Shown here: one piece after another, positions 1-64,000 of the stretch | How the letters are laid out: each line of letters starts with the position of its first letter | Position numbering within the stretch: position 1 is the stretch's first letter | Source of the DNA: Oligoflexales bacterium | GTDB taxonomy: Bacteria; Bdellovibrionota_B; Oligoflexia; Oligoflexales; RGVZ01 | DNA length: 64,000 nt | Assembly: GCA_947494335.1 (NCBI GenBank) | Contig: CANLUT010000002.1 | Location: forward strand, 579,904-643,903 | Direction of reading: 5' to 3' | Position numbers and translations under genes: made by a program | The notes under the pieces: generated by a model | The model's input: only the letters and a program-made list of their open reading frames with translations | Databases searched by the model: none | Told to the model about the DNA's origin: nothing

Positions 1-188
1 TGAAGGGCTTTCTTGTAAGACTCGACTGCCTCCCGTAGAAGGCCGTCTTTTGCAAACTGGTTACCTTGTTGAACAAAATTCTCTTGAGCAGTATCCGTCT
101 TTTGAGCCGACACTTGCTGAATGGTTTGACAACTAATCGCAACAATTGCGGACGCAAATAAACTGACCCAAAGTCGTTTGGACTGCAT
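1..188 (-). CDS. Lipoprotein, N-terminal fragment (gene runs off the window start)
   Basis: The minus-strand ATG (complement of 186-188) opens a frame reading MQSKRLWVSLFASAIVAISCQTIQQ..., a signal peptide with a lipobox-like Cys. A TPR-like stretch, FAKDGLLREAVESYKKAL, follows. It is absent from the ORF track because it is open-ended. Confidence 0.45.
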   Translation of the reverse strand, partial: MQSKRLWVSLFASAIVAISCQTIQQVSAQKTDTAQENFVQQGNQFAKDGLLREAVESYKKAL

Positions 189-222
189 GCGACAAATCTC
201 CTTAATATGTCCTAATTATAAC

Positions 223-251
223 AAAAAAAGCCTGAGTCAGTTACTCAGGCT
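223..251 (-). terminator. Rho-independent terminator downstream of the 279-611 gene
   Basis: Perfect 9-bp stem AGCCTGAGT / ACTCAGGCT (229-237 / 243-251) with a 5-nt loop. The A-run at 223-229 is the T-tract on the minus strand. Confidence 0.6.
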
Positions 252-278
252 ACTTTTTGCTTAATACTTTTGGCCGCT

Positions 279-611
279 TCAATCGGTGGTGTAGAACTCT
301 TCAAAGAGAGACCAGCAGCGACTATCATTAGAGTAAAACGATAGATTAATTTTGGCCTTGGTCCATTCCTTGTAATTGGCCATTTTATATGAGTAATAAC
401 GGAGGGATAGGTTGCCGTTGCGTCCTGTAGTCATAGAGTCTGGCGTCGGCATAAAGTCATCTAAAAAATAGCACTCATTACCGGCATTCTTCATGTAGGG
501 AACGTGCACGGCCGTCGCTGTCAGGTCCGAGGCAAAGAATGCTGCTCGACACGATGAGATCGCAGCAAGAAGCGCAAGCCCAAGCAGTCTTTTAGCTAAT
601 TTATCGCTCAT
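279..611 (-). CDS. Hypothetical small secreted protein or lipoprotein
   Basis: 110-aa ORF. The N-terminus LLGLALLAAISSC looks like a signal peptide with a lipobox. A terminator follows. No family recognised. Confidence 0.5.
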   Translation of the reverse strand: MSDKLAKRLLGLALLAAISSCRAAFFASDLTATAVHVPYMKNAGNECYFLDDFMPTPDSMTTGRNGNLSLRYYSYKMANYKEWTKAKINLSFYSNDSRCWSLFEEFYTTD

Positions 612-715
612 AACGATCCCTGTTTTATGCTAAAAATATCTTCATGAGATCTTGTCGGAGTATTCCAAAAAACCTTTAGATCCAAAGCTACACGAGGGTT
701 TGAAACAAAGGAGTC

Positions 716-1891
716 TTGATGTTGAGGAAAATTAAAATTTTGAGCTCTTTGCTAGTCATTTCCTGTACTACCCCAGAGACCAAGCAGATCGAATCAAATT
801 GGGGTGAGCTCGGCAAGGCGGGAAAGATTACCTGTAATCAGTGGCCGGTCAGGGAAACGGAGCTGGACGTTTCCCAGATGTTGGCATCGTCTACTGTCGG
901 TGGTGGATTTATTGCAACCATGAGAATGCGAAACGGCAGTCAAATTCCTGTATTTGCAGATGGAAAATCGTCTTCAGATTTGGATGGCGAAGAGTTTGTC
1001 ACGCTGCCGATTGGCCGTTTTGCGCACGTAGTCGGTCTCGCTGAATGGGCTGGAGAACCCATAGCCTTTATCATTCAGAATCGAAATGATCGTGCGTGGC
1101 TAGAGATTCGTGCTGTGAGAAATAATCGTTTGGTCTCCAGGATGCCAACCCCGATTGAGGGCGACGTTTACTCTGGAAGGATTTCGCTGACTGCAAAAGG
1201 TTGGTGGCTTCAGTTAAACCACGGTGAAGCAGAGGCTTCATTTGTTAAGGTCACTCCCGAGGCTGATTCAGAGTGGCGTTTTTCTTTAGCTCCTTTAAAG
1301 ACGTCAACTCGATTTGCTTCCATTGTCTCAAATGGTTCGGATTTGGCCGGGCATGTGGTCGAGTTTGTGCGAGGTAAAAATGACAATGTCAGCCAATTTA
1401 AAGTCACCAAGCTAGATAATAGCGGAAAACCTAAAAATCTGGGTACCGTCAACGTGCCAACTAAAGGCGGTCTGGAAAGCTGGTCAGCCGCGGCGATCGG
1501 TAGCCGGTTGATGTTGGCCGTGGTTCGCGGAGACTCCATGATTGGTCAGGCTTCGCTGATTGTGGCAGCCATTGCTGGTACAGGGGGGGAGCTAAAACTG
1601 GAGTGGAGTAAGGAGTTTCCCTTTGATGACGTGCACTTAGCAGAGCCAGCGTGGGTCGGTGATGGTTCCAAAGCCATGATCGGCATCATGAAATGGATGG
1701 ACGGGGAGGGCGCTCTCAGTCGTTTCCGGGTTGACGCCTATAAGGTGGACGCGTTAGGGGATGTTGGAGTGTTTGAAAAAGGCACGGTACTGGTGGCTGG
1801 TTATCTGAATGAACGTTCGGATGGTGTTGGGGCCTTCAGATATCGTGAAAATGAACTTTGGAAGTACAAAATTTGCAAGCTGACACTTTAA
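716..1891 (+). CDS. Hypothetical lipoprotein
   Basis: 391-aa ORF. The N-terminus MLRKIKILSSLLVISCTTPE is a signal peptide with a lipobox Cys. No family recognised. Confidence 0.6.
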   Translation: MMLRKIKILSSLLVISCTTPETKQIESNWGELGKAGKITCNQWPVRETELDVSQMLASSTVGGGFIATMRMRNGSQIPVFADGKSSSDLDGEEFVTLPIGRFAHVVGLAEWAGEPIAFIIQNRNDRAWLEIRAVRNNRLVSRMPTPIEGDVYSGRISLTAKGWWLQLNHGEAEASFVKVTPEADSEWRFSLAPLKTSTRFASIVSNGSDLAGHVVEFVRGKNDNVSQFKVTKLDNSGKPKNLGTVNVPTKGGLESWSAAAIGSRLMLAVVRGDSMIGQASLIVAAIAGTGGELKLEWSKEFPFDDVHLAEPAWVGDGSKAMIGIMKWMDGEGALSRFRVDAYKVDALGDVGVFEKGTVLVAGYLNERSDGVGAFRYRENELWKYKICKLTL

Positions 1892-2775
1892 ATCAGAACG
1901 GCGGTATCCTGAAGACTCTCGAAGTCTTCGCTGCTGATATCAAGCTGTCGCACAGTATTTTTGCTTTGCCGTTTGTTGGCGTCGCGTTAACCATGACAGG
2001 ATTATCCGGACTAACCGCCACGAGATGTTTGCAGATTGTGACGTGTATGATTTTGGCGCGAAGCTTTGCAATGGGTGCCAATCGTTATCTTGATCGACAC
2101 ATTGATAAGGAAAATGAGCGAACTAAATCTCGCGCACTACCTGCGGGGCGCGTCAATGAATCTGCTTACCTGCTTGTTACTTTGTGTTGTGCGGTAGCTT
2201 TTGTACTCATGGCCTTTACTCTGTCAAATCTGGCAGGATTTTTGTCACCGCTATTACTGTTGGTGTTGGGCTTTTATAGTTTGATGAAGAAGATTTCATG
2301 GGGCACACACTGGTATCTTGGTTTTTGCTTGGGTTTGGCGCCCATTGCCACGCAGTTGGCTCTGTACGACGAGGTTACTCGGCCCATCATTTTACTGGGT
2401 ATGGCAGTGACATTTTGGACTGCCGGTTTCGACATTTTATACAGTCTCCAGGACCGAGAGTTTGATCGTAGTAACGGTCTTCACAGTGCTCCGGCTATGC
2501 TTGGCCACAAGAAAGCAATTTGGCTAAGCAGACTATCTTTTGTCGCTATGATTTTATGCTTAAATTTTGCTGGCCGTGATTTTGGCGCAGGATTTTTGTG
2601 GGGTCTTGGCGTTGTCTTTGTTGCCTTGATACTTGGTTTTGAGCATTGGCTAATCAGGGATGCAATGACGCAGGGAACGTCTAAAAAAATTAATGTCGCT
2701 TTTTTTAATCTGAATGCGCTGGTGAGTGTCGTGTTTTTATTTTTTGCGCTGCTAGATTTTTACGGGAAGTCCTAA
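1858..2775 (+). CDS. UbiA-family aromatic polyprenyltransferase (UbiA/MqnP-like)
   Basis: Polytopic membrane protein with the UbiA Asp-rich motifs NRYLDRHIDKENERT and DILYSLQDREFD. A ubiX-like gene follows 1 nt downstream. The 5' end overlaps the previous gene by 34 nt, so the true start may lie further downstream. Confidence 0.8.
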   Translation: MEVQNLQADTLNQNGGILKTLEVFAADIKLSHSIFALPFVGVALTMTGLSGLTATRCLQIVTCMILARSFAMGANRYLDRHIDKENERTKSRALPAGRVNESAYLLVTLCCAVAFVLMAFTLSNLAGFLSPLLLLVLGFYSLMKKISWGTHWYLGFCLGLAPIATQLALYDEVTRPIILLGMAVTFWTAGFDILYSLQDREFDRSNGLHSAPAMLGHKKAIWLSRLSFVAMILCLNFAGRDFGAGFLWGLGVVFVALILGFEHWLIRDAMTQGTSKKINVAFFNLNALVSVVFLFFALLDFYGKS

Positions 2776-2776
2776 C

Positions 2777-3382
2777 ATGCGCCCCGTTCAAAAAATAATG
2801 ATTGGCGTAACTGGGGCTTCGGGCTCCATTTATGCAGAGCGTCTGATTCAGCTTTTGTTAGGATCTGTGGATCGAATTTATTTGGTTGTTACTGAGACGG
2901 GAGAAAAAGTCGCAGCCCATGAGCTATCGTCCGATTCAATCCTGAGACGAAGTTTCTCTGGAGCTCTCTCTAAAAAAGAGCTCACCATTATTCGAATATT
3001 CAAAATCAATGATCTATTTGCTCCCTGTGCAAGCGGTACCGCAGCTCCTGATGCGATGGTAGTGACTCCCTGTAGCATGGGAACATTAGCGCGAATATCA
3101 ACCGGTGTTTCGAGCAACTTACTGGAGCGAAGTGCAGATGTGGTGCTCAAGCAAAAACGCCGATTGATTGTTTGTCCAAGGGAGATGCCATTCAATTTAA
3201 TTCATTTACGAAACATGACTGCGTTGGCGGAGGCAGGAGCGGAGATTTTGCCGCTGATGCCAGGCTTTTACCAAAAGCCAAAATCACTTGAGGACCTGGT
3301 CAATTTCTGTGTTGGAAAGATTCTTGAGCAGCTAGATATTCCACACGATTTATATAAACCATGGAACAGTCGGATGATGTAG
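2777..3382 (+). CDS. ubiX: Flavin prenyltransferase UbiX/Pad1 family
   Basis: 201 aa. IGVTGASGSIYAERL and VTPCSMGTLARI are typical of UbiX flavoproteins. Tightly coupled to the upstream UbiA-like gene. Confidence 0.85.
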   Translation: MRPVQKIMIGVTGASGSIYAERLIQLLLGSVDRIYLVVTETGEKVAAHELSSDSILRRSFSGALSKKELTIIRIFKINDLFAPCASGTAAPDAMVVTPCSMGTLARISTGVSSNLLERSADVVLKQKRRLIVCPREMPFNLIHLRNMTALAEAGAEILPLMPGFYQKPKSLEDLVNFCVGKILEQLDIPHDLYKPWNSRMM

Positions 3383-3390
3383 CTTGCTCA

Positions 3391-4659
3391 TCAAGAGCTA
3401 AGAGAATACTTCATCTTTAAGGAATCAAGAGTTGATTTGATCAGCTGCTGATGAGCAAAATCAGTCGTTTCTAAGTCAATTTCAACGTCTACATCGCTAT
3501 AGTACATCGCGCCAAAATGTCTGTTGTGCCTGAGATCAATCAAGTTAGCACCTGTGCTGCCAAGGGCTTTTAAAAGCTCAGCCAACTGCCCAGGTCGGTC
3601 AGCCATTCTTACAGTGAATCGCATCATTCTGCCTGTTGTGATGAGTCCGCGGTTAGCGATACGTCCAAGCAGCGTTACATCTATGTTGCCCCCTGAAATA
3701 ACACAACAAACGGGCCTGCCGCCGGCTAGCTTCTTTATATGCTCACCGTGAACCTGAAGTGCAGCAACACCGGCTGCACCACAACCTTCGGCCAGCACAT
3801 GGTCTTTCTCCATTAAGCTCATGATTGCTGCAGCGATCTCATCATCTGAAACAAGTAAAACTTCATCCAAATAATGCATTGCTAGTGAAAGGGTTCTGGA
3901 GCTCGGTCTTTTAACGGCAATCCCGTCAGCGATCGTCATGCCAGACGTACTTCCGGTTACTTTTTGAGCGGCAATGGATTGTTTCATTGCAGGAAATGCC
4001 TCTGTTTGAACACCGATTATTTTGATATCTGGTCGTATAGTCTTTGCCACGCAACTGATACCGCCTGCAAGGCCTCCCCCGCCGATCGGTATAACAATGG
4101 CCCCAATATTAGGTAGTTGATCAAGAATCTCAAGTCCAGCCGTACCTTGCCCGTTAATCACAGCAGCATCAGCGAATGCGTGAACTAATAGTCCCCCGTT
4201 ATCCTTTTGATATTGGGACGCAGCAGCATACGCGTCGTCGTACACGGTTCCGGTCAAAACAACCTGCGCACCGTGGGATTTCGTCGCCGAAACTTTAACG
4301 ATAGGGGTTCTCTCTGGCATGAATATCTTTGCTTTTCTTCCAAGTAACTTAGAAATGTAAGCAACGCCCTGAGCGTGGTTGCCAGCACTTGCCGCGATCA
4401 CCTCTTCCCCGGGATGACCTTGGTGAGAAAGCAGTGAGTTTGCTGCACCTCGAATCTTAAATGATCCGCTGATATTAAAATTTTCGAGTTTATAGTAGAT
4501 CTCGAAGCCGAGAAGAGCCGTATTAGACAGGCTTTTAGATACGGGTGTTGGAGGAACATAGGGAGCAATACGCAATCTAGCCTGCTGAATCTCATTGAGA
4601 TTCACCTCCTGTTTGGTGATGTTCCAATCCAGTGGTGGTGCAGCTTCATGGAGCGACAT
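3391..4659 (-). CDS. ilvA: Threonine dehydratase (PLP-dependent, with C-terminal ACT-like domain)
   Basis: Motifs SGSFKIRGA (PLP lysine), SAGNHAQG and PIGGGGL, plus a C-terminal regulatory domain. I moved the start to ATG 4659 (MSLHEAAPP...). The 93-codon upstream extension in the ORF track looks non-coding and would overlap the gene at 4738. Confidence 0.85.
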   Translation of the reverse strand: MSLHEAAPPLDWNITKQEVNLNEIQQARLRIAPYVPPTPVSKSLSNTALLGFEIYYKLENFNISGSFKIRGAANSLLSHQGHPGEEVIAASAGNHAQGVAYISKLLGRKAKIFMPERTPIVKVSATKSHGAQVVLTGTVYDDAYAAASQYQKDNGGLLVHAFADAAVINGQGTAGLEILDQLPNIGAIVIPIGGGGLAGGISCVAKTIRPDIKIIGVQTEAFPAMKQSIAAQKVTGSTSGMTIADGIAVKRPSSRTLSLAMHYLDEVLLVSDDEIAAAIMSLMEKDHVLAEGCGAAGVAALQVHGEHIKKLAGGRPVCCVISGGNIDVTLLGRIANRGLITTGRMMRFTVRMADRPGQLAELLKALGSTGANLIDLRHNRHFGAMYYSDVDVEIDLETTDFAHQQLIKSTLDSLKMKYSLSS

Positions 4660-4737
4660 AAAACCTCTCAATAGTATAAAATAGTAGATGTATCCGAATT
4701 TCAGACACCCTCCCATCATAATTGTAAAGGGTCGCCC

Positions 4738-5454
4738 ATGTCTACCGTATGGCTCGTTGGTCAACCTGATGATTGGCAAGATGAATTTGCCGAGACTCTG
4801 TCTGGTTTTTTTGGTATCCGGCGGATTGCCGGCCTTAGAAACTTTGGTCGATTGATAACAATTGCTGACGAGCCAGTAGATCAATGTGCATATTGCATCA
4901 TAAGGCTGACCCCATCTGATCCTGTCATGAGTATTCATGCCTCTCTATCCAGATTTTTACGTGAACATCACCCATCACAAGTCTGTGTTGTGGGTGATTT
5001 GACTAACGAACAGCGTAGCTTGCTGGAAGGACTGGGCGTTGCGAATATTGGATGGCCTAGTGATATGATTCAAACAGCAAAACTTATAAAGTCGCTCATT
5101 AGACCATCTGGGCGTAACTCCGGGGCATCATCTCGATCCGATTTCATAACATTTGGCGATGTAGAAATAAATATACCCAAAGGCCGTCTTAGAATCCTAG
5201 CTACTGGTGTTGATGAACCCCTGACGCCAAAAGAAATCAGAATTGTACAGGTGCTTTCGTCTGCTATGAATACGGCCATAGGGAGAGACGAGCTTATCGA
5301 CCAGGTGTGGGCTGGCTTGAAAGTATCCTCTAGCACTGTTGACAGTCATATGTCGAGATTAAGGAAAAAATTTGAGCAAAGCTTCGAATGCCAGCTTGAA
5401 ACCAAATACGGCTGTGGATGGATTCTTTCAGTCAGCGGCGCTGCAAATCGATAA
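4738..5454 (+). CDS. OmpR/PhoB-family winged-helix DNA-binding protein with an atypical (pseudo-)receiver N-terminus
   Basis: The C-terminus LTPKEIRIVQVLSSAMNTAIGRDELIDQVWAG...VDSHMSRLRKKF matches the Trans_reg_C pattern. The N-terminal half has a receiver-like beta/alpha pattern, but I cannot place a phospho-acceptor Asp. Confidence 0.7.
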   Translation: MSTVWLVGQPDDWQDEFAETLSGFFGIRRIAGLRNFGRLITIADEPVDQCAYCIIRLTPSDPVMSIHASLSRFLREHHPSQVCVVGDLTNEQRSLLEGLGVANIGWPSDMIQTAKLIKSLIRPSGRNSGASSRSDFITFGDVEINIPKGRLRILATGVDEPLTPKEIRIVQVLSSAMNTAIGRDELIDQVWAGLKVSSSTVDSHMSRLRKKFEQSFECQLETKYGCGWILSVSGAANR

Positions 5455-5461
5455 TATTTTG

Positions 5462-7642
5462 CTATACAGCTGAAAGTGGTTTTTTAGGCGTAGAGCTCTC
5501 GTTATTTTCTACAAGCTTATTGTCATCAATTCCCAGATCAAATACTGCCAAAGTTTGAGGTTTCGCATCGTCCAAGTCTAGAGCCAATTCCTGTATTACA
5601 GGAATTGGTGCGATGGCTTGTGGAGGCGGCGGCGGAACGTTCTGAGATTCGGACATATTATTAATCGTAACATTGGACGGCCTAACCCATGCCTTGCTGA
5701 CTTCTGCAACGACGATGGTGACATCGTCTTGAAGATTTTCGCTACCGAAAAATTGCTGGCCAAGTGTTAACGTTCGACTCTTTATCTCTAGAATATTTTG
5801 ATCGCCCCAGGTCGATACCGCGTCAACAAGCGCCTTTCGTCCAATTGGATCGCGATCAACTAGTTGATTTTCAATAAGACCGTCAGTAAATAGGAATATC
5901 TTATCGCCTGGGTAAAAATCCATCGACTTCTCGTTATAAGTGATCTCTTTGTCGACACCTAATGGTGTTCCCTGCAAAGTTACGGTAATTGGGACCGTTG
6001 GCATCTTTTGACTCATTCTTCTTGCAGATTTTCCCAGCCGAGGGTCATCTTTGTTTCCTGTTAAAATGAATGGAAAGTTATGACCAGCATTCGCATAGGT
6101 CACTTTGCCCGTATTAAAATCGAACACTGCCACAAAAAATGTCATGCTGATTTTGCCGTCGACGGCATCCATAATAATAGAGTTTAGACGTCTAAGAAGT
6201 GTTGCAGGAGATGGGTCCAATCCGGTGTTCTCGCTCAAGAAGATAGATACTGATTGACAGACGGCGTAAGCAATTGCTGTGACAAGAGCGGCTGGGGCCC
6301 CGTGTCCCATCGCGTCTGCGATGTACATTAGCTCCACGCCTTCTTTGATGGTGTAATGTCCCCACAGGTCTCCGCCACATTCAGTTGCCGGTTGATAACT
6401 TCCGGTCACAGCAAGGTGGGTTTTCACGATGTCCTTTTTGGGGAAAAAGGTTGATTGAACCATTCTGGCGGTTTCGAGCTCCTTCTCAAATCTCGCCTTT
6501 TCAACTTCTTGACTCATAAGCATCTGAATTCGAGTGGCCATGTTGTTCACGCTATGGCTTAATTCAGAAACCTCGTCACTACTTCGGGGCTGAACGCGAA
6601 CAGAGAAATTTCCACTTGCGATTTTTGCAGTAGCAGAGACCAAGTCTCGTAGATTTTTTGTGATGCCATTGGCAGATATAAAGCTTGTCATCGCAGCAAG
6701 AAGAAATATTAAAACGCCCCAGAGAGCCGACCTAATGTATGTCTTTTGAACGACCTGAAATGCTGCAGCTCTGTCCCGCTCAACAATAGTCAGGAGGCGA
6801 AATCCCCTAGGCGTCTGCGCAAAGGATCCTATTTTTGCCTTGCCGTCAGCGCTAGAGAATTCCGGTGAAAAGCCTGATGGTGCGCGACGCATCAAAGCCA
6901 TTTTCACGAGCTCGTGTCTTTCGACCGGCTTTTTGCTAAATAACCGCTGCTCATTAGTTGACGCAAATATTGAGCCATCAGTTGTGATCACGTAACCGTT
7001 TGTTGTTCGGCTTTGAGGTAGCGACAACTGGATTTTTGTCATTGTAGCGGCTGCCATCATCATTGCAAATTTCGATGTCTGACCTGGAATTCTAAAACGG
7101 ACAGCAATCAGGGCTGTTGGAGTCTCTGTCTGTGGCGAAACATTTTTAATAAAGCGATCACCCTCGAATCGTCCTGGATTTACTGCCAAAAAATTAGCAA
7201 GCTCGTTCATCGATCCATCCAGAGACTTTATCTGATCAGGTTTCAGCGGCATGTCCTTGTTTTTTTCAACCATCTGTTGTGCTTGCCGTAGTACCTTGTA
7301 GTTTTTCCCATCGATGAGATAAAGCTTTAGAATGATGAAGTCTCTCTCTGCTCGCATGGCACCTTGAAGCTCTAAATCATTGCCTTGCGTATCTGTTTTA
7401 GATGCCGTCATCTTTGAGGTTGTCACCGAAAGCTGCCCGATCCAGCCCTCTAGAATTCCGGAAATGTCGGCGGAAGATCTCTCGGCAATCACATTCGTCG
7501 ATTCTTCGATGGTCTGCAGAATGTAGGCGCTAAATTTATTTGTAAACTGAAGCGTTAAAGGGATCACGCTTAGCAATACGACGATTGTCATCAAGTATGC
7601 GAGTTTTGCTGTCAGTGAATGTCGGGCTGGGCGCTGCGACAT
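5462..7642 (-). CDS. Membrane sensor with HAMP domain and PP2C/SpoIIE-type Ser/Thr phosphatase domain (RsbU-like)
   Basis: N-terminal TM, a roughly 270-aa periplasmic region, a second TM, then a HAMP-like segment (ASGNFSVRVQPRSSDEVSELSHSVNNMA). SpoIIE motifs follow: GGDLWG...YIADAMGHGAPAAL, NAGHNFP, LFTDGLIE. Confidence 0.8.
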   Translation of the reverse strand: MSQRPARHSLTAKLAYLMTIVVLLSVIPLTLQFTNKFSAYILQTIEESTNVIAERSSADISGILEGWIGQLSVTTSKMTASKTDTQGNDLELQGAMRAERDFIILKLYLIDGKNYKVLRQAQQMVEKNKDMPLKPDQIKSLDGSMNELANFLAVNPGRFEGDRFIKNVSPQTETPTALIAVRFRIPGQTSKFAMMMAAATMTKIQLSLPQSRTTNGYVITTDGSIFASTNEQRLFSKKPVERHELVKMALMRRAPSGFSPEFSSADGKAKIGSFAQTPRGFRLLTIVERDRAAAFQVVQKTYIRSALWGVLIFLLAAMTSFISANGITKNLRDLVSATAKIASGNFSVRVQPRSSDEVSELSHSVNNMATRIQMLMSQEVEKARFEKELETARMVQSTFFPKKDIVKTHLAVTGSYQPATECGGDLWGHYTIKEGVELMYIADAMGHGAPAALVTAIAYAVCQSVSIFLSENTGLDPSPATLLRRLNSIIMDAVDGKISMTFFVAVFDFNTGKVTYANAGHNFPFILTGNKDDPRLGKSARRMSQKMPTVPITVTLQGTPLGVDKEITYNEKSMDFYPGDKIFLFTDGLIENQLVDRDPIGRKALVDAVSTWGDQNILEIKSRTLTLGQQFFGSENLQDDVTIVVAEVSKAWVRPSNVTINNMSESQNVPPPPPQAIAPIPVIQELALDLDDAKPQTLAVFDLGIDDNKLVENNESSTPKKPLSAV

Positions 7643-7751
7643 AATGCTCCGTTCCTTGGATGTTCAACGGTGTCATCGGTCGTCTATCCAGGAAGTTGAG
7701 AGTGAAAACTAAACTTTCGGCGAAATTTACCGATAGAGAAATGGTTGGGAG

Positions 7752-9800
7752 ATGGATGATAATTTTTGTCAAAAGGGTAAATTCGGGAATAAATACTTGA
7801 ATTCTTCAACGTTTAAAAACTTCGTGATAGTGCTTTGGCTGGCTGCCGTCTTCGGTGTCGGGAGCCTCCTTATGTTTGAAGATAAGTTTTTTGCCTTGTC
7901 GGGGACTCCCATTGCAAAGGTCGGCAAGATGCAAAATCACGTGACATATCGCAGTGAGGAGGACACAAGATGGAAATTCATCGGCGATACAAACCAGTTT
8001 TTATTTGACGGAGATCGCTTGGCAACAGGCAGAAAATCTCAAGCCATGATTGATTTTGGTGATGGAAGAGTTGCTAACATTGGAGAAGATACAACGGTTA
8101 GCTTAAGTGCCATCAGACAACAAAATGGATTGACTTACATTCTTAGCATGCCATCGGGATCTGTTGGAATTGAGAAGAGCAAAACTGCAGGCGCAAGTGC
8201 AGCCCAGTTCCCAATTATAATCCGCTCGGGTGGACGAGATTTTTATATTGAACCTGAGGAAGAAAAAGGTGTTCTAAGAAGTGAAAAAGGCATTCAGGAG
8301 TTTAAAGGAAAGCGAACAAATTTTGTCAAAACCTCGGCATTGGCTCGGTCAAAAAGCCGAGTCAATGTGTCAGCTCCGACTAATGGCGCTGCACAGACTT
8401 CCACAAATTTGACTTCATCAGGCGCTGGGCCCGGTTTAGTAGGAAATCCTGTTGAAGATGGATTGAACGGGGATAATGGGGTCGTTGAGGCTCAAGCAGA
8501 TGATTTGGCTCAATTAGATGCGCCACCGATTGCGAGTTTGTCTCCCGTCCTATTGGAGAAAATTGCGACTGACCTTGCCATCACTATCCCAGATCCCGTG
8601 CCTGCGCCATCTGCGCTCGGATTAGCCGGGGCTGCGACTCCGGCTGTGCAAACCCCAATCTCTGAGAGTTCGTTGCTAGCAAATTCATCTAAAAAGATAA
8701 GTGACTTGACTTCAAAATCGACAAAAGAGTCGCAAAAGTCTGCTAATAGCAAGTCGGGTACTGCGCCAACGAAGGTTGCCTCAAGAATACCTGATGGTAC
8801 GTTTAACTTGGCTTCCAAATCCGGAGTCGGTCTTTCTGCCGTAAAGAAGGCTGCTCCGGTATCACCCCCACCGCCAGCTGTTGGTGGGACAGAAATTAAA
8901 CTTGACACGTCTGCTGCGACAGCAATTTATTACTCCTTTAAACCTCTATCACAGATTAAAGGACCACTTGGTGATCTTGGCTGGAAGCCACCTGCTTCAA
9001 CTCCTCCCGGATGGCAGCCTCTTTTAGAACTCAGCAATGGCTCCTCGAAAAGACAGATAACGGATGTGAAGGGTGGTCAAAGAAATCTCAGCGTTGAAGA
9101 ATTCGGAGCCTTGAGCGCAAACAGTGTGGTGGATGGCCTTGCGTGCGCAGACTTAGGCGTCCGCGGTGGATCTAGGATATCGGATGCTAGTGGCCAGAGG
9201 GTATCCATTGGAAAAGAGGAATTTAAAATTAAGGTTTGCTCTTATCGCGATGCTTTGAATAACGTCCCTCTAGCGGTTGGTGTATCTACGCTTGAGGGAG
9301 GATCCCCGATGCGTCCGATCGCCTTTCCGCGCCCAGCAGCAACTGACTTGAGATTTCAGATGATTACTAATTCTCCGACATCATATCTAACGCTATTGCC
9401 TTTGATGGAGAGGAGTCCGAACTTTCGTGTAGGTAAAGTCTCCGGATTCTCTCAGTCTGGAATCTTTATAGCTAAGGATGGCAAGATAATCATGCAACTT
9501 GCAGGATCTGGATTTACTGCCAAAGCCGCTGATGCAATGCTGAAGTTAACAGGAGGGGATTTTGTATATAAAGGACCCCGCTCAGCTCTTTATGACGCGA
9601 CATCCTACACGGCTGATCAACTAAAAGACTGGGTTTCTAAAAGTGTTGATGGCGGACGCAAAGTTTATGTCCATCGTTTGGGAAATCTTCTTCCGATTAG
9701 CAAAGATTTTCTTGAGGAGCGACGCGAAGTGGCGGTTTTTGTGAAAAATGTTGCTTCCCAGTTGTTCACCGAAAAAGTAGAGATCATTGCGTTTCGCTAG
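7752..9800 (+). CDS. Membrane-anchored protein with FecR-like domain and a long Pro/Ala/Ser-rich linker
   Basis: 682-aa ORF with an N-terminal TM (FVIVLWLAAVFGVGSLLMF). The FecR-like segment is LATGRKSQAMIDFGDGRVANIGEDTTVSL. Low-complexity P/A/S-rich region at about aa 200-380. The C-terminal domain is unrecognised. Confidence 0.55.
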   Translation: MDDNFCQKGKFGNKYLNSSTFKNFVIVLWLAAVFGVGSLLMFEDKFFALSGTPIAKVGKMQNHVTYRSEEDTRWKFIGDTNQFLFDGDRLATGRKSQAMIDFGDGRVANIGEDTTVSLSAIRQQNGLTYILSMPSGSVGIEKSKTAGASAAQFPIIIRSGGRDFYIEPEEEKGVLRSEKGIQEFKGKRTNFVKTSALARSKSRVNVSAPTNGAAQTSTNLTSSGAGPGLVGNPVEDGLNGDNGVVEAQADDLAQLDAPPIASLSPVLLEKIATDLAITIPDPVPAPSALGLAGAATPAVQTPISESSLLANSSKKISDLTSKSTKESQKSANSKSGTAPTKVASRIPDGTFNLASKSGVGLSAVKKAAPVSPPPPAVGGTEIKLDTSAATAIYYSFKPLSQIKGPLGDLGWKPPASTPPGWQPLLELSNGSSKRQITDVKGGQRNLSVEEFGALSANSVVDGLACADLGVRGGSRISDASGQRVSIGKEEFKIKVCSYRDALNNVPLAVGVSTLEGGSPMRPIAFPRPAATDLRFQMITNSPTSYLTLLPLMERSPNFRVGKVSGFSQSGIFIAKDGKIIMQLAGSGFTAKAADAMLKLTGGDFVYKGPRSALYDATSYTADQLKDWVSKSVDGGRKVYVHRLGNLLPISKDFLEERREVAVFVKNVASQLFTEKVEIIAFR

Positions 9801-10158
9801 CAGATTCGCTTAGCTTTTTTCGCCAGACTTCTTTTTTGTAAAACTTGCCTCTAAATTTTCTGTGATTCGGATTATTTACGAGAAATCCGCGTCCTCGTTC
9901 ATCGTCCACCCAGTCGATGGAACTTCCGGCGACGAATTCCATGCTGCGCTGATCACAAATCAAGCGAATATCACTTTCAATTTGATATACAACGTCTGTT
10001 GGGTCTTCGTGATCAAATGTAACCCCATAGTCGAAACCGTCACAACCTTTGCCGGCTAAATAGACACGGAGATGTTTGCCAAAATACTCTGGCTCATCAG
10101 CTACCAATTTGCGAGTTGCTTCGATAGCACTAGCTGTCAGAGTTAAAGAATTTGACAT
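9784..10158 (-). CDS. HesB/IscA-like (A-type carrier fold) protein lacking the C-terminal CGC motif
   Basis: LRVYLAGKGCDGFDYGVTFD...FLVNNPN matches the IscA/HesB pattern. Start set to ATG 10158 (MSNSLTLT...), with GGGAGA upstream. The 3' end overlaps the convergent gene by 17 nt. Confidence 0.65.
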   Translation of the reverse strand: MSNSLTLTASAIEATRKLVADEPEYFGKHLRVYLAGKGCDGFDYGVTFDHEDPTDVVYQIESDIRLICDQRSMEFVAGSSIDWVDDERGRGFLVNNPNHRKFRGKFYKKEVWRKKLSESASETQ

Positions 10159-10224
10159 GGCTAAAAATCTCCCTAACGCATCTTTGTGGAACACCGTATA
10201 CTAGATGGATAATCAGTTTGGATA

Positions 10225-11598
10225 TTGTTTTCAATGACCAGTATATTTTCTTATATATTTCAGCTTGTTGTGGTCAGCTTGGCGCTGGGTGGTAAAGCCT
10301 CTGCGGCCCCCGTCCTGGCTTTTGGGGACCTTCGGGGACACATGGAGCCATGTGGCTGTGATCCGCGAACCGATGTTGGCGGGTTGAAACGCATATCGGC
10401 GTCTTTGATTCGATACAGGTCTGAGCACCCTAACCTCATTGTGGTTCATTCAGGTAATTTATTCCCAAAAGTTATCAAAGATAAAACGGAAGCGGACGGG
10501 ATATCTCGCTCTTTGGAGCGTCTTAGTCCAGACGCATCATTAATCAACGAAATTGAGTGGGGTCTTCTCTCATCCGGCGAAAAATTGCCAAATGTGAAGT
10601 GGGTGCTCTCGAATATCAGCGATAATGCTAAGGTTGGTGATCTGAGCCAACTTATACGGCTGAATGGTGTAGAGATTTTTGGATACCTCGGGCGCGTTGA
10701 TAAGAATTTACGGCAGTTTGATACTGATCTTCTTAAGAAATGGAAAGCTCAATCAAAAATCACAAATATTGAAAGTCGAGTTCTGATTTTCTCGGGAAGT
10801 GGCGCAGAACTTGAAAAAATTGTGAAATCTAAATTTTTCGGAGTCATCATCAGCTCGAATCCCACTAAGCTCGGTATTGAAATGGGTGACCAAGAGCAAC
10901 GCGATGAAGAATCCCTTACGAGACGTTTCAAAAATAGGTTCCTCGCGTGGTCTGTTCCATATGGCGGCGGTGGATTTTTGCGACAAGGCGGTCTTGAATT
11001 GACGGCGCCACCAAAGACTCTGGCTTCTTCACTTGCTGCAACGGGTGAGAATAAAAGTGCTGCTAAGGCTAGTATAACGGCATTAACCAGCATCCAGCCA
11101 CTTCACTGGCTTAAATTGGGCGAAGAAAATGGCGCTCCGGAGGGTGTCACGAAGATTTTTGATGATGTTCGTGAGGCAAACAGAAGAAAATTTAGACTCT
11201 TAGCCGAGCAAAGGGTTAGGGATCTTCCGATGTCTGGTTTTATTGGTGCTGAGGCATGCGCTAATTGTCATGCCTCGTCCTATGATTCCTGGAAGAAATC
11301 CAAGCACTCCTCTGCTATGGCATCGCTACTGAAAAGAGAACGTCACGAAGATTCAGGGTGTGTTGAGTGTCACGTTGTCGGATTCACAGCCAAAGGTGGT
11401 TATGTGAATGAACAAAAGAGTCCAAACTTCTCTAATGTACAGTGTGAGAACTGTCATGGCCCCCGCAGGGAACATGCGTCAAATCCATCTGTATCCCCAA
11501 AGGTAGATGCACGCGCCAGCTGTGCAGAGTGTCATACTCCTCCACATTCGCCAGGATTTGAGATGAAAAGTTATTGGAAAATGATTGAGCACAAATAG
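10225..11598 (+). CDS. Secreted tetrahaem c-type cytochrome with N-terminal metallophosphoesterase-like domain
   Basis: Signal peptide, then FGDLRGHMEPCGCD (5'-nucleotidase/calcineurin-like start). Four CXXCH sites in the last roughly 110 aa: CANCH, CVECH, CENCH, CAECH. Confidence 0.75.
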   Translation: MFSMTSIFSYIFQLVVVSLALGGKASAAPVLAFGDLRGHMEPCGCDPRTDVGGLKRISASLIRYRSEHPNLIVVHSGNLFPKVIKDKTEADGISRSLERLSPDASLINEIEWGLLSSGEKLPNVKWVLSNISDNAKVGDLSQLIRLNGVEIFGYLGRVDKNLRQFDTDLLKKWKAQSKITNIESRVLIFSGSGAELEKIVKSKFFGVIISSNPTKLGIEMGDQEQRDEESLTRRFKNRFLAWSVPYGGGGFLRQGGLELTAPPKTLASSLAATGENKSAAKASITALTSIQPLHWLKLGEENGAPEGVTKIFDDVREANRRKFRLLAEQRVRDLPMSGFIGAEACANCHASSYDSWKKSKHSSAMASLLKRERHEDSGCVECHVVGFTAKGGYVNEQKSPNFSNVQCENCHGPRREHASNPSVSPKVDARASCAECHTPPHSPGFEMKSYWKMIEHK

Positions 11599-11600
11599 GT

Positions 11601-12581
11601 CTAAGTTGTTTTAAGAAGTGACCTGATCAAAGTTCTAGCTGCTCGGCCGCAATGTTCACCAGAGCGGTCGACCTCGTCTCGTGTTCTCTGTAAAGTTGAA
11701 TTGAATTTTGGGTGTGAATTAAGTAGGGACTCCAATTCGTTGCTAATTTCCTGTGACAGCCATTCACGTGTCTGCTGCTTTCGCTTGGTTTCGAAAAATC
11801 CAAGCTTCTTTCTTTGTTCAGCTAGATGATCCATGTGCTTCCAAGCCTCCTGAATTCCTTGGCATTTATGAGAGCTCACAAGTATCACGTCTGGGCGTGT
11901 TGAATCGTCAGTTCTAGTTAGAGAGACTGCACGCAAAAGATCATTGCGTGCAATTTCTGCAGCTGGCTTGGTTTCCCCATCGGCCTTGGTTACAACGATT
12001 AAATCAGCAAGTTCCATGACTCCCTTTTTTAGTCCTTGCAGCTCATCACCACTGAGGGGCTGATGAAGTTGGACAAACAGATCAGTCATGCTGGCTGCGA
12101 GAACCTCAGATTGACCGATGCCCACGGTTTCGATCAAGATAACCTCATAACCAGCAGCTTCACAAAGGAGGATGGTCTCCCGCGTGTGGCGTGCAACACC
12201 ACCTAATGCACCAGAAGATGGCGATGGTCGGATGAAGCAGAAATCAGATTTCGCAAGTTCCTCCATCCGTGTTTTATCACCAAGTATGCTCCCTCCCGTA
12301 ATGGGAGAAGATGGATCAATTGCCAAGACGGCAATTTTCTTTCCTGATTTGACGAGAAAAAGTCCTAGAGACTCAATAAAGCTACTTTTTCCTACTCCGG
12401 GTGGTCCGCTGATGGCTATGCGCAGGGAATTGCCGCAAGTAGGCAGTAACTTCGCCAATATTTCTTCGGCCTCCGCTCGGTGTTCAGGACGGGTGCTTTC
12501 GGTTAATGTTATTGCCCGTGCAAGCCAAAGTCGCGATCCAGACTGGATTTCCTGAATGTACTTCTCGGACGTGATCCTCAC
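11601..12581 (-). CDS. meaB: Methylmalonyl-CoA mutase-associated GTPase MeaB/ArgK
   Basis: Walker [10 protein letters not shown], plus [10 protein letters not shown] and VVTKAD. Overlaps the upstream mutase gene by 4 nt. Confidence 0.85.
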
Positions 12582-14728
12582 TTCAAGCCTTTCTCCAGAA
12601 AATCCAAAATGCTCTCAGCACACTGAGGTATGGGAGTCCCGGGGCCGAATATGGCAGCACATCCGGCTGTTTTGAGAAATTCATAGTCCTGAGTTGGAAT
12701 AATACCCCCGACAACAACCTTGATTCGCTCACCGCCGTTTTTTCGCAGCGCTCCGATTAATTCTGGAACTAGTGTCTTATGACCAGCCGCTTGGCTTGAG
12801 ATGCCCACTACGTGCACGTCATTTTCAATCGCTTCTTTTGCGGCCTCTTCCGGAGTTTGAAACATCGGCCCAATGTCGACGTCAAACCCAAGATCAGCAA
12901 GTCCGGTGGCGATGACTTTTGCCCCGCGGTCATGCCCGTCCTGTCCAAGCTTGCAGACGAGAATTCTGGGTCGACGGCCGGATTTTTGAGCGAATAATGC
13001 AGTGCGTTTGCGGATTTTTTCAATCACGTCTTGTCCCCCAAAAGCTGACGAGTAGACGGCGCTAATTGTTTGGATGGTTGCCTTATGGCGACCAAAGACT
13101 TCAGCAAGTGTTTCACTGATTTCACCGAGTGTTGCTCTAGCTTTAGCTGCGATCACTGATTGCTCAAGAAGGTTGCCGGTGCCTGATTGTGCCAAATCCC
13201 TCAACTGATCGAGAGCTCTGCGCACGGATTTTTCATCACGTGATTTGCGCACCTCTTCAAGGCGTTTGATCTGTGATTCCCTGACAGATGTATTATCAAC
13301 GTCTCGGACTTGCAGGTCGCCTTGACTTTGATGAGCCTGGTATTTATTGACGCCGATGATGACATCAGTTCCACTGTCGATTCGAGCCTGCTTTTTCGCA
13401 GCACTCTCTTCAATGCGAAGTTTTGGAATGCCTTTATTGATCGCTTGTACCATGCCCCCGCTGTCTTGCACTTCTTTCATCAATTCTTTTGCGCGGACTA
13501 CGAGATCGTGAGTGAGTCGCTCCATGAAAAAACTACCGCCAAACGGGTCAACTGTATGACAGATGTCAGTTTCTTCTTGAATGATCAATTGCGTGTTACG
13601 AGCGATTCGAGCTGAAAATTCTGACGGGAGTGCAATGGCTTCATCCAAAGCGTTGGTGTGCAGTGACTGTGTTCCTCCGAAGACGGCAGCCATAGCCTCA
13701 ATCGTTGTGCGGATGACGTTATTGTAAGGATCTTGCTCGGTCAGTGAATATCCGGATGTCTGACAGTGAGTTCGCAGCATCATGGACTGAGGGTTTTTTG
13801 GTTTGAATTGTTTCATGACATCGTGCCACAGAAATCTTGCCGCACGAAGTTTGGCGATTTCCATATAGAAATTCATTCCAATCGCAAAAAAGAACGATAG
13901 TCGTGGTGCGAAATCGTCGATATCAAGGCCTCTTGCCAAGGCAGTTTTTACGTATTCCATTCCGTCAGCGATTGTATAGGCAAGCTCAAGGGCGCTGTCT
14001 GCGCCTGCTTCTTGCATGTGATAACCACTGATACTAATGCTGTTAAACTTTGGCATGTGCCTTGATGTGTACTCGATAACATCCCCAACTATGCGCATAC
14101 TTGGTTCTGGTGGGTAGATGTACGTGTTTCGTACCATGTATTCTTTCAAGATATCGTTTTGAATGGTGCCAGACAGTTTTGAGGCCGAAACCCCTTGTTC
14201 CTCTGCTGCTACAATGTAGAAAGCCATGATCGGTAAAACAGCGCCGTTCATGGTCATGCTCACACTCATTTCATCAAGTGGGATTCCGTTAAAAAGAATT
14301 TTCATATCTTCAACGGAGTCAATGGCAACTCCCGCCTTTCCGACGTCGCCGCGAACACGGGGATGGTCGGAGTCGTAACCGCGATGCGTTGCTAGATCAA
14401 ACGCAACGCTAAGGCCCTTTTGACCAGCAGCGAGATTGCGTCGATAGAATGCGTTACTCTCCTCAGCAGTACTGAAACCAGCATATTGTCTGATAGTCCA
14501 GGGTCGATGTGTGTACATCGTGGCTCGCGGTCCGCGCGTAAACGGAGCAAGGCCCGGAAGAGTGTTTGTGAAATCTGACAGCTCTGTCAGATGCTCTTTG
14601 GAGTAGAGGGGGCTAATGGGAACGCCTTCAGGCGTTTCTTTGTTTAAGGAATCAACACTATCCACCCGAAGCTCTTTAGCGGCTAGTTTGGCCCAGGCAT
14701 CGAGGGGTTGTTTCTGTTCTTGGGTCAT
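12578..14728 (-). CDS. scpA: Methylmalonyl-CoA mutase, single-chain (catalytic plus B12-binding domains)
   Basis: [47 protein letters not shown], and a C-terminal B12 motif [13 protein letters not shown]. Confidence 0.9.
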
Positions 14729-14748
14729 AAAATTAGAGTCTCCGCGGT

Positions 14749-14777
14749 TTGTGGTACAGCGCGTTACCGCTTATAAT
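14749..14777 (+). promoter_or_regulatory. Candidate sigma70-type promoter for cls
   Basis: TTGTGG (14749-14754), a 17-nt spacer, then a perfect TATAAT (14772-14777), about 85 nt upstream of the cls ATG. Pattern match only. Confidence 0.3.
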
Positions 14778-14861
14778 TTAACACATATAGAATTTCTTTA
14801 GTATTGCCAATGATTTAGGCGTCACCGACGCAAAAATGACGAGACCTCGCTGGGGCGCTTA

Positions 14862-16349
14862 ATGGATCTATTTGATCTGAAATTTCAAAGTAATTTAGCT
14901 GAGTTTAGTGACCTTGCAATACTAGGCCTAAGTTTTATCTTGGCCGCTCATATTCTGCTCAAAAAGCAGGAGCCAGTGGTTTGTTTGAGCTGGCTTCTAG
15001 GTGTTTCTACTTTTCCCCTTTTGACGGCTATTTGCTATGTCGGTTTTGGAATTAATCCTTTTGAGCAATATGCAGCCCGAAAGCGTGCGTCAAAACACCT
15101 GGCGGGACTTCGCCGGGTTAGATTGCCGCGCGAACAGATTATCCACAGCAATGATATGGCGCTAAGATCTCATGATTTTTCAGGATTTGATCGGACCGCC
15201 TTGTGGGTATCCATGCTGCATGGCTCAGCGATTCAAACAGGTAACGAGGCGGAGATTCTTGTCAACAGTACGAGTGCCTTTGGAGCTGCGAAGGCTGCGA
15301 TCGAGAGTGCAAAAGAATTTATTCTGATTCAGTTTTATCAGATTCAAGTCGACACAGTCGGTGTTCAGTTTTTGGATTTGCTTGCTGAAAAGTCGAAGGC
15401 GGGAGTCAAAGTTTATGTTTTGTTTGATGCCTTGGGGTCCCACCGCCTAAAGACCAGTTTGATTAGAAAGTATCGGGATAAAGGAATTGAAATCAATCGG
15501 TTCCTGGAGGTGCATCCCATTAAAAGACGGTTTCAGATTAACTGGCGTAACCACCGTAAGCTCATCGTTGTCGATGGGCGAATAGCCTTTACTGGCGGCT
15601 TCAACGTCGGCCAAATGTATCTGGAGGGCCCCGACCCGGAACGTCCAAAATGGTTTGACCTGATCTTTCGAGTTAGGGGGAGCGTGATTGGAGATTTGAT
15701 CGCAATTTTTGCGGAAGACTGGCATTTTACAACTGGAAAGACGATTCCCGCTGATTATCTTGAACGCCACCTTGAGAAGTCTCCTCCAAAGACTGACTCA
15801 AAGAATCTTTTGCAGATTATTCCAAGTGGACCGTCGGAAAATAATGCTCCCTTCTATTCGACCTTTATCGGAGTGCTTCATGAGGCTAGGCGACGCGTTT
15901 GGATTATGACGCCTTATTTTGTTCCCGATAAGGAGCTTCTTCATGCTATGCGGATGGCGGTCGCTAGGGGTGTCCACGTACGCGTTATTGTTCCAAAACA
16001 CTCAAATCATCCAATTACGGACTTATGTGCACATTCTTACTTTGGGGAGCTTCATCGGTATGGTGTTGACCTCCAGCGATATGTGCCAGGTGTTTGTCAT
16101 GGGAAGCTTTTGTTGGCTGACGATGATCTGATACTGGCAGGGTCGAGTAACTTGGATTATCGGAGTTTTTTCCTGAATTTCGAAACAGATCTGCTGATGA
16201 GAGATCGCGCTCTTGCGGCTCAGATAAGCGAGATTTTGGAGGGGGTCTCTAAACATTGCGTTCCCCTTAGTCCGGATGATGTCTCGCCTAAGCGTGTTGC
16301 ACGTTTGCTTTTTAGGCGAATTATGAGACTCTTTGCTCCGCTGATGTAA
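14862..16349 (+). CDS. cls: Cardiolipin synthase (PLD superfamily)
   Basis: Two N-terminal TM helices and two HKD motifs: HRKLIVVDG and HGKLLLADD. Confidence 0.85.
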   Translation: MDLFDLKFQSNLAEFSDLAILGLSFILAAHILLKKQEPVVCLSWLLGVSTFPLLTAICYVGFGINPFEQYAARKRASKHLAGLRRVRLPREQIIHSNDMALRSHDFSGFDRTALWVSMLHGSAIQTGNEAEILVNSTSAFGAAKAAIESAKEFILIQFYQIQVDTVGVQFLDLLAEKSKAGVKVYVLFDALGSHRLKTSLIRKYRDKGIEINRFLEVHPIKRRFQINWRNHRKLIVVDGRIAFTGGFNVGQMYLEGPDPERPKWFDLIFRVRGSVIGDLIAIFAEDWHFTTGKTIPADYLERHLEKSPPKTDSKNLLQIIPSGPSENNAPFYSTFIGVLHEARRRVWIMTPYFVPDKELLHAMRMAVARGVHVRVIVPKHSNHPITDLCAHSYFGELHRYGVDLQRYVPGVCHGKLLLADDDLILAGSSNLDYRSFFLNFETDLLMRDRALAAQISEILEGVSKHCVPLSPDDVSPKRVARLLFRRIMRLFAPLM

Positions 16350-16381
16350 TTGCCAAGAATAGCGGAGGGCTAAGCTACTTC

Positions 16382-17380
16382 ATGTTTTGCTACTGGCAAA
16401 AACAGATTGTTCTGTGGTTTGTCGTCACTTTTTTCCTTCCGATAGAGGGCGTCGCTCGTCCTAGCAAGGAAGAGAAAGCCCGTCGACGGTCGGCTTTTTG
16501 GGGCGTCTTTTCTGACACATATCGCGCATCAGGGTGCCTTGGATTTAAACCGGTGGACCTCGCTTGTGCAAAAGCAGCGCTGAATGATGCTTTGGTTCAT
16601 GCAGATGTTATTGAAATCTCAGTAACAGATAAGGATCTTGGTTTTTCAAAAAGACTGAAGTTAATTCAGGGAAAAGTTGATGCTGCAGATGTTCTGCAAG
16701 CTCAATCAGAGATCAAGGGGTTTTTGAGATCACTTTTTGTTGAGTTTGCCGAGGCATCAGCTCCCGTGGTGCAACCTGATAAAAATCTCGGACAGAAAGT
16801 GTACAAAGATTACTGTGCGAGCTGTCACGGTGACGAAATGAGTGGTCAAGGGAAACTAGCTGGGAAATTGAAGCGTATTCCGCCCTCACTTAACCGTAGC
16901 GATCGATCTGGCACTCAGTTTCCTTTTGGGATCTACGCAGTCATGATTCATGGTACAGATGATGGAGAAATGACATCCTTGTTGGATGTGTTGACAGTCG
17001 ATGAGCTTTGGTCTGTTGCATTCTATGTTGCTAGCTTTCGTTTTAATGATCTGAAGTCTTTCGGAGACTCAGCTGAGCGCGAGAAGCTATTAGCCCAAGG
17101 CGATACATTTGCTTTGTCAGCTTTAGCGATGGCTACAGATGAAGACCTTGAAGCAATTTTACAAGGTCGCGGGATTTGTACCGAGTGTCAAAGCGCGCTT
17201 TATTCATTGCGCTCTGAATTTCCTTGGCAAGTGTCTACCAGCCGGCTGGATCCAGACGTTAAAGCACCTCGGGATCAGAGCGAGTACCGGGCTTTAGTGA
17301 TTCTTTTAATTATGGTCATTTTAGTTTCTGCGGGGTTTATTTACATTCTCAAACGAACTGGTCGTGTCGACGATCGTTAG
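16382..17380 (+). CDS. Monohaem c-type cytochrome domain protein with C-terminal membrane anchor
   Basis: Signal peptide, a single CASCH haem site, and a C-terminal TM (ALVILLIMVILVSAGFIYIL). Confidence 0.6.
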   Translation: MFCYWQKQIVLWFVVTFFLPIEGVARPSKEEKARRRSAFWGVFSDTYRASGCLGFKPVDLACAKAALNDALVHADVIEISVTDKDLGFSKRLKLIQGKVDAADVLQAQSEIKGFLRSLFVEFAEASAPVVQPDKNLGQKVYKDYCASCHGDEMSGQGKLAGKLKRIPPSLNRSDRSGTQFPFGIYAVMIHGTDDGEMTSLLDVLTVDELWSVAFYVASFRFNDLKSFGDSAEREKLLAQGDTFALSALAMATDEDLEAILQGRGICTECQSALYSLRSEFPWQVSTSRLDPDVKAPRDQSEYRALVILLIMVILVSAGFIYILKRTGRVDDR

Positions 17381-17492
17381 CTTCACAAGAGAATGCTGAA
17401 ATTACAGCAATTTAACGTGTTCTGATTAATTCTCAATGACGCCGCTTGTGCGTTGTCTGGTTTGTTGCTAAATCTGTCGATCTAGCAACGAT

Positions 17493-17567
17493 GGTCCCGT
17501 GGTGAAATGGATCTCATGGCACCCTCCGAAGGTGTAGTTGCAGGTTCGATTCCTGCCGGGACCGCCA
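17493..17567 (+). tRNA. tRNA-Arg (anticodon CCG)
   Basis: Hand-folded cloverleaf. Acceptor GGTCCCG/CGGGACC, anticodon stem GCACC/GGTGT, loop CTCCGAA (anticodon CCG), T arm GCAGG-TTCGATT-CCTGC, and an encoded CCA. Confidence 0.85.
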
Positions 17568-17575
17568 TCCATGTG

Positions 17576-17618
17576 AAAAACGCCTCCGTCTCATGTTCCT
17601 GAGACGGAGGCGTTTTAT
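17576..17618. terminator. Bidirectional rho-independent terminator between tRNA-Arg and yceI
   Basis: A 14-bp perfect stem CGCCTCCGTCTCAT.../...GAGACGGAGGCG (17581-17612), flanked by an A-run on the 5' side and a T-run on the 3' side. Confidence 0.7.
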
Positions 17619-17629
17619 TGAGATTGCAA

Positions 17630-18238
17630 TTATTTGGCAGCAAAAATGGCGGATGCAAATTGGAGTTTGACCGTTAGGTTAACTTTATCTGAGATCATTT
17701 TGTCGCCTAGGTTTTTAAAAAACTTACCGGAGCCGTAGCGCACGTTCCATTTTGTACGATCGAACTCTAAGTCCGCGGTAGCTGTTTTGCCATCAATGCT
17801 TGGCTTTGCGATAAAGTTGATTGGATGGGTTTCACTTTTGAGAGTTAGATCTGCGGTCACTTTGTAAGAGCCGTCCTTTTGAAGGCTGGCTTTTTTAAAA
17901 GTAAGAGTTGATGTTGGAAATTTTGCAACATCAAAGAAGTCGTCTGATTTCAAATGTCCGACCAATTTTGCGTTATATTCTTTATCAGTCAAATCAAGAT
18001 TAATAATGGAAGCCATATCGACGACGACTTTGCCACCCGCGAGATTCTTACCATCCATCTGGACTTCGCCTTCTTTAATAGCGATGGTTCCATTGTGAGA
18101 ACTACCTGTGACTTTACTTCCCTTCCACTCGACCACACTAGCGGCACTATCGATCATAAAAGACTTTGCGGCAAATGATGGTGTACCCGAAAACGATATA
18201 ATGGCTGTTAAAGCTAAAAGCTTGATTGAACGGAACAT
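17630..18238 (-). CDS. yceI: YceI-family periplasmic polyisoprenoid-binding protein
   Basis: Signal peptide. IDSAASVVEWKGSKVTGSSHNGTI... and KDGSYKVTADLTLKSETHPI fit the YceI pattern. Confidence 0.85.
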   Translation of the reverse strand: MFRSIKLLALTAIISFSGTPSFAAKSFMIDSAASVVEWKGSKVTGSSHNGTIAIKEGEVQMDGKNLAGGKVVVDMASIINLDLTDKEYNAKLVGHLKSDDFFDVAKFPTSTLTFKKASLQKDGSYKVTADLTLKSETHPINFIAKPSIDGKTATADLEFDRTKWNVRYGSGKFFKNLGDKMISDKVNLTVKLQFASAIFAAK

Positions 18239-18317
18239 GAGAATCTCCTGGCTAAAAATTTTGACGATACGTTATCCAAACGTGGCTCCAAGGATAGCAT
18301 TCTTTTTCTGATAATGT

Positions 18318-19694
18318 CTAGGCGCGCGGTCCAGTCATCATTGTTGAAATGTAGCGCTCTAAAACTGGTCTAGGAGCAAACGTGGCGTCCAGTTTCTGAA
18401 GGATGGTGAACAGTCCACCAATCTTTCTGTCCAAAAAAATCAGTTCCTGTGGAGGACGGCGAATGCCTTGTTCATACAGAAGACTCTTAACCTTATCGGC
18501 AGCTCGTTGTGCTAATTGGGTGCGTCCCCACATGTATGCGCTATCGTCCAAGAATGGTTCTGCAATCAGTTTTGAAATTGCATAAAAAGATTGAATATCG
18601 GACTCTGTGTCATCGTCTCTCATAATTTTGAGTGATCTTAGAGCGTCAAATAGCCGTTGAGCGTCCTTCTTAAAAACAACTGCATCAATAATGGAATGAT
18701 AGTCTTTGACGAAGGATTGCGGAAATGTCCGGACTGCACCAAAATCAAGCAATACCCATTGATCCTGTCCGTCCTCACTGATCTTGATACGGTAATTTCC
18801 AAAGTGAGGATCTGTTTGCACAGTGCGAAACTTAAAAAATTCCATAAAGAAAAGTTCGAGTATCGCCTCTCCTAGCCGATCTCGACGAGATTGCGGGAGG
18901 TTCATGACGTCAGAGCTATCAACATCATATCCCTCCTGAAACGATGTAAAAATCACGCGCTTTGTTGAGAATTCTCTATTTACCTCCGGGACGACAAACC
19001 GATTGTCGCTAGCAAGCCACTGTGCAAATTGCTCTGTTGCATCGGCTTCCTTTGAATAGTCGACTTCCCGGTGCAGCATGGCGCGTATCTCGGCAAACAG
19101 TCCGTCAAGATTCATATCTTTAGGAATGAATCGAAGTATCGAAAAAATTCGCTTCAATATTGCCAAGTCGCTATCAATAGATTTATCGACACCGGGATAT
19201 TGAACTTTCATGCACCATGTATGCTTATCGCCTGGGACTTTAACCTTGTACACTTGGCCAATTGATGCGGCTCCTAACGGAGTTGGGTCTATGGAGAGCT
19301 GCGTAAATTTTTCCATCCCTAGTGATCTCTTCGTCGACGCCATCATGACTTCAAAACTCACAGGAGGTGAGTCTTTTTGCAGGGATTTCAGGATATCCCG
19401 GACCTCAGGTGGTAAAAAATGTTCGCCATAGATGCTGAATAGCTGACCCGCTTTTTGAAGAGATCCTTTCAATTTACCGAGTTCTGCTGTCAAGCGTGTT
19501 GCTTGATCAATTAGAAAACGCCGAGATAGCTCAGATTTTTCATCTGATTTGATAAAGCTTTTAATAGACAGTAGCGCAGCGTCAGCGCCGGCTTTAAGCG
19601 ATAATGAGAGGAGCCGCGACGAGCGAGAGAAAGAGGATGTGATCAATTCATTTAGGATCCCATCGTCAGTATTTTTATTTTTCTTTCGCGCCAT
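18318..19694 (-). CDS. ABC1/UbiB-family atypical kinase
   Basis: AASIGQVYKV plus the downstream ABC1 kinase-like core (DPHFGNY, LLDFG). Start set to ATG 19694 (MARKKNK...), which is preceded by AGGAGA. The longer track ORF would overlap the divergent gene. Confidence 0.8.
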   Translation of the reverse strand: MARKKNKNTDDGILNELITSSFSRSSRLLSLSLKAGADAALLSIKSFIKSDEKSELSRRFLIDQATRLTAELGKLKGSLQKAGQLFSIYGEHFLPPEVRDILKSLQKDSPPVSFEVMMASTKRSLGMEKFTQLSIDPTPLGAASIGQVYKVKVPGDKHTWCMKVQYPGVDKSIDSDLAILKRIFSILRFIPKDMNLDGLFAEIRAMLHREVDYSKEADATEQFAQWLASDNRFVVPEVNREFSTKRVIFTSFQEGYDVDSSDVMNLPQSRRDRLGEAILELFFMEFFKFRTVQTDPHFGNYRIKISEDGQDQWVLLDFGAVRTFPQSFVKDYHSIIDAVVFKKDAQRLFDALRSLKIMRDDDTESDIQSFYAISKLIAEPFLDDSAYMWGRTQLAQRAADKVKSLLYEQGIRRPPQELIFLDRKIGGLFTILQKLDATFAPRPVLERYISTMMTGPRA

Positions 19695-19784
19695 CTTGGA
19701 AATATCTCCTCTGTCTGGGAGAATTATAGGGAATATTTTTGAAAAAGTCGCTTTTACAGAGTTTACGATATTTGGGGGCAATAA

Positions 19785-20585
19785 ATGAAAATACTGACTA
19801 CGAAACAATTATTCCTCTCGTTGCACTTTTTCGTAGCCTTTTATTGCAGCAGTACACTCGCTAATCCTGTTTCTGTAGATATGGAGCTTCCCTACAAATA
19901 TATTAGCTTTATCGTGAAAGATGCTAAAACGGGCAAGCCGATCAGCGAAGGCCGCGAAGATCTCAGGCAAGAAAATGGTTATATGACAAAGACTACCAAG
20001 TACTGGCTATTTGGCGACCGAAATAAGTCCGTGATTCAGGAAGAGACATGTTCATTTGAGTTGAAATCGCTTCGGCCAAAATATTACAAATTCCAGAACG
20101 CGAAGACTGGCGAATTTGTCTCGTTAACTGGGCCTAATGAGTCGGCCTTCGCCGAAAGTCTCCGTTACAAAGACGCTGCTGATAAACCAGAAGTTTCGGG
20201 CACATTCGCATGGAAAAGTGGCATGATTTTTGGCAAGACACTACATCATTTGATTGTCCGCTCCTGGCCAAAGCTGGTGAAAAATGATCATGAATCATTC
20301 CCTCTCTATGTACCCATGAAGAGAGATCAGTATGTTTTCAGAGTTTCGAAAAAGTCCGATAAGACTGCAGGTGATGTCGTCACGAGAGTGATATCTCTTG
20401 AGCCAGATAACTGGGCTTTTAGACAGCTGGCTCCCTCCATGCTCTTCTTTTACGCCGAGAAAAACGGTGTACCGACAGTGGTTCGATATGAGGGTCCAAC
20501 AACCGTCACAGTGGACAAGGACTCAGATCGCAAAGTGGTCATTGAATTCGCCTACGATTCCGAAATCTCAGGAGCTGCGCTTTAG
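19785..20585 (+). CDS. Hypothetical secreted protein
   Basis: 266-aa ORF with a signal peptide (LFLSLHFFVAFYCSSTLA). No family recognised. Confidence 0.55.
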   Translation: MKILTTKQLFLSLHFFVAFYCSSTLANPVSVDMELPYKYISFIVKDAKTGKPISEGREDLRQENGYMTKTTKYWLFGDRNKSVIQEETCSFELKSLRPKYYKFQNAKTGEFVSLTGPNESAFAESLRYKDAADKPEVSGTFAWKSGMIFGKTLHHLIVRSWPKLVKNDHESFPLYVPMKRDQYVFRVSKKSDKTAGDVVTRVISLEPDNWAFRQLAPSMLFFYAEKNGVPTVVRYEGPTTVTVDKDSDRKVVIEFAYDSEISGAAL

Positions 20586-23500
20586 GGCTTAGGCGAAGAT
20601 TCCTCTGTTGGTGTCTCGCCAGGGTTGCGTCCGCATGCAGAGTATATTTTCATGTAGGACCATGATGTAGATTCGGGCATGAACTTAATCGTCTGGATTT
20701 GGGCCTGTCGCAGTGCGAGGCAGGGGTCGCCCTTTTGCTGAAGGAAGCGATAGAAGTTTTTTGTGACAAAAAGTGTATCACTTTGGTTTTTAGGCGCATC
20801 ACTTCCGATGAAGTCTCTAATGCCTCGTTCAAATAGCGCTTCAGCAACAGTATCGCTATCGGTCGGTTGTGAAAAATACGCAAGCTTAATGCTGTCATTA
20901 CCAATCAATAATTCATCTACACGGATTGCCCCGGTCTTCGTCTGCTTCGAATTGAGCTGAATTTCAGATAGTTTTGGTTCAACGGCATTGGTGTCGTATT
21001 TTGCCGAGATATGAAGAAGATTTTTGCCGCCCAAAGCAGCCTGTACTTTATTTTTCGACATGCCGTCATCATAGAGAATTTGGGAGTCTGGGAAGAATCT
21101 TGGTAAAAGTGTACGCTCCTTAGAGAGAAATGATTTTTTATCTTGGGGAGTCAATACACCCAACACCTTGAGCAGACGGTTATCAGCAAAGTCAATATTT
21201 TTTTGCTGCGGGGTTATATACCCAATGGGCAAATATGAGATTTCAACCGACTCAACCAGATATTTTCCTGATAGTTGTAATCCAGCAAATGGAATGGCAG
21301 ATGTCGTTCGGGTGCTAATTACTCTGAGCCGATCAGAGCGGACAATATCTGCTTGTATCGGACGTAAAAGTGACTCCGAAAGTTGATTTAAAGATCTTTC
21401 TTGAATCTGTTTGTCGCCCAAAGAAAGATCTGTGAGAGTTCTCTCGAGCTCACTTCTCCGTAAATTTAGCTTTCTGTACTCAAGCTTTCGATTCACCAGG
21501 CGGAAAATATGGCTAGATCTTTCTCCGAAGAAATACGCAACAACCAGGCCATCCTTAGAGAGCTGGTTGGCCACATTAATAAACTTTTCTGCCCCTTTGG
21601 AAGAGCTTTTCCCTATATTGTACTCCTTGAGCTTTAACTCGAAATCCAAGGATGTCTCAAATGCCTGGTTCTTGAGATCACTTGATAAGAGCGCCTCAAT
21701 ATAGCGCTCATGAACATCTAGGTAAGATACTTGAGCAATCGAATTGGAGCTGAATTCGGCCTTTAATACGCCGACGGGCATCTTTGAAATATAGTCGTAG
21801 GACTGCTTTAGAAACTCGAGCGAGGTATTATACTTGTTCTGTTTTAGGGCCAGGAGTCCCAGTCCGTATTGAGCGCGCCACTTGAGATTCAAAATCTGAA
21901 ATCGACCTGCTACGTCAAGAGCCACTGAGAGTTTCTTTTCCGCCTCTTCTGTTTGCCCCAGCATGACTAGAATGTCTGCCTCGACCAAAAGAGTAAATAT
22001 GTAGGCGTATCGAATACCTTTGATCACAGGTTTTGAAAGTGATTTATCTAACAGGACTCTGGCGCTTTTAGGGTCGCCGCTCATTCCAATGACAAGTGCA
22101 AGATTAGCGGTTTCTGTGATTGAGAAGGGAACATTTTGGGGATCAATTTTGGCTAGTTCTTCATTGATCGTTATCGCTGATTCGAACAGGGCGGCTGCCT
22201 TTGAGAACTCGCCCCATTGTCTATGCCAGTGGGCAAGGTTGTGCCGAAGGTCTCGTTCAACGATTTTCTGTTTTGTCTCGATCGCCTGTAAAATACTTGA
22301 GTTGAATAGCGCCAGGGATTCCGTTCGTTTTCCTTCTGCCGCCAAAATCATGGCCCTAAGATTGTTTGTTCTTAACTTAAGCGATGCGGAAGTCTGATCG
22401 CTCTTAACTCGAGATATTTGCTTTGCGGCCTCGTTCAGATGAAACTTTGCCTCCGAGAGCCGACTTTGCCAATATAAAGACTCCGCAAGAGCATTATGTA
22501 GTTCCGCAAGTTCGGTCGCGGCTAGGCGTGCGCTATCCTCTTTAAGTAATGCAATCAAAAGATTCTGAGCATTAGTTTCTTCATGAGACTGAATTAAAAT
22601 TCGCGCTGTAACCAATCTAATTTCTAAGCGGACACTTTGACTATTTTGTACCAGTCCGATTTTGTCAGCCTCCGAAAGCAGTTTTTTTGCCTCGGCGAAG
22701 TCGAAAAGCTCATAGGCGTTAATCTTTGCTAATCTCAGATTGCATATGGCTAATTTTCCCCAGTCCTTAGCTTTTTGGTAATATCCCTTGGCAGTGAGAA
22801 GACTTTTAATTGCCTCATCAAATCTGCGCCTTTGCTGATGAATGATTCCCTGTAAATCATGGACTCTTGCCAAATCATCTGGCTTGAGTGTACTGGCCTG
22901 TTTTGATGAAAGAACCCGTGCCAAGATCCGCTCTGCATCGTCAAATCTTCCGCCTTTTTGTTGAATCTCAGCGGCTTCAATGTCCTTTAAAGTCGATTGA
23001 TCCTTTTTTAGTTCCTCAGAAAAGTGGCGTTGCGCATTCAAAAAGTAGACCAAGTCAGTTTTGTTATTTTGTTCAAGTGCAGTGTGATAGGCCAAGTTTG
23101 AGGCTTTATAAAGCTCCTCTTTGTTTCCTGAAAGCCATGCATAATAGAATGACTCGCGGGCTCGAAGGTATGCCAATTCCGGCTCCCCCGATCTTTTTGA
23201 CGTCTCAGATTCAGCCATCGCCCGCTGAAAATATTTCGACGACTGCTCATTGGCTACCTTGGCATTAACCCCCGGGTATCCGATAATTAAGGCTTGATCG
23301 AATAGATCCTGACTTACATCTTCCAATGGTGATTCATAAAATTGTGCCCTCAGAGACGTATTTGCAGTGTTCTCAATTTTTCTAGTGATGACGAGGGGTC
23401 TTGTTTTCCCTGTAGCCACGCCCTGCAAAAATCCCCGGAAAAACTGTGATCCAGAATCATTTTCTGAGATTAGCTCTGCATCAAAATGAAGAGGGCGATT

Positions 23501-26500
23501 GGCGATGATGTTTGGTAGAAAATCTGGGCTTGGAATAAACGAGATGGTTAATTTAGGACGCGACTTCGACCACCTGAGGATTTGTTCAAAGATCAAAGTG
23601 TTATCGGTTACAACATAGAGGCGGTCGATGGTTTTATTGCCCACCCGCTCGTTTAGAATTTTACTGATTGAATTTTGGTTGACGGATTTTGTCTCTGAAT
23701 CAGGTGCAATGGTTCGGATTCCTTCTTCTCCCATTGGAGAAATGAAAGACAGGGTGACGACTCCGTCATCACCTTTGTAGAACGTGACCATAACTTCTGA
23801 GGCATTGAGAGCTGCGCCAATTCGCTCCGCTTTTCCAATTCGGAACAGCTCAGAAACCTGAGACGTTATTTGATTTTGGCTTTCGCCCTGGCCTCCTTGA
23901 ATGATGAGGCGAGACATGATCGAAAAGTATTGGCGTAGAAGTCGTAACTTAGCGTCGGCGTCAGCATCGTTTTTGGCCAGTTGTGTCTCCACACATGTGC
24001 GCATTAATGTGGCATCGTTTTCAAGGATCTTTCCTCCTGAGCTTACATGAGAGGATAAAGCCTCGATGGCTTGGGTGCACAGACCTCGTGTGGCCAGGTA
24101 TTTCCAGGCAAGACCAGGCCTTGAGACGGCGGATCTTCGAAACTCAATGTGTGAGCTGAGAATTTCCTGGCGATTTGGATTCTTAGCAGCCTCGTCACGA
24201 TCCAGATTTAGGTTCGCGCTATTGACGAATGGTAGCTCTAGCCCGAGTTTCTGCGCCAAGAGGATCGACTCCTGAAACTTTGACTGCGCGATCGATCGTC
24301 TTTCATCTGTGGTGAGAATGTCTGAGGATATAATCTGTGCTAGTACCGAGTTCAGCGCAGCAGCGGCTAGCGATGCGTCACGATTACCAGAGGCCACTGG
24401 TTTTGAAAGTTCGTTGAGGGCCTGCGTTAACTGCTTTTCAATTTGGGCTTGCTCTTCTTTTGGTAGGGTCTTTAAGTCAGCGCGTCGAAGCTGAGTTCGC
24501 GCAAGGTCAAGAAGATTTATCCATTCAGACCTCGATGGGAACTCCTGGCCTTTTGAACGTAGGGTCTGCGCATATCCTAAACCTTCACTAAAATGCTTCA
24601 TTGCTTCTGGAAGCTGCCCCATGTTGGCGAGAAGGTATCCGAGATTATTATGAGACACTGCAAGATCTTCTGATAAATAGCCTTCTCCAAATCCGAATTT
24701 TTTTCCTCTTTTACGTTTCTCGTTTAGAAGCGCTATTTTCTGAATCAACTCGTCCTGCGCCTTTTTCAGGTCCCCTTGTCCTTCCCGTATTTGAGCTCTG
24801 AATGAGGCGATCTGAATTTTTTGATCTAAAGAGGTGAAACCCCGCGCCGCAGAATTCTCGCCAGCTATATCAATAAGAATTCCGTCGGATGTCTTAAGGT
24901 TATCTTCAGTTTTGATTTCGGCTAACAGGATTTCTGCTTTTGCGTATTGCTCGAGCGCCTGTTCACGTTTGCTGGCCATCATGAAGCAGTAGGCAATATT
25001 GATTCTTGTTGTGACCAAGTTGGCCTTGTTTCCCAGTTTTGATTGAACCTCAAGAAGTTTAGAGTAGGCTACCCTTGCTTCTTCGACTTTCCCTTGCTCC
25101 CGTAAGGTCAATGCGAGTGCGTCAATAGCGTAAGCCTTATCGATGTCGCTACCGTATGATATTGCAAGCTGCAGTGAGCGTTTTTGCATCGTTTCGGCTA
25201 CTTTCAATTCGTCAGCAAAAAACGCAGAACGACCAGCATGGCGGAATAAACGCATTTCAGATCTCTGGTCAGCAAATGGTCTAAGCTGCAGCATAGATAT
25301 GCGCCTCAGGTAGTGCCTCAGGCTCAGAGTAAAGGTTTGGTTTTCAAAATACGAGTTAGCTAATTGGAGTGAGAGCTCGGCCTTATCGGCTGATTCCTCG
25401 TCTGCTAAGTAGTATGCCGTCAAGCTTGAATCGATGGAGAGTTCGAACCAATTGGGGTCTGAAAATCCAAAAAATGACTTTGTATTGGTCCAGGAGGATG
25501 CGAGCCTTCCTGTAAATGATTTGTCCATGCTTTCAGCTTGAGCGCTGTGCGCCTTTTCAAGATAGAGTTTTCCAAGAAGTTTGTGGAACTGCGGTATTTG
25601 TCCGTTTATCTGCCTAGCGTTTTCCAGAATTTCAATAGCCTCCGAGATAGCTTTTGTCCTTATACTGGATGTTGTTCGTTTCTGTTTTTGCAATGCATAG
25701 GCGAGTAAGTAAAGTCGAACGGGATCTCGCGGCGCTTCTTCCGACAAGGTCCGTCGAGATTTTATCGTGGTTGAAAGCTCATCCAGAACTTCAGCAACAT
25801 CAATCATGCCTTCTTGAGCCGATATGTTGCCTGGATTGATCTCCGTAGATTTTTCAAATGCTCTTCGAGCAAGTGCGCTTTCACCTTCGTTTAGAAGAAT
25901 TCGACCACGCCTGACATAAAATTCCGATTCCATTTGAGCCGCTTCGCTGCGATCTGAATAGGTAGATTTTTTTATTGCTTCGCGCAAATCGTCAAAAACA
26001 GCGAGAACGATTGAAATTCGACCATTCGATTCTTCTCTTTTTATCAGAAACCGGGCGGCTTCAAGATATATGTGAGGCGGGGCCTCTGCTTCCTTTAAAA
26101 GTAATCTGTATTCGCTACTCGCAGCGTCCGCCTTATCGGTTAGTGCCATGACTTCGCCAAGGCGTTTTCGAATGTACCCACGAAGCGTTCCCGACCCTCG
26201 ACATCTTTCTAAAATGTCATTCAATTTCGAAATGGCCTCTGGATCATTTGGTTTTATTGCGTCCATGAGGTCGATGGCAGCATAGTGTAGCGTCGTCTTT
26301 TCTCCCGGAAATTTGCGCTCTAATTGGATTAGAACGGCTGTTGCCTCTTGGAGTCGTCGTCTTGCGGCTTCAATGCGAACCAGGTAGCCTAATGCCTTGG
26401 CTGCGTCATATTGATGGTGAGACGACTCCCCCGCAATAGATCTCAAAGTGATTTCAGCCAAGCGAAAGTCGCCCTTCGTTGCTGCGATTTCACTCAAGAC

Positions 26501-27940
26501 AATGTCGGCTTTTATCCGAATTTGTTCCGAAACAGCTGATGTCTGCGTTTTTCTACCCTTAATGCTTTTTGCAACACTTTCCCATTCATTCAAACGTGTC
26601 GAGAAGTCGTCTGGCTGTGGAAGTTCTGGGTCAGGGAAGCGATAAGGCGAGATCTTTAACGATAACATTTGAAGGTCGGCGATGGACTGAAGATCTTGGT
26701 TGTCTCGAAACTCGTCCGCAATTTTTTTACGCAGGTTACTCGCCTCAATTCTTCGACCTAGTTCAGTCAACCATGCGAGTTCCTTGAGTGCTAATTCACC
26801 AGCTAGTTTTTGATCATTATTTTGTGCAGCCAGTGCGGCGCCTCGACGTAGAACGAATAATTTATCGTCGTCATCATTCACCTTTTCGAAAGTCTCACTG
26901 ACATCCACGAGTGAGGTTTGACTTTTGACGTGGCCAAAATCCGGTAGCCGATAAATGTCTAAGCTGTCTGAATCTTCGCTAGCAAAGTAAATATACGGTG
27001 AGAAGCTACGCGGATAAAATGCTGATCTTGAGCTGCTCGATAATGGAGCGATCTTGAAAGACTCAAGAGACGTCTTCCGCTCGACTTGTGCCGATGTTCT
27101 CAGGCTCCAAATGGTCGGTCGGTCCTCTGGAGTCAACTGGCCGTCACTATTTGTATCATCTGCGTAGCGAATAAAGGTGACCGTATCGTTGTCTGAGGAG
27201 AAATTCGGGTGGCCATCTTGTCCCATTATACCGTCTGTAAGGGGGTGCTCCTGACTATTTGTCAGGCTATAAAGATACAGTCGCCCGCCTCTTGAATAGA
27301 CGATCTTTGTTCCATCGGGGCTCACGCTTGGGTAATCGCCGCGGATTTCTGCAAGACTTGAAATTTTAGCTTCCTTATCCACATTAGCCAAATATAGCCT
27401 AGGCTCCTTGTTGCCCATTTCCCGTGCTGAAAAAACAATTTTCTTGCTATTCGGAAACCATGCAGGGCTGCGGTTTTCCAGTTCGCGCAGGTTGATGTCA
27501 ATAAGTGTTGGTTCAATGATTCCGCCCAAATTCGAGATATTTGCACCCATTTCCATAATGTGAATGGCACCGGCAGCATTTGTTCTTCTTGAAACGAATG
27601 CTATATATTTGCCATTTGGTGACATGACGGGGGAAAAGTCATCGGCAGGATGACTGGTTATCGGCGTCCCATAGCCCCCTCGGGTCTTCTTAACAAAGAT
27701 GTCCTTATTTCCGTTACGGTCTGATGTATAAAACATATAAGACCCGTTTGGTGACAGAGTCGGGCTGAAGTTTGATTCGTTTCCGATTGTGATTCTTGTT
27801 GGGCTTTCGAAGGTTTCGTTTAGTTGCGGTAAACCAAACTCGGTTTTGGACGTGTACCTTCTGCTCGCGCAGTTATATGCTGAAAACGCGAAAAGACTCG
27901 CTAAAATAGTAATTTTAAGATTTCTAGAAATGAATCTCAT
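20582..27940 (-). CDS. Giant lipoprotein: TolB-like beta-propeller, extended TPR arrays and a C-terminal CHAT-like domain with degenerate catalytic residues
   Basis: Start set to ATG 27940 (MRFISRNLKITILASLFAFSAYNC, a lipobox), 2 nt after the upstream stop. PD40/TolB-type repeats include FSPTLSPNGSYMFYTSDRNG, FSPVMSPNGKYIAFVSRR and PSVSPDGTKIVYS. Many TPR-like helices follow. The last 323 aa match the CHAT pattern (LRVISTRTTSAIPFAGL, ISYLP, LLHISAKYD, KLAYFSQPTD, FYRFL...ALRQAQ). Confidence 0.8.
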   Translation of the reverse strand: MRFISRNLKITILASLFAFSAYNCASRRYTSKTEFGLPQLNETFESPTRITIGNESNFSPTLSPNGSYMFYTSDRNGNKDIFVKKTRGGYGTPITSHPADDFSPVMSPNGKYIAFVSRRTNAAGAIHIMEMGANISNLGGIIEPTLIDINLRELENRSPAWFPNSKKIVFSAREMGNKEPRLYLANVDKEAKISSLAEIRGDYPSVSPDGTKIVYSRGGRLYLYSLTNSQEHPLTDGIMGQDGHPNFSSDNDTVTFIRYADDTNSDGQLTPEDRPTIWSLRTSAQVERKTSLESFKIAPLSSSSRSAFYPRSFSPYIYFASEDSDSLDIYRLPDFGHVKSQTSLVDVSETFEKVNDDDDKLFVLRRGAALAAQNNDQKLAGELALKELAWLTELGRRIEASNLRKKIADEFRDNQDLQSIADLQMLSLKISPYRFPDPELPQPDDFSTRLNEWESVAKSIKGRKTQTSAVSEQIRIKADIVLSEIAATKGDFRLAEITLRSIAGESSHHQYDAAKALGYLVRIEAARRRLQEATAVLIQLERKFPGEKTTLHYAAIDLMDAIKPNDPEAISKLNDILERCRGSGTLRGYIRKRLGEVMALTDKADAASSEYRLLLKEAEAPPHIYLEAARFLIKREESNGRISIVLAVFDDLREAIKKSTYSDRSEAAQMESEFYVRRGRILLNEGESALARRAFEKSTEINPGNISAQEGMIDVAEVLDELSTTIKSRRTLSEEAPRDPVRLYLLAYALQKQKRTTSSIRTKAISEAIEILENARQINGQIPQFHKLLGKLYLEKAHSAQAESMDKSFTGRLASSWTNTKSFFGFSDPNWFELSIDSSLTAYYLADEESADKAELSLQLANSYFENQTFTLSLRHYLRRISMLQLRPFADQRSEMRLFRHAGRSAFFADELKVAETMQKRSLQLAISYGSDIDKAYAIDALALTLREQGKVEEARVAYSKLLEVQSKLGNKANLVTTRINIAYCFMMASKREQALEQYAKAEILLAEIKTEDNLKTSDGILIDIAGENSAARGFTSLDQKIQIASFRAQIREGQGDLKKAQDELIQKIALLNEKRKRGKKFGFGEGYLSEDLAVSHNNLGYLLANMGQLPEAMKHFSEGLGYAQTLRSKGQEFPSRSEWINLLDLARTQLRRADLKTLPKEEQAQIEKQLTQALNELSKPVASGNRDASLAAAALNSVLAQIISSDILTTDERRSIAQSKFQESILLAQKLGLELPFVNSANLNLDRDEAAKNPNRQEILSSHIEFRRSAVSRPGLAWKYLATRGLCTQAIEALSSHVSSGGKILENDATLMRTCVETQLAKNDADADAKLRLLRQYFSIMSRLIIQGGQGESQNQITSQVSELFRIGKAERIGAALNASEVMVTFYKGDDGVVTLSFISPMGEEGIRTIAPDSETKSVNQNSISKILNERVGNKTIDRLYVVTDNTLIFEQILRWSKSRPKLTISFIPSPDFLPNIIANRPLHFDAELISENDSGSQFFRGFLQGVATGKTRPLVITRKIENTANTSLRAQFYESPLEDVSQDLFDQALIIGYPGVNAKVANEQSSKYFQRAMAESETSKRSGEPELAYLRARESFYYAWLSGNKEELYKASNLAYHTALEQNNKTDLVYFLNAQRHFSEELKKDQSTLKDIEAAEIQQKGGRFDDAERILARVLSSKQASTLKPDDLARVHDLQGIIHQQRRRFDEAIKSLLTAKGYYQKAKDWGKLAICNLRLAKINAYELFDFAEAKKLLSEADKIGLVQNSQSVRLEIRLVTARILIQSHEETNAQNLLIALLKEDSARLAATELAELHNALAESLYWQSRLSEAKFHLNEAAKQISRVKSDQTSASLKLRTNNLRAMILAAEGKRTESLALFNSSILQAIETKQKIVERDLRHNLAHWHRQWGEFSKAAALFESAITINEELAKIDPQNVPFSITETANLALVIGMSGDPKSARVLLDKSLSKPVIKGIRYAYIFTLLVEADILVMLGQTEEAEKKLSVALDVAGRFQILNLKWRAQYGLGLLALKQNKYNTSLEFLKQSYDYISKMPVGVLKAEFSSNSIAQVSYLDVHERYIEALLSSDLKNQAFETSLDFELKLKEYNIGKSSSKGAEKFINVANQLSKDGLVVAYFFGERSSHIFRLVNRKLEYRKLNLRRSELERTLTDLSLGDKQIQERSLNQLSESLLRPIQADIVRSDRLRVISTRTTSAIPFAGLQLSGKYLVESVEISYLPIGYITPQQKNIDFADNRLLKVLGVLTPQDKKSFLSKERTLLPRFFPDSQILYDDGMSKNKVQAALGGKNLLHISAKYDTNAVEPKLSEIQLNSKQTKTGAIRVDELLIGNDSIKLAYFSQPTDSDTVAEALFERGIRDFIGSDAPKNQSDTLFVTKNFYRFLQQKGDPCLALRQAQIQTIKFMPESTSWSYMKIYSACGRNPGETPTEESSPKP

Positions 27941-27942
27941 GA

Positions 27943-28521
27943 TTATTGCTTGACCGTCCACCGATTGCCCACATTGAACCAATGTCCTGTTGGAGATTTC
28001 TCAAAGATATCTCGCGCAAAATTTGTACGAATTTGAGATTCCTCCGAATCTTTTGACTTGGCCTCGTCGGTGATTGAGCTCTTCCAAATAATGCCGCGAT
28101 CACGATTTTCCTCGTCTATCAATGCCTCGGCCAGCTTGATTTGCTCGGGTGACGCCTGCGTAACTCCGCCGAGGGATTTTGGGAGCAAGCCGACAGAACC
28201 GTCAGAAGTTTCTCCGATGATTCCGTTATCTTTGAGTTCTTTAATATCGTCAGCATTGAACTCTCGGTTTTTCTGTGCGCGCTCGAGCTCGACGGTTGCT
28301 AGAGACTTTCGTTGTGACTTTACCTCAATATCCTTTGAAGTTTTTTCAAAGTTAGTAACGATAAGGTCGTCTTCAAGCTCTCGATAGTTCCCCATGATCT
28401 GATTCTCTAGTGCTGTTTTTTGAGATGTCAGCTCAAATTTGAAGGAGCAAGCGCTTAGAAGTAGTGCGCTCGTGATTGTTAGGATTCGAAGTTCCGGTAA
28501 GCGATTAGTGTGCAGAATCAT
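27943..28521 (-). CDS. DUF1318/YdbL-like lipoprotein
   Basis: Lipobox LLLSAC. GIIGETSDGSVGLLPK, EALIDEENRDRGIIW and the C-terminal GHWFNVGNRWTVKQ resemble E. coli YdbL family features. Overlaps the upstream gene by 17 nt. Confidence 0.55.
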   Translation of the reverse strand: MILHTNRLPELRILTITSALLLSACSFKFELTSQKTALENQIMGNYRELEDDLIVTNFEKTSKDIEVKSQRKSLATVELERAQKNREFNADDIKELKDNGIIGETSDGSVGLLPKSLGGVTQASPEQIKLAEALIDEENRDRGIIWKSSITDEAKSKDSEESQIRTNFARDIFEKSPTGHWFNVGNRWTVKQ

Positions 28522-31500
28522 TTGTGTCCTCGCCCTGTTCTCGGAAGTTGTTAATTAGCTTTGCAATAGGAAATCCCTGGAGTTTTGGCGTTGGAATCGG
28601 CGCAGACAGAAGTCTTAAATTCACATCTAAGCCAATTTCCCCGTTTTTGATTGGAACGGAAACAAGTTTTACATCACCAAAATTCAAAGCAGTTTTGATT
28701 GCGCTAATCGTCGCATCTCGGTCGCCTGGATCAATGTAATAAAGAATCATTCTCAGTTGGTCTTTTCCGATGGAGGTAATGCTCAGGCCTCCCTGCATGT
28801 CCCCAGTTCTCAAATCATAGTTAAGGTGTGCGGCTGCATCAATTAGCGGATTATTGGATGAGAGTATGTTTTTAGATTTTTTTCTAAGCCCAGGCACAGT
28901 CTTTACTAGCTTCTCGGTATTTATACGAGTTGCGTGAAAGGATGTTTTTAGGCTCGTGGGCCGCTCATCGAATGCGAGCTTGAAGTCAGCGTGAAGCTTT
29001 CCTCCTAAAAAGGATGCAACCGCATTGTTAATCGCAAGTTGGTTTTGTGTTAGCTCCAGATCAACTTCGATGTTTTCGATATTTAGATTCATGGCCCGAG
29101 CTGATCGTACTTTTATGGGTCTTCTTTGGGTATAAAACTCACGAAAGTTCGCGTAGTCTTGATTGAGTGTAATTCGCGTGTCGCCTGTTACGGCTGGTTT
29201 AATTCGTGTTAGATAATTATTGGCCTCATTAATTACGGCATCGTCGTCGATGGCGCCTAATTCTGTTTGGGTGCCATCGTCGGCTGTTGTGTTACGATCT
29301 TGCTTGGTTGGGGTAGTGCTGAATTTTTTAAATGATGAGATCTGAATTGCTTGCTGGAGGGGGATTGTGCCTGAAATGTCTTGAATCTCGGCGCTTATAT
29401 TTGGACTGTCTTGGGACTGAAATGAAGCGCTGACGTTTTGCAGGTCAATTAGCGCGGTCAGGTTGGCTGTGTCCATATCCGAAGATGAGATGAGGACATC
29501 TGTCTTGACGGAGCCCTTTGCATCAAATCCTTTAACAAACCCTCTAGGGATATCATCAACCGATACTTTAGTTTTCACATTGAAACTTGTCGGCTGCTGC
29601 TCATCATCTAATGTCAGCTCAGCTGCTGATTCGACTGCGGTGGCCAAGTCTGGCAGCGCGATCTTTAGGCTTTGAATGTTGAGATTGCGCAGGGAGCTTG
29701 TGTTTCCTGATGAGGTAAGTTTTATGTTTGTGAGTGGTTTATTAAGCGCAGATGGGATATCCACTCTCCCAACTGAAAACTCTGCATTAAAGGACGTTTT
29801 GATGGAGTTTAAAATCTTAGCGAGGCTATAGGATAAGTTGGCGTTGCTTACTAAATTAGTTTTTAGATCAACCCCATGAACGCGAACTTCGTGAGTTTTC
29901 TTCGCCTTACCTTCAATTTGTGCGCCAGCCACGTCAATTGTTTGGCGGATGCTAGTTGAGAGTTTTCTTTCCGATCCGTCGATATTGAGACTGTAACCTG
30001 CCTTTTTTACGAATGCTCGATTGGCTGGGATTGCGAGCGAAAGATCCGTTATAGTTAAGGCGGTTTCGTGCCTTAGCTTTAGTGCATTTGTTTTTGGATT
30101 GAAATGACCTTTTCCGTCAATGAGGCCGGATCCTTTTATTTCCGACTTGAATGCAAGTTGGCCCTTTATGTCTTCTGGCACAAATTTAGGAATCAGCATT
30201 CTCGACGCATTTGCTTTGATTTGGGACCAAATTTTCTCGAATGATGGTATCGCGGCTTCGTTGGTCACTTCAAAGGTTTGACAGCCGTCATTGCATTTGG
30301 CAATTAGTTGTTGGGATAGCAACTCACCTAATTTGAGTCTCTGATGCAGAAATAGGGATCTGAGGCTATCTGCACTGTCGGCGTCCACCTCGAAAGAAAA
30401 TGGCACGCTTACAGGTTCAAAGGAGTCTCCCTCAACTCCAACGTTTCCAATATTGATAGCTAACTTTGAGGTGGCTGTTGTCGGCAGGGGGAAATGAAGG
30501 CCGTTGGTCATTGAGGCTGTGATATTACGAAGGTAAGCGGTATTGTTTTGGTTTTCTTTTTTGAAACGGAAGTTTAGTGATTCGAGGCTATGACTCATCT
30601 TTGATGAGATTTGGATATTGTCAGTCTCTTTTCTGTTTTCTTCGAACTGGTAAGCAAAGTTGTAGTTAGCCATCGATAAGCCCATCGAAGGAAGTGATGC
30701 TTGCAATTTTTTTCCTTCGATCACAGCGGATGTTATGTTTGGCATTAATAGGTAGAGTTTTGATTCAGATATATTTTGGGCGACCTGATCAGGTCTTACA
30801 TTGCCAGCGATTTTGCTGATAGCGATATTTATTTCTCCGTCTGATTTTAATTCAAAAGGTAGCAGTTTTGACAGATTGCTGGGTAGTTTCATGGTTAATC
30901 TAGTTTGGTGGCTTGCCGAATAGCTGAGGATTTTGTCGTCTTCTGAGTTTGGATATATCGAGAGATTTGTTTCGGATCTGAGGAGCTCATCCAATATTTT
31001 TAATCTTATTTTTCTTATATCAAATCCGCCTAGTTTCTCATTGGCCACCATTTGAAGACTTAAGTTTGAGCTAAGCTTATCGGTCAGAATATTATTCATG
31101 GCTAGATTCTGTAGGCTTATGCCCAACTCTGCATCTAGATGGCGCCAGTATGCCGATAGGTTTACTAAAGCCGATAAGTCAGTCAAAGTGACTTTTTTTC
31201 CGTCTTGAAGAATGTTGACGTCTAGATGTTGGATCCCGATTTTTGTTGCTTTTATGCGGATTGGTATCCAAAACATTTTGGATAGACTTCTTATGACTCC
31301 GCCAATCGGTACGGATTCACTCGAAGCTCCAGGCTGTTGTGGTTGTGATTTACCCGATTTAATTCTGTAAAGAGTGATTCCTTGGAATTCGGATTTGGCG
31401 TAGTCACCATTTACTGCGATTATTCCGCCATGTATCTGGGCTCGCGTAATTCGCAGGGTGCCATAGAGAAGTGCCCAAAGATTGTAATGTAGCCTAAACT

Positions 31501-31813
31501 CTTTTATGTGTATGAACTCTTTAGCCGGGATCTGACGCACAGTTCCGTCGATTTGTGGTGGTTGAAATTTTATGTTCCTACCTGTAAATCCTCGGAACGC
31601 ATTGAAGTCCAATGCTTCAATAGCAAGTTTTCCACCGGTCTCTTCGGCAACACTTTTCTCCAGGAGACGGAGCACTTTTTGAGTGTCAGTCACCAGATAA
31701 AGAGTCACGGCTAATGTTATGACGATGGTCGCTCCAGCTGCGAACAGCGCAAGCAACCAGCGAAGTATTGTTCGCCACACGTTTAACGCTCCTAAGAGAG
31801 CCGTAAATATCAA
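28505..31813 (-). CDS. AsmA-like / YdbH-like large inner-membrane-anchored envelope protein
   Basis: 1102 aa with a single N-terminal TM (LLALFAAGATIVITLAVTLYLV). The remainder is long, beta-rich and repetitive. The assignment rests on this architecture and on synteny with the ydbL-like gene, not on a motif. TTG start as in the ORF track. Confidence 0.5.
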   Translation of the reverse strand: MIFTALLGALNVWRTILRWLLALFAAGATIVITLAVTLYLVTDTQKVLRLLEKSVAEETGGKLAIEALDFNAFRGFTGRNIKFQPPQIDGTVRQIPAKEFIHIKEFRLHYNLWALLYGTLRITRAQIHGGIIAVNGDYAKSEFQGITLYRIKSGKSQPQQPGASSESVPIGGVIRSLSKMFWIPIRIKATKIGIQHLDVNILQDGKKVTLTDLSALVNLSAYWRHLDAELGISLQNLAMNNILTDKLSSNLSLQMVANEKLGGFDIRKIRLKILDELLRSETNLSIYPNSEDDKILSYSASHQTRLTMKLPSNLSKLLPFELKSDGEINIAISKIAGNVRPDQVAQNISESKLYLLMPNITSAVIEGKKLQASLPSMGLSMANYNFAYQFEENRKETDNIQISSKMSHSLESLNFRFKKENQNNTAYLRNITASMTNGLHFPLPTTATSKLAINIGNVGVEGDSFEPVSVPFSFEVDADSADSLRSLFLHQRLKLGELLSQQLIAKCNDGCQTFEVTNEAAIPSFEKIWSQIKANASRMLIPKFVPEDIKGQLAFKSEIKGSGLIDGKGHFNPKTNALKLRHETALTITDLSLAIPANRAFVKKAGYSLNIDGSERKLSTSIRQTIDVAGAQIEGKAKKTHEVRVHGVDLKTNLVSNANLSYSLAKILNSIKTSFNAEFSVGRVDIPSALNKPLTNIKLTSSGNTSSLRNLNIQSLKIALPDLATAVESAAELTLDDEQQPTSFNVKTKVSVDDIPRGFVKGFDAKGSVKTDVLISSSDMDTANLTALIDLQNVSASFQSQDSPNISAEIQDISGTIPLQQAIQISSFKKFSTTPTKQDRNTTADDGTQTELGAIDDDAVINEANNYLTRIKPAVTGDTRITLNQDYANFREFYTQRRPIKVRSARAMNLNIENIEVDLELTQNQLAINNAVASFLGGKLHADFKLAFDERPTSLKTSFHATRINTEKLVKTVPGLRKKSKNILSSNNPLIDAAAHLNYDLRTGDMQGGLSITSIGKDQLRMILYYIDPGDRDATISAIKTALNFGDVKLVSVPIKNGEIGLDVNLRLLSAPIPTPKLQGFPIAKLINNFREQGEDTNDSAH

Positions 31814-31914
31814 GGATAATTAAAGTATATCAGTTTTCGGCGGGGGCACGTAGAGGCGCTACTAGGCTGAAATGCTCACCTTACAACGGTTTGACTTGTC
31901 TACAGATAGGTCAA

Positions 31915-33003
31915 CTATTTCTGGTTATTCCAAAAGCGAACTGACCATGGAGAGCGCTCAACAGCCTTAATTCCCATGCTCGAAGCAGTTTTAAGGATGG
32001 CCTCAAAGTCGTGACTGATGGTTGCTCCAGCTTTTTGAGTGACCTCGTCTTCTGTGGGCAAATCAAAATCATTGGCCCCAAAGTTGAGACCAAGTAATGC
32101 ATCAGCATTCTTGGTGAGAACAGATGTGCGGATATTTCGAATGTTGTGGAGGTAGATACGACTAACAGCCAACCAGCGAAGATATTCGTTCGTTGAAATT
32201 TCATTTCCACCGAACTCATTGTTCCAAGGCTTGTAGGTCCAACATAGAAAGCTTGCGAGTGTACCACCGACGCGGTCTTGGAACGCTCGCAGAGACTCCA
32301 AATGATTTAGTCGTTCATCCAGTGTTTCGTCAAAGCCAATAACCATGGTCGCTGTTGAGCCCATTCCGGCCCGCAAGATGGCCTCTTGGCCATTAAAGTA
32401 ATCCTCAACCGTGAATTTTCCTGGGCTGTGACGCTTGCGGAAACTATTATCCATTATTTCTGCGCCGCCTCCAGTAACCCAGCGCGTACCGCTTGCCGCA
32501 AGGATCTGAGCGCCTTCGTCGTAACTGAGTTTCGACACCTTGCAAGAGAACATAAACTCAGCAACGGTCATCTCGTAAAACTCAAGGTCAGTGTAGCGTC
32601 TTCTCACTTCTGAGAATAGTTGCGCGTAGTCGGTGATCTTTAGTTTTGGATGAAAACCACCGTTGAAGCCAACCAGTTTTCCGCCGAGCTGCACGAGTGC
32701 ATTAATTTTCTCGCACACTTGATCAGTACTTAGAAGGTATGTGTCCTTAGCGTGAGGTAGTCTATAAAAAGAGCAGTAGTCACATTTGGCAACGCATACA
32801 TTGGTGTAATTGACGATCGCCATGATCAGGTAGCTTGCTTCGTCTAGCGAATGAAATCGCGATTTGACGGATGTTGAGAGTTCGCTCAGTTGCTCGTCTG
32901 TGGCTTCAAGGAAGAGAAAGCCAGCGTCCTGGCGTGTTATCGGTAAGCCAGACAAAACCTTCTTTTCAATTTGATCCAGGACAGCCATGACGCTTGTTCT
33001 CAT
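31915..33003 (-). CDS. Radical-SAM futalosine-pathway enzyme (MqnE/MqnC, CofH-like family)
   Basis: CVAKCDYCSFY is a CX3CX2C radical-SAM site. The size (362 aa) and the remaining pattern (GGFHP, TATMVIG) fit aminofutalosine synthase or cyclic dehypoxanthinyl-futalosine synthase. Confidence 0.8.
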   Translation of the reverse strand: MRTSVMAVLDQIEKKVLSGLPITRQDAGFLFLEATDEQLSELSTSVKSRFHSLDEASYLIMAIVNYTNVCVAKCDYCSFYRLPHAKDTYLLSTDQVCEKINALVQLGGKLVGFNGGFHPKLKITDYAQLFSEVRRRYTDLEFYEMTVAEFMFSCKVSKLSYDEGAQILAASGTRWVTGGGAEIMDNSFRKRHSPGKFTVEDYFNGQEAILRAGMGSTATMVIGFDETLDERLNHLESLRAFQDRVGGTLASFLCWTYKPWNNEFGGNEISTNEYLRWLAVSRIYLHNIRNIRTSVLTKNADALLGLNFGANDFDLPTEDEVTQKAGATISHDFEAILKTASSMGIKAVERSPWSVRFWNNQK

Positions 33004-33266
33004 AAAATAGTGGTCGCAACAGTCACAAAATAGCTGGATAGCAGGGGTTTGCCACTGAATTTTTCAAGAAATTTTTAAGAATTTATTTAATCATTTTCTA
33101 TCGAGCTATTAATATCGATGCAGTATGTGTTTAAAAAACTAAGGAATTCATGCATTTAAAAGAAAATGGGGGCTTGCATGTTGCCGACAAAGCCACTAGA
33201 AACTCGGCGTTCGATGGGCAGGGTGCCCCCAGTAGTATTACTTTTAATCGAAGGAGAACGCACACG

Positions 33267-33746
33267 ATGGATCTGCTTCACTTCATGAAAGAGGAGTATT
33301 CGGCAATTAGGTCCGAATTTCCGGCGCTGGTTGCCAATGATATCCCGCAAGTTTTGTCGGGTAAGGCGCTTGATCAGTTTATGACGCGTGTTGAGCTTGT
33401 GACTAGAGTTGGCGGCGAGCTTGTGATTCCAGAGTTGGTCGATGCAGGCCGGGGAGCTTCTGCTGCGGCAATGCTGGCAGAAGAGCAAACCAAAGTGATT
33501 CGTCGCTTGGTTGCATCTTACAGCAAGCACCGGGAGCTTCCAGAGCCGAAAATTATTGAGATATTTCGGAAGGTTGGCCGACACCTAGACCAGATGGAAA
33601 AGGTTGTTCTGCCATTGGTTCGAGAGCTTATTCCCACGGCAGTCCGCGAGGAAATCGGCGAGATCGCATTGGATTACCGCGAAGACTTGGCGGCAGTTAA
33701 TGTGAAACCGGCTAGCAGCAAGCTCAAGACCACAATAAGCGCTTGA
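33267..33746 (+). CDS. Hypothetical protein (weakly hemerythrin-like helical protein)
   Basis: Start set to ATG 33267, preceded by AAGGAGAA 8 nt upstream. The MDLLHFMKEEYSAIRSEF... and HLDQMEKVVLPLV pattern only loosely resembles the HHE domain. Confidence 0.45.
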   Translation: MDLLHFMKEEYSAIRSEFPALVANDIPQVLSGKALDQFMTRVELVTRVGGELVIPELVDAGRGASAAAMLAEEQTKVIRRLVASYSKHRELPEPKIIEIFRKVGRHLDQMEKVVLPLVRELIPTAVREEIGEIALDYREDLAAVNVKPASSKLKTTISA

Positions 33747-33875
33747 CCGTGCTGAAAGTTTTGGGGTATCAGAGGTGTCTTCAACTTGCGCGGAATGTCT
33801 TGGTTAGACCCAAGGCGGAGTAGTTTAAGTCGTTGATTTTGTGAGAAGAATGTATTCGATATTTTGGGTGAGTCC

Positions 33876-34280
33876 ATGAAAAATCTGATTATCAATAAGT
33901 TTGAAAAGCGCGTGTTCAAAGACGTTAAGCCTCTACCTGAGTTCCGCTCTGGTGACACAGTTCGCGTCCATTACAAAATTCAGGAAGGCGCTGATGCTTC
34001 CAAGTTTCGTATTCAGACCTACGAAGGTGTCGTCACTCGTTACCGCAAAGGTACTGCAGGCGGATCTTTCACTGTAAGGAAAATCTCCGCAGCAGGCGTT
34101 GGTGTCGAGCGCGTATTCCCAACGATGAGCCCCCTCGTCGATAAGGTTGAAATTGTGGCGCAAGGCCGCGTTCGTCGCAGCCGTCTTTATTATCTTCGTG
34201 ATCTCTCTGGTAAGGCTGCTCGTATTCGTAGCCGTTACTTGGGTGGTGAGAGCGAAGTCCAAGCTAAGACTGAAGGATAA
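33876..34280 (+). CDS. rplS: 50S ribosomal protein L19
   Basis: [16 protein letters not shown]...RIQTYEGVV...[16 protein letters not shown] is the L19 signature. ATG at 33876. Confidence 0.9.
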
Positions 34281-34305
34281 TTCGGCGTCGTTTATTTTAC
34301 GTATG

Positions 34306-34338
34306 AAAGCCCCGCTGCATTGGTCAGCGGGGCTTTTC
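34306..34338 (+). terminator. Rho-independent terminator after rplS
   Basis: AAAGCCCCGCTG-cattggt-CAGCGGGGCTTTT: a 9-12 bp GC-rich stem followed by a T-tract. Confidence 0.7.
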
Positions 34339-34358
34339 TATTCCCAGTTAGCAATCTT

Positions 34359-34865
34359 TCAGTCGGCAAGAATGTTGGGCCAGCGATAAGCTGTCAGCTC
34401 TTGTTTCCAACTGTAAATATCGATGGCAATAAGATCGACGCTGATCGTTTGACAATGGCGTCCCTGACGCGGAGGTTGACTAGCCACGTAAGCCATTCCG
34501 CGATGAAGAGACTGCTGTTTGCTGCGATTCATCCAAGATGCCGTCGTGTTCATATCTGGAGGCTCTGATGGGTTTAGTCTGGTCTTGATCTCAAGGATCT
34601 GAATCGATTTCATTCGCTGTAATACGATATCAAGTTCAAACCCTGTGTGACGAAGATTACGGAATAGCAAAGTAAACCCATCCTGTTCGGCCCATTTGGC
34701 CACAATGTTTTCCCCCAGTTGACCTAATGATTTCTGATCGAGTTTTTTTAATGTCAATTCAGACCAGCGATGACGCATGGAGACAGATTCAATGGCAGCA
34801 TTTCCTAACCAAAACGCATGCCGAGTCTGCGACTGATAGTGATCTATCATTGTAGAGAATTCCAA
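34359..34865 (-). CDS. YraN-family (UPF0102) endonuclease-like protein
   Basis: GQLGENIVAKWAEQDGFTLLFRNLRHTGFELDIVL fits the YraN pattern, and it sits in the classic position downstream of rnhB. The start is uncertain; an internal ATG at 34778 is also possible. Confidence 0.6.
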   Translation of the reverse strand: MEFSTMIDHYQSQTRHAFWLGNAAIESVSMRHRWSELTLKKLDQKSLGQLGENIVAKWAEQDGFTLLFRNLRHTGFELDIVLQRMKSIQILEIKTRLNPSEPPDMNTTASWMNRSKQQSLHRGMAYVASQPPRQGRHCQTISVDLIAIDIYSWKQELTAYRWPNILAD

Positions 34866-34878
34866 CGTTTTGAAAACG

Positions 34879-35526
34879 TCACGGGTTTGTGACGATGTCT
34901 CTTATCGGAGCAAAATTTCGACGGTGTAAATCACAGATTCCGTGGGAGTGAATGGCCGCAATATGATCGGCTGTGCCGTAGCCAACGTGGCGATCAAAAC
35001 CCCATTGGGGATGAAGGGCAGCCTGAGTTTGCATCAATTGATCGCGAAACTCTTTGGCAACAATTGAAGCTGCTGCGATGGAGTAACAGAGGCTATCACC
35101 CTTTACGACAGTGACCTGACGGAGGGTTTGATTCGCAATCTTTTGATTGCCGTCAACCAATAGGACTCCAGGCTTTTCTGACTTCAAGCTATCTATTGCG
35201 CGGTTCATGGCGAGGAACGTCGCTGGTAGAATACCGTGTCCCTCAATTTCTCTTTCTGATGCTAGACCAATAGCCTTGCCGATACTGATCTCATCAATCA
35301 GTTGGATAAGTTCTGCTCGTTGTTTTGCAGACAAAGTTTTGCTGTCGCGAATTCTTGCTTTTGTTTTGGTATCGAGGCTGTCAAGCCGAGTGTAATCAAG
35401 CATCACGCAGGCTGCGACGACTGGACCTGCGATACAGCCGCGCCCCACTTCGTCGACGCCAGCCGGGTCTAGGCCTTGATCTAGCCAAAAGCGTTCGATC
35501 GCGCCTTTTTCTTTGGGCACTACCAC
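34879..35526 (-). CDS. rnhB: Ribonuclease HII
   Basis: GVDEVGRGCIAGPVVAA, DSKTLS and ASIVAK motifs. Confidence 0.9.
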   Translation of the reverse strand: MVVPKEKGAIERFWLDQGLDPAGVDEVGRGCIAGPVVAACVMLDYTRLDSLDTKTKARIRDSKTLSAKQRAELIQLIDEISIGKAIGLASEREIEGHGILPATFLAMNRAIDSLKSEKPGVLLVDGNQKIANQTLRQVTVVKGDSLCYSIAAASIVAKEFRDQLMQTQAALHPQWGFDRHVGYGTADHIAAIHSHGICDLHRRNFAPIRDIVTNP

Positions 35527-35546
35527 GTCGACTTGAGTCCTGTTAA

Positions 35547-35873
35547 TTAGAGAGCCTTAGTCAGCATATCGACCAGTTTAGCCTTTGGCACTGCGCCAAC
35601 AGCGCTATCGACAACTTTACCGTTTTTCATGATGACAAGATATGGAATCGAGCGGACGCCAAATTGTGACGGTGTATTGGCATTTTCATCGACATTCATC
35701 TTCGCAATCGTAACTTTACCTTTAAACTCTTCTGCGAGTTGCTCGAGAGTTGGCGCGATGGCAACGCAAGGGCCGCACCATGGAGCCCAGAAGTCCACCA
35801 GAACCGGAACTGAAGATTTTACTACAGCAGACTCGAAGTTTGAGTCTGTAACGTTAATGGTATTCTGACCCAT
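35547..35873 (-). CDS. trxA: Thioredoxin
   Basis: 108 aa with the WAPWCGPC active site. Confidence 0.92.
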   Translation of the reverse strand: MGQNTINVTDSNFESAVVKSSVPVLVDFWAPWCGPCVAIAPTLEQLAEEFKGKVTIAKMNVDENANTPSQFGVRSIPYLVIMKNGKVVDSAVGAVPKAKLVDMLTKAL

Positions 35874-35991
35874 GATGATGTCTCCAAATGAAGTACTTTG
35901 AACGCTTATTCAAACCAAGACGAAGCCTTTTGTAAAGCGACGATCGACATAAAAACAACAAACTGCTCAAAAAAAAGGCTGATTGTTATAA

Positions 35992-37017
35992 TTAGCTGAC
36001 TTTAACAGTTAATCCAGGGCCACCAACCACCACATCCATGACCTGGCCCCCGGCATTTGTCATAGCTTTTGAGACTTTTTCCGTGAGTTCGCGCGGACAG
36101 AAGACACCCATGACACCACCGCCGCCCGCACCGCAAACTCTCGTAAACATCGCACCGGCATCCTTGGCTGCGATGTCAACCCGTTTTGTTTCCTCGGTTT
36201 CAATCTTAGGCCAAAGTGCGGTTCTTAGCAGCCACTCGCGTTTAGACGCAGCAATCGCCTCTTTCCACATTTTTTTGGAGACCGCTTCGGCGCAATCAGC
36301 AGCTTCGTGGCCAATGGCGGCAATTTTTTCGAGAAGTCCTTGGTCACCATCGAAGATGCGCTTGAAAATTTCCCAGTTGTTAATGGCGCTGGCTCTTGAT
36401 TTGCCGCTGTAGCAGCAAATCAGGTTAAAGTCCTGCCCCTCCCAGATTGAACCTGGAAGCGTGGTAACAGTTGTGCGCCCAAACGGAAATTCGATGATGT
36501 TTATGCCACCACGCATGCCGCCCCAGTAGTCTTGAACGCCGGTTGGCGCATGTATGACTCGCGACTCCACGTCTTGGGCCGTTCGGACCAGCTCAAACTC
36601 ATCGGGAATTTTATAGGATGGTTCAAACTGTTTGCGCGCTTGAGCAATTGCTCCAACGAATGCGACAGAGAGGCAGCTAGATCCCCCTAAACCTGCTCCA
36701 GCCGGTGATCTTGCGCTGGTTTTGATTTTTATCGCTGGGAGATTCTTGTTCCAAAATGCGCTTAGCAGAAGCGAGAAAAGGCGAAGCTTTGATGAACTGA
36801 TAATTTGTTCAAAAGTCCCGCTATCAGAAATTTTTTGGTCAGTACTTTCAAAATAAAACAATTTGTCAGGAGAGGGTGTCATTTCAACAGAGGCTTCGAG
36901 ACTCACGGCAACGTTGACGGTCGCTTTGCGGTCCAAAAGGTTATGAATGGGCCAAAGGTCAATTGTTCCTCCCGCTAGGTCGACGCGAGTGGGTGCAATG
37001 GAGTTGATTTTGAACAT
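35992..37017 (-). CDS. GHMP-family sugar kinase (HddA/fucokinase-like)
   Basis: N-terminal APTRVDLAGGTIDLWP and the GHMP ATP motif SPAGAGLGGSSCLSVA. Confidence 0.7.
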   Translation of the reverse strand: MFKINSIAPTRVDLAGGTIDLWPIHNLLDRKATVNVAVSLEASVEMTPSPDKLFYFESTDQKISDSGTFEQIISSSKLRLFSLLLSAFWNKNLPAIKIKTSARSPAGAGLGGSSCLSVAFVGAIAQARKQFEPSYKIPDEFELVRTAQDVESRVIHAPTGVQDYWGGMRGGINIIEFPFGRTTVTTLPGSIWEGQDFNLICCYSGKSRASAINNWEIFKRIFDGDQGLLEKIAAIGHEAADCAEAVSKKMWKEAIAASKREWLLRTALWPKIETEETKRVDIAAKDAGAMFTRVCGAGGGGVMGVFCPRELTEKVSKAMTNAGGQVMDVVVGGPGLTVKVS

Positions 37018-37063
37018 TTTTAATTCCCCATGTTTTTATGTGGTAAAATTGTAACATGACAAA

Positions 37064-37630
37064 ATGGGTGACGCTCTTGTGTGGAGTGAGGTTCAGTTGA
37101 CTATAAAGCATTTATTTGACCAAAAACGCATGCGCGTCTGTCATTGGAACGCAACTCCAGGATTTATTTCTGCAGCTTCTGCTGCCATCGAGCATCACCT
37201 TAAACTTTTAATAAAATTAGATATGGTTGAGGTGCGTTCGCTAGACGACCCCAACCTAAGGCCGGCTGATGTGCTGTTTATTTCAGCAGATGGTATTGAG
37301 GACGAACAGTATCCCGTATGGCTAAAAGGTATAAGTACTCGAATTCCCAAGGCTCACGGCATTCCTGTACCTACGATTATTTTTGGTAATATTTCGTCGG
37401 CTGTCCAGTCAGAGATTCTGCGATGGGCAGTTGAAGGCAATTGGTATTTTGATATTGTCGACCCCGGCCATGTCTCAAGCTTAACTGTGCGTGTTGCCAA
37501 CTTCCTAAGGGTTCATGATCACCTTCATGAGATCCGGCGCATGAGTATCGCCAGCAAGACTTTGGAGGACAAGGTTGCGGACATGGAAAAACAAATTGAG
37601 CAAATATTGAAAGGCCCCACCAAGCCGTGA
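37064..37630 (+). CDS. Hypothetical protein (receiver-like fold with C-terminal coiled coil; weak)
   Basis: 188-aa ORF. VLFISADG and PTIIFGN resemble CheY beta3/beta4, followed by a helical tail. Its stop overlaps the next start (GTGA). Confidence 0.45.
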   Translation: MGDALVWSEVQLTIKHLFDQKRMRVCHWNATPGFISAASAAIEHHLKLLIKLDMVEVRSLDDPNLRPADVLFISADGIEDEQYPVWLKGISTRIPKAHGIPVPTIIFGNISSAVQSEILRWAVEGNWYFDIVDPGHVSSLTVRVANFLRVHDHLHEIRRMSIASKTLEDKVADMEKQIEQILKGPTKP

Positions 37631-37917
37631 CCATGATTGACGCCAAAAATATGTCCGACGAAGGTTTAATCGCACATTATGTGATTGAGCTTCTTGGAGC
37701 CGGACATTTCCTGTCCCATGATGACTACGCGCGGCTTGGAAAGTGGCGTGAACTGTCTTCGTCAACTGATGAGCTGCTTCTCGTCTTAGATGAAGTCCTG
37801 TCCGCAAAAATTATGAAATCTCGTCAAAAGGGCAAAAAAGTTTTTTCTCTCTCCTCGATCAGCAAAACTATGGAAAAAAGGCTGAGTGAGCGAAAAATGC
37901 TCGTTCAAGGGGCTTAA
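37627..37917 (+). CDS. Hypothetical small protein
   Basis: 96-aa ORF, translationally coupled on both sides. Alternative ATG at 37633. No family recognised. Confidence 0.4.
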   Translation: MTMIDAKNMSDEGLIAHYVIELLGAGHFLSHDDYARLGKWRELSSSTDELLLVLDEVLSAKIMKSRQKGKKVFSLSSISKTMEKRLSERKMLVQGA

Positions 37918-37918
37918 C

Positions 37919-38314
37919 ATGTCAAAAACTACTGATGTCGATATGGACAAGATTGTCGAAAGATTGAAAATAGACCGCATCAAGCGGCATATTTTTTTAT
38001 GTACTGGAGACAAATGTTGTTCGGCAGAGACTGGCATGAAAACCTGGGAGTTCCTTAAAAAACGAACTAAGGATGCTGATGCCGTTGAGGCTGGAGTTTA
38101 CCGAACAAAGGTTGGTTGTCTTCGCATTTGCCGCGAAGGTCCTATAGCTCTCGTTTACCCCGAAGGGGTTTGGTACAAAAATGTCACGGTTGACGCATGC
38201 GAGAAAATCATCGATCAGCATTTGATCTGTGGACAAATTGTGGAAGAACTAAAAATCGCCGAGCATTCATTACATCTGGATTTATCGTCAGGTGGCCAAT
38301 GGGACACCCCCTAG
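37919..38314 (+). CDS. Thioredoxin-like [2Fe-2S] ferredoxin family protein
   Basis: HIFLCTGDKCC and GCLRICREGP give the CX4C...CX3C cysteine pattern of thioredoxin-fold 2Fe-2S ferredoxins. The ATG at 37919 lies 1 nt after the upstream stop. Confidence 0.6.
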   Translation: MSKTTDVDMDKIVERLKIDRIKRHIFLCTGDKCCSAETGMKTWEFLKKRTKDADAVEAGVYRTKVGCLRICREGPIALVYPEGVWYKNVTVDACEKIIDQHLICGQIVEELKIAEHSLHLDLSSGGQWDTP

Positions 38315-38423
38315 AAACTCAGATTTGCTTACCATTGTCGGGTTTTGCTAAAAGCGCGTAATTTAAGCATCAGGTTGTGCAGCATAAAATTTATGACAAA
38401 AATTGAAATCAAGGCTCGGTTTC

Positions 38424-38438
38424 ATTGACGTCGTCAAT
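38424..38438. promoter_or_regulatory. Perfect 7-1-7 palindrome ATTGACG-T-CGTCAAT upstream of the rhodopsin gene (candidate operator overlapping a -35-like TTGACG)
   Basis: Read directly from the sequence. It lies 84-98 nt upstream of the ATG at 38522. TTGACG, an 18-nt spacer, then GACAAT could be a promoter. Confidence 0.3.
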
Positions 38439-38521
38439 TTAAATATGAGACAATCTACTGAGGAATTCACATTAATGTTCAGTGTCTAGGTTGCTAATTT
38501 AATTTGGAGTGGAGTCAAAGT

Positions 38522-39283
38522 ATGACGGAACTAACAGCAGCGCAGTTTTCGCTCGTTTACAACATGTTTTCTTTAACCATTGCTAGTATGGGGGCAGCAT
38601 TCATCTTCTTCCTAGCATCTAGGTCGCAAGTCGCGCCGAAATACCGTGGTGCGCTTACAGTGTCATCGTTGGTGGTGGCGATTGCTTGCTATCACTATTT
38701 CCGTATCTTCAATAGCTGGAACGAAGCGTTTACCTTAAGCGGCGCAGTCTACACGCCATCTGGGAAACCATTCAACGATGCTTACCGCTATGTTGATTGG
38801 CTTTTGACAGTTCCTCTACTTCTTGTTGAACTCGTTGCAGTATTGGCTTTGCCAAAAAATCAGCGCGAAGGCCTCTTTGGTAAGCTAGCTATCGCGGCTT
38901 TCCTGATGATTGCACTTGGTTACCCTGGTGAAGTCGCTACAGATAACACAACTCGCGCCATTTGGGGCACACTGTCTTCGATCCCATTCGCATACATCCT
39001 AATGATCCTTTGGGGCAAATTGGGTGCAGCAATCGAAAGCCAGCCAGGCGAGGCTAAAGTCTACTTGACTAATATCCGCCTACTACTTCTTTTGACTTGG
39101 GGCTTCTACCCAATCACCTACATGCTTCCGATGTTCGGCATTGACCCACAATCCTCGGTTGTTGGTATTCAGGTTGGATATGCTGTCGCTGACGTGCTTG
39201 CAAAAGCCTTCTACGGCGTTATGATCTACTGGATCGCAAGAGCTAAGTCAGAAAACGAAGGTTTCGCTGACGCTGCCCACTAA
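38522..39283 (+). CDS. Microbial rhodopsin, proteorhodopsin/xanthorhodopsin-type outward proton pump (DTE motif)
   Basis: Seven TM helices. RYVDWLLTVPLLLVE gives D92/T96/E103 (the DTE motif). H58 sits in CYHYF (the PR/XR-clade His). L100 is at the spectral-tuning site. ADVLAK gives D224 and the Schiff-base K228. WGFYPITY is in helix F. The ATG at 38522 follows GGAGTGGAG. The track's TTG at 38504 is less likely. Confidence 0.9.
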   Translation: MTELTAAQFSLVYNMFSLTIASMGAAFIFFLASRSQVAPKYRGALTVSSLVVAIACYHYFRIFNSWNEAFTLSGAVYTPSGKPFNDAYRYVDWLLTVPLLLVELVAVLALPKNQREGLFGKLAIAAFLMIALGYPGEVATDNTTRAIWGTLSSIPFAYILMILWGKLGAAIESQPGEAKVYLTNIRLLLLLTWGFYPITYMLPMFGIDPQSSVVGIQVGYAVADVLAKAFYGVMIYWIARAKSENEGFADAAH

Positions 39284-39323
39284 TTTGGCAGCTGGTCGCA
39301 TGAGCGTCCTAAAGTGCATTTGA

Positions 39324-41372
39324 TTAAACCGCCTTCGCTGAAAAGCGAGGCGGTTTTTTCTTCAGAAATCTTTTCATGACCGGCGCATGAGACGCAGTTA
39401 AAGCTCCGATCCCTAAGAAAACGATCTTCCAAATTTGTTGACTACCGCCTGAGCGCGCATAGAGCCAGGCGAGCAGAAGAATCCCTACAAGGCTCAAGGT
39501 CGTGTAGGGGAGACTTTTTAACAGGTATTGCTTAGATGACCAGCCTTTTGCAGCTCGTTGGACCGCAATAGAATCCCAGCCGTGCCAGAATGCGAAGAAA
39601 CAAAAAAACCCAGGCAGTAGAGGTAGCGCCAAGGTTGAAGCGGCGAGCGCCAATGTAGCGGGCATTCCGATCACAGACCTACCAAGAGTCTTACGCTCAT
39701 ATCGATCAAAAATCGCGGACACAAACAGTGCTGCAACGAAAACAAGTACGCCGCATGCGCGCGCGGCCTCCAAGGTGATTCCCTCGATTGAAAGCGAATC
39801 ACCAAGAATTAACTGAATAATCGAATTGGCCTCCTGCCAATGGACTAGAACACCAAAGGTTGCGGCAAAAAAACCCCATACCCAAGCTAACACGCGGCTC
39901 CAAGTGGCATTCTTCGAGCTTTTTATGGCACGAATCCAGTTTGCCTCGCCGAAATGATCTGCAGATTGGAACAGGAAAAATGCTAACGCCATCGGGGGAA
40001 ATACAAACCAAGTGAGAATAAACAGTGCTATGGAGCCAAGATAAACACCATAAAACTGATAGGGTCTTTGAGCTGTGGGCTCAAGGAGATGATCTACGCT
40101 GCCGTGCCCAATTCCAGTCGTTAACAGACCTATGATGGGAATCGTCCATCCGGCCAAACCACCAAGTGTCCAATGAAGAACGAGACTGGCCGACGCCGCA
40201 AATATAAACGGATACAAAACTAAAAGACTACGTAAAAATGGAGCCCAAGGCAGACCAAAAAATATTCTAATTTCTTCAGTAAATTTCGATTTTTCATCAA
40301 GGAATAAGAGGATTTTTGAGGGACTATTCGCAGAGAAAAGAATGCAAAATACTTTCGAGATCATTTCTCCATTTGTTCTGATAATTCGCAGAAGAAGTGC
40401 GTCATAAACCTGAAAGCGAAAATGTCCGTAGGACGTGGTCGCTAAACCAGTCAAATGCCGAAGGTTTCTCTGGAAAGAGTAGCCTGTGCTTGCTTTGACC
40501 ATACCAGCAGCACTACCAATGACCTGGATAACTGAACTAGAGTCAGACCCTGGGAATTTCGGCTCCGCATTGAGAGTCATGGGAATAGCACCTGATTCTA
40601 CCTTGAGGATTTGGAAGTCTGGTAAGCAAAGCTTGCTAGAAATATATTCTCGAAGTATTGACTCACACTTTTCCAATGAGATCCTGTTGGCTGCAAACAC
40701 CGTAAATTCGACCAAAGCGCGACGTCGATCAAACGGTAAAACATACACAAAGCGAACTTCGCCGCGTTGTTCAAGCCTAAAATCCATCAAGTCCACTATT
40801 TGCGGATCAAAGTAATCCCGCTCTGTTTCAAGTTCAAAACCGAGGAAATACTGTAATAATTCGGACTTTTCGACAGTCACAGAATTATAGATACGCTTGG
40901 CTGAAAACGTCTGGCCAGACGCGGTCGTGACGACGGCTATCCTCTCTGCGTTGACCTCCTCGGGTCGCTCTAGAATCTCGGTGACAGAATCTTTGAGTTT
41001 TTGAAATCTTATATCGTTTTCGAGTCTTTGCTTGATTTTGATTAGGAGGCGGTCCCCGGGAATTCTCTCGTAGTAGTAATCACCAAAGTTACAGATAATT
41101 GGCCGACCATCTGTCGAAGTTATCCGAAATTTCTCCCAGCGGTTTTCGATACAATCTGAATAACGATGGGGAGTGGTTGTTTTAAGGCGCCATGAGGCAA
41201 ATGTCTTGGATGAAAGCGACTCAGGGTCTGGATCGATGATCGCAACTCGAAGATCTTTTGACGGGTCATCTGCAAGAATATCGGCTTGCATCAGACCCGC
41301 TAACCCACCACCAACGATTATGACGTCGAAATCTGTCAAATTGGAGACCATTTTATCAGCCTCCCTTTCCAC
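39324..41372 (-). CDS. Fusion protein: lycopene beta-cyclase (CrtY family) N-terminal, Brp/Blh beta-carotene 15,15'-dioxygenase C-terminal
   Basis: Cyclase half (about aa 1-385): FAD fold DVIIVGGGLAGL, FVYVLPFDRRRALVEFTVF, VIGSAAGMVKASTGYSF. Blh half (about aa 385-682): polytopic, with conserved His motifs GIGHGSVDH, QSADHFGE and FAFWHGWDS. One uninterrupted frame. Alternative ATG at 41351. Confidence 0.85.
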   Translation of the reverse strand: MEREADKMVSNLTDFDVIIVGGGLAGLMQADILADDPSKDLRVAIIDPDPESLSSKTFASWRLKTTTPHRYSDCIENRWEKFRITSTDGRPIICNFGDYYYERIPGDRLLIKIKQRLENDIRFQKLKDSVTEILERPEEVNAERIAVVTTASGQTFSAKRIYNSVTVEKSELLQYFLGFELETERDYFDPQIVDLMDFRLEQRGEVRFVYVLPFDRRRALVEFTVFAANRISLEKCESILREYISSKLCLPDFQILKVESGAIPMTLNAEPKFPGSDSSSVIQVIGSAAGMVKASTGYSFQRNLRHLTGLATTSYGHFRFQVYDALLLRIIRTNGEMISKVFCILFSANSPSKILLFLDEKSKFTEEIRIFFGLPWAPFLRSLLVLYPFIFAASASLVLHWTLGGLAGWTIPIIGLLTTGIGHGSVDHLLEPTAQRPYQFYGVYLGSIALFILTWFVFPPMALAFFLFQSADHFGEANWIRAIKSSKNATWSRVLAWVWGFFAATFGVLVHWQEANSIIQLILGDSLSIEGITLEAARACGVLVFVAALFVSAIFDRYERKTLGRSVIGMPATLALAASTLALPLLPGFFCFFAFWHGWDSIAVQRAAKGWSSKQYLLKSLPYTTLSLVGILLLAWLYARSGGSQQIWKIVFLGIGALTASHAPVMKRFLKKKPPRFSAKAV
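39326..39359 (+). terminator. Rho-independent terminator for the rhodopsin gene, embedded in the 3' codons of the convergent crtY-blh gene
   Basis: AAACCGCCTTCGC-tgaaaa-GCGAGGCGGTTTTTT: a stem with one bulge followed by a T6 tract. Confidence 0.6.
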
Positions 41373-42493
41373 TCATAGCGACCACTCTGACTGGTCCTTA
41401 GGGCCTTGTAAGCAGCGATGTCCAATAGCAGTAAACTGAGCGGGTGCAGCAGTAGATCACGAAGTGGCATCATAAAACATTTAGCCACTAAAACCCTGCT
41501 CAAAGCCAACAAACAAAGTGAAATAAAGGCCAACTCGGGTCGAAAAAAATAACCCCAAATTGGAAATAGAAAAACAAAATTAATAAATCCGATAACGCAT
41601 CTAAAAACCGACGGTGTACCACCACCGATCGCCACTAGATTTTTCGAAAATCCAGCCAAGGTAGCCCGCCAATCGGGGTACATCGATACCCGAATGTGAC
41701 TCGCTGAGAGAACTGGCTGAAGACCACGACCTGTGACTCGGTGAATCTGACGCGCCAGTTCGACGTCCTCTAACGGGGTCGAACCAAGACCTCGGTGACC
41801 GCCGCTTTTACAATAGTCCCTCTTGAAGATGGCGACCCATTGCCCATTTGCCATCTGCATCGATTGCAAGGGTAAGCGCCACGAGCAAAACAAGGGTAGC
41901 GACATCATTAATGGAAGATGCATAATCCATGGTATCAGTAAACGCTCACGCAAGCCTTGGCACGACTGTGCTGGTAAAGCCGATAACCCGGACATTAGCT
42001 CGCGCGCCCGTGGCTGCATCAAGAGATCTACGGTACAACGAACAGCGCTGGGCGAGGGTCGCACATCGGCGTCGCAGAAAATTAAAATATCTCCATTAGC
42101 TAAGTCGGCAAGTTGTGCGCAAGCATGAGCTTTCCCCGAGATTTCTTTACTATCGTTCCATGGGACTCCCCGCACGATCTTTAATGGGATAGTAGTATTT
42201 GACAAGAACGAGTTTGCAATCGCTGAGGAGTCGTCGTGAGACTCGTCATCTAAAATAATCACCTCCATTGGTCTGTAAGTTGATGCCAGCAGATTCGTCA
42301 GAAGGTGGGGGATATTTTCGGCCTCATTTCGAACAGGTATGAGTAAACTGACCAGGGGTTTTTCACCTGAATATTCAGTCACACTTCCCAGTTTAGTTGC
42401 AAAAATTGCATTAAGGATGACCATTATCGTGGAGATAACAATGACCGAGAATGAAATCAAACTTACGATGTTACTGAGGAGGGTTAGATCCAT
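41336..42493 (-). CDS. Family-2 glycosyltransferase (candidate carotenoid glycosyltransferase, CruC/CruG-like)
   Basis: VSLLIPVRNEAENI...VIILDDESHDDS and FCDADV are GT2 (GT-A) motifs, with C-terminal TM helices. Overlaps both neighbours within the crt operon. Confidence 0.7.
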   Translation of the reverse strand: MDLTLLSNIVSLISFSVIVISTIMVILNAIFATKLGSVTEYSGEKPLVSLLIPVRNEAENIPHLLTNLLASTYRPMEVIILDDESHDDSSAIANSFLSNTTIPLKIVRGVPWNDSKEISGKAHACAQLADLANGDILIFCDADVRPSPSAVRCTVDLLMQPRARELMSGLSALPAQSCQGLRERLLIPWIMHLPLMMSLPLFCSWRLPLQSMQMANGQWVAIFKRDYCKSGGHRGLGSTPLEDVELARQIHRVTGRGLQPVLSASHIRVSMYPDWRATLAGFSKNLVAIGGGTPSVFRCVIGFINFVFLFPIWGYFFRPELAFISLCLLALSRVLVAKCFMMPLRDLLLHPLSLLLLDIAAYKALRTSQSGRYEWKGRLIKWSPI

Positions 42494-43152
42494 CGGTGGA
42501 CGCCTCCTGCTAGTAAAGTCTGGGGTGCGTTCAAGGATGCTACATCTAAAATTTTTGTGACTTCAGTCTCTAAAGTTTTATGATCAACTTCAGTACGCGC
42601 GCTATCAATTGGTTGACCGGCGTAAATGAAGGCCGTCGGCCTCTCATGATTCATAGGCTCAATGTGCAGCCCAATAGGAACGTACTGAACCCGACCTGTA
42701 ATTTTAGATAGTATTTCAATTCCACGCAGAAAGCCGAGTGGCCGTTGCCGCAGTGGTGATATTTTCCCTTGTGGGAAAAATGTTAGAGTCCGATAAGGAT
42801 TACTGGCAACCAGGTCTCGAAACTGCATAAAAGCTCGACGCACACTTGTTGGATTTCCCGGCTCTATTCCAAAGCAACCCACCTTGCGTAAGATTGGGAA
42901 TTTCGCAAGTTCGCTTTCCAGCATCAATGAGAAGATACCGGATCCAGGCCTCAGGCGATTTTGGACTTCAAAGCAGAAAAAACCATCCCACCAGCTAATA
43001 TGATTTGGCACCAATATAACTGGTACCTCAGGATTCAGTTGACCAATGGCGTTTTTCAAATCGAAATGTATAGATGCAAAACATTTCTGGTACTTCCAAT
43101 GGAGGTACCGATCCCAAAACCATCGGACAATGTCGTTATGTCGAGGTGCCAC
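42484..43152 (-). CDS. PlsC-type acyltransferase (candidate carotenoid-glycoside acyltransferase, CruD-like)
   Basis: HX4D motif in VPNHISWWDGF, and FFPQGK. The functional assignment is by context. Confidence 0.65.
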   Translation of the reverse strand: MAPRHNDIVRWFWDRYLHWKYQKCFASIHFDLKNAIGQLNPEVPVILVPNHISWWDGFFCFEVQNRLRPGSGIFSLMLESELAKFPILRKVGCFGIEPGNPTSVRRAFMQFRDLVASNPYRTLTFFPQGKISPLRQRPLGFLRGIEILSKITGRVQYVPIGLHIEPMNHERPTAFIYAGQPIDSARTEVDHKTLETEVTKILDVASLNAPQTLLAGGVHRWI

Positions 43153-44017
43153 GGGTCAATAATCCGAGCTGCAAAGTCCCTCGCGTGAAACTAAAAAGAC
43201 AGAGTAATAATAGTGTAACGGTCGTAAGAACAACAGGTGACCAGGCTGATCCAGCAATTGAAAGACCAACCGGAAGGGACAGGCTTAACAAGTAAAATTT
43301 GGCAGGCCACGAACGCTCAAAGCGATGGCCATAATTTGATAAACCCAAAATCTCAAAACTGAGGAATATTAAAAAGCCGGTGAGCAACCATCCAAAAAGA
43401 TTTCTGACGGCAACTCCTAAGAAAAAGACCCCAGACTCTTCCCAAATCCAGTAAGGAGTTAACTGACTCATGGCAGGCTCCAGGGTGAAATCCCAGGCGA
43501 CTAGGAGCAATGATGCTATGATGATCCGTCCGAGGGGATGCGCCAAGCGACCTATAGAGCCTCGAGAGGCTCTCAGAGGTTTAGGCCCAAGAATCTGATT
43601 TGCTAGCAGATAACAACACAGAGCCATGCAAAACCAACTCACAGGAATCAACACAGGAACTTTATCGCCAAGCTTCCATCCAAGGAGGCTCGTATAGGAA
43701 TATTTGCCAAACGGGATACCGTAGCTTGTGCCGCCAAATTCCATAAAAAAACTGATCAAAAAAGCAGGCAGAAAGTACACCAGCCAACGCCAGCCCAAAA
43801 CTTTGTGGGCGGCCCTTATGCACAACCAAAAGCAAAGAAGAATCTGCAATCTAGCAAAAAGCGGGTATGATATGGCATAAATTGGCGGAGACCACGGATA
43901 GCGCGCAAAAAGCTCTGGATGTAGCGTAAAAGTTGCGTATCCAAAAATTGATATGGCATTAATGAAAAGCAAGGCCCACATTGGGGAGAAGAATAGCACA
44001 TGAGTCACTCGGGGCAA
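43136..44017 (-). CDS. Carotenoid biosynthesis membrane protein, DUF422/CruF-like (candidate carotenoid 1',2'-hydratase)
   Basis: Polytopic. GGTSYGIPFGKYSYTSLLGW and LEPAMS...WIWEESGVFFLGVAVRNLFGW resemble the Caroten_synth/CruF family. The track start is TTG 44017. ATG 43981 (MWALLFIN...) is a plausible alternative. Confidence 0.6.
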   Translation of the reverse strand: MPRVTHVLFFSPMWALLFINAISIFGYATFTLHPELFARYPWSPPIYAISYPLFARLQILLCFWLCIRAAHKVLGWRWLVYFLPAFLISFFMEFGGTSYGIPFGKYSYTSLLGWKLGDKVPVLIPVSWFCMALCCYLLANQILGPKPLRASRGSIGRLAHPLGRIIIASLLLVAWDFTLEPAMSQLTPYWIWEESGVFFLGVAVRNLFGWLLTGFLIFLSFEILGLSNYGHRFERSWPAKFYLLSLSLPVGLSIAGSAWSPVVLTTVTLLLLCLFSFTRGTLQLGLLTRGTST

Positions 44018-44761
44018 GGATATTTAGGACGTACGACAGTCATCAGCAGTGACAGCACAGCTCCGGCCTTAGGATGTTTAGTCGTTACCACATGGGTTGT
44101 AAGCCTTTGGTATGCGTTTACGCGCGTTCAAACAGGTGTTTTCCCTGACTCTTTAGCCAGCATTGCCTTAATGCTCTGGATGCAGTTTCTTTATTGTGGT
44201 CTATTTATCGTGACCCACGATGCCTGCCATGGCACTGCGTGGCCCGGAAATCCGAGGCTGAATCGATGGCTGGGGAAAACTACAGCGATGCTGTATGCGG
44301 CCTTTGATTTCGATCATCTGGTCCCGAAGCACCTTGCTCATCACGCTCATGTTGCAACCCTCCAAGATCCAGATTTCCACGATAATACTCGGCAGGGGAG
44401 AGGTTTTTCCGCCTGGGGTTGGCGATTTTTTAAGCATTATCTGAGCCTAAGGCAAATTCTTATCATGATGGCTGTGGCTCAGATTTTTTTTCATGTGCTG
44501 AATATACCGGAGAGAAACGTCATCCAATTTTGGATCGTCCCAGCTATTTTGAGTGGCATGCAGCTCTTTCTATTCGGCACTTGGCTACCACACAGGCCAA
44601 AAGCTGGTGAAGAGTTTCCCGATCGTCATCACGCGAGAGACTCTGGACTACCTTGGTTATTATCACTCGTTTCCTGCTGGCATTTCGGCTACCATCATAT
44701 TCATCACTTGAAACCCAGCGTGCCTTGGTACAGGTTACCGTCCTATAGGAGGCGAAAATGA
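44000..44761 (+). CDS. crtW: Beta-carotene 4-ketolase, CrtW type
   Basis: Fatty-acid-desaturase-type His boxes in CrtW arrangement: FIVTHDACHG, KHLAHHAH, DPDFH, WLPHRP and HFGYHHIHHL..PWYRLP. Confidence 0.85.
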   Translation: MSHSGQGYLGRTTVISSDSTAPALGCLVVTTWVVSLWYAFTRVQTGVFPDSLASIALMLWMQFLYCGLFIVTHDACHGTAWPGNPRLNRWLGKTTAMLYAAFDFDHLVPKHLAHHAHVATLQDPDFHDNTRQGRGFSAWGWRFFKHYLSLRQILIMMAVAQIFFHVLNIPERNVIQFWIVPAILSGMQLFLFGTWLPHRPKAGEEFPDRHHARDSGLPWLLSLVSCWHFGYHHIHHLKPSVPWYRLPSYRRRK

Positions 44762-44964
44762 AATTGCGATCGATCTTAATGTGGACCACGGGTGGCGCGT
44801 TGTTTGGAGTCGCCTTCGGAGCGATAGCTTCTATCTTTCAAGGTGGTCCAGATATGATGCGAGGTATCCAGGAATCATGGTGGTGGTTTGGCGTCGCTGG
44901 ATTTTTGATATCAACGATCGGCAACGGCAGCGATCCCGCGAGTGGCTCTAGTCAATCTCATTGA
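44758..44964 (+). CDS. Small two-TM membrane protein, translationally coupled to crtW
   Basis: The ATG overlaps the crtW stop (ATGA), with AGGAGG 5 nt upstream. 68 aa with two hydrophobic helices (GGALFGVAFGAIASIF; WWWFGVAGFLISTIG). Its last 54 nt overlap the 3' end of convergent crtB. Confidence 0.45.
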   Translation: MKLRSILMWTTGGALFGVAFGAIASIFQGGPDMMRGIQESWWWFGVAGFLISTIGNGSDPASGSSQSH

Positions 44965-45822
44965 CCCCAGTCCTTTGATCTTGAATACAAGTAATAGACC
45001 CTGAGCGACTGCGACTAACTTGCCCAGATTCGAAACCACAGTTCGCCTGCGGAACGCAGATTCTGGATTTACTTTCGCAGATCGCAACAGTTTATGCCCA
45101 ATTCGCTGATAAACCTTACCTGCGATTGCAATGGCAAAAGACACTCTCCAAGGCAGCCAGTAGATCCCTTGAAATCCATGTTCATACAACTCGTCTGCTC
45201 TTCGAAGTAGTTTGTTGACCGCATAGTGCGCAATTTCAGGATTGGTCGACAAAACCTTTGCGTCGATATTAACCAAAAGATCTTTGGGTATATAGATGCG
45301 ACCAATACTTGCATCGGCTTGGATATCTCGGGCGATGTTAGTCAACTGCATCGCAGAGCCCAGAGAAATAGCGTGAGCACTTGCCTGGTCAGGATGAGCT
45401 CCGAGAAGTGGGCACATCATAAGTCCTACGACGCCCGCGACACGAAAGCAATACTGTTCGAGCTCTTTGAGATTCCCGTAGCGGCAGCCTTCCACATCCA
45501 TGCGCATACCGGCAATGAATTCTGATCGCTGCCAGTCATCTAGCCAAAGCGGTCCAGAAAGAGCTGCATTTACTGACCCACGATTTTCCATCAGGGAAAG
45601 TCGTGCCTCTGCCGACTGCGAGTCAGGTGCATCATCGATGGCGTCATCACAGCGCCTACACCACTGATAAAGAAGTAAGACTTTGTCTCGGCAGCTCTTC
45701 GGCAGGAAAAGTGAGGCTAAGGAGAAACTTTTTGAGCCTTGCTTGATGACTTCAGCTGGAGACGAAGTAAAGTTAATTGTTTGTGAGTAAGTCATGCGTC
45801 GCTCCCGGCTCGCGACTTCCAA
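44911..45822 (-). CDS. crtB: Phytoene synthase
   Basis: YCFRVAGVVGLMMCPLLG and AMQLTNIARDIQADASIGRIYIP are squalene/phytoene synthase signatures. Alternative ATG at 45795. Confidence 0.9.
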   Translation of the reverse strand: MEVASRERRMTYSQTINFTSSPAEVIKQGSKSFSLASLFLPKSCRDKVLLLYQWCRRCDDAIDDAPDSQSAEARLSLMENRGSVNAALSGPLWLDDWQRSEFIAGMRMDVEGCRYGNLKELEQYCFRVAGVVGLMMCPLLGAHPDQASAHAISLGSAMQLTNIARDIQADASIGRIYIPKDLLVNIDAKVLSTNPEIAHYAVNKLLRRADELYEHGFQGIYWLPWRVSFAIAIAGKVYQRIGHKLLRSAKVNPESAFRRRTVVSNLGKLVAVAQGLLLVFKIKGLGSMRLTRATRGIAAVADR

Positions 45823-47329
45823 CGGGGAGAGCTGCCTTCAAGTCTTGAAGTACCAAAGATGCAGTAGCCTTAGCCGAGTTGACGACTCCTGGAACGCCGG
45901 CGCCTGGATGAGTCCCAGCCCCTGTAAAGTACATTCCAGCAACTCGACCATCGCGGTTATGAGTGCGAAAGAATGCGCTTTGCCAGAGTACGGGTTCACT
46001 GGAAAACGCTGAGCCCAGGTGTGAGTTTAATTCAAATTTGAAATCCAACGGAGTGAAAATCTTCTGAGTCACAATGTGCTTGCGCAGGTCGGGAGCGTAA
46101 TGTTGCTCAATATAACTTAATATACGGTCTGCGTAGGCTGGGCCTTCCTTTTGCCAGTCTAAATGAAGATTTCCGAGGTGCGGCACTGGAGATAGAACGT
46201 AAAATGCTTCACACCCTTCAGGCGCCATCCCTGGATCAGTCCGCGTCGGAGCATGCAAGTAGAGAGAAAAATCATCCGGGATTTTACTAGCCTTGGAAAA
46301 GATTTGACTCAAAAGTCCACGGTAGGACTTTCCGAAAAGAATATTATGATGTGCAAGCTCTGGATACTGTTTGTTAGTACCAAAATACACTAAGAATAAT
46401 GACATGCTTTGCGAGTGACTAAGAACCTTCTTTCGTCCTTGCTCTGCCTCGGGGGCGTTTCTTAGAAGATGGCTGTACGTGTGTACAACATCCGCGTTGG
46501 AAACAACAACATCACAAGGCCATACGCCGCTTGCAGTTTTCACACCACTAACGTGACCCTCAGTTGTGATGATCTCCTCCACTGGCGACGATAATCGAAC
46601 CTCACCACCGAGCTCTTCAAAGAGTCTGACTAATGCACGAACCAAAGCACCCGTGCCACCGCGTGGGAAGAAGACACCCCACTTTCGCTCAAGATAGTGG
46701 ATCAAAGTATAAATAGAAGACGTTTTAAAAGGGTTGCCGCCAACCAATAGCGTGTGAAAACTGAAGGCTTGACGGAGCTGAGGATCCTTGATGAAACGTG
46801 CGACCGTCTTGAAAACTGAGCGATGAGCGCTTAGTTTGGCTAGCTGCGGAGCGACACGGATCATGCTCCACCAGTTTAGGAACGGCACGTGGGCTAGTTT
46901 CGTGTAACCCTCGTCAAAAACCTCTTTTGAATATTTCAGAAATCTGGAGTAGCCATCCGTATCTTGTGGGGATTTTTTTTGAATTTGATCAAAAGTGCTT
47001 ACGGGGTCGTTGGAGTAATCAAATGAAAACCCATTCTCCCAGAATAATCGATAGAAGGGCGTCACAGGCATCATCTCGACGTAGTCTTCCATCCTTTTAC
47101 CGGCACAGTCGAAAAGTTCTCGCAAACAGTCTGGAGCAGTGATGACAGTCGGTCCGGCGTCAAACGTAAAGCCTTTGTCCCGGTAAACGTATGCCCGGCC
47201 TCCGGGTTGATCCCGTTTTTCAAACACTACAACCTGATGGCCTGCCGCTTGCAATCGGATGGCGGCAGCAAGACCTCCAAACCCACTTCCAATGACAGCA
47301 ATACGAGCAGAGTTCTTATTTTTATGCAT
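45773..47329 (-). CDS. crtI: Phytoene desaturase
   Basis: N-terminal IAVIGSGFGGLAAAIRL and the C-terminal CrtI signature FTGAGTHPGAGVPGV. Confidence 0.9.
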   Translation of the reverse strand: MHKNKNSARIAVIGSGFGGLAAAIRLQAAGHQVVVFEKRDQPGGRAYVYRDKGFTFDAGPTVITAPDCLRELFDCAGKRMEDYVEMMPVTPFYRLFWENGFSFDYSNDPVSTFDQIQKKSPQDTDGYSRFLKYSKEVFDEGYTKLAHVPFLNWWSMIRVAPQLAKLSAHRSVFKTVARFIKDPQLRQAFSFHTLLVGGNPFKTSSIYTLIHYLERKWGVFFPRGGTGALVRALVRLFEELGGEVRLSSPVEEIITTEGHVSGVKTASGVWPCDVVVSNADVVHTYSHLLRNAPEAEQGRKKVLSHSQSMSLFLVYFGTNKQYPELAHHNILFGKSYRGLLSQIFSKASKIPDDFSLYLHAPTRTDPGMAPEGCEAFYVLSPVPHLGNLHLDWQKEGPAYADRILSYIEQHYAPDLRKHIVTQKIFTPLDFKFELNSHLGSAFSSEPVLWQSAFFRTHNRDGRVAGMYFTGAGTHPGAGVPGVVNSAKATASLVLQDLKAALPVGSREPGATHDLLTNN

Positions 47330-48380
47330 ATGCAGTCATCACTTTCTGTGCCAGCTCTCGTAGCGAGGATATTGCCGCCACTTGCGCGCTAGTTTCGACG
47401 ATACAATTTAACTGATCCAAACATGTTTCGAATTCTGTCGTTGCTAATTCATGAGCCTTCTCGACGACTCGCTTTAAGAGTAATGAATCATCACTAGAAA
47501 TTTGATTAGGATTTCCCATCAAGTGCTGAAATCTCATAAATTCCGCCGCTTCAAGTTCTCTGGCAGCTACAGCCCAAACCCAGGAAGGCCTGACTAGTGG
47601 CCTACTGATCGTTTGATTCTTATTTTTTGGCGATACATCTCCAATGTCGTTAAACATCTGTAAGGCCACGCCGAAACGCTGACCGAATTTTGCCAGACAG
47701 CGGCGTCTCATTGAGTCCGCCTCACCCACGATTGCGCCTAATTCAGCACACATACCAGTTAGCTCGCCAGTCTTCAGTTCTATCGCTGCAACGGAAATAT
47801 CGAGCGCTTTCTGTTGAGAGCATTGGGTCATGTCGTGGCCAAGGTCAAGAGCCTGCCCCTGATGAGCGTACAGCATGGTCTTGTGGAAAAGACGGTAGAT
47901 CTCGAGCTCAACGGATGGATTAAGAGCCTGCTGACGCAGTAAATCTATTGGCCAAAAATAAAGCCAGTTCGCCGCATTGATGGTACGTGGAACTCCGATC
48001 TGCATATGCAGCGCCGCCTTGCCGCGGCGCATTTCGTCTGCATCTTGGATGTCATCGATCATGAGTGAGCCAGCATGCAAGGCTTCAACCACGCATGCCA
48101 AGCAGTCGAGAAGTGATTGCTGGCTTGCGATCAAGGGTTCAGCCTTAGTATTGGCGATAGTAAATCCAATGTGAACTAGTTGCGCACGAACCTGCTTGGA
48201 ATTACGACTTGCAAACTCACGAACCGGTGCTACCAAAGCAGCGTCTAAACTAGGATCAGAGGCGCTCGGTAGATGAGCAGCTAAAATAGGCACTAGCTCG
48301 GACCGGGTGTTATTATTTTGCAAGTATGTTTTATGATTTATCACCGGGAGAAGGGTAATAGATGTCTCAGTCGGGGTCAA
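47322..48380 (-). CDS. crtE: Polyprenyl (geranylgeranyl) diphosphate synthase
   Basis: First Asp-rich motif LMIDDIQDADEMRRGK. The second motif is degenerate (FNDIGD). First gene of the crtE-crtI-crtB unit, with an 8-nt overlap onto crtI. TTG start in the ORF track. Confidence 0.8.
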   Translation of the reverse strand: MTPTETSITLLPVINHKTYLQNNNTRSELVPILAAHLPSASDPSLDAALVAPVREFASRNSKQVRAQLVHIGFTIANTKAEPLIASQQSLLDCLACVVEALHAGSLMIDDIQDADEMRRGKAALHMQIGVPRTINAANWLYFWPIDLLRQQALNPSVELEIYRLFHKTMLYAHQGQALDLGHDMTQCSQQKALDISVAAIELKTGELTGMCAELGAIVGEADSMRRRCLAKFGQRFGVALQMFNDIGDVSPKNKNQTISRPLVRPSWVWAVAARELEAAEFMRFQHLMGNPNQISSDDSLLLKRVVEKAHELATTEFETCLDQLNCIVETSAQVAAISSLRELAQKVMTAYA

Positions 48381-48609
48381 GAAGTGTGAGTAAAAAGATG
48401 TATCCGAGTGGAGTCTAGTTTTTTAAATTTTTGCACTGATTACCCAGTGTCGGGCTGGTCGGGCAAATCCACATAAGTTCCAGACATTAAATAGATAACT
48501 CCTCATCACGATCAAGATGGACTGGACGAGCGTTGATAATTTAAGTGGTCTTTTTCGGTCCATGGGAGTTTTGATGGGCTCGATCTTTGACTGTTATCAA
48601 TGCGATCAT

Positions 48610-49743
48610 CTACTCGGTCAAAGATCTCAATCTTTTCGGATGAAAAATTGCTTGTACGGTTTTAGATCTGCCGTTAGCTATAAATTCCGAAAGTCCTCGC
48701 CCGGCTGCGCAGCCCAGGGTGAGTCCTGAGCCCATGTAGCCGCTGGCCATCAGAACTCTTGAATCATTATACATGGGTCCAATGATTGGAATTTCATCGC
48801 AAGCCCTAAGCTCAAGAAGTGCTTGCTGCTGTGTCGGCTTCGAAAGTTTCACATCAAAGAGCGACTCAATTCTTTGCTTGACGGTGCTAGTGATCTTTTC
48901 GTCTAGATGCGCTCGGCTTGCCTCTACGCCAGCCCACTTTCTTAGATACCTCGCTCCACCGGCGCGAAGCTTTCTGTCCGAGGTGACTGAAATCCAGTAT
49001 TGGCTAAAATCCGCGAGTAGAAGGTTGCCAGGAGTCAAAAACGGATGCCCTCCATCAAACTCAAACTCCGCCCACTGGTCGGCATGATTGACTAGGCAGG
49101 ATTCCATGTTGGGAATGATTTTTTTGATTCCAAGGTGACTTGCTACCACAACAACTTCTGCCGTCAGCGTTGTTCCTGAAGACGTGACAACCGAGATATG
49201 GCGAGGAGCTGTTTCAATTCTGATGACTTCCTCTGGAAAAATCTTTCTACTAAGGTCTTCTTCCATATGACGCAGTAAGGATCCTATATTGATTGATGCG
49301 GAAGCCGCACCATCCGACTGGTAGGTCAGTTTTCGTGTCCCGCGCCCATCAAGACTTACAGAGCTTGGAAAGCCATTGCTGGCAAGCCAAGAGCTGGCGA
49401 CGGCCATCTCCTGTGCTTCCATATCTGACTGGGTGAGCCGGTAAACCCGCCCCGCGTGGTGGTTAACTTTAAACTGAGTTATCAGATCCATTAAATCTGA
49501 AAAGCCGATACGACCGAGCCTTAACAGGTTTCTTGCAGCGTCCTCGCCGTGCCCGTGCACCGTTCGAGAGATGTTATCCAAAGTGGAAATGGCTGCGTAG
49601 CCCGAGTTTATAGAGGCGCAGTTGGTAAAGTCGCGACTCGGAGCAACAAAGCAAAAAGATCCAATGCCATAGCGCTTCAGGTGAAAGCCTGTACTCAGAC
49701 CCGTAATACCCCTTCCAATTATGATGACGTCGAATGCTTCCAT
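48610..49743 (-). CDS. FAD-dependent oxidoreductase (DAO/glycine-oxidase-like family)
   Basis: N-terminal dinucleotide fold FDVIIIGRGITGLSTG. 377 aa. Confidence 0.7.
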   Translation of the reverse strand: MEAFDVIIIGRGITGLSTGFHLKRYGIGSFCFVAPSRDFTNCASINSGYAAISTLDNISRTVHGHGEDAARNLLRLGRIGFSDLMDLITQFKVNHHAGRVYRLTQSDMEAQEMAVASSWLASNGFPSSVSLDGRGTRKLTYQSDGAASASINIGSLLRHMEEDLSRKIFPEEVIRIETAPRHISVVTSSGTTLTAEVVVVASHLGIKKIIPNMESCLVNHADQWAEFEFDGGHPFLTPGNLLLADFSQYWISVTSDRKLRAGGARYLRKWAGVEASRAHLDEKITSTVKQRIESLFDVKLSKPTQQQALLELRACDEIPIIGPMYNDSRVLMASGYMGSGLTLGCAAGRGLSEFIANGRSKTVQAIFHPKRLRSLTE

Positions 49744-49836
49744 GAGGGCTTAAATAAGGGTTTGTTAGCCTGTAAACTCGATCAAAACAATGTTAAGCTA
49801 CATCGTACGTCAATTCCACTAACAACGGGTAAGAAT

Positions 49837-51345
49837 ATGGTCCTCTTGTCAAGGAAGTTTGTCTCATCATTTATCGTTACAACTACGATGTCTGTTTCAA
49901 CGTTGGTCTTGGGCGCATCCCTTGACGTTATTGGATGGGGACCGACCTCGCATATCAAAGCCAAGAAAGAACCACCCACCTGGCTTGGGGATGATCCCAT
50001 CCTGGGTCGTCTGGCTTGTCCTGCCATTTTGCGACTTGAAGGTGATCAGCTAAAAAATGACGCCCTACTTCTCAAGGTAAATCCTTCGGTGGAAAAGGTT
50101 GGTTCAGGTGAGCGTTGGACTCTGACCCTGCGCCCAGGTTTGCGTTGGTGGTCGGGATTTCCGATAGATGCTTCGTCATTATCCAATTGGCTTAAAACAG
50201 CTCTTCCGCAGGCCGTAACGGAACGGTTGAGTGCCGCTTTTCCAGCGGACGTCACATTTTCGGTTGCCGGCCCATTGGCAGTCAGAATTGATTTTCCGAT
50301 GGCCCCGAACTTTGGTCCTTACGTCCTTTCTGGCATCAGCTTGATGCGCCCTACTTCAGATGAAGGGTTTGAGTGTGCTGGTTTGTACTCAATGAATGTC
50401 ATGCCGTACGGTGTAGATCTTATTTTGAACAAAGGTTACACGGCAAAGTACGATACGATAAAAGTATACGGGTCTAGCACGGCCCTTGGCACAAGTTCGG
50501 CCGGTATTAAGTTTTCCATGGCCAATCAGGCATCTAAGGCATCTGCAACGGCTATTGAAACCAAACAGTGCACAAACCGCATCGATATACCTCTGTTCAC
50601 GACATTAATCTGGAATCCTTCCTCGCCTCTCTCATCGTCAGCGCTGCTTAGGCAGGGTTTGACCATGGCGACTCCTCGAGGAGAGATTTTGAGAACTGCT
50701 GCTGGCGACATTGGTTCTCTGGTCTCGGCTCCTATTCTGCGTTCGCATCCTGGCTACAATTCAAAAACATTGATTCGCCCTTACAACTTGGAGGCGGCAT
50801 CTCAGATTTTTGAACAGGCTGGCTACAAGCAGGCTCACATCGGTCTTCCGCGTGCTAAAACTGCTGATAAACCGGTTTCCATCCAGATTGCCCGCATGAG
50901 CGGCCGCCAGGACTTGGTTGAAAAGATTATCAATGACTCGTTCGCCTCTCTTGGAATTGAGACCCACTTTGATGATATTTCCAATAAAAACGAAAAATTT
51001 GATGCCGTCATGGCTGGGATTTTCATTCCAATGCTATCTCAGGACTTGAGGTCTGTGGCACACACATCAGCCATCAAAACGGCCGGTAAAAACGGTCTTT
51101 CCTTTCCTTTTGAGTATCAGGGTGATAAGAAGCTGGACGAACTGTTAGACGACTACTCGGTGTCATTGACGAGAGACAATGCTGACTTCGGGCTGCTCAG
51201 AAAAGTTCATGAACGATGGTTCGAGGTTGAACCATGGACTGTGGTGATGGCTCATCAGTACTGCGTCGAATCGAAGGGACTTAATCTCCCTAAGAAGCTA
51301 AATACACGAGATGCAGACTGGTTCCGTCGCTTGACCGTTGATTAA
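49837..51345 (+). CDS. Secreted solute-binding-protein family 5-like protein
   Basis: Start set to ATG 49837 (MVLLSRKFVSSFIV..., a signal peptide). ERWTLTLRPGLRWWSGFPIDA resembles the SBP_bac_5 pattern. The track's upstream extension overlaps the previous gene. Confidence 0.5.
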   Translation: MVLLSRKFVSSFIVTTTMSVSTLVLGASLDVIGWGPTSHIKAKKEPPTWLGDDPILGRLACPAILRLEGDQLKNDALLLKVNPSVEKVGSGERWTLTLRPGLRWWSGFPIDASSLSNWLKTALPQAVTERLSAAFPADVTFSVAGPLAVRIDFPMAPNFGPYVLSGISLMRPTSDEGFECAGLYSMNVMPYGVDLILNKGYTAKYDTIKVYGSSTALGTSSAGIKFSMANQASKASATAIETKQCTNRIDIPLFTTLIWNPSSPLSSSALLRQGLTMATPRGEILRTAAGDIGSLVSAPILRSHPGYNSKTLIRPYNLEAASQIFEQAGYKQAHIGLPRAKTADKPVSIQIARMSGRQDLVEKIINDSFASLGIETHFDDISNKNEKFDAVMAGIFIPMLSQDLRSVAHTSAIKTAGKNGLSFPFEYQGDKKLDELLDDYSVSLTRDNADFGLLRKVHERWFEVEPWTVVMAHQYCVESKGLNLPKKLNTRDADWFRRLTVD

Positions 51346-51377
51346 ATGGGAAGCCTTGCGCGAAGTATGGCCGCGAG

Positions 51378-52157
51378 GTGTCCTGGGGAACGAAGCATCC
51401 AGTGATTGTTTTAAAATCTGACTTTGAAATTGATAAGATGCGGTCTGCCGGACGCCTGGCAGCTGAAACGTTGGCTATGATTGAAAAGCATATCCGGCCG
51501 GGCATTTCCACGCTGGAGTTAAATGATATCTGCCATGACTTCACAGTAAGTCGCGGCGCAGTCTGCGCGCCCCTCAATTACCGGGGTTATCCAAAGAGTA
51601 TTTGTACTTCGGTCAATGACGTCGTTTGTCACGGAATTCCCAATTCCAAACAAGTTTTAAAGGACGGCGACATCATCAATGTGGATGTTACTCCAATATT
51701 GGATGGCTACCACGGCGATGCGTCTAAAACTTTTTTTGTCGGGAGCAATGTCTCGACTGCCGCGAGAGAGCTGGTAAAAGTAACAGAAGAATGCCTAGAG
51801 ATCGGCATCAGTCAAATTCGAGTTGGAGCTCGAATTGGTGACATCGGGTATGCCATTCAAGAACACGCAGAAAAACATGGTTACAGTGTCGTCCGCGATT
51901 TTGTGGGGCATGGTATCGGTAAGGTGTTTCACGAGGATCCGCAGGTCCCTCACTACGGTGAGGCCGGAAAAGGTGTCCGCATTGAGCCTGGAATGACCTT
52001 TACTGTGGAGCCAATGATCAATGCGGGTGATTACCGCTGCAAAATTCTCAAAGATAAGTGGACTGCTGTGACGGTAGACAGAAGTCTATCGGCTCAATTT
52101 GAGCACACGATCGCAATTCGCAGTAACGGAGCGGTCGAGATTCTGACCCTGCCCTGA
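51378..52157 (+). CDS. map: Methionine aminopeptidase type I
   Basis: VCHGIPN, DVTPILDGYHGD, VGHGIG, FTVEPMIN and QFEHT are the metal ligands and signature. GTG start. Confidence 0.9.
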   Translation: MSWGTKHPVIVLKSDFEIDKMRSAGRLAAETLAMIEKHIRPGISTLELNDICHDFTVSRGAVCAPLNYRGYPKSICTSVNDVVCHGIPNSKQVLKDGDIINVDVTPILDGYHGDASKTFFVGSNVSTAARELVKVTEECLEIGISQIRVGARIGDIGYAIQEHAEKHGYSVVRDFVGHGIGKVFHEDPQVPHYGEAGKGVRIEPGMTFTVEPMINAGDYRCKILKDKWTAVTVDRSLSAQFEHTIAIRSNGAVEILTLP

Positions 52158-52158
52158 T

Positions 52159-52461
52159 TCATTGGTTCGCAGAATCCTCTGACAAGGAATTCACATAGAG
52201 CGCCAATTCATCTTCATAAATCATGTCTGGGGCTGCGAGTCTCGACTTGATTTCTTCAATTTTTGCGTACGCACTGGCTGCAATTTGTGCTGGGGTGCTA
52301 GCCTCTTTAAGACCAGCTTTTTGTAAAGTTTTGAGAGCCTCATCGGGGTCAGAGACCATCTTCTCGTAGTGCGCGAGTCGAATGCCACGGAGCATTTTTA
52401 TCTCGTGTAAGGTTTCTTGATCTAGAACAGCATCCACAATAATTTTTACGGCAGTCATCAT
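52159..52461 (-). CDS. Hypothetical small helical protein
   Basis: 100-aa ORF. No family recognised. Confidence 0.4.
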   Translation of the reverse strand: MMTAVKIIVDAVLDQETLHEIKMLRGIRLAHYEKMVSDPDEALKTLQKAGLKEASTPAQIAASAYAKIEEIKSRLAAPDMIYEDELALYVNSLSEDSANQ

Positions 52462-52886
52462 CTAGTGGCTCCAACACGTCAGGGCTGGTCGCCCGAAAGG
52501 ACGACGCTGACCCCATCAAGCAATGTCTGGGCCAAGTCTTAAAATATTGAAATTAATGATATAAATATTTGTCCAGGGCATTGAAATCGACTCAATCCCA
52601 TAAACTTTGTAGGTTGTTTTGACACCGCCGAAATATGGAAATCTTGACCTCGTTCAAATTTAAACTGTAATTATAGTGACTTGAGGGGGGGTGTTCGGGT
52701 TTTTGTTAAATAGCCAAAATCATTGAGAAAATTGGGATTGAAGGCCAAAAAGCATCATATATCTTAATTTTTTTAGCCCTTTATGACCTCTTAACAATCA
52801 TAATTTAGAGTAAATGTGGGATTATCAAGTTGCCATCTTTGTATCTGTTTTGTATCTGGAACTGACGATCGGGGGAGGTCCATTTT

Positions 52887-53744
52887 ATGTCTCAGAGCAT
52901 TGTTTCAGGTCAGGGTCGAAGCTACCGGATGCGTGCCGTTGAGGGGGTCAAGCAAGGCCTCGGATGGCTAAATCCCGCCTACAAAGATTTTCAATATCGT
53001 GTTCCTGTGAACTTTACTCGGGGTCACTTCACCGTAAAAACGGTGGAATCCAAGCGTGAGCTTTGGCAAGTAATGACGCTACGATACGAAGTTTTTCATC
53101 GTGAATATATGAACAAATTGATTCCATTTGGGATCGACCGGGACCGTTATGACATTTCGGCCGATCACTTGGCTATTATTGATAACCGTATCAATAAAAT
53201 AGTTGGCACCTATCGACTCATCCCGAGTCATCGAACAAGTGACTTCTACTCGATGACGGAGTTTGACATTTCCGACCTCGTCTCCCGGGAGGGTGTAAAA
53301 GTCGAATTAAGTCGAGCGTGTATCCACAAGGACTACCGCAATGGCGCCATTATTACGTTACTTTGGCGCGGAATTATTGAGTATTTGAATGCCGCTGGTG
53401 CGCGCTGGCTTTTCGGTATGGGCAGTGTGAAGACGATAAATCCTGATGAAATCACAGAGGTTTATAAGTGTTTTACCGATGAGGGTTCCGTTGATCATTC
53501 GTTTATGATTCCTGCGAAAGCCAATTACCGCATCGATGATTTTGCTAAGCGTCTGGAGCGTGCTCAAGTGACGGACCGTGCTCGGGAGTTGGTTCCAACC
53601 TTGGTCAAATCCTATGTTCGAGCTGGTGCGGTCATTGTGGGCGACCCTGCAATCGACTTGGCATTCAACTGCAGTGACCTATTTGTCATTTTGGATGTGT
53701 CAAAGTTATCAGCAGCATACAATCGTAAGTATCAAGTAAACTGA
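52887..53744 (+). CDS. GNAT-type N-acyl amino acid synthase (OlsB/hemolysin-like, Acetyltransf_5 type)
   Basis: RYEVFHREY...DRDRYD...HLAIID....IVGTYRLIP and ELSRACIHKDYRNG fit the OlsB-like N-acyltransferase pattern. Confidence 0.6.
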   Translation: MSQSIVSGQGRSYRMRAVEGVKQGLGWLNPAYKDFQYRVPVNFTRGHFTVKTVESKRELWQVMTLRYEVFHREYMNKLIPFGIDRDRYDISADHLAIIDNRINKIVGTYRLIPSHRTSDFYSMTEFDISDLVSREGVKVELSRACIHKDYRNGAIITLLWRGIIEYLNAAGARWLFGMGSVKTINPDEITEVYKCFTDEGSVDHSFMIPAKANYRIDDFAKRLERAQVTDRARELVPTLVKSYVRAGAVIVGDPAIDLAFNCSDLFVILDVSKLSAAYNRKYQVN

Positions 53745-53886
53745 ACGAAATTTGATTGAGATTTCTCGTTTGCCAAACCCCGTAAAGCCTTGAGCTGAGC
53801 GGGGTTCTTGGTTTTTTCGACCAGAACAGCGTAAAATAAAGGTATCCATAAAATGAATATCCCCTCTTTTTTGGGAGCACACACCA

Positions 53887-54948
53887 GTGACGGTCGAAGT
53901 TTCAAGATCGCTCTTACTTCATCTTCCCGAGCTCATAGAAATCCAGCGATTGGTATCCCATGCTGCAAAAGATTTGGTGCGCGTCGAAGAACTGGTCACG
54001 GTTCGCCACAAGGACTTGTCGCTGCCGGTGATGGCCCTTGAAATTGGTAGTAAAGATCCAAAATCGCCAGCGTTTTTCCTTACAGGTGGAGTCCATGGTC
54101 TTGAGCGCATTGGAACGCGCGTTATCATCTCTTATCTCAAAACGTTAACCCATTTGGCCCATTGGGACGCATCAACTCGAGAGCTCTTAGCCCGAGTTCG
54201 GTTTTGTCTGATACCCATTGTAAATCCCATTGGCATGTACCTGGGGCGCCGTTCTAATGGTAACGGCATAGATTTAATGAGAAATGCTCCTGTAGAGGCG
54301 CAAGCAGGCAGCCGCGTCGGAATTGCTGGAGGCCACCGGATCTCCAATCGATTGCCTTGGTATCGAGGCTCTGTAGGTGCTCACATGGAGATCGAAAACC
54401 AGGCCTTTGTAAAGTATTTTGAGGAGACTTTTGCGAAGTCATCGTCTGTCATTGCCCTTGACGTCCACAGCGGCTTTGGCGCCGTTGACCGCATCTGGTT
54501 TCCCTATGCTCGGACAACTGCCCCCTTTCCAAATCTTCAGGAGGTCTTTCTCCTAAACCAAATGCTAGACAAAGTTTATCCCCATCATATCTACAAGGTC
54601 GAGCCGCAGTCAGCTAGCTACACAACCCACGGAGATGTCTGGGACTATCTTTATGACCGCAGGCGTGTGGCAGGTGGTTCGGTGTTTTTGCCTCTGACAC
54701 TGGAGCTCGGTTCCTGGCTCTGGATCAAGAAAAATCCTCGCCAGCTGTTCTCTGGGCTCGGGATCTTTAACCCTTTACTGCCTCACCGGACTTCCCGAAT
54801 CCTGAGGCGGCATCTTCTTCTATTGGATTTTCTTATGAGAGCGGCCGCCACTCCCGCCATGTGGTGCCAGGGGCTCGGTGCCCATTACTCCGCTGACGAC
54901 ATCCAGCGGATGGCTAATGCTCGCTGGTATGAGAAAAAGGCTGCTTGA
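53887..54948 (+). CDS. M14-like zinc carboxypeptidase / AstE-AspA-like hydrolase family protein
   Basis: GGVHGLERIG is an HxxE zinc motif; NPIG and LDVHSG are also present. GTG start. Confidence 0.5.
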   Translation: MTVEVSRSLLLHLPELIEIQRLVSHAAKDLVRVEELVTVRHKDLSLPVMALEIGSKDPKSPAFFLTGGVHGLERIGTRVIISYLKTLTHLAHWDASTRELLARVRFCLIPIVNPIGMYLGRRSNGNGIDLMRNAPVEAQAGSRVGIAGGHRISNRLPWYRGSVGAHMEIENQAFVKYFEETFAKSSSVIALDVHSGFGAVDRIWFPYARTTAPFPNLQEVFLLNQMLDKVYPHHIYKVEPQSASYTTHGDVWDYLYDRRRVAGGSVFLPLTLELGSWLWIKKNPRQLFSGLGIFNPLLPHRTSRILRRHLLLLDFLMRAAATPAMWCQGLGAHYSADDIQRMANARWYEKKAA

Positions 54949-54965
54949 GCGGCCTTTCTTTTTTT
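54937..54965 (+). terminator. Rho-independent terminator
   Basis: AAGGCTGC-ttga-GCGGCCTT hairpin followed by TCTTTTTTTT. It overlaps the stop codon of the upstream gene. Confidence 0.5.
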
Positions 54966-54996
54966 AAATAATCCTCCAATAAATTCCTAATATCCC

Positions 54997-55026
54997 TTGA
55001 CACCAACACGTCTCAAGGGATACATA
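54997..55026 (+). promoter_or_regulatory. Candidate promoter of the S10 ribosomal protein operon
   Basis: Perfect -35 TTGACA (54997-55002), a 17-18 nt spacer, then ATACAT/TACATA. The -35 lies inside the inverted repeat CCCTTGA(12 nt)TCAAGGG. A leader of about 135 nt precedes rpsJ. Confidence 0.35.
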
Positions 55027-55161
55027 CGGCGTCTCTATTTTTCAGGCACGCCTGCTTAGCCAAGCCTCTGCCATCTAAATCGCAAGCCCCGCGACGCTCG
55101 GTTACCCTGAAAAAAGAATAAGTTCAGTAAGTTGTGAACCATCTTTACAGGGTCTCAAAAC

Positions 55162-55479
55162 ATGGAAAATCAAAACATCAGAATCCGTTTACGTGGCTAT
55201 GACCACAAGCTGATCGACAACGCAGCTGCGGACATCGTCGAGCGCGCCAAGAGAACTGGTGCTCGTGTCGCCGGTCCGATTCCGTTGCCAACTGCCATCA
55301 GCCGCTACACAGTCCTCCGCAGTCCACACGTGGACAAGAAGAGCCGTGAGCAGTTTGAAATTCGTACGCACAAGCGCATGCTCGATATCCTCGAAGCAAA
55401 GCAGCAAACCATTGACGCACTCATGAAGCTAGACTTGGCTTCTGGTGTCGACGTCGATATCAAGCTGACTAAGAAGTAA
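55162..55479 (+). CDS. rpsJ: 30S ribosomal protein S10
   Basis: [14 protein letters not shown]...GPIPLPT...[14 protein letters not shown]. Confidence 0.95.
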
Positions 55480-55523
55480 GAAGCGTTTGTTCTCGTTAAC
55501 CCCGTAGAAAGCAGGTCTGAGAA

Positions 55524-56162
55524 ATGACTACTCCAAAAGGATTGGTAGCTAAAAAGATCGGAATGACACGCATGGTCGGCAAAGACGGCCAGATGATTGC
55601 TGTCACTCTGCTCCAAGTTGAAAACCAGAAAGTAACAAAAGTTCTAACCAAAGAGCGTGATGGATATGACGCTTATCAAGTTGGTTACAAGGAAACTAAA
55701 GAGAAGAATCTTGGAAAGCCTGACGTTGCGCGTATGCGTAAGGTCAATGTGAATGAAAACTTCACATGCTTTAAAGAATTCCGCACTGAAGCGCCTGTGG
55801 CTATTGAGCTCGGTACTCAGTTGACAACGGATCTACTAAACGGCGTTACAGCTGTGGACGTGACCGGACTCACAAAGGGCCGTGGATTCTCCGGCTCTGT
55901 TAAGCGTTGGGATACGGCTGTTGGTCGTTGGTCACACGGTTCTCGTTTCCACCGCAGTCCAGGATCTCTTGGTACACGTACCACTCCAGGTCGCGTATTC
56001 ATGGGTAAAAAGATTCCTGGTGTTTATGGAACCGAGCAAGTCACAATCCAAAACCTAAACGTTGTGGATGTTGATGCAGAAAACAGCTTGATCGCGTTAA
56101 GTGGCGCCGTACCGGGACACCGTAACGGTTACCTTTTCATCAAACCATCCATCAAAGCGTGA
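55524..56162 (+). CDS. rplC: 50S ribosomal protein L3
   Basis: [12 protein letters not shown]...; GKGFSG..KRW. Confidence 0.95.
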
Positions 56163-56181
56163 TCGGAGAGGAAGGTAACAA

Positions 56182-56823
56182 ATGGGAACTCAAATGGAAA
56201 TTCAAGTAAAAGATATCAGTGGCAAGGCCGTAAAGAAAGTTGCTCTTTCGAGTGACGTCTTTGGTGTTGAGATGAATGAACACCTTCTTCATCTTGTTGT
56301 AAAAGCTTACCAGGCAAATCGTCGTCAGGGTACTCATGCTACCAAGACAAAAGCGATGGTAGCTGGTGGTGGAAAGAAGCCATTCAAGCAAAAAGGAACT
56401 GGCGAAGCGCGTCAAGGCTCAAGCCGTTCTCCTTTGAATCCAGGCGGCGGTGTATCGCATGGTCCACAACCACGTGACTACAATGAGAAGGTCAATGCCC
56501 GTTCGAAGCAAGTGGCTCTGGCTGTCGCGCTTAGCGATAAAGTACGCCACAACCGCTTGATTGTTGTCGATGACTTCAAAGTTGCTGGCAAGCCTAGCAC
56601 TAAGCACGTTGTTAATGCTCTCAAAGCTCTGAAAGCAGAGAAAGCTTTGGTTCTTGATGAGCGCAAAGACGACTTACTCTTCCGTTCGACTCGCAACATT
56701 CACGGTGCAGCTTGCGTTGCTCCAGCCGAAGTCAATGCTGAGCACGTTCTACGTTACGAAAACTTTGTCATCAGCATAACTGGACTTGACGCTCTCCAGC
56801 AGCGCTTTCAAGGGGGCAAATAA
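56182..56823 (+). CDS. rplD: 50S ribosomal protein L4
   Basis: QGTHATKTKAMVAGGGKKPFKQKGTGEARQGS. Alternative ATG at 56194. Confidence 0.93.
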   Translation: MGTQMEIQVKDISGKAVKKVALSSDVFGVEMNEHLLHLVVKAYQANRRQGTHATKTKAMVAGGGKKPFKQKGTGEARQGSSRSPLNPGGGVSHGPQPRDYNEKVNARSKQVALAVALSDKVRHNRLIVVDDFKVAGKPSTKHVVNALKALKAEKALVLDERKDDLLFRSTRNIHGAACVAPAEVNAEHVLRYENFVISITGLDALQQRFQGGK

Positions 56824-57110
56824 TGAATTCGTTTCAAATTCTCTCTAAGCCAGTATTGTCCGAGAAGAGTACGCTCGTTCGTGAGGACCTGAAGCAGTAC
56901 ACCTTCAAAGTCGATCTTCGCGCTACGAAGACAGATGTTCGCAAAGCGATCGAGACTGTTTACGGAGTTAAAGTTGTCAAAGTTCAAACTTTGATCACAC
57001 GCGGCAAAGTAGTTCGTAAGGGAAACAGCGTTTCTCTGACGAGCAAGACAAAGAAAGCGGTAGTGACACTTGTCGAAGGTGCGAAGCTTCCGTTGTTTGA
57101 AGAGCAATAA
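56823..57110 (+). CDS. rplW: 50S ribosomal protein L23
   Basis: L23 pattern (LSEKST...YTFKVD..ATKTDVRKAIE). The ATG overlaps the rplD stop. Confidence 0.93.
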   Translation: MNSFQILSKPVLSEKSTLVREDLKQYTFKVDLRATKTDVRKAIETVYGVKVVKVQTLITRGKVVRKGNSVSLTSKTKKAVVTLVEGAKLPLFEEQ

Positions 57111-57136
57111 AACAAAGCTGATAAGGAAAACCAGAA

Positions 57137-57964
57137 ATGGCTATCAAGCAATACAAACCAACTACTCCAGGTCGTCGCGGCGCCTCCGTCGTCGACTTCT
57201 CGCAGCTCGACAAAGTGAAGCCACTTTCTCAAGCGCTTGAGAGTATGAAAGAGCACTCCGGTCGTAACAACACCGGTCGCATCACAATCCGTCATCAAGG
57301 CGGCGGAGCTCGTCGTCACTATCGTTTGATCGACTGGCGTCGTGACAAACTCGATATTGTCGGCAAGGTTGAGTACGTTGAGTACGATCCGAACCGCAGC
57401 GCATTCATCGCGCGCGTTCTCTACAAAGACGGTGATCGTCGCTACATTCTTTGTCCAGATGGCCTTGCCAAGGGTGACGAAGTTGTAAGTTCCAAGACGG
57501 CTGACGTTAAGGTCGGCAACGCAATGCCTCTGAGCAATGTTCCTGTTGGTACATTCGTTCACAACATTGAAATGCGTCCCGGTAAAGGCGGCCAAATGGC
57601 TCGCTCAGCTGGTACCTACGCTCAGCTGATGGGTCGTGTAGAAGGCTACGCTCAGCTTCGTATGCCAAGTGGTGAAATGCGCCGCGTTCCAGAAGAATGC
57701 TTCGCCTCCATTGGTCAGGTAGGAAACAAAGATCACTTCAACGAGACGATCGGTAAAGCAGGTCGTAGCCGTTGGCTTGGTATCCGTCCAACTGTTCGCG
57801 GTTGTACGATGAACCCTGTTGACCATCCGCACGGTGGTGGTGAGGGTCGCGGTAAGGGTGGTAAGCACCCAGTATCTCCTTGGGCACAGCCAACCAAGGG
57901 TTACAAAACTCGTAAGAACAAGCGTACCGCGAAGAACATCATTCGCGATCGTCGTCAGAAGTAA
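57137..57964 (+). CDS. rplB: 50S ribosomal protein L2
   Basis: GRNN.GRIT.RHQGGG; [13 protein letters not shown]. Confidence 0.96.
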
Positions 57965-57979
57965 TAGGAGGACACGCAC

Positions 57980-58252
57980 GTGGCTCGTTCACTCAAAAAA
58001 GGTCCGTTTGTTGATAATTACCTGTTCAAAAAGGCTGAACAGGGAAAGAAAGATAAAAAGCCTATCAAGACGTGGAGCCGTCGCTCTACGATTCTCCCAG
58101 AGTTTGTTGGTTTGACCTTCGCTGTGCACAACGGCAACAAGTTCGTAACGATTCCTGTTACTGAGCACATGGTTGGTCATAAGTTTGGCGAATTTGCTCC
58201 GACTCGTACCTTCCATGGTCACGGGGACGACAAAAAAGCCCCTAAAGCGTAA
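57980..58252 (+). CDS. rpsS: 30S ribosomal protein S19
   Basis: [11 protein letters not shown]...VHNGNKF...[15 protein letters not shown] start. Confidence 0.95.
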
Positions 58253-58271
58253 TTGAGAGAGGCAGATCATT

Positions 58272-58601
58272 ATGTATCAGGCAGTACTCAAGAATGTTCG
58301 TATATCGCCCCGCAAGATGCGTCTTGTCGCGGACCTAGTCCGTGGAAAACAAGTCCAGCTTGCGATGGACACGTTGCAGCTCACCAATAAGAAGGGTGCG
58401 CGCATCATGTCTAAAGTTTTGAAGTCAGCGATCAGCAACGCTTCAGACGTGGCAACTATTGATGTGGATCGTCTACATATCGCGGAAGTGACTGTAGATA
58501 TGGGGCCGGCCCTCCGGCGCTTCATTCCTCGCGCACAGGGTCGCGCGACACCGGTCAAAAAGCGGATGTCGCATGTAACTCTGCGTGTCAAGGAAGTCTG
58601 A
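58272..58601 (+). CDS. rplV: 50S ribosomal protein L22
   Basis: ISPRKMRLVADLVRGK...RAQGRATPVKKRMSHVT. Confidence 0.95.
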   Translation: MYQAVLKNVRISPRKMRLVADLVRGKQVQLAMDTLQLTNKKGARIMSKVLKSAISNASDVATIDVDRLHIAEVTVDMGPALRRFIPRAQGRATPVKKRMSHVTLRVKEV

Positions 58602-58632
58602 TTAAACTCAAGAAAGGAAGAGGTCAGAAAGC

Positions 58633-59271
58633 GTGGGACAGAAAGTAAATCCAATTGGTTTTAGATTAGGCATCACTCGTACGTGGTCATCTCGCTGGTT
58701 TGCGGACAATAAATACAAGTCCCTTCTCCAGGAAGACATTGAGATCCGTAAGTTTATCAATAAGAAGTTCGAAGCCGCTGGCGTTTCCCATGTGGAAATT
58801 GAGCGCGCAGCTCGTAACCTTAAGATTAACATCCACAGCAGCCGCCCCGGTATCATCATCGGTAAGAAAGGCGCTGGAGCTGACGATCTTAAGAAGGAAA
58901 TCGTAACGAAGTGCAAGATCAAGTCCGGTGATCCAGTTCTAAACGTATTTGAAGTAAAGAAGCCTGACTTGGACGCTAAACTCGTTGCTGAAAATATTCG
59001 TCAGCAGCTTGAAAAGCGCGTGTCGTTCCGCCGTGCAATGAAAAAGGCGATGACACAGTCGATTAAAGCTGGCGCAAAAGGCATTAAGGTCAGTCTTTCA
59101 GGACGCCTTGGTGGAGCAGACATGTCCCGCACAGAGCGCTATATGGAAGGTCGTGTTCCTCTCCATACGATGCGCGCTGATATCGACTATGCAACAGCTG
59201 AAGCTTACACAACTTATGGCCTAACAGGCGTTAAGGTGTGGATCTTCAAAGGCGACATTCTTACTAACTGA
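58633..59271 (+). CDS. rpsC: 30S ribosomal protein S3
   Basis: [12 protein letters not shown]; GRLGGA.M.R.E...GRVPLHT. GTG start. Confidence 0.95.
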
Positions 59272-59299
59272 TTTTTACTTAAGCTGAGAGGAAAGCACA

Positions 59300-59722
59300 A
59301 TGCTAGCCCCTAAGAGATTAAAATACCGCAAGTCCCACAAAGGACGCATCAAGGGTAAGGCCAAAGGCGGCACCGAGTTGACAAAAGGTGACTACGGTCT
59401 AATGGCTCTTGAATCTGGCAAGGTGACTGCTCGTCAAATCGAAGCAGCCCGTATTGCCATGACCCGTCACATTAAGCGTGGTGGAGAAGTTCTAATCAAG
59501 ATCTTCCCAGATAAGCCTATCACCAAGAAGCCTGCGGAGACCCGAATGGGCTCTGGTAAAGGTGGCGTAGAGTACTACATCGCGGTGATCAAACCAGGCA
59601 AAATCCTTTATGAAATGGCCGGTGTCGATAAGGCTGTGGCGTCTGAGGCTCTCGGCCTTGCCGCTGCCAAGCTCAACATCAAGACGAAACTCATCACCAG
59701 ACAAGATGATCCGTGGGGTTAA
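59300..59722 (+). CDS. rplP: 50S ribosomal protein L16
   Basis: [16 protein letters not shown]...RMGSGKG. Confidence 0.95.
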
Positions 59723-59725
59723 GTT

Positions 59726-59953
59726 ATGGATATCAATAAGCTAAATGTAAAAGAAGTGCGCGCCATGGACTCCAAGAAAATTGGAGATGCTGCCAAGTTG
59801 ATTCGTAAAGAGCTTGTCGGCCTTCGTATGGACGTGTATAACGCCGGTCCACAGTCTAAGAGCAAGTCTCGTAACCTGCGTAAGACGCTGGCTCGCCTGC
59901 TCACAGTCAGTGGTGAGAAGACCAACGCAGTCGCTCAAAAAAGCAAGAAATAA
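59726..59953 (+). CDS. rpmC: 50S ribosomal protein L29
   Basis: Position between L16 and S17, with an L29-like helical pattern (ELVGLRMD...SRNLRKTLARLLTV). Confidence 0.85.
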   Translation: MDINKLNVKEVRAMDSKKIGDAAKLIRKELVGLRMDVYNAGPQSKSKSRNLRKTLARLLTVSGEKTNAVAQKSKK

Positions 59954-59965
59954 TAAGAGGCAACA

Positions 59966-60232
59966 ATGAGTCAGGCATCCGAAACCAACAAAACTGTAAA
60001 AGAAATTCGCTGCGTTGTAACCAGCGACAAGATGGCGAAGTCCCGCGTTGGCGTCGTCGAGCGCCTAGTGAAGCACCCGCTCGCAGGCAAGTACATCCGT
60101 CGTCGCACGAAGCTAATGTTTCATGATGACACGAATCAATCAAAGATTGGTGACGAGGTGATCATCACCCCTAGCCGTCCATTGAGTGCAAGAAAGAAGT
60201 TCACCTTGGTACGAGTTGTACGTAAGGCGTAA
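59966..60232 (+). CDS. rpsQ: 30S ribosomal protein S17
   Basis: [38 protein letters not shown]. Confidence 0.93.
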
Positions 60233-60290
60233 TTTAGGTTCGATTGGGTGCTTGTATCAAGCAAGCGCGAAACTTATAGGAGCGAACGAA

Positions 60291-60662
60291 ATGATCCAGA
60301 TGGAAACAGTCCTCGCGGCAGGGGACAACTCAGGAGCTAAGAGGCTGAAGTGCTTCAAAGTGCTGGGTGGAAGTAAGAAGAAGTATGCCTCCGTCGGCGA
60401 TATCATCGTAGTCTCGGTCAAAGAGGCGGTCGCCAACAGCAAGGTAGCAAAAGGCTCCGTGCACAAGGCAGTCGTTGTCCGCACTACGAAAGAAATCAAG
60501 CGCAAAGATGGTTCTACCATCCGCTTTGATCAGAATGCTGCGGTACTCATCAAAGGCAAAGATAACGAGCCAGTCGGCACCCGTATTTTCGGGCCGGTAG
60601 CACGTGAAGTTCGTGTAGCGGGTTTTGGTCGCATTGCGTCCCTCGCTCCCGAAGTATTGTAA
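60291..60662 (+). CDS. rplN: 50S ribosomal protein L14
   Basis: [17 protein letters not shown]...; ends ...IASLAPEVL. Start set to ATG 60291 after TAGGAG. The track's 35-codon extension is spurious. Confidence 0.95.
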
Positions 60663-60698
60663 TTGACACTCAACGATTGTTCGAAAGTGAGAACAACA

Positions 60699-61244
60699 AT
60701 GGATATGCCAAGACTTCAAAAACAGTATGAAAAAGATTTCCGCGCAGCTCTCGTAAAAGAGCTGGGTCTCAAAAACGTGATGCAGGTCCCACAATTGAAA
60801 AAAATCGTGGTCAACATCGGTCAAGGGGAAGCGACTCAGAACATCAAAACTCTGGAAGCTGCTGCCGCTGAGTTAGCTGCCATCACTGGCCAAAAGCCGG
60901 TTTTGACTCGCGCTAAGAAGAGCATCGCAACATTTAAACTTCGTCAGGGTGCACCGATCGGTTGCTCGGTGACTCTTCGCCGTGCGCGCATGTGGGAATT
61001 CCTCGACCGTTTTATCAACGTGTCTGTTCCTCGCGTTCGCGACTTTAAGGGATTCACCCCGAAAGCGTTTGACGGTCGTGGAAACTACACTGTCGGTGTG
61101 AAAGAGCAGATTATTTTCCCGGAAATCGATTATGACAAGGTCGACAAAATCCGTGGAATGGGGATTACTTTTGTAACGAGCTCTGAAAACGACGCTCATG
61201 CAAAAGCCCTGCTTGATAAATTCAACTTCCCGTTCCGTAAATAA
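60699..61244 (+). CDS. rplE: 50S ribosomal protein L5
   Basis: [38 protein letters not shown]... Start at ATG 60699 or 60705. Confidence 0.93.
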
Positions 61245-61273
61245 TCAGGACGCCCAGAGGATAGGAGCTCAAA

Positions 61274-61459
61274 ATGGCAACTAAAGCCATGATCGAAAAA
61301 GCAAACAAGAAGCCAAAGTTTTCAACTCGTGCCTACACACGTTGCACCAATTGTGGTCGCCCCAAAGCGGTTTATCGCAAGTTCGGCGTTTGCCGTATTT
61401 GCTTCCGCTTGATGGCCCTCAAGGGACTGCTCCCGGGTGTAAAAAAGGCTTCTTGGTAA
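61274..61459 (+). CDS. rpsN: 30S ribosomal protein S14, short zinc-binding (type Z) form
   Basis: 61 aa with CTNCGRP...CRIC (four Cys). Confidence 0.93.
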
Positions 61460-61492
61460 TCAACCGACTGCAAGATTTTTGGAGATAAAAAT

Positions 61493-61891
61493 ATGCGCGC
61501 AAATGACCCAATCGCAGATCTTCTCACCAGGATCCGCAACGCACAGCAAGCAAAACACGAAGTTGTTTCTGTGCCAGCATCTATGGTGAAGATTGCTGTG
61601 ACCCACATCCTTAAGGATGAAGGCTTCATCAAAAACTATAAGTGTATCCGCGACCGCAAACAGGGCGTTATCAAAATCGCTCTTAAGTACACTGACGACG
61701 GTCAAGGCGCTATCCGCAACATTTCGCGCGTTAGCACTCCGAGTCAGCGTATCTATGTTGGCGTAGACAAAATCCCATACGTTAAAAACGGCTTGGGCGT
61801 AGCAATTCTTTCGACTCCGAAGGGTGTGATGGCTGACCGCGAGGCACGCCAGCTCAACGTCGGTGGCGAACACATCTGTTCCGTTTATTGA
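61493..61891 (+). CDS. rpsH: 30S ribosomal protein S8
   Basis: DPIADLLTRIRNA.... Confidence 0.95.
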   Translation: MRANDPIADLLTRIRNAQQAKHEVVSVPASMVKIAVTHILKDEGFIKNYKCIRDRKQGVIKIALKYTDDGQGAIRNISRVSTPSQRIYVGVDKIPYVKNGLGVAILSTPKGVMADREARQLNVGGEHICSVY

Positions 61892-61909
61892 TCGGCGGAG
61901 GAGTAAAAT

Positions 61910-62452
61910 ATGTCTCGTATTGGTAAGAAACCAGTTGAAATTGTAAAAGGCGTTGAAGTCTCCGTTAGCGGCCAGACTGTCAAGGTTAAGGGTCCAAAGG
62001 GCGCTGTAGAGCGTAAGATTCACGACTCCATGACTGCAGTTGTTGAAGGCGGAGCCGTTAAGGTTGTGCCAAAGACAGCAGGTGTTGAAGATGCCCGTTT
62101 CCACGGTCTGACTCGCACTCTTATCGCAAACATGGTTCACGGTGTGACTCAAGGCTTCTCAAAGACTCTGACACTCGTGGGCGTTGGTTACAAAGCTGCT
62201 CAAAGCGGTAAGAATATCACGCTAAACGTTGGCTACAGCCACCCAGTTGAAATCAAGGCTCCGGCTGGAGTTGAGTTGAAAATTGACAAGGCCGTCAACA
62301 TTGTTGTTTCAGGCCCAGAGAAGGAAGTTGTAGGGCAACTTGCAGCAACTATCCGCGGGATTCGTCCACCTGAGCCATATCATGGCAAGGGCATTCGATA
62401 TATGGATGAAGTGATCGTAACTAAAGTTGGTAAAGCAGCTGGTAAGAAGTAA
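61910..62452 (+). CDS. rplF: 50S ribosomal protein L6
   Basis: MSRIGKKPV...PEPYHGKGIRY. Confidence 0.95.
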   Translation: MSRIGKKPVEIVKGVEVSVSGQTVKVKGPKGAVERKIHDSMTAVVEGGAVKVVPKTAGVEDARFHGLTRTLIANMVHGVTQGFSKTLTLVGVGYKAAQSGKNITLNVGYSHPVEIKAPAGVELKIDKAVNIVVSGPEKEVVGQLAATIRGIRPPEPYHGKGIRYMDEVIVTKVGKAAGKK

Positions 62453-62488
62453 TAACTACTATCGTCCTGCTGTATAAGTGAGGAAACC

Positions 62489-62842
62489 ATGGCAAATAAA
62501 GTCGCAAAAAAGAATGAGCTTCGATTCCGTCGTAAGCTTCGCATCCGTAAAAAGATTTCGGGAACTGCAGAGCGTCCGCGCTTGTCGGTATTCCGCTCTG
62601 CTCGTCACATCACCGCTCAAGTGATTGATGACGTAACAGGTAAGACTCTCGTTGCAGTCAACTCTTATGAAGTTGGTAGCCGTGCAAACAAAGATGTTTG
62701 TACAAAAGTTGGTAAGGACCTTGCCGCGAAGTGCAAGGCTGCCAAGATCGACGCGGTTGTTTTTGATAAGAACGGTTATCGCTACCACGGTCGCATTGCA
62801 GCTCTTGCTGCAGGTGCTCGTGATGGTGGCTTGAACTTCTAA
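62489..62842 (+). CDS. rplR: 50S ribosomal protein L18
   Basis: [20 protein letters not shown]...[26 protein letters not shown]. Confidence 0.95.
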
Positions 62843-62883
62843 TTTCGTCTCAGACAACTGATAAAAGAATCGAGGAGAATCTC

Positions 62884-63486
62884 GTGGCAAAAGAACAAAA
62901 AGAAAATAAAGAAGTAAAGAGACCTGATCAGTCCGCTGGCGCAGCGGGTCAAGAAGGTGACGGTTTCCAAGACCGCGTAGTTCACATTGCGCGTGTTGCA
63001 AAGGTTGTGAAGGGCGGTCGTCGCTTTAGCTTCTCTGCTCTCGTGGTAGTGGGTGATGGCAAAGGTCGCGTTGGCTTTGGCTTAGGCAAGGCTGGCGAAG
63101 TTCCCGACGCAATCAAGAAGGGTGCAGATCAGGCTAAGAAAAATCTAGTCAAAGTCGTTGCACTTGATGGAACGATTCCATTTGACGTGACTGGCAAATT
63201 TGGTGCCGCAAAAGTTCTGATGTTCCCCGCAAAAAAGGGAACGGGAACGATTGCCGGTGGTGCGGTTCGTATCATTTGTGAATTGGCTGGTATTCAGGAT
63301 ATCGTTTGTAAGGTGCATGGCACTAAGAACTATCACTCAGTTGTTCGCGCAACTGTAAATGGTTTGACACAGCTCGTATCCCCTGACGATTATGCTGCAA
63401 CTCGAGGAAAGACGCTTGCAGAGGTTCTTCAAGTCCGTGGATCCAAAAAGAAGACAGCAGCAAAAAAGACAGCAGCAGCTAAGTAA
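62884..63486 (+). CDS. rpsE: 30S ribosomal protein S5 (with charged N- and Lys/Ala-rich C-terminal extensions)
   Basis: [42 protein letters not shown] start. The tail is [15 protein letters not shown]. Confidence 0.93.
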
Positions 63487-63538
63487 TAGAAATGCTCACT
63501 CGCAATGAGAGTGAGATGAAGAAGATAGGAGTTAGAAC

Positions 63539-63721
63539 ATGAGCCAGATTGTTGTGACGCAAAAACGCAGCCTGATCGGCCAATCCGAAGCCAACCAGCG
63601 TGTGGTGAAAGGTTTGGGTCTCGGTCGTATCGGGAAAACTAAGACTCACAAAGACAACAACTGTATCCGCGGCATGATCAACAAGGTTAAGCACCTTGTT
63701 AGCTACGAACTTAAGGCGTGA
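63539..63721 (+). CDS. rpmD: 50S ribosomal protein L30
   Basis: 60 aa; VTQKRSLIGQSEANQRVVKGLGLGRIG. Confidence 0.9.
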   Translation: MSQIVVTQKRSLIGQSEANQRVVKGLGLGRIGKTKTHKDNNCIRGMINKVKHLVSYELKA

Positions 63722-63750
63722 GACGTTGATCTCAACTAGAAGGTGATAAA

Positions 63751-64000
63751 ATGACAACGAAAACTGAAATGAAGCATCTTGGAAACCTGAGCCCTGCTCC
63801 TGGTTCCAACGTGAAGAAAAAGCGCCTTGGTCGCGGTCCAGGTAGCGGTCTCGGTAAGACGGCTGCTCGCGGTGGCAAAGGTCAGACAGCTCGCAAAGGC
63901 GGTGGTATTCGTGCTGGATTTGAGGGTGGTCAAACACCTCTTTACCGTCGTTTGCCAAAGCGTGGTTTTACAAATCCATTCCGCGTTGAGTACAACGTAG
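63751..64000 (+). CDS. rplO: 50S ribosomal protein L15, 5' part (runs off the window end)
   Basis: My own translation from ATG 63751: [73 protein letters not shown]... Absent from the ORF track because it is open-ended. Confidence 0.9.

Follow-up and report, generated by a model that had tools for sequence, protein, structure and literature searches.

A giant exported PD40-TPR protein with a dyad-less CHAT domain, encoded beside AsmA-like and DUF1318 genes in an Oligoflexales bacterium

Introduction

How phospholipids travel to the outer membrane is still debated. AsmA-like bridge proteins are the leading candidates, and systems of this kind are believed to deliver lipids there. To our knowledge, partners and regulators of such bridges have been identified only for TamB and YdbH of E. 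coli. In E. coli, DegP acts on YdbL. YdbH-YnbE of E. coli is an intermembrane bridge composed of an AsmA-like protein and a lipoprotein partner, with YdbL as a modulator (PMC11126948, PMC13464000).

A TPR array followed by a caspase-like CHAT domain characterizes a different set of proteins, including Csx29 (the type III-E CRISPR craspase), separase, and SAVED-CHAT, which are cytoplasmic, carry a catalytic His-Cys dyad, and are activated allosterically. Periplasmic CHAT proteins are a very small set, represented in the searchable literature by DdvA alone. DdvA, a regulator of a defence island, is anchored by a transmembrane helix and has a zinc-binding anti-sigma domain on the cytoplasmic side; its active site has been described as incomplete, and it keeps His862 and Cys907 (PMC11506125).

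The protein described here is encoded in a stretch of 64,000 nucleotides from an Oligoflexales bacterium (hereafter the window) and is a member of a hitherto undescribed giant-protein family, which enlarges the periplasmic set. It shares the order of TPR array and CHAT domain with Csx29, separase, and SAVED-CHAT; unlike them, it is predicted to be exported and lacks the dyad. It is also about four times larger than the TPR-CHAT proteases, is fused to a PD40 propeller, contains a putative second, degenerate CHAT domain, and has no CRISPR or CBASS context. With DdvA it has in common a TPR-CHAT module predicted to lie in the periplasm, a structural match (E 3e-7), and an incomplete active site, whereas its signal peptide with a lipobox-like Cys and its lack of both an anti-sigma part and a dyad set it apart.

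Results and Discussion

Gene and domain architecture

The gene and its main regions are as follows.

20582..27940, minus strand: gene for the 2452-aa PD40-TPR-(CHAT remnant)-TPR-CHAT protein, stop codon included (ORF list and translation)
27869..27940, minus strand: signal peptide (residues 1-23) and putative lipidated Cys24, lipobox-like SAYN/C (sequence)
26951..27808, minus strand: PD40 beta-propeller region, approximately residues 45-330 (Pfam PD40)
24071..26950, minus strand: first helical/TPR region, the family-specific core, residues 331-1290
23495..23836, minus strand: putative remnant of a second CHAT domain, N-terminal lobe only, approximately residues 1369-1482, holding RLYVVTDNTLIFEQIL and LTISFIPSPDFL
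21581..23263, minus strand: second TPR region, approximately residues 1560-2120
20642..21577, minus strand: C-terminal CHAT domain without the catalytic dyad, residues 2122-2433 (Pfam, family HMM, AF2, Foldseek)
20999..21001, minus strand: Lys2314 at the catalytic His position (alignments with relatives)
20867..20869, minus strand: Gln2358 at, or one residue before, the catalytic Cys position (alignments with relatives)

In the ORF list the frame begins at an upstream TTG (20582..27982, minus strand). The ATG at 27940 sits 2 nt past the stop of the upstream gene, and starting there yields the N-terminus MRFISRNLKITILASLFAFSAYNC and a product of 2452 aa, for which a 95%-identical orthologue was found in an Oligoflexales MAG. 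From the N-terminus, a PD40 propeller is followed by a long helical/TPR region, a putative CHAT stump, a further TPR array, and, at the C-terminus, a complete CHAT domain. The PD40 match (E 3.4e-23, 81.5 bits, four stretches) exceeds the Pfam threshold, as do the TPR repeats (TPR_12, 78.9 bits; TPR_1, 64.3; TPR_2, 62.2), and several TPR families match across residues 673 to 2045. TPR_1, TPR_2, and TPR_8 fall in the first helical/TPR region (673-705, 764-804, and 1094-1121), and TPR_12, TPR_7, TPR_10, and TPR_16 in the second (1857-2045). A first-pass annotation of this DNA had described very long TPR arrays, which is borne out by the ~1500 aa of helical/TPR repeats; its motifs and coordinates proved exact throughout, including the positions of K2314, Q2358, RLYVVTDNTLIFEQIL, and LTISFIPSPDFL.

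The N-terminus consists of a basic n-region and a hydrophobic core leading to Cys24, and no hydrophobic segment was found beyond the signal peptide along the whole protein; export is supported at the level of sequence. A Cys ending the h-region, followed by a conserved RKY/RRY motif, is kept in most relatives. Where the first-pass annotation saw a lipobox, the signal peptide does end in Cys24, but the motif is non-canonical: positions -3 to -1 read A-Y-N versus the consensus [LVI][ASTVI][GAS]C, Asn at -1 is unusual for signal peptidase II, and close relatives (P0002-P0004) have R or H at that position. Given the Asn at -1, lipidation of Cys24 is considered no more than probable.

The C-terminal CHAT domain and its lost dyad

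Profile and fold both bear out the proposal that the C-terminus is CHAT-like. Pfam CHAT (PF12770) matches residues 2182-2419 over profile positions 2-268 of 289 (48.6 bits versus a cut-off of 24, E 1e-12), and a family-specific HMM gives E 1.6e-27. Among the top 36 Foldseek PDB matches (E<=1e-3) of the AF2 model (pLDDT 85, pTM 0.87), the best are Csx29/TPR-CHAT (E 3.5e-11, TMq 0.63-0.68), followed by DdvA, separase, and SAVED-CHAT, and the model places the domain in the caspase-like CHAT fold. The remaining matches are to entries titled 'bacterial protein complex' (8xxx/7xxx) and to chains of the axonemal central apparatus (7n6g, 9ijj).

When the protein is aligned with its relatives, K2314 lies under the catalytic His of hIAsHG, and the LSACxxGlg loop has become FSQP with the deletion of ~10 residues; the lost Cys can be placed only to within one residue (Q2358, P2359, or deleted). 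The Lys reported earlier at the His position was confirmed, as was the Gln at the Cys position within this one-residue ambiguity. The only His in the domain are 2144 and 2310, the latter being the first His of hIAsHG, structural and kept family-wide, and the only Cys are 2407 and 2436, both within the last 46 residues. With every His and Cys located, no alternative dyad could be placed in the alignments; profile, fold, and alignments were brought to bear both on whether the C-terminus might not be CHAT and on whether a dyad might lie elsewhere, and neither proved to be the case. With Lys in place of the His, and with the Cys-bearing loop both replaced and shortened, the protein cannot, on the evidence of the alignments, act as a cysteine protease. 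Of the earlier description as a pseudo-protease scaffold, the loss of the dyad and of protease activity stands, whereas a scaffold role is a suggestion. The subclade to which the protein belongs has a conserved Cys pair of its own.

A second, partial CHAT-like segment had also been proposed mid-protein, where RLYVVTDNTLIFEQIL begins at residue 1440 and LTISFIPSPDFL at residue 1464. In distant relatives the corresponding position is occupied by a clear second CHAT domain (E 1e-11 to 3e-43), to which the segment aligns in the full-length alignment, and a profile of the segment matches the CHAT N-terminal lobe (hhalign probability 92%, E 6e-7). With the profile restricted to the window clade, the match falls short of significance (E 0.11), and no CHAT structure was recovered with the segment's AF2 model (pLDDT 70). 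The profile evidence supports a remnant of a second CHAT domain.

Family, clade, and selection

Some 60-85 sequence clusters make up the family; the majority have an intact dyad, and the hIAsHG and LSACxxG motifs are retained in ~65 of 85 long relatives. With the first helical/TPR region alone as the query, 40 collinear giant proteins were recovered at E<=1e-30 from 1.84 billion representatives. In a neighbour-joining tree of a non-CHAT region (calculated without bootstrap support), the dyad-less proteins (the window protein, P0001, P0002, P0003, P0083, P0007, and P0068) form a clade, indicating that the dyad was lost once, in the ancestor of the Oligoflexales-type clade. Members of this clade have diverged from one another to ~30% identity and retain the CHAT domain at full length, with no frameshifts; in the spirochaete clade the domain has decayed almost beyond detection. 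The first-pass annotation regarded a lipidated, TolB-fused, and inactivated protein as unusual, yet export and the TolB-type fusion define the whole family, and only the loss of the dyad is specific to the lineage.

Relative to the 95%-identical orthologue, dN/dS is 0.21 for the CHAT domain (24 non-synonymous versus 31 synonymous changes), 0.10 for the TPR regions, and 0.057 for PD40. The propeller is the best conserved region (53-60% identity in dyad-less pairs, versus P0002 and P0003), and the first helical region is 37-41% identical among dyad-less proteins. Identity over the second TPR region and CHAT domain is 31-48% where both proteins keep the dyad versus 16-26% where both lack it. The dyad-less CHAT domain, like the C-terminal TPR-CHAT half as a whole, is under purifying but relaxed selection.

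A conserved operon with AsmA-like and DUF1318 genes

Two genes lie directly upstream of the giant gene.

27943..28521, minus strand: encodes a 192-aa lipoprotein (LLLSAC) that has DUF1318 (YdbL-like) as its C-terminal domain (Pfam)
28505..31813, minus strand: encodes an AsmA-like protein (~1100 aa) whose N-terminus carries a membrane helix (homology via the L003 orthologue)

The DUF1318 domain scores 36.5 bits (cut-off 27), the lipoprotein matches E. coli YdbL (hhalign probability 91%, E 1e-6), and its N-terminal extension of ~60 residues is conserved. The AsmA-like protein, whose true start may be a GTG at codon 12 (~nt 31780), has no direct Pfam or family match; its L003 orthologue (29% identity over the full length, E 2e-176) matches Pfam AsmA, DUF748, and NCBIfam AsmA, and orthologues in L002, L008, L009, L012, and the P0009 locus match AsmA and/or DUF748. 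An AsmA-like, inner-membrane-anchored protein in the operon is thereby indicated indirectly. Its profile shows no similarity to E. coli YdbH (E 0.17) or to any solved structure. The other ORFs scanned at 12578-33746 encode an MM-CoA mutase, a PLD-like protein, a cytochrome c, YceI, an ABC1 kinase, and a radical SAM protein, and three ORFs in this range, including the AsmA-like gene, have no Pfam match.

The reading frames of the three genes overlap or abut. Across 13 loci from Bdellovibrionota-type, spirochaete, and other lineages, the DUF1318 gene lies immediately upstream of the giant gene in 12 and is itself preceded by an AsmA-like gene in 10, with an eleventh cut off at a contig end. The full order occurs in the window, L002, L003, L004/L005, the P0009 locus, L007 (Leptospira sp.), L008 (Spirochaetae HGW-1), L009, L012, and L013; L011 has adjacent DUF1318 and giant genes and lacks the AsmA-like gene, and L006 carries a family member without either neighbour. 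This pairing is newly found here, and the adjacent genes support the earlier designation of an envelope operon.

Like E. coli ydbH-ynbE-ydbL, the operon joins tightly coupled frames for an inner-membrane AsmA-like protein and a DUF1318/YdbL-type protein to a gene for a lipoprotein predicted to be directed to the outer membrane. The differences are considerable: the AsmA-like protein shows no specific YdbH similarity, the YdbL-like protein is itself a lipoprotein with the conserved extension, and the third gene encodes the 2452-aa protein rather than a 61-aa lipoprotein. No YnbE-like protein is present; PF13617, which detects E. coli YnbE at E 3e-16, is absent from the DUF1318 protein of the window and from six DUF1318-type proteins of related loci, and the N-terminal extension aligns with YnbE in hhalign only through the signal peptide. 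Given this lack of a YnbE-like lipoprotein, the module is not an orthologue of YdbH-YnbE-YdbL.

Possible function and alternative explanations

It is reasonably probable that the 2452-aa protein is an exported, likely lipid-anchored, non-catalytic partner of an AsmA-like envelope module, and it is the conserved gene order that suggests this functional link. The protein would work in the periplasm with the AsmA-like protein and the YdbL-like lipoprotein, in a module resembling the outer-membrane lipid-homeostasis system of E. coli, and the conserved N-terminal half (propeller and first helical region) would carry the core interaction. The ancestral TPR-CHAT half probably acted by cleaving a partner protein, for which the YdbL-like protein is one possibility, and in the Oligoflexales-type lineage may survive only as a binding or structural module. 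Points against this partner role are the AsmA-like protein without a direct match, the missing YnbE, the exceptions L006 and L011, and the Asn at -1. More tentatively, the trio could be an undescribed, widespread type of intermembrane bridge governed by a periplasmic caspase-like protease, which would control how the bridge is assembled or turned over, in a manner comparable to the action of DegP on YdbL. The giant lipoprotein would then stand in for YnbE as the outer-membrane-side partner, and the Oligoflexales lineage would have turned the protease into a pseudoenzyme regulating by binding alone.

The C-terminal half could instead be a functionless vestige heading for loss, with only the propeller and the first helical region functional. 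Such a fate is rather unlikely, even though the second TPR region and CHAT domain have diverged more in dyad-less proteins than in those with the dyad and more than the first helical region, dN/dS of the CHAT domain is double that of the TPR regions, the domain is almost undetectable in the spirochaete clade, and the mid-protein copy is already a stump: a dN/dS of 0.21 is far under 1, full length without frameshifts persists at ~30% identity, the AF2 fold is compact and confident, and the subclade has its peculiar Cys pair. The faster evolution of the C-terminal half also fits a nearly functionless relic. Continued proteolysis through non-canonical residues is very improbable; apart from the retained H2310, which is structural, no support for it was found, and it would have to draw on two His and two Cys, the latter in the last 46 residues, with a nucleophile loop ~10 residues shorter and with sister proteins that differ at both sites (T/deletion, F/M, S/G).

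That the protein is a sensor or signalling component of the envelope, akin to DdvA/craspase (periplasmic phage or stress sensing), and lies next to the AsmA-like gene only incidentally, is improbable. This reading would explain a fold closest to Csx29 with a further match to DdvA, an anti-sigma factor whose TPR-CHAT is periplasmic (PMC11506125), the FecR-domain genes that follow the giant gene in two relatives, and the response-regulator-TPR genes nearby in three; however, no anti-sigma domain, sigma factor, CRISPR, or CBASS gene lies nearby, the housekeeping neighbourhood is syntenic among Oligoflexales, the DUF1318 pairing recurs in 12 of 13 loci across very divergent lineages, and a dead protease could not signal by cleavage. 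The protein is not linked to defence genes: PADLOC yielded nothing more for the giant protein than a marginal match to a generic TPR-repeat model (E 6.2e-4), in which no single stretch passed by itself, and nothing in three neighbours (the DUF1318 gene, the AsmA-like gene, and ORF 19785-20585). A TolB paralogue acting in the Tol-Pal system deserves almost no credence. The protein resembles TolB in having PD40-type blades in an exported product, and these partly match TolB models below threshold; yet the TolB equivalog TIGR02800 scores 80.8 bits versus a cut-off of 343.15 and covers propeller positions 270-352 only, Pfam finds no N-terminal domain (TolB_N), and no tolQRA or pal genes occur among the scanned ORFs (12578-33746). 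Identification as TolB was rejected on these grounds, and the earlier label 'TolB-like' is retained for the PD40 repeats alone.

The conserved cassette of AsmA-like, YdbL-like, and giant TPR-CHAT proteins points to a new class of bridge partner and suggests that AsmA-like bridges may be under proteolytic control. Family clades in which the CHAT domain is intact, dead, or nearly erased represent natural 'experiments' on its catalytic versus scaffolding roles.

Start, export and domains of the giant protein

The giant gene is listed with an upstream TTG start; an ATG at 27940 lies 2 bases past the TAA of the preceding gene, and the 2452-aa product proposed in the first-pass annotation was accepted because this ATG opens a typical export signal (MRFISRNLKITILASLFAFSAYNC). 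The two readings are:

20582..27982, minus strand: giant ORF with upstream TTG start (ORF list)
20582-27940, minus strand: giant gene from the ATG, 2452 aa

The giant protein is exported and, signal peptide aside, has no further hydrophobic segment. Most family members have a signal peptide ending in Cys and followed by a conserved RKY/RRY motif (replaced in one subgroup by an Ala-x-Ala type signal), so export is a family trait. The residue preceding the signal Cys is Asn in the window protein, Arg in the relative P0002, and His in P0003 and P0004. Of the earlier lipoprotein assignment, export is upheld and the lipobox is non-canonical; judging from these signal peptides, lipidation is likely.

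The Pfam search matched all three proposed domain types, namely PD40 repeats (E 3.4e-23, four stretches, from residue 48), several TPR families (residues 673-2045), and CHAT (PF12770), which scores 48.6 bits (cut-off 24) and aligns residues 2182-2419 to positions 2-268 of its 289-position profile. The motifs and nucleotide coordinates reported earlier all proved exact on recheck. This domain content is not new, because automatic annotations of relatives already read 'CHAT domain-containing protein / Tol biopolymer transport system component'. Literature searches for the architecture, the pseudo-protease clade, and the cassette found no paper.

A CHAT domain without its catalytic dyad

A whole-protein search returned 48 relatives, mostly of 2400-2800 aa and alike in PD40, TPR, and CHAT content; the C-terminal 372 aa alone gave no match in a word-indexed search, and the full-length query was needed. 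In the C-terminal alignment, most relatives carry the canonical hIAsHG and LSAC(E/Q)(S/T)G motifs, in place of which the window protein has LLHISAKYD and AYFS-QPTD and is some ten residues shorter after the strand. The only histidines of the window domain are His2144 and His2310, the latter being the first His of the hIAsHG motif, which is conserved but not catalytic, and its only cysteines are Cys2407 and Cys2436; no alternative His/Cys dyad could be proposed within the domain. AF2 models the last 335 residues with confidence (pLDDT 85, pTM 0.87), and the best Foldseek match of this model in the PDB is the type III-E CRISPR protein Csx29/TPR-CHAT (E 3.5e-11, TMq up to 0.68), followed by the periplasmic TPR-CHAT of DdvA (anti-sigma factor) and then by separase and SAVED-CHAT. 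K2314 lies just after the strand LLHIS and Q2358 at the end of the strand LAYFSQP, and the family alignment laid over the model strands places them at the His and Cys sites of dyad-keeping relatives. The C-terminal domain is shown to have a CHAT fold without nucleophile or general base, and the first-pass view of a CHAT-like C-terminus with replaced catalytic residues is borne out by Pfam, by AF2/Foldseek, and by the lack of a dyad elsewhere in the domain. Searched against PDB sequences, neither the C-terminus nor the DUF1318 protein nor the AsmA-like profile yielded more than chance matches.

The two cysteines (Cys2407, 20720-20722, and Cys2436, 20633-20635, both minus strand) stand in DPC... 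and ...YSAC near the C-terminus; the pair is kept in the window protein, P0001, P0002, and P0003 and is missing from other family members. It may form a disulfide gained after dyad loss, which would suit a periplasmic location.

A probable CHAT remnant in mid-protein

An HMM built from dyad-keeping C-terminal domains detects a second, mid-protein CHAT in distant members (E 2.9e-43 in P0033, ~2e-29 in P0030 and P0031, and 1e-11 to 1e-20 in P0022-P0028), spanning residues ~1290-1860 across P0022-P0033 (e.g., 1456-1776 in P0033). The His/Cys motifs are absent from this copy in the aligned members, even in full-length, well-detected ones (E down to 3e-43). It may have been a pseudo-domain already before the family diversified, and the family may have held one pseudo-CHAT beside one active CHAT since early on, an arrangement that recalls the pseudo-protease/protease pairing of separase.

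The full-length alignment places window residues ~1369-1482 on the N-terminal part of this domain, the C-terminal half being deleted in the window clade. A remnant profile of the window clade plus P0004-P0021 aligns with CHAT positions 5-139 (hhalign probability 92%, E 6e-7); a profile from four window-clade sequences alone does not match CHAT (hhalign E 0.11). AF2 modelled residues 1335-1560 with moderate confidence (pLDDT 70); this model has the secondary-structure order of the N-lobe in the C-terminal model, and Foldseek retrieved with it weak RNase H-like matches and no CHAT structure. The CHAT-like segment previously noted in mid-protein is supported as a probable CHAT remnant by homology (alignment and hhalign), and not by the structure search with this moderate model.

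Loss of the dyad and remaining constraint

Residues 330-1290 (non-PD40, non-CHAT), searched against 1.84 billion cluster representatives, gave 40 matches at E<=1e-30, nearly all of 2300-2800 aa and collinear, which points to a small but real family. Among ~85 long members aligned to the family HMM, ~65 have both dyad residues, P0004 and P0008 being examples; the dyad is lost in the window protein, P0001, P0002, P0003, P0068, P0007, and P0083, as well as in a spirochaete group (P0034, P0037, P0039, P0047) and three scattered members. The first seven form one clade nested among dyad-keeping proteins in a neighbor-joining tree of the non-CHAT region, which is without bootstrap support. This pattern is consistent with a single dyad loss followed by divergence to ~30% identity.

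A collinear, 95%-identical orthologue is present in an Oligoflexales MAG from a lake, and dN/dS was computed against it by region.

Table. dN/dS by region of the giant gene
PD40: 0.057
TPR regions: 0.10-0.11
Mid-protein remnant: 0.22
C-terminal CHAT: 0.21

Selection on the CHAT domain is relaxed, but it is still purifying and clearly not neutral. In pairs of dyad-keeping proteins, the second TPR array plus CHAT is at least as conserved as the first helical region (31-48% versus 31-42% identity). In dead-clade pairs, the identity of this half falls to 16-26%, with PD40 (53-60%) and the first helical region (37-41%) both held. Confinement of the drop to the second TPR array and CHAT suggests that the TPR-CHAT half is one module whose main constraint went along with catalysis; the function conserved family-wide would reside in the N-terminal half.

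Conserved gene order

The strongest clue to function is the conserved gene order, in which an AsmA-like gene and a DUF1318 (YdbL-like) lipoprotein gene precede the giant gene. The upstream genes in the window are:

27943-28521, minus strand: DUF1318 lipoprotein, 192 aa (LLLSAC), Pfam DUF1318 36.5 bits in the C-terminal part
28505-31813, minus strand: AsmA-like gene, ~1100 aa, N-terminal membrane helix, 17-nt overlap with the DUF1318 gene
31915-33003, minus strand: MqnC-like radical SAM gene (Radical_SAM + CofH_C), next to the cassette on its upstream side, as also in loci L002 and L003

The order of this cassette, with frames overlapping or abutting, recurs in L002 and L003 (loci of the closest relatives after the Oligoflexales MAG), L004/L005, the P0009 locus, L009, and L012. 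It is also found in L008 (Spirochaetae bacterium HGW-1), in L007 (Leptospira sp.) as judged from gene sizes, and in L013, whose contig ends within the upstream gene. Only the DUF1318-giant pair is kept in L011 (candidate division LCP-89), and L006 has neither neighbour.

The AsmA-like protein has no direct family match, and its full-length homologue in L003 (29% identity, E 2e-176) matches Pfam AsmA and DUF748 and the NCBIfam AsmA model. The NCBIfam 'LIC_11026 family' is also matched by AsmA-like orthologues. A profile of ten cassette DUF1318 proteins matches E. coli YdbL (hhalign 91%, E 1e-6). In E. coli, the AsmA-like YdbH and the lipoprotein YnbE form an intermembrane bridge (PMC11126948, PMC13464000). 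The cassette is not an orthologue of the E. coli YdbH-YnbE-YdbL operon, because a YnbE-like protein is undetectable in the window cassette and its AsmA-like profile does not match YdbH. YdbH orthology is thus unsupported for the AsmA-like protein; a YnbE-YdbL fusion, considered for the DUF1318 lipoprotein, was favored by neither Pfam PF13617 nor hhalign.

Role of the giant protein

We propose that the giant protein would act in the periplasm alongside its two cassette partners (AsmA-like protein, YdbL-like lipoprotein), that its ancestral TPR-CHAT half would have been a protease dedicated to one component of this module, and that in this clade the TPR-CHAT half may survive in a binding or structural capacity. 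Conservation of the cassette order and purifying selection on the CHAT domain are both shown. The chief alternative is plain decay of the C-terminal half, with which its relaxed constraint and low dead-clade identity are compatible; the selection remaining on the CHAT domain speaks against it. The weight of the finding comes mostly through the link to AsmA-like systems.

Three other roles are less likely. Residual protease activity is opposed by the missing dyad. A DdvA-like sensor is brought to mind by the Foldseek match, DdvA being the single characterised periplasmic TPR-CHAT and, according to its authors, the only such case (PMC11506125); the conserved cassette points to the AsmA-like module instead. 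The TolB-like propeller of the first-pass annotation stands as regards PD40 repeats, but TolB membership, and with it a TolB-like role, is opposed by a score of 80.8 versus a cut-off of 343 and by the missing TolB N-terminal domain. A defence role tested with PADLOC found no support, and the surroundings are housekeeping synteny without mobile or defence genes.

Further features of the loci

Promoter and terminator counts across 19500-33500 were at the level of shuffled sequence and thus carry no information. Downstream, 12578-19808 holds ABC1 kinase, YceI, cytochrome c, PLD-type (cardiolipin-synthase-like) enzyme, and methylmalonyl-CoA mutase genes; synteny of the cytochrome c, PLD-type, and mutase genes extends to L002. 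Genes bordering the giant gene are:

19785-20585, plus strand: convergent 266-aa ORF, signal peptide MKILTTKQLFLSLHFFVAFYCSSTLANP, no family match
L004 15716-17212; L005 11694-13190; P0009 locus 15782-17257: 491-498-aa gene
L008 15867-16916; L011 14581-15423: FecR-domain genes right after the giant gene, in two unrelated lineages
L004 17593-19797; L012 13572-15746; P0009 locus: conserved response-regulator-TPR gene (724-734 aa), just downstream on the opposite strand

The end of the convergent ORF overlaps the giant-gene stop by 4 nt; it is 95% conserved in the near-identical Oligoflexales MAG (L001) only and is absent from L002 and L003. The 491-498-aa gene, found in two dyad-keeping relatives, has a signal peptide and no Pfam match, and overlaps the giant stop codon in the same direction; it is absent from the window, where a search with its 498-aa form found no homologue, and from the dead-CHAT loci. 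Its product may serve the active protease as substrate or partner. The FecR and response-regulator-TPR genes hint at a signalling link in parts of the family.

The ten cassette DUF1318 proteins measure ~185-200 aa (versus 108 aa in E. coli YdbL), a Cys ends the signal peptide in 10/10, and all ten share an extension right after it (C-S/T-F/I-x..T-S/G-Q/E-R/K-T-A-L-E-N/K-Q-I/V-L/M-G-x-Y-x-E-L/I-D/E), which does not resemble YnbE and could be assigned to no family.

Table. DUF1318 genes in the loci of relatives
L002: 9450-10019
L003: 9459-10019
L004: 7450-8040
L007: 7402-8001
L008: 7399-8004
L009: 7393-7953
L011: 5437-5988
L012: 5424-6014
L013: 2112-2681

In the AsmA-like protein, the C-terminal ~110 residues (~28505-28850, minus strand; ITSIGKDQLRMILYY.DP...NGEIG.DV..RLLSAPIPTPK.QGFPIAKL) are by far the best conserved across seven aligned orthologues, those of spirochaetes included, and are a candidate docking site for partner proteins. 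At the other end (31780-31813, minus strand), the orthologue alignment starts at codon 12 (VWRTILRW versus MWRKLYRW); the TTG start is probably too far upstream, and the alignment suggests a GTG start near 31780.

What the first reader, a model, noticed from the sequence alone, without database searches (positions are those of the whole stretch)
38424..48380. Compact island encoding opsin, complete retinal pathway and keto-carotenoid acyl-glycoside pathway: predicted self-contained two-chromophore (antenna plus retinal) proton pump
Ten adjacent genes fall into three convergent or divergent units:
- rhodopsin, plus strand;
- cruF-like, acyltransferase, GT2 and crtY::blh, minus strand, all overlapping each other;
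- crtW with a coupled small membrane ORF, plus strand;
- crtE, crtI and crtB, minus strand, overlapping each other.

crtE, crtB, crtI, crtY and blh are the established route from GGPP to retinal. The extra genes are crtW (4-ketolase), a CruF-like hydratase, a glycosyltransferase and an acyltransferase. That is the enzyme set associated with monocyclic 4-keto carotenoid acyl glycosides of the salinixanthin or myxol type.

Salinixanthin is the light-harvesting antenna of Salinibacter xanthorhodopsin. Its 4-keto ring docks where the opsin carries Gly instead of Trp, and the opsin here has that Gly (G149). The inference is that this island builds both chromophores and the pump.

I saw no integrase, transposase or flanking tRNA. 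If the island was acquired, the acquisition is not recent or not element-borne. Whether this host lineage is already known to carry such a system cannot be decided from the sequence.
Basis: partly seen in the sequence, partly recalled or inferred. Interest (0 to 1): 0.85.

Follow-up and report, generated by a model that had tools for sequence, protein, structure and literature searches.

The report
Rhodopsin pump with own pigment pathway
A 10-kb gene island in an uncultured freshwater Oligoflexales bacterium (Bdellovibrionota) encodes a xanthorhodopsin-type proton pump, the full retinal pathway and enzymes for a keto-carotenoid sugar ester that may act as its light antenna. It also encodes a small, undescribed membrane protein that travels with these pumps in several phyla.

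Summary
Window 38522-48380 carries ten tightly packed genes:
- a xanthorhodopsin-clade opsin with the DTE pump motif, K228 and G149;
- a crtY::blh fusion, a GT2 glycosyltransferase, a PlsC-type acyltransferase (AT) and cruF;
- crtW plus a coupled 68-aa membrane ORF;
- crtB, crtI and crtE.

The host is an uncultured freshwater Oligoflexales bacterium (Bdellovibrionota). Opsin, blh, GT2, AT and cruF are syntenic in twelve related contigs, and crtW is linked in eleven. This holds even in three where crtEBIY lie elsewhere. Remote relatives of the AT and GT2 sit as a pair next to crtI-family genes in three other phyla, with a cruF-like gene in two of them.

The set matches every genetically known salinixanthin-pathway component, with CrtW in place of CrtO. 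The antenna role remains an inference. Gly at this position occurs in 78 of 80 xanthorhodopsin loci. Kin4B8, from a different opsin lineage of the same phylum, binds salinixanthin without energy transfer.

The 68-aa ORF belongs to a tiny unnamed family. Outside the Oligoflexales-type islands it lies immediately downstream of the opsin in all but one context examined.

Verdict: a real system, a new variant of a known kind. Interest 0.6.

The parts
38425..38454 (+). Promoter-like site (TTGACG, 18-nt spacer, TG-GACAAT) upstream of the opsin
   Evidence: Consensus scan. This is weak evidence, because the number of such sites in the region equals the shuffle expectation. DNA homology to related islands begins at 38482.
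38522..39283 (+). Xanthorhodopsin-clade opsin, 253 aa: DTE proton-pump motif (D92, T96, E103), H58, L100, G149, M201, M204, D224, K228
   Evidence: Pfam Bac_rhodopsin at 130 bits. PDB hits: 3ddl XR E=7e-87, 6nwd GR, 7ytb Kin4B8. Key residues come from the alignment, except L100, which is read from the opsin translation. Identity to SrXR is 59% and to Kin4B8 57%.
39333..39350 (+). Terminator-like hairpin followed by a T-run, just after the opsin and inside the 3' end of the convergent crtY::blh
   Evidence: Consensus scan. Weak evidence.
39324..41372 (-). crtY::blh fusion, 682 aa: lycopene beta-cyclase domain plus beta-carotene 15,15'-dioxygenase domain
   Evidence: Lycopene_cycl at 171 bits (residues 16-308) and BCD at 112 bits (415-667). 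TIGR03753 scores 121.7, above its cutoff of 95.25. The gene is called as a single 682-684-aa product in L084-L087. The two domains are adjacent and in register in L001-L005. They are separate genes in L028 and L029.
41336..42493 (-). GT2 glycosyltransferase; predicted carotenoid 1'-O-glycosyltransferase, analogous to CruC
   Evidence: Glycos_transf_2 at 60.6 bits. Full-length 28-35% identity (E 1e-28 to 1e-35) to the GT2 genes paired with the AT homolog beside crtI-family genes in L081-L083. Syntenic in L001-L008.
42484..43152 (-). PlsC/LPLAT-type acyltransferase (AT); predicted glycoside acyltransferase, analogous to CruD
   Evidence: PF01553 at 24 bits against a cutoff of 23. HX4D motif at H51-D56. 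Remote homologs lie next to a GT2 gene and crtI-family genes in three phyla, with a cruF-like gene alongside in two of them. Syntenic in L001-L008.
43136..44017 (-). CruF-family carotenoid 1',2'-hydratase. The start is either TTG at 44017 or GTG at 43999.
   Evidence: Caroten_synth at 150 bits. NF045693 CruF at 138.8 bits is the best NCBIfam hit but below its cutoff of 400. Called as 287 aa in the near-identical contig L088.
44000..44761 (+). CrtW-type (di-iron) carotenoid 4-ketolase
   Evidence: NF045690 CrtW at 223.7 bits is the best hit but below its cutoff of 350. CrtR scores only 61 bits. His boxes HDACH, HLAHH and HHIHH are present. Linked in 7 of the 8 Bdellovibrionota islands L001-L008 and absent from L004.
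44758..44964 (+). 68-aa two-helix membrane protein of an unnamed family linked to xanthorhodopsin. It is translationally coupled to crtW (ATGA overlap).
   Evidence: No Pfam or NCBIfam hit. Conserved in L001-L005 and L084-L088. Lies directly downstream of the opsin in 9 loci from other lineages and in 4 further contexts, 5 contigs. Only 61 representatives among 1.84 billion proteins. AF2 predicts a helical hairpin, pLDDT 67.
44911..45822 (-). crtB phytoene synthase
   Evidence: SQS_PSY at 179 bits. The best NCBIfam hits are CrtB equivalogs, below their cutoffs.
45773..47329 (-). crtI phytoene desaturase
   Evidence: TIGR02734 at 663.8 bits, above its cutoff of 238. 83-90% identical in relatives.
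47322..48380 (-). crtE-like short-chain polyprenyl (GGPP) synthase. The N-terminal start is uncertain.
   Evidence: polyprenyl_synt at 118 bits. GGPP synthase models are among the best NCBIfam hits, all below cutoff. DNA homology to related islands ends at 48227.

Best explanation
This is a conserved photosystem island of freshwater Oligoflexales and related Bdellovibrionota.

**Retinal branch**
- CrtE, CrtB and CrtI make lycopene.
- The CrtY domain cyclises lycopene to gamma- and beta-carotene.
- The fused Blh domain cleaves beta-carotene to retinal.
- Retinal binds K228 of a green-absorbing, outward proton-pumping xanthorhodopsin with the DTE motif.

**Carotenoid branch**
- CruF hydrates the open end of gamma-carotene.
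- The GT2 enzyme glycosylates the 1'-OH.
- The PlsC-type enzyme acylates the sugar.
- CrtW adds the 4-keto group.
- The product would be a monocyclic 4-keto-1'-(acyl-glycosyl)oxy carotenoid of the salinixanthin or keto-OH-gamma-carotene-glucoside-ester class.

**Antenna.** The most likely role of this pigment is a non-covalent antenna. It would dock its keto ring in the G149 fenestration and extend pumping into blue-green light.

**Small protein.** The 68-aa hairpin protein is a further component of XR photosystems. Its role is unknown; assembly or pigment loading are possibilities.

**Shown:** gene families, catalytic motifs, synteny and linkage.
**Inferred:** the exact product, binding, energy transfer and the role of the small protein.
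For: **Gene families and motifs:**

**Island conservation**
- The opsin clade formed by the window, L001-L008 and L010 is monophyletic in a rough neighbour-joining tree. All its members are Bdellovibrionota MAGs.
- The order opsin, blh, GT2, AT, cruF, crtW is kept at 72-98% opsin identity.
- It is kept in L006-L008 even though crtE, crtB, crtI and crtY are not within 10 kb there.
- The modifying enzymes therefore track the opsin and blh, not the core carotenoid pathway.

**The acyltransferase and GT2 act on carotenoids**
- AT-GT2 is a recurrent pair next to crtI-family genes in Bacillota, Deinococcota and Alphaproteobacteria. A cruF-like gene directly precedes the AT in the first two.
- Rhodothermus marinus genetics assign salinixanthin synthesis to CrtB, CrtI, CrtY, CrtO, CruF, CruC and CruD. 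Its 3',4'-desaturase and 2'-hydroxylase are still unknown. Every known step is therefore covered here.

**Opsin residues and alternative pathways**
- The floor of the fenestration reads M201-L-P-M204. This resembles SrXR (M-I-P-M) and GR (L-L-P-M), not Kin4B8 (A-M-G-S).
- No CrtZ-type hydroxylase motif (HDG..H) occurs in the window or in L001-L008. XR loci L046 and L064 do carry a linked CrtZ-like gene, and they have Gln at XR position 211.

**Gene packing:** overlapping reading frames suggest co-translation.
Against: - Kin4B8, attributed to the same phylum but to a different XR lineage (57% identity), binds salinixanthin without energy transfer. It transfers about 4.5-fold less from canthaxanthin than from zeaxanthin.
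- psXR has the same Met at XR position 211 but did not bind canthaxanthin, and it did bind lutein. Pocket residues therefore do not predict keto versus hydroxy preference.
- Gly at XR-156 is nearly universal in the clade.
- One island (L004) has no linked ketolase.
- NCBIfam scores for CruF, CrtW, CrtY, CrtB and CrtE are below their equivalog cutoffs.
- Orthology of the GT2 and AT to CruC and CruD could not be tested.
- No 3',4'-desaturase or 2'-hydroxylase is linked.
- No pigment or protein data exist for this lineage.
Confidence: 0.5

Rival explanations
1. The keto-carotenoid acyl glycoside is a membrane or photoprotective pigment, not an antenna. It quenches singlet oxygen, screens light and tunes membrane rigidity. 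It is clustered with the opsin only because both branches draw on the same lycopene and gamma/beta-carotene pool and are needed together in the light.
For: - The same AT-GT2 pair, with a cruF-like gene in two of the three cases, occurs in organisms and replicons with no rhodopsin nearby: Cytobacillus, Deinococcus deserti plasmid 2 and Azospirillum.
- R. marinus makes salinixanthin without any rhodopsin.
- The acI actinorhodopsin literature raises the same alternative.
- Keto-carotenoids are poor donors in Kin4B8.
Against: - In L006-L008 the modifying genes remain glued to opsin and blh while the core pathway lies elsewhere. A generic membrane pigment would be expected to cluster with crtEBI instead.
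- Among the 80 XR loci, linkage of crtW, cruF, GT2 and AT to the opsin is confined to one opsin clade.
Confidence: 0.3
2. The pump does use an antenna, but not the glycoside ester. The antenna would be either echinenone or canthaxanthin made by CrtW from beta-carotene, as in Gloeobacter rhodopsin, or exogenous 3-hydroxy xanthophylls taken from prey or the environment, as shown in vitro for Kin4B8.
For: - GR uses echinenone, and Kin4B8 uses lutein or zeaxanthin from lake extract.
- CrtW and CrtY alone would suffice to make echinenone.
- Many named members of this phylum are predators and could acquire prey pigments; this rests on general knowledge.
Against: - It does not explain why cruF, GT2 and AT are co-inherited with the opsin.
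- No hydroxylase is linked.
- L004 keeps cruF, GT2 and AT but lacks crtW.
Confidence: 0.15
3. The GT2 and acyltransferase act on non-carotenoid lipids such as hopanoid-like or envelope glycolipids. Their position in the island would then be incidental.
For: - The best NCBIfam hit of the GT2 is the hopene-associated HpnB, at 70 bits and far below its cutoff.
- The AT barely passes the Pfam cutoff.
- NCBIfam gives no family for the AT.
Against: - Reading frames overlap with cruF and crtY::blh.
- Synteny is conserved down to 30-40% identity.
- Remote homologs are paired beside crtI-family genes in three other phyla, with a cruF-like gene alongside in two of them.
Confidence: 0.04

Closest known systems
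Salinibacter ruber xanthorhodopsin with its salinixanthin antenna (PDB 3DDL)
   Same: - Same opsin clade (59% identity, E=7e-87).
- DTE motif with the His partner.
- Gly at position 156, and Met at positions 208 and 211.
- A predicted monocyclic 4-keto acyl-glycoside carotenoid made by CruF, a GT, an AT and a ketolase.
   Different: - Freshwater Bdellovibrionota host rather than a halophilic member of the Rhodothermaceae.
- A CrtW ketolase instead of CrtO.
- All genes lie in one 10-kb island. In the related salinixanthin producer R. marinus the pathway genes are not all together; cruC lies far from the cluster.
- A crtY::blh fusion.
- No evidence for the 2'-OH or the 3',4'-didehydro group.
- Binding and energy transfer are untested.
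Kin4B8, a freshwater xanthorhodopsin attributed to Bdellovibrionota (PDB 7YTB, 8I2Z)
   Same: Attributed to the same phylum and found in the same kind of habitat. It belongs to the XR clade, has the DTE motif and has the Gly fenestration.
   Different: - Only 57% identical, and in a separate branch with L015.
- The fenestration floor is A-M-G-S rather than M-L-P-M.
- It uses lutein or zeaxanthin, and salinixanthin binds without transferring energy.
- Its closest locus, L015, shows no linked cruF, crtW, GT2 or AT.
Gloeobacter rhodopsin with echinenone; psXR from an Antarctic Pseudanabaenaceae cyanobacterium
   Same: Same XR clade (55% identity), with Gly156 and Met211. GR uses a 4-keto carotenoid.
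   Different: - Cyanobacterial hosts, with no linked carotenoid-modification island.
- psXR rejects canthaxanthin and binds lutein.
Proteorhodopsin and xanthorhodopsin photosystem clusters (opsin plus crtEIBY-blh), for example the Tardiphaga XR operon
   Same: The opsin is linked to the complete retinal route.
   Different: - This island adds four carotenoid-modifying genes and a small membrane protein.
- crtY and blh are fused.
- No mobile elements or tRNA flank it, unlike the Tardiphaga operon.
The predicted 'actinoxanthin' pathway of acI Actinobacteria, which carry actinorhodopsin
   Same: The same kind of inference. A Gly-fenestrated pump sits in a genome that also encodes cruF, a glycosyltransferase and an acyltransferase, and an antenna role is proposed but not shown.
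   Different: - A different opsin family (ActR).
- The genes lie in separate operons, not next to the opsin.
- The ketolase there is uncertain.
Rhodothermus marinus salinixanthin gene cluster
   Same: The CruF, CruD-type AT, GT, CrtY, ketolase, CrtB and CrtI set has genetic support for CruF, CrtB, CrtY and CrtO.
   Different: - R. marinus has no rhodopsin.
- Its fusion is cruF::crtB rather than crtY::blh.
- Its ketolase is CrtO.
- Its cruC is unlinked.

Membership tests
Xanthorhodopsin-clade light-driven proton pumps | Seven-helix Bac_rhodopsin fold with a Schiff-base Lys in helix G | tested here: met
   PF01036 at 130 bits. K228 aligns with SrXR K240.
Xanthorhodopsin-clade light-driven proton pumps | DTE motif (acceptor Asp, Thr, donor Glu) with the His partner of the counter-ion | tested here: met
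   D92, T96, E103 and H58 align with SrXR D96, T100, E107 and H62.
Xanthorhodopsin-clade light-driven proton pumps | Closer to XR, GR and Kin4B8 than to proteorhodopsin, NaR, ClR or BR | tested here: met
   E-values of 7e-87 to 8e-76 for the top five XR-clade-type chains (3ddl XR, 6nwd GR, 7ytb Kin4B8, 9wfa psXR, 5azd). This compares with about 1e-29 for chloride and sodium pumps and about 1e-23 for proteorhodopsin.
Xanthorhodopsin-clade light-driven proton pumps | Small residue (Gly) at XR position 156, opening the fenestration | tested here: met
   G149. The residue is shared by 78 of 80 clade loci, so it is necessary but not discriminating.
Xanthorhodopsin-clade light-driven proton pumps | Demonstrated outward proton pumping, carotenoid binding and energy transfer | not testable with these tools
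   This needs expression, spectroscopy and an action spectrum.
Retinal biosynthesis module (crtE, crtB, crtI, crtY, blh) | All five activities encoded | tested here: met
   - Pfam hits for all five are above the gathering scores.
- Blh TIGR03753 and CrtI TIGR02734 are above their NCBIfam cutoffs.
- CrtY, CrtB and CrtE hit the right families, but below the equivalog cutoffs.
Retinal biosynthesis module (crtE, crtB, crtI, crtY, blh) | The CrtE product has C20 (GGPP) chain length | tested here: inconclusive
   GGPP synthase models are among the best hits, at 78 bits against a cutoff of 500. Chain length was not determined.
Salinixanthin-type monocyclic keto-carotenoid acyl-glycoside pathway | CruF-family 1',2'-hydratase | tested here: met
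   Caroten_synth at 150 bits. The best NCBIfam hit is CruF, at 138.8 bits and below its equivalog cutoff of 400.
Salinixanthin-type monocyclic keto-carotenoid acyl-glycoside pathway | Carotenoid glycosyltransferase (CruC) and glycoside acyltransferase (CruD) | tested here: inconclusive
   - The GT2 and PlsC-type domains are present, with a DAD motif in the GT2 and the HX4D motif in the AT.
- Homologous AT-GT2 pairs sit beside crtI-family genes in three phyla.
- Direct orthology to Chlorobaculum or Salinibacter CruC and CruD could not be tested, because no reference sequences or models were available.
Salinixanthin-type monocyclic keto-carotenoid acyl-glycoside pathway | CrtO-type (CrtI-like) 4-ketolase, as in Salinibacter and Rhodothermus | tested here: not met
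   The ketolase here is CrtW-type: a FA_desaturase fold, NF045690 as the best hit and three His boxes. It is a functional analogue, not the same enzyme.
Salinixanthin-type monocyclic keto-carotenoid acyl-glycoside pathway | 3',4'-desaturation and 2'-hydroxylation | tested here: inconclusive
   - No dedicated gene is linked.
- CrtI hits the bifunctional CrtID model at 330 bits, against a cutoff of 640.
- These enzymes are also unidentified in R. marinus.
CrtW beta-carotene ketolase (NF045690) | Score above the equivalog cutoff, plus di-iron His boxes | tested here: inconclusive
   223.7 bits against a cutoff of 350, and the next family (CrtR) scores 61 bits. The His boxes are present.

The most novel reading that the evidence does not exclude
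The 68-aa two-helix protein (44758-44964) may be a dedicated, so far undescribed partner of xanthorhodopsin pumps. It could act as an assembly factor, an oligomer-stabilising subunit or a carotenoid-loading subunit.

Its family is tiny: 61 representatives among 1.84 billion proteins. In Bacteroidota, Rhodothermales, Ignavibacteria, Sericytochromatia and some Bdellovibrionota contigs it sits immediately downstream of the opsin, forming a two-gene unit. In the Oligoflexales-type island it has moved to lie between crtW and crtB.

If this is right, the 'two-chromophore pump' has a third, protein component. The island would then be a complete, transplantable antenna photosystem from a phylum known mainly for predatory bacteria.
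Probability: 0.3. Interest if true: 0.75.

Novelty: new variant of a known kind. Interest (0 to 1): 0.6.

Why it matters
Native antenna pigments are known for very few rhodopsin pumps. For freshwater xanthorhodopsins the only data come from adding lake extracts or commercial xanthophylls to purified protein.

Here one opsin lineage is physically and evolutionarily tied to a specific pathway for a keto-carotenoid glycoside ester. That gives a concrete prediction for a native antenna, and the prediction conflicts with what the Kin4B8 model from the same phylum prefers. It therefore offers a direct test of what sets keto versus hydroxy selectivity.

The 10-kb island contains everything needed downstream of common isoprenoid precursors. 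It can be synthesised and expressed as one piece. It also brings a conserved small membrane protein that nobody appears to have studied.

Ecologically, it suggests light-supplemented energy budgets in a phylum known mainly for predatory bacteria.

Tried and rejected
- **Word-indexed search with the acyltransferase.** It returned only 27 lineage-near proteins, which said nothing about family membership. A tblastn search against annotated plasmids replaced it and gave the informative contexts.
- **Using the fenestration floor (M201, M204) to predict keto preference.** I rejected this as decisive. psXR shares Met at XR position 211 but rejects canthaxanthin.
- **Treating G149 as evidence for an antenna.** I rejected this because the residue is nearly universal in the clade.
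- **Looking for signs of mobility.** None were found: no integrase or transposase domains in the flanking ORFs, no flanking tRNA, no flanking direct or inverted repeats and no GC shift. Relatives carry the island in entirely different flanks. They are only about 74% identical at DNA level, so this does not show recent transfer.
- **The FAD oxidoreductase at 48610-49743 as a missing desaturase.** I rejected it as part of the island. It is absent beside crtE in L001, L002 and L084-L087. Its Lycopene_cycl hit is marginal (E=0.0075).
- **The GHMP kinase at 35992-37017 as a mevalonate-pathway gene.** The result was ambiguous, and the best hit is a heptose kinase.
- **Literature and names.** Searches for the small ORF and for a crtY::blh fusion found nothing relevant. 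Cluster-member names for the small-ORF family were all 'hypothetical', with no cultured organism.
- **Kin4B8-like loci.** None among the 80 fetched loci is closer than 64%. I could not examine the gene content of the Kin4B8 fosmid.

Full report
**1. Observation**

| Gene | Coordinates | Strand |
|---|---|---|
| opsin | 38522-39283 (an in-frame TTG lies at 38504) | + |
| crtY::blh | 39324-41372 | − |
| GT2 | 41336-42493 | − |
| acyltransferase (AT) | 42484-43152 | − |
| cruF-like | 43136-44017 | − |
| crtW | 44000-44761 | + |
| 68-aa ORF | 44758-44964 | + |
| crtB | 44911-45822 | − |
| crtI | 45773-47329 | − |
| crtE | 47322-48380 | − |

- Neighbouring genes on the same strand overlap by 8-50 nt.
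- The 68-aa ORF starts inside the crtW stop codon (ATGA).
- The cruF and crtW start codons abut or overlap.
- Pfam and NCBIfam confirm every assignment at family level.
- Blh (TIGR03753) and CrtI (TIGR02734) exceed their curated cutoffs.
- CruF, CrtW, CrtY, CrtB and CrtE hit the correct families as best hits, but below the equivalog cutoffs. These are divergent members.
- Catalytic motifs are intact: HX4D in the acyltransferase, three His boxes in CrtW and DAD in the GT2.

**2. The opsin**

- It belongs to the xanthorhodopsin clade. PDB hits are Salinibacter XR 3DDL (E=7e-87), Gloeobacter rhodopsin, Kin4B8 and psXR.
- It is 59% identical to SrXR and 57% to Kin4B8.
- In 253-aa numbering it has H58, D92, T96, E103, D224 and K228, the outward proton-pump set. 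It also has L100 at the spectral-tuning position, read from the translation, which indicates green absorption.
- That Gly is present in 78 of the 80 XR-clade loci I fetched. It says little on its own.

**3. Host and conservation**

- The closest genomes are freshwater and cryosphere MAGs labelled Oligoflexales, 'Pseudobacteriovorax', Bdellovibrio, Bacteriovoracaceae and Pseudobdellovibrionaceae.
- A 100%-identical copy of the small ORF sits in the same gene neighbourhood on a 779-kb ENA metagenome contig. This is probably the source genome.
- tblastn of the island proteins against the 80 XR loci shows opsin-[crtY::]blh-GT2-AT-cruF in L001-L008 only, with crtW linked in seven of them. All eight are Bdellovibrionota.
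- Four more contigs (L084-L087) with 98%-identical opsins carry the identical ten-gene island.
- In a rough neighbour-joining tree these opsins form one clade: the window, L001-L008 and L010. Kin4B8 pairs with L015 elsewhere in the tree.
- In L006-L008 the core genes crtE, crtB, crtI and crtY are not within 10 kb. Even so, blh, GT2, AT, cruF and crtW stay next to the opsin. This is the strongest comparative argument that the modifying enzymes are tied to the pump rather than to carotenogenesis in general.
- L004 lacks a linked ketolase.
- The opsin is far more conserved than the enzymes. Against L084 it is 98% identical, while the enzymes are 64-90% identical and the DNA only about 74% identical.
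- The flanks differ completely between relatives, and DNA homology runs only from 38482 to 48227.
- I found no integrase, transposase, tRNA, repeat or GC signal. The island behaves as an old unit of inheritance within the phylum, not as a recent mobile element.

**4. Are the GT2 and the acyltransferase carotenoid enzymes?**

- A word-indexed search found only close relatives.
- tblastn against annotated plasmids found remote homologs of the acyltransferase at 24-27% identity.
- In Cytobacillus spongiae and on Deinococcus deserti plasmid 2 the homolog directly follows a 'carotenoid biosynthesis protein' (Caroten_synth), with a GT2 gene and crtI-family genes close by.
- In Azospirillum oryzae two crtI-family genes precede the AT-GT2 pair. 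No Caroten_synth gene is annotated there, and cruF gives no hit.
- The window GT2 aligns full-length with those GT2s, at E 1e-28 to 1e-35.
- AT-GT2 is therefore a recurrent carotenoid glycoside-ester pair, joined by a cruF-like gene in two of the three cases.
- In Rhodothermus marinus, genetics and bioinformatics assign salinixanthin synthesis to CrtB, CrtI, CrtY, CrtO, CruF, CruC and CruD. Its 3',4'-desaturase and 2'-hydroxylase remain unidentified.
- The island covers every known step, with CrtW replacing CrtO.
- The predicted product class is a monocyclic 4-keto-1'-(acyl-glycosyl)oxy carotenoid. Whether it carries the 3',4' double bond or the 2'-OH of salinixanthin cannot be decided.

**5. 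Antenna or not?**

Evidence for:
- the linkage pattern described in section 3;
- the absence of the CrtZ-type hydroxylase motif in the window and in L001-L008, while XR loci L046 and L064 do carry a linked CrtZ-like gene;
- a fenestration floor, M201-L-P-M204, that resembles SrXR and GR rather than Kin4B8's A-M-G-S. In Kin4B8, Ser208 and Tyr209 contact the 3-hydroxyl of lutein.

Evidence against:
- Kin4B8, attributed to the same phylum, binds salinixanthin with no energy transfer, and transfers about 4.5-fold less from canthaxanthin than from zeaxanthin;
- psXR shares Met at XR position 211 but rejects canthaxanthin and binds lutein;
- the same carotenoid module exists in organisms without rhodopsins.

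I put the antenna reading at about 0.5. A photoprotective or membrane role for the pigment is the main rival.

**6. The small ORF**

- The 68-aa protein has no Pfam or NCBIfam family.
- AF2 predicts a helical hairpin, H2-27 and H33-57, at pLDDT 67.
- Its motif is G-x2-F-G-x2-F-G-x2-A-x2-F-x2-G-P-x4-G-x-x-E-[ST]-W-W-W-F.
- It is present in the islands of L001-L005 and L084-L088, always convergent with crtB. In L004 and L005 it is not next to crtW.
- In nine XR loci outside the island-bearing clade it lies immediately downstream of the opsin on the same strand. These loci are labelled Rhodothermaceae, Rubricoccaceae, Ignavibacteria, Bacteroidota (three loci), 'Deltaproteobacteria', Sericytochromatia and Tanganyikabacteria.
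- Four further contexts, on five contigs, show a bare opsin plus small-ORF pair among housekeeping genes.
- One Rhodothermaceae contig has the small ORF followed by a lycopene cyclase and blh. There the ORF's first 23 residues are a xanthorhodopsin N-terminus, which looks like the scar of an opsin deletion.
- A full HMMER scan of 1.84 billion representatives finds only 61 members.
- Every name attached to the members listed or sampled is 'hypothetical protein' or an evident automatic mis-annotation, and none comes from a cultured organism.
- I found no paper on the family.
- This family looks like an undescribed companion of xanthorhodopsin.

**7. Comparison with the known, and verdict**

- Xanthorhodopsin with a keto-carotenoid antenna is a known kind of system, in Salinibacter and Gloeobacter.
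- XR genes in Bdellovibrionota MAGs have been listed before.
- Kin4B8 is a well-studied XR attributed to this phylum.
- A similar genome-based antenna proposal exists for acI Actinobacteria.
- What I did not find described in the searchable literature:
  - an opsin clade with the whole retinal route and the whole known keto-glycoside-ester route in one conserved 10-kb island;
  - the crtY::blh fusion, which is specific to this clade; the genes are separate in L028 and L029;
  - the XR-linked small protein.
- I rate the finding as a new variant of a known kind, with interest 0.6. It gives a concrete and testable prediction of a native antenna, and that prediction disagrees with the current model protein from the same phylum. 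It also yields an unstudied component.

Noticed in passing
window 44758-44964; also L009, L019, L024, L055, L065, L066, L072, L073, L079, L090-L094: An unnamed family of 58-109-aa two-helix membrane proteins lies directly downstream of xanthorhodopsin genes in several phyla. It has only 61 representatives among 1.84 billion proteins and no Pfam or NCBIfam model. In the Oligoflexales-type island it sits between crtW and crtB instead.
   Followed up: yes
L092 6001-6255 (protein P0240, Rhodothermaceae MAG): The small-ORF homolog begins with 23 residues that match a xanthorhodopsin N-terminus (…LPTLSAGQYSLVFNMLSFT…). It is followed by a lycopene cyclase and blh, with no opsin. This looks like an in-frame deletion that removed the opsin, or an assembly artefact.
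   Followed up: partly
window 39324-41372; L001-L005, L084-L087: crtY and blh are fused into one 682-684-aa protein in this Bdellovibrionota clade only. blh stands alone in L006-L008, and the two genes are separate in L028 and L029. The fusion might channel beta-carotene to retinal and leave gamma-carotene for the CruF branch. I found no literature on it.
   Followed up: partly
window 43999-44017: The divergent cruF and crtW start codons abut or overlap, leaving no intergenic DNA. Each promoter must therefore lie inside the other gene's coding sequence. L001 has about 48 nt between the two aligned coding regions.
   Followed up: no
window 38482-48227 against L084-L087: The opsin is 98% identical at protein level. 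The island DNA is only about 74% identical, and the enzymes are 64-90% identical. The flanks are unrelated. Purifying selection on the opsin is unusually strong relative to its own biosynthetic genes.
   Followed up: partly
L046 19233-19757 and L064 15194-15694: Other XR loci carry a linked CrtZ-like hydroxylase (FA_hydroxylase, HDGFIH motif) together with crtE, crtB and crtI. Their opsins have Gln at XR position 211 and Asp at 191. There may be a correlation between a polar residue at 211 and a hydroxy-carotenoid pathway. psXR is a counter-example.
   Followed up: partly
L081 6234-10294; L082 5562-9161; L083 3903-8922: An acyltransferase-GT2 pair next to crtI-family genes recurs on large replicons of Cytobacillus spongiae, Deinococcus deserti and Azospirillum oryzae. 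A Caroten_synth (cruF-like) gene directly precedes the acyltransferase in the first two. This suggests carotenoid glycoside esters in those organisms.
   Followed up: partly
window 20582-27982 (− strand): A 2466-aa protein with PD40 beta-propeller repeats, many TPR repeats and a C-terminal CHAT protease-like domain. It is followed by an 1102-aa ORF (28505-31813) with no Pfam hit.
   Followed up: no
window 31915-33003 (− strand): An MqnC-like radical-SAM enzyme, which points to the futalosine route to menaquinone in this organism.
   Followed up: no
window 37064-38314: Three small ORFs lie immediately upstream of the opsin. Two have no family. The third is a thioredoxin-like 2Fe-2S ferredoxin (NF041612, 61 bits, below its cutoff). 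They are not conserved next to the island in relatives.
   Followed up: partly

Follow-up and report, generated by a model that had tools for sequence, protein, structure and literature searches.

Xanthorhodopsins (XRs) that carry a carotenoid antenna are known from Salinibacter ruber (SrXR; PDB 3DDL), where the pigment is salinixanthin, and from Gloeobacter (GR; PDB 6NWD), where it is echinenone. The current literature counts 4-keto antennas in these two proteins only and treats them as exceptions, and the residues that govern selectivity are under active study. The freshwater and marine XRs and PRs tested so far all use 3-hydroxy xanthophylls (Chazan et al.; PMC12779958), and binders of such pigments are reported as the commoner type (PMC12779958). 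Among them are Kin4B8 (PDB 7YTB/8I2Z), from an uncultured freshwater member of the Bdellovibrionota, and psXR (PDB 9WFA), which has lutein as its antenna. A glycine at the fenestration is carried by about 55% of environmental XRs, Kin4B8 included, and the G153F substitution in Kin4B8 abolished binding (Chazan et al.). Binding of an antenna requires this glycine, but the glycine by itself is not enough (PMC12779958; bioRxiv 367102).

Seven residues that contact the carotenoid in SrXR are retained in GR, namely G156, T160, N191, L197, I205, Y207 and M211 (PMC3587595). A quartet of positions on TM6 separates keto-binders from hydroxy-binders, reading Y-M-M-A in SrXR and Y-L-M-L in GR (PMC12308411 Table 2). 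In the hydroxy-xanthophyll binder Kin4B8 the quartet is Y204, A205, S208 and Y209, and the S208A substitution leaves only 2% of zeaxanthin binding (PMC12308411). The site of psXR is hydrophobic and GR-like (Y-L-M-L), and yet this protein binds lutein and not canthaxanthin (PMC12779958); thus, the residues of the site are no reliable guide to the choice between keto and hydroxy pigments. The authors of the psXR study concluded that antenna choice follows the host's own xanthophyll pool (PMC12779958). With regard to biosynthesis, it has been proposed that Rhodothermus marinus makes its gamma-carotenoid acyl glucosides, which are of the salinixanthin type, with CrtB, CrtI, CruF, a lycopene cyclase and a ketolase, together with one glycosyltransferase and one acyltransferase, and no enzyme has been pinned to the 3',4'-desaturation and 2'-hydroxylation steps (PMC7414004). 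The product of the acI operon has been predicted to be 'actinoxanthin' (Dwulit-Smith et al., bioRxiv 367102).

Here we describe an opsin and the carotenoid genes beside it in a 64,000-nucleotide stretch of DNA from an Oligoflexales bacterium (CANLUT010000002.1:579904-643903), hereafter referred to as the window. We consider it probable, at roughly 60%, that the protein is a green-absorbing, outward proton pump of the XR family, belonging to freshwater Bdellovibrionota (Oligoflexales-like) and equipped with a self-made 4-keto antenna. Xanthorhodopsins with a fenestration and the DTE motif are plentiful in fresh water, the structures of several are known, and the opsin alone adds nothing new. 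The value of the locus lies in its context, a complete and conserved gene set beside the opsin for retinal and for a predicted ketolated, glycosylated and acylated carotenoid.

The opsin and its family

The opsin gene and the putative signals flanking it are located as follows.

38425..38454, + strand: sigma-70-like promoter match (consensus scan only; putative)
38522..39283, + strand: xanthorhodopsin-clade opsin, translated into 253 aa and a stop
39333..39360, + strand: terminator-like stem-loop, then a T-run (consensus scan only; putative)

The promoter match consists of TTGACG, an 18-nt spacer and TG-GACAAT, and lies about 70 nt 5' of the opsin ATG; a GGAG is also located 5' of this ATG. 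The terminator-like stem-loop is found 50 nt past the opsin stop, in a position where the convergent crtY-blh gene overlaps it with its 3' end. Three small ORFs 5' of the opsin (37064-38314) were considered as part of a module core and rejected, as they are kept in the near-identical loci L001-L005 only and not in L006-L013. One small ORF within this interval resembles a 2Fe-2S ferredoxin, with a score below the cut-off.

The 253-aa protein is a clear xanthorhodopsin by both sequence and fold. It matches Pfam Bac_rhodopsin (PF01036) at 1.2e-37, and its closest solved relatives in a HMMER search against the PDB are SrXR (2.9e-86), GR, Kin4B8, psXR and TR, with scores of 1e-75 to 1e-86 for the XR clade as compared with 1e-23 for PR and 1e-10 for bacteriorhodopsin (BR). 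Identity to SrXR, GR, Kin4B8 and psXR ranges from 55-60%, and the protein is about equally far from SrXR (60%), Kin4B8 (57%) and GR (55%). An AF2 model generated with 43 homologues has seven helices (mean pLDDT 90.8, pTM 0.87) and superposes on 6nwd, 9wfa, 8i2z and 3ddl with TM values of 0.93-0.97 and rmsd of 1.1-1.7 Å; for GR the values are TM 0.94/0.97 and rmsd 1.1 Å. GR, psXR, Kin4B8, SrXR and the thermophilic rhodopsin superpose on this model better than every other rhodopsin, and the top 11 Foldseek matches belong to the XR clade without exception. A predicted N-terminal strand and B-C hairpin fit the three-stranded sheet that has been reported for SrXR and Kin4B8 (Chazan et al.). The first-pass annotation had described the protein as lacking a signal peptide, and this is borne out by HMMER alignments, in which it pairs with the N-termini of SrXR and Kin4B8 from residue 2-4 onward. 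Helix A of the model begins at residue 6 and is preceded by a short strand, and the prediction of that strand together with the B-C hairpin is also consistent with the absence of a signal peptide.

Translation places the residues previously singled out exactly where they had been reported: H58 within CYHYF; D92 (38795-38797), T96, L100 and E103 within RYVDWLLTVPLLLVE; G149 at codon 38966-38968; and D224 and K228 (39203-39205) within ADVLAK. Equivalent positions in other rhodopsins were read from HMMER alignments and from a MAFFT alignment of 92 sequences, comprising the window protein, five solved XR-clade proteins, 85 related loci and BR, the last being identical to PDB chains such as 1o0a. 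By both methods, D92, T96 and E103 correspond to D85, T89 and D96 of BR, D224 and K228 correspond to D212 and K216 of BR, and H58 is the counterpart of SrXR H62. The first three also align with D96, T100 and E107 of SrXR, giving the DTE motif. Gly149, which had been assigned to the fenestration, falls at BR W138, SrXR G156, GR G178, Kin4B8 G153 and psXR G172; neither HMMER nor MAFFT shifts it elsewhere, and the HMMER alignment with GR has no gaps around helix E. The multiple alignment and the fold comparison uphold the motif of a predicted PR/XR-type outward pump (DTE, His partner, tuning Leu and Gly). L100 aligns with BR L93 and the PR-105 tuning site. Its proposed role in green tuning stands in so far as the residue occupies that site, though the leucine is universal in the family and would predict merely the usual green.

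Residues were counted at these positions in 80 non-redundant XR relatives, all from reference genomes. The positions of H58, D92, T96, L100, E103, D224 and K228 are unchanged in 80/80, and this invariance indicates that the signal is not due to chance. At the position of G149, Gly is found in 78/80, with one Trp and one Ala. As the glycine is near-universal in the subfamily, its presence alone says little. Gly149 and the pump motif are family traits, none of them distinctive of this opsin.

Among reference genomes, the nearest are MAGs from fresh water that carry the labels Oligoflexales and 'Pseudobacteriovorax' (opsin identity 89-92%), followed by a tier at 72-75% with the labels Bdellovibrio, Pseudobdellovibrionaceae, Bacteriovoracaceae and Oligoflexia. 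The window opsin groups with loci L006-L015 in a neighbour-joining tree, and Kin4B8 lies in a separate clade with locus L020. An identical opsin protein is encoded on at least nine metagenome contigs, and one of these, the ENA contig ERZ27280207 k141_4023804 (779 kb), matches the window at 100% over the available 20.8 kb. Close relatives of the opsin are already present in public databases as xanthorhodopsin or bacteriorhodopsin. A further strain (L002-L004) has DNA approximately 91-92% identical to the window and an opsin protein that is 100% identical, with neighbouring proteins at 84-98%. Between the window and L002, the opsin gene displays 61 synonymous and 0 non-synonymous differences, of which 60 are at third codon positions and one at a first position. 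This pattern argues for strong purifying selection on a working gene. Recent transfer as the source of the 100% protein identity is ruled out by the 61 silent changes.

Carotenoid and retinal genes beside the opsin

The gene cluster converges on the opsin, and crtY-blh through crtE lie within 9 kb of it. The following genes were identified.

39324..41372, - strand: CrtY-Blh fusion of 682 aa, with an N-terminal CrtY-type lycopene cyclase and a C-terminal Brp/Blh beta-carotene 15,15'-dioxygenase
41336..42493, - strand: family-2 glycosyltransferase with a candidate CruC-like role (Pfam Glycos_transf_2, 2e-16)
42484..43152, - strand: acyltransferase with a candidate CruD-like role (Pfam Acyltransferase, 3.8e-5, weak)
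43136..44017, - strand: CruF-type carotenoid 1',2'-hydratase (gamma-carotene 1'-hydroxylase; Pfam Caroten_synth, 1e-43)
44000..44761, + strand: CrtW-type beta-carotene 4-ketolase (NCBIfam CrtW, 2e-66)
44911..45822, - strand: phytoene synthase CrtB (SQS_PSY; NCBIfam CrtB models, 2e-45, below equivalog cut-offs)
45773..47329, - strand: CrtI-family phytoene desaturase (TIGR02734 crtI_fam, 663.8 bits, cut-off 238)
47322..48380, - strand: polyprenyl (GGPP) synthase in the CrtE role (Pfam polyprenyl_synt; NCBIfam GGPP synthase, 7e-22, below cut-off)
48610-49743: FAD oxidoreductase (Pfam/NCBIfam scan)

Both halves of the CrtY-Blh fusion are recognised by Pfam, as Lycopene_cycl (4e-50, residues 16-308) and BCD (4e-32, residues 415-667), and the protein scores 121.7 bits against TIGR03753 (cut-off 95); the two domains occur together in more than 50 database clusters. 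The CruF-type protein has CruF as its best NCBIfam model (2e-40), at 138.8 bits and below the equivalog cut-off of 400. The ketolase scores 223.7 bits against CrtW (cut-off 350) versus 61 bits against the CrtR hydroxylase. Related proteins bear the annotation beta-carotene ketolase (CrtW type), and the window ketolase shares 45% identity with that of Sphingomonas parva. As the CrtW score is under the equivalog cut-off, the substrate specificity is given here as a prediction. The acyltransferase match is at 24.0 bits against a cut-off of 23, and as the matches of both transferases are generic, their candidate carotenoid roles are suggested by a conserved position between blh and cruF.

CrtI is the sole desaturase of the cluster, and neither a separate CrtD nor a 2'-hydroxylase was found within the 64-kb window, in which one CrtI-family gene and the unassigned FAD oxidoreductase are present. 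Likewise, Pfam and NCBIfam scans of the window detected no hydroxylase of the crtZ or crtR type. The same scans of approximately 40 ORFs elsewhere in the window yielded only housekeeping genes and no further carotenoid genes; the remainder is chromosomal, with methylmalonyl-CoA mutase, futalosine-pathway, UbiA/UbiX and S10 ribosomal operon genes. With its candidate transferases counted, the cluster equals the enzyme list proposed for R. marinus, with CrtW replacing CrtO.

Opsin-blh-crtEIBY clusters that serve purely for retinal supply are common. In 8/8 related Bdellovibrionota genomes (L006-L013), the XR gene is linked to blh, cruF and the genes of both transferases, and crtW is linked to XR in 7/8 of them. 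Over the same genomes the crtEIB block is rearranged and switches sides, and the cyclase-Blh fusion is found in L006-L010 only, with Blh encoded separately in L011-L013. Genes that retinal synthesis does not require have thus kept their place next to the opsin despite considerable divergence, which speaks for a functional tie. The possibility that crt linkage is a general XR trait was ruled out, since the same linkage was seen at 0/72 other XR loci, within 10 kb or less on each side. This conserved neighbourhood, which the first-pass annotation does not mention, is the strongest evidence in favour of the reading as an antenna-bearing pump.

The predicted antenna and its alternatives

The opsin keeps six of the seven SrXR contacts in the MAFFT alignment, and the remaining one is changed from T to S. 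The corresponding residues are G149, S153, N184, L190, I198, Y200 and M204, to which M201, the equivalent of SrXR M208, can be added. Its TM6 quartet is Y200-M201-M204-F205, which is hydrophobic and nearest to that of SrXR; Kin4B8 S208 is replaced by Met204 and Kin4B8 Y209 by Phe. Given the SrXR-like TM6 site, the adjacent ketolase and the absence of a hydroxylase from the window, the native antenna is most likely a 4-keto carotenoid that the cell makes itself. The view of the psXR authors that the host pool determines the choice also favours a ketocarotenoid for the window opsin.

From these features we infer that the opsin pumps protons, its colour, a fenestration that is open, and a carotenoid product that is bound and transfers energy, in a scheme that would operate as follows. 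CrtE, CrtB and CrtI would yield lycopene, which the CrtY domain would cyclise, and the fused Blh domain would cleave beta-carotene to retinal. Retinal would bind to K228, the Schiff-base lysine, whose proton would pass to D92, partnered by H58, with reprotonation from E103. CruF, the glycosyltransferase, the acyltransferase and CrtW would convert gamma-carotene into a salinixanthin-type 4-keto monocyclic carotenoid acyl glycoside, which is taken to be the native antenna. Gly149 on helix E would expose retinal's beta-ionone ring to the lipid face, allowing the carotenoid ring to dock on helices E and F, with the 4-keto ring expected to contact Y200, M201 and M204. Excitation by blue light would then be passed to retinal, as in SrXR.

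The strongest of the alternatives retains the same pump and open fenestration, and differs in having a 3-hydroxylated xanthophyll (zeaxanthin or lutein) as the antenna, as in Kin4B8 and psXR. The genes for this xanthophyll would lie elsewhere in the genome, or it would be acquired from the environment or prey, and the ketocarotenoid glycoside made by the neighbouring genes would serve as a pigment of the membrane or in photoprotection. Kin4B8, also of the Bdellovibrionota, binds salinixanthin without energy transfer, while zeaxanthin and lutein transfer about 40% (Chazan et al.), and the lutein preference of psXR with its hydrophobic site points the same way, as does the reported commonness of hydroxy-xanthophyll binders (PMC12779958). 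Against this, the window lacks a crtZ/crtR-type hydroxylase, and its sole ring-modifying enzyme favours CrtW over CrtR by the bit scores given above. Moreover, the serine essential for zeaxanthin binding in Kin4B8 is a methionine in the window opsin and the following tyrosine a phenylalanine, and the XR lineage differs from that of Kin4B8 (57% identity). We regard a hydroxylated antenna as unlikely, although it outweighs the other alternatives.

Less probable again is a pump with retinal as its sole chromophore, in which Gly149 is inherited and plays no antenna role and the crt genes are linked only to provide beta-carotene for retinal. The near-universality of the glycine (78/80), its insufficiency for binding (PMC12779958; bioRxiv 367102) and the existence of clusters devoted to retinal supply alone are all in keeping with such a pump. 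Against it, cruF, the glycosyltransferase, the acyltransferase and crtW are unneeded for retinal and nonetheless keep their place by blh and the opsin in seven or eight divergent genomes, in which crtEIB shifts position, and the antenna-contact residues are conserved with SrXR. In a related manner, the carotenoid could serve photoprotection only, and its linkage to the opsin might then reflect the shared beta-carotene/retinal pathway. Lastly, a sensory role or the pumping of an ion other than the proton is very unlikely, given that the DTE motif and His partner are complete, that each close solved relative is a proton pump, that Pfam/NCBIfam scans of the neighbouring ORFs found no transducer-like gene flanking the opsin, and that identity to pumps of the NQ/NTQ types, for Na+ and Cl-, is only 26-31%.

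Returning to the 4-keto antenna, we tentatively propose, with somewhat less assurance than for the opsin itself, that a clade of freshwater Bdellovibrionota possesses a photosystem cassette of approximately 10 kb (XR, CrtY-Blh, CrtW, CruF, glycosyltransferase and acyltransferase) for making a salinixanthin-like dedicated antenna. If the proposed antenna is correct, this would be the third natural 4-keto system after those of Salinibacter and Gloeobacter, and the first in a freshwater heterotroph. The window XR and Kin4B8, from the same phylum, would then form a natural pair for the study of keto versus hydroxy selectivity. The protein and its presumed cognate pigment pathway are encoded on a single 10-kb fragment, which provides a ready test case against Kin4B8. 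An earlier description of a Bdellovibrionota XR-ketocarotenoid cassette or of a CrtY-Blh fusion was not found in the searchable literature, which is not proof of absence. The XR-ketocarotenoid context may amount to a new observation of modest weight and offer a convenient system for experiments, and it is no surprise to a specialist.

Comparison with known systems

The system most similar in its predicted pigment is SrXR. The window opsin is 58-60% identical to it (TM 0.93) and matches its DTE motif as well as H62, G156, N191, L197, I205, Y207, M208 and M211, and a ketolase, CruF and the two candidate transferases are encoded at the window locus, as in the salinixanthin-type pathway of R. marinus (PMC7414004). 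The hosts are different, SrXR being from a hypersaline member of the Bacteroidota whereas the window is from a freshwater member of the Bdellovibrionota. The window opsin has neither the 3-residue nor the 4-residue insertion of SrXR (L148 and A212 are among the residues concerned), and SrXR F157 and T160 are replaced by Thr and Ser. The enzymes also differ, in that the window ketolase is CrtW-type and that of the salinixanthin-type pathway CrtO-type, and the window cyclase, of the CrtY type, is joined to Blh in one protein, in contrast to the CrtYcd of S. ruber.

Kin4B8 shares phylum, habitat and family with the window opsin, being likewise from uncultured freshwater Bdellovibrionota, and has a Gly at G153; the two proteins are 56-57% identical (TM 0.94-0.96). 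They belong to separate XR lineages in the neighbour-joining tree, and Kin4B8 uses 3-hydroxy xanthophylls whereas the window opsin has M201, M204 and F205 at the TM6 positions. In L020, the closest genomic relative of Kin4B8 that was found, the opsin adjoins an RPE65-type carotenoid oxygenase, with no crt genes in the 13 kb covered.

GR and psXR are the best structural matches (TM 0.93-0.97, rmsd 1.1-1.2 Å). Their loop lengths around helix E equal those of the window opsin, and the equivalents of T150 and M204 match. Both are cyanobacterial, however, with no crt cluster within 10 kb, and both have Leu where the window opsin has Met201 and SrXR has Met208.

The acI actinorhodopsins resemble the window opsin in the line of reasoning, by which a fenestration Gly, taken with cruF, glycosyltransferase and acyltransferase genes in an operon of the host, predicts a self-made complex carotenoid antenna (bioRxiv 367102). 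They belong to another rhodopsin subfamily, RlActR being 46% identical to the window opsin. The assignment of their ketolase is uncertain and the operon lies apart from the opsin, whereas in the window the entire pathway, together with a CrtW-type ketolase, directly adjoins the opsin.

Opsin constancy and the fenestration glycine

The xanthorhodopsin (XR) of the window (38522-39283) and that of the near-identical strain L002 (L002:10001-10762) are 100% identical as proteins and 92% identical as gene DNA, with 61 silent differences and 0 replacements between them. The carotenoid (crt) proteins encoded next to the opsin are just 84-95% identical between the same two strains. Among 80 relatives, the fenestration glycine was found to be replaced in only two opsin matches (L059 and L065). 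Tryptophan occupies the position in a MAG labelled Chlamydiales, where further site residues are divergent too, and alanine in a MAG labelled Enterobacteriaceae.

Genes flanking the opsin and elsewhere in the window

The opsin is immediately preceded on its own strand by three small ORFs that overlap one another, and its other neighbor is a single 682-aa fusion protein recognized by domain matches.

37064-37630, +, small ORF, no family matched
37627-37917, +, small ORF, no family matched
37886-38314, +, small ORF resembling a 2Fe-2S ferredoxin (NF041612, 61 bits, below cut-off)
39324-41372, -, CrtY-type lycopene cyclase fused to a Brp/Blh dioxygenase

The three small ORFs are kept only in the near-identical strains L001-L005 and are not conserved in the related Bdellovibrionota genomes L006-L013. 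The CrtY-Blh fusion is kept in five of these related genomes (L006-L010), and Blh is unfused in the other three (L011-L013). Both Pfam domains of the fusion occur together in more than 50 database clusters, which are named merely "lycopene beta-cyclase" or "Brp/Blh", and remoter fusions were also found at 26-29% identity.

Elsewhere in the window, one minus-strand group centers on a giant ORF.

20582-27982, -, 2466-aa ORF with PD40 beta-propeller repeats, many TPR repeats and a C-terminal CHAT protease-like domain
27943-28521, -, 192-aa ORF, given as downstream of the giant ORF; L002 counterpart called DUF1318
AsmA-like 1102-aa ORF, -, likewise given as downstream

Four plus-strand ORFs (716-1891, 7752-9800, 19785-20585 and 33150-33746; 391, 682, 266 and 198 aa) matched nothing in Pfam or NCBIfam under the thresholds applied.

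A Kin4B8-like locus

Among the loci compared, the XR nearest to Kin4B8, a solved XR that binds hydroxy-xanthophylls, is that of a Bdellovibrionales MAG (L020; 64% identity), and its TM6 antenna sites carry polar Ser and Trp. An RPE65-family oxygenase adjoins this opsin in place of Blh.

L020:8355-9914, -, RPE65-family carotenoid cleavage oxygenase (4e-104)
L020:10004-10756, opsin

The presence of this oxygenase in place of Blh, and the absence of carotenoid synthesis genes from the 13 kb examined around the opsin, may point to a lineage that depends on carotenoids from an outside source.

The cruF/crtW junction and a candidate oxidoreductase

The cruF (-) and crtW (+) genes are divergent, with a spacer of zero or with overlapping starts (43999 or 44017 for cruF and 44000 for crtW); this arrangement obliges both promoters to sit within coding sequence.

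44758-44964, +, 68-aa ORF after crtW, called in related contigs too
48610-49743, -, FAD-dependent oxidoreductase (Pfam DAO, 9e-19), with a very weak lycopene-cyclase-like match

The oxidoreductase gene shares its strand with the GGPP synthase gene, which it precedes by 230 bp, and its product could perform one of the missing carotenoid steps, such as desaturation or hydroxylation. The Rhodothermus marinus cluster for salinixanthin-type carotenoids likewise holds an FAD oxidoreductase (PMC7414004).
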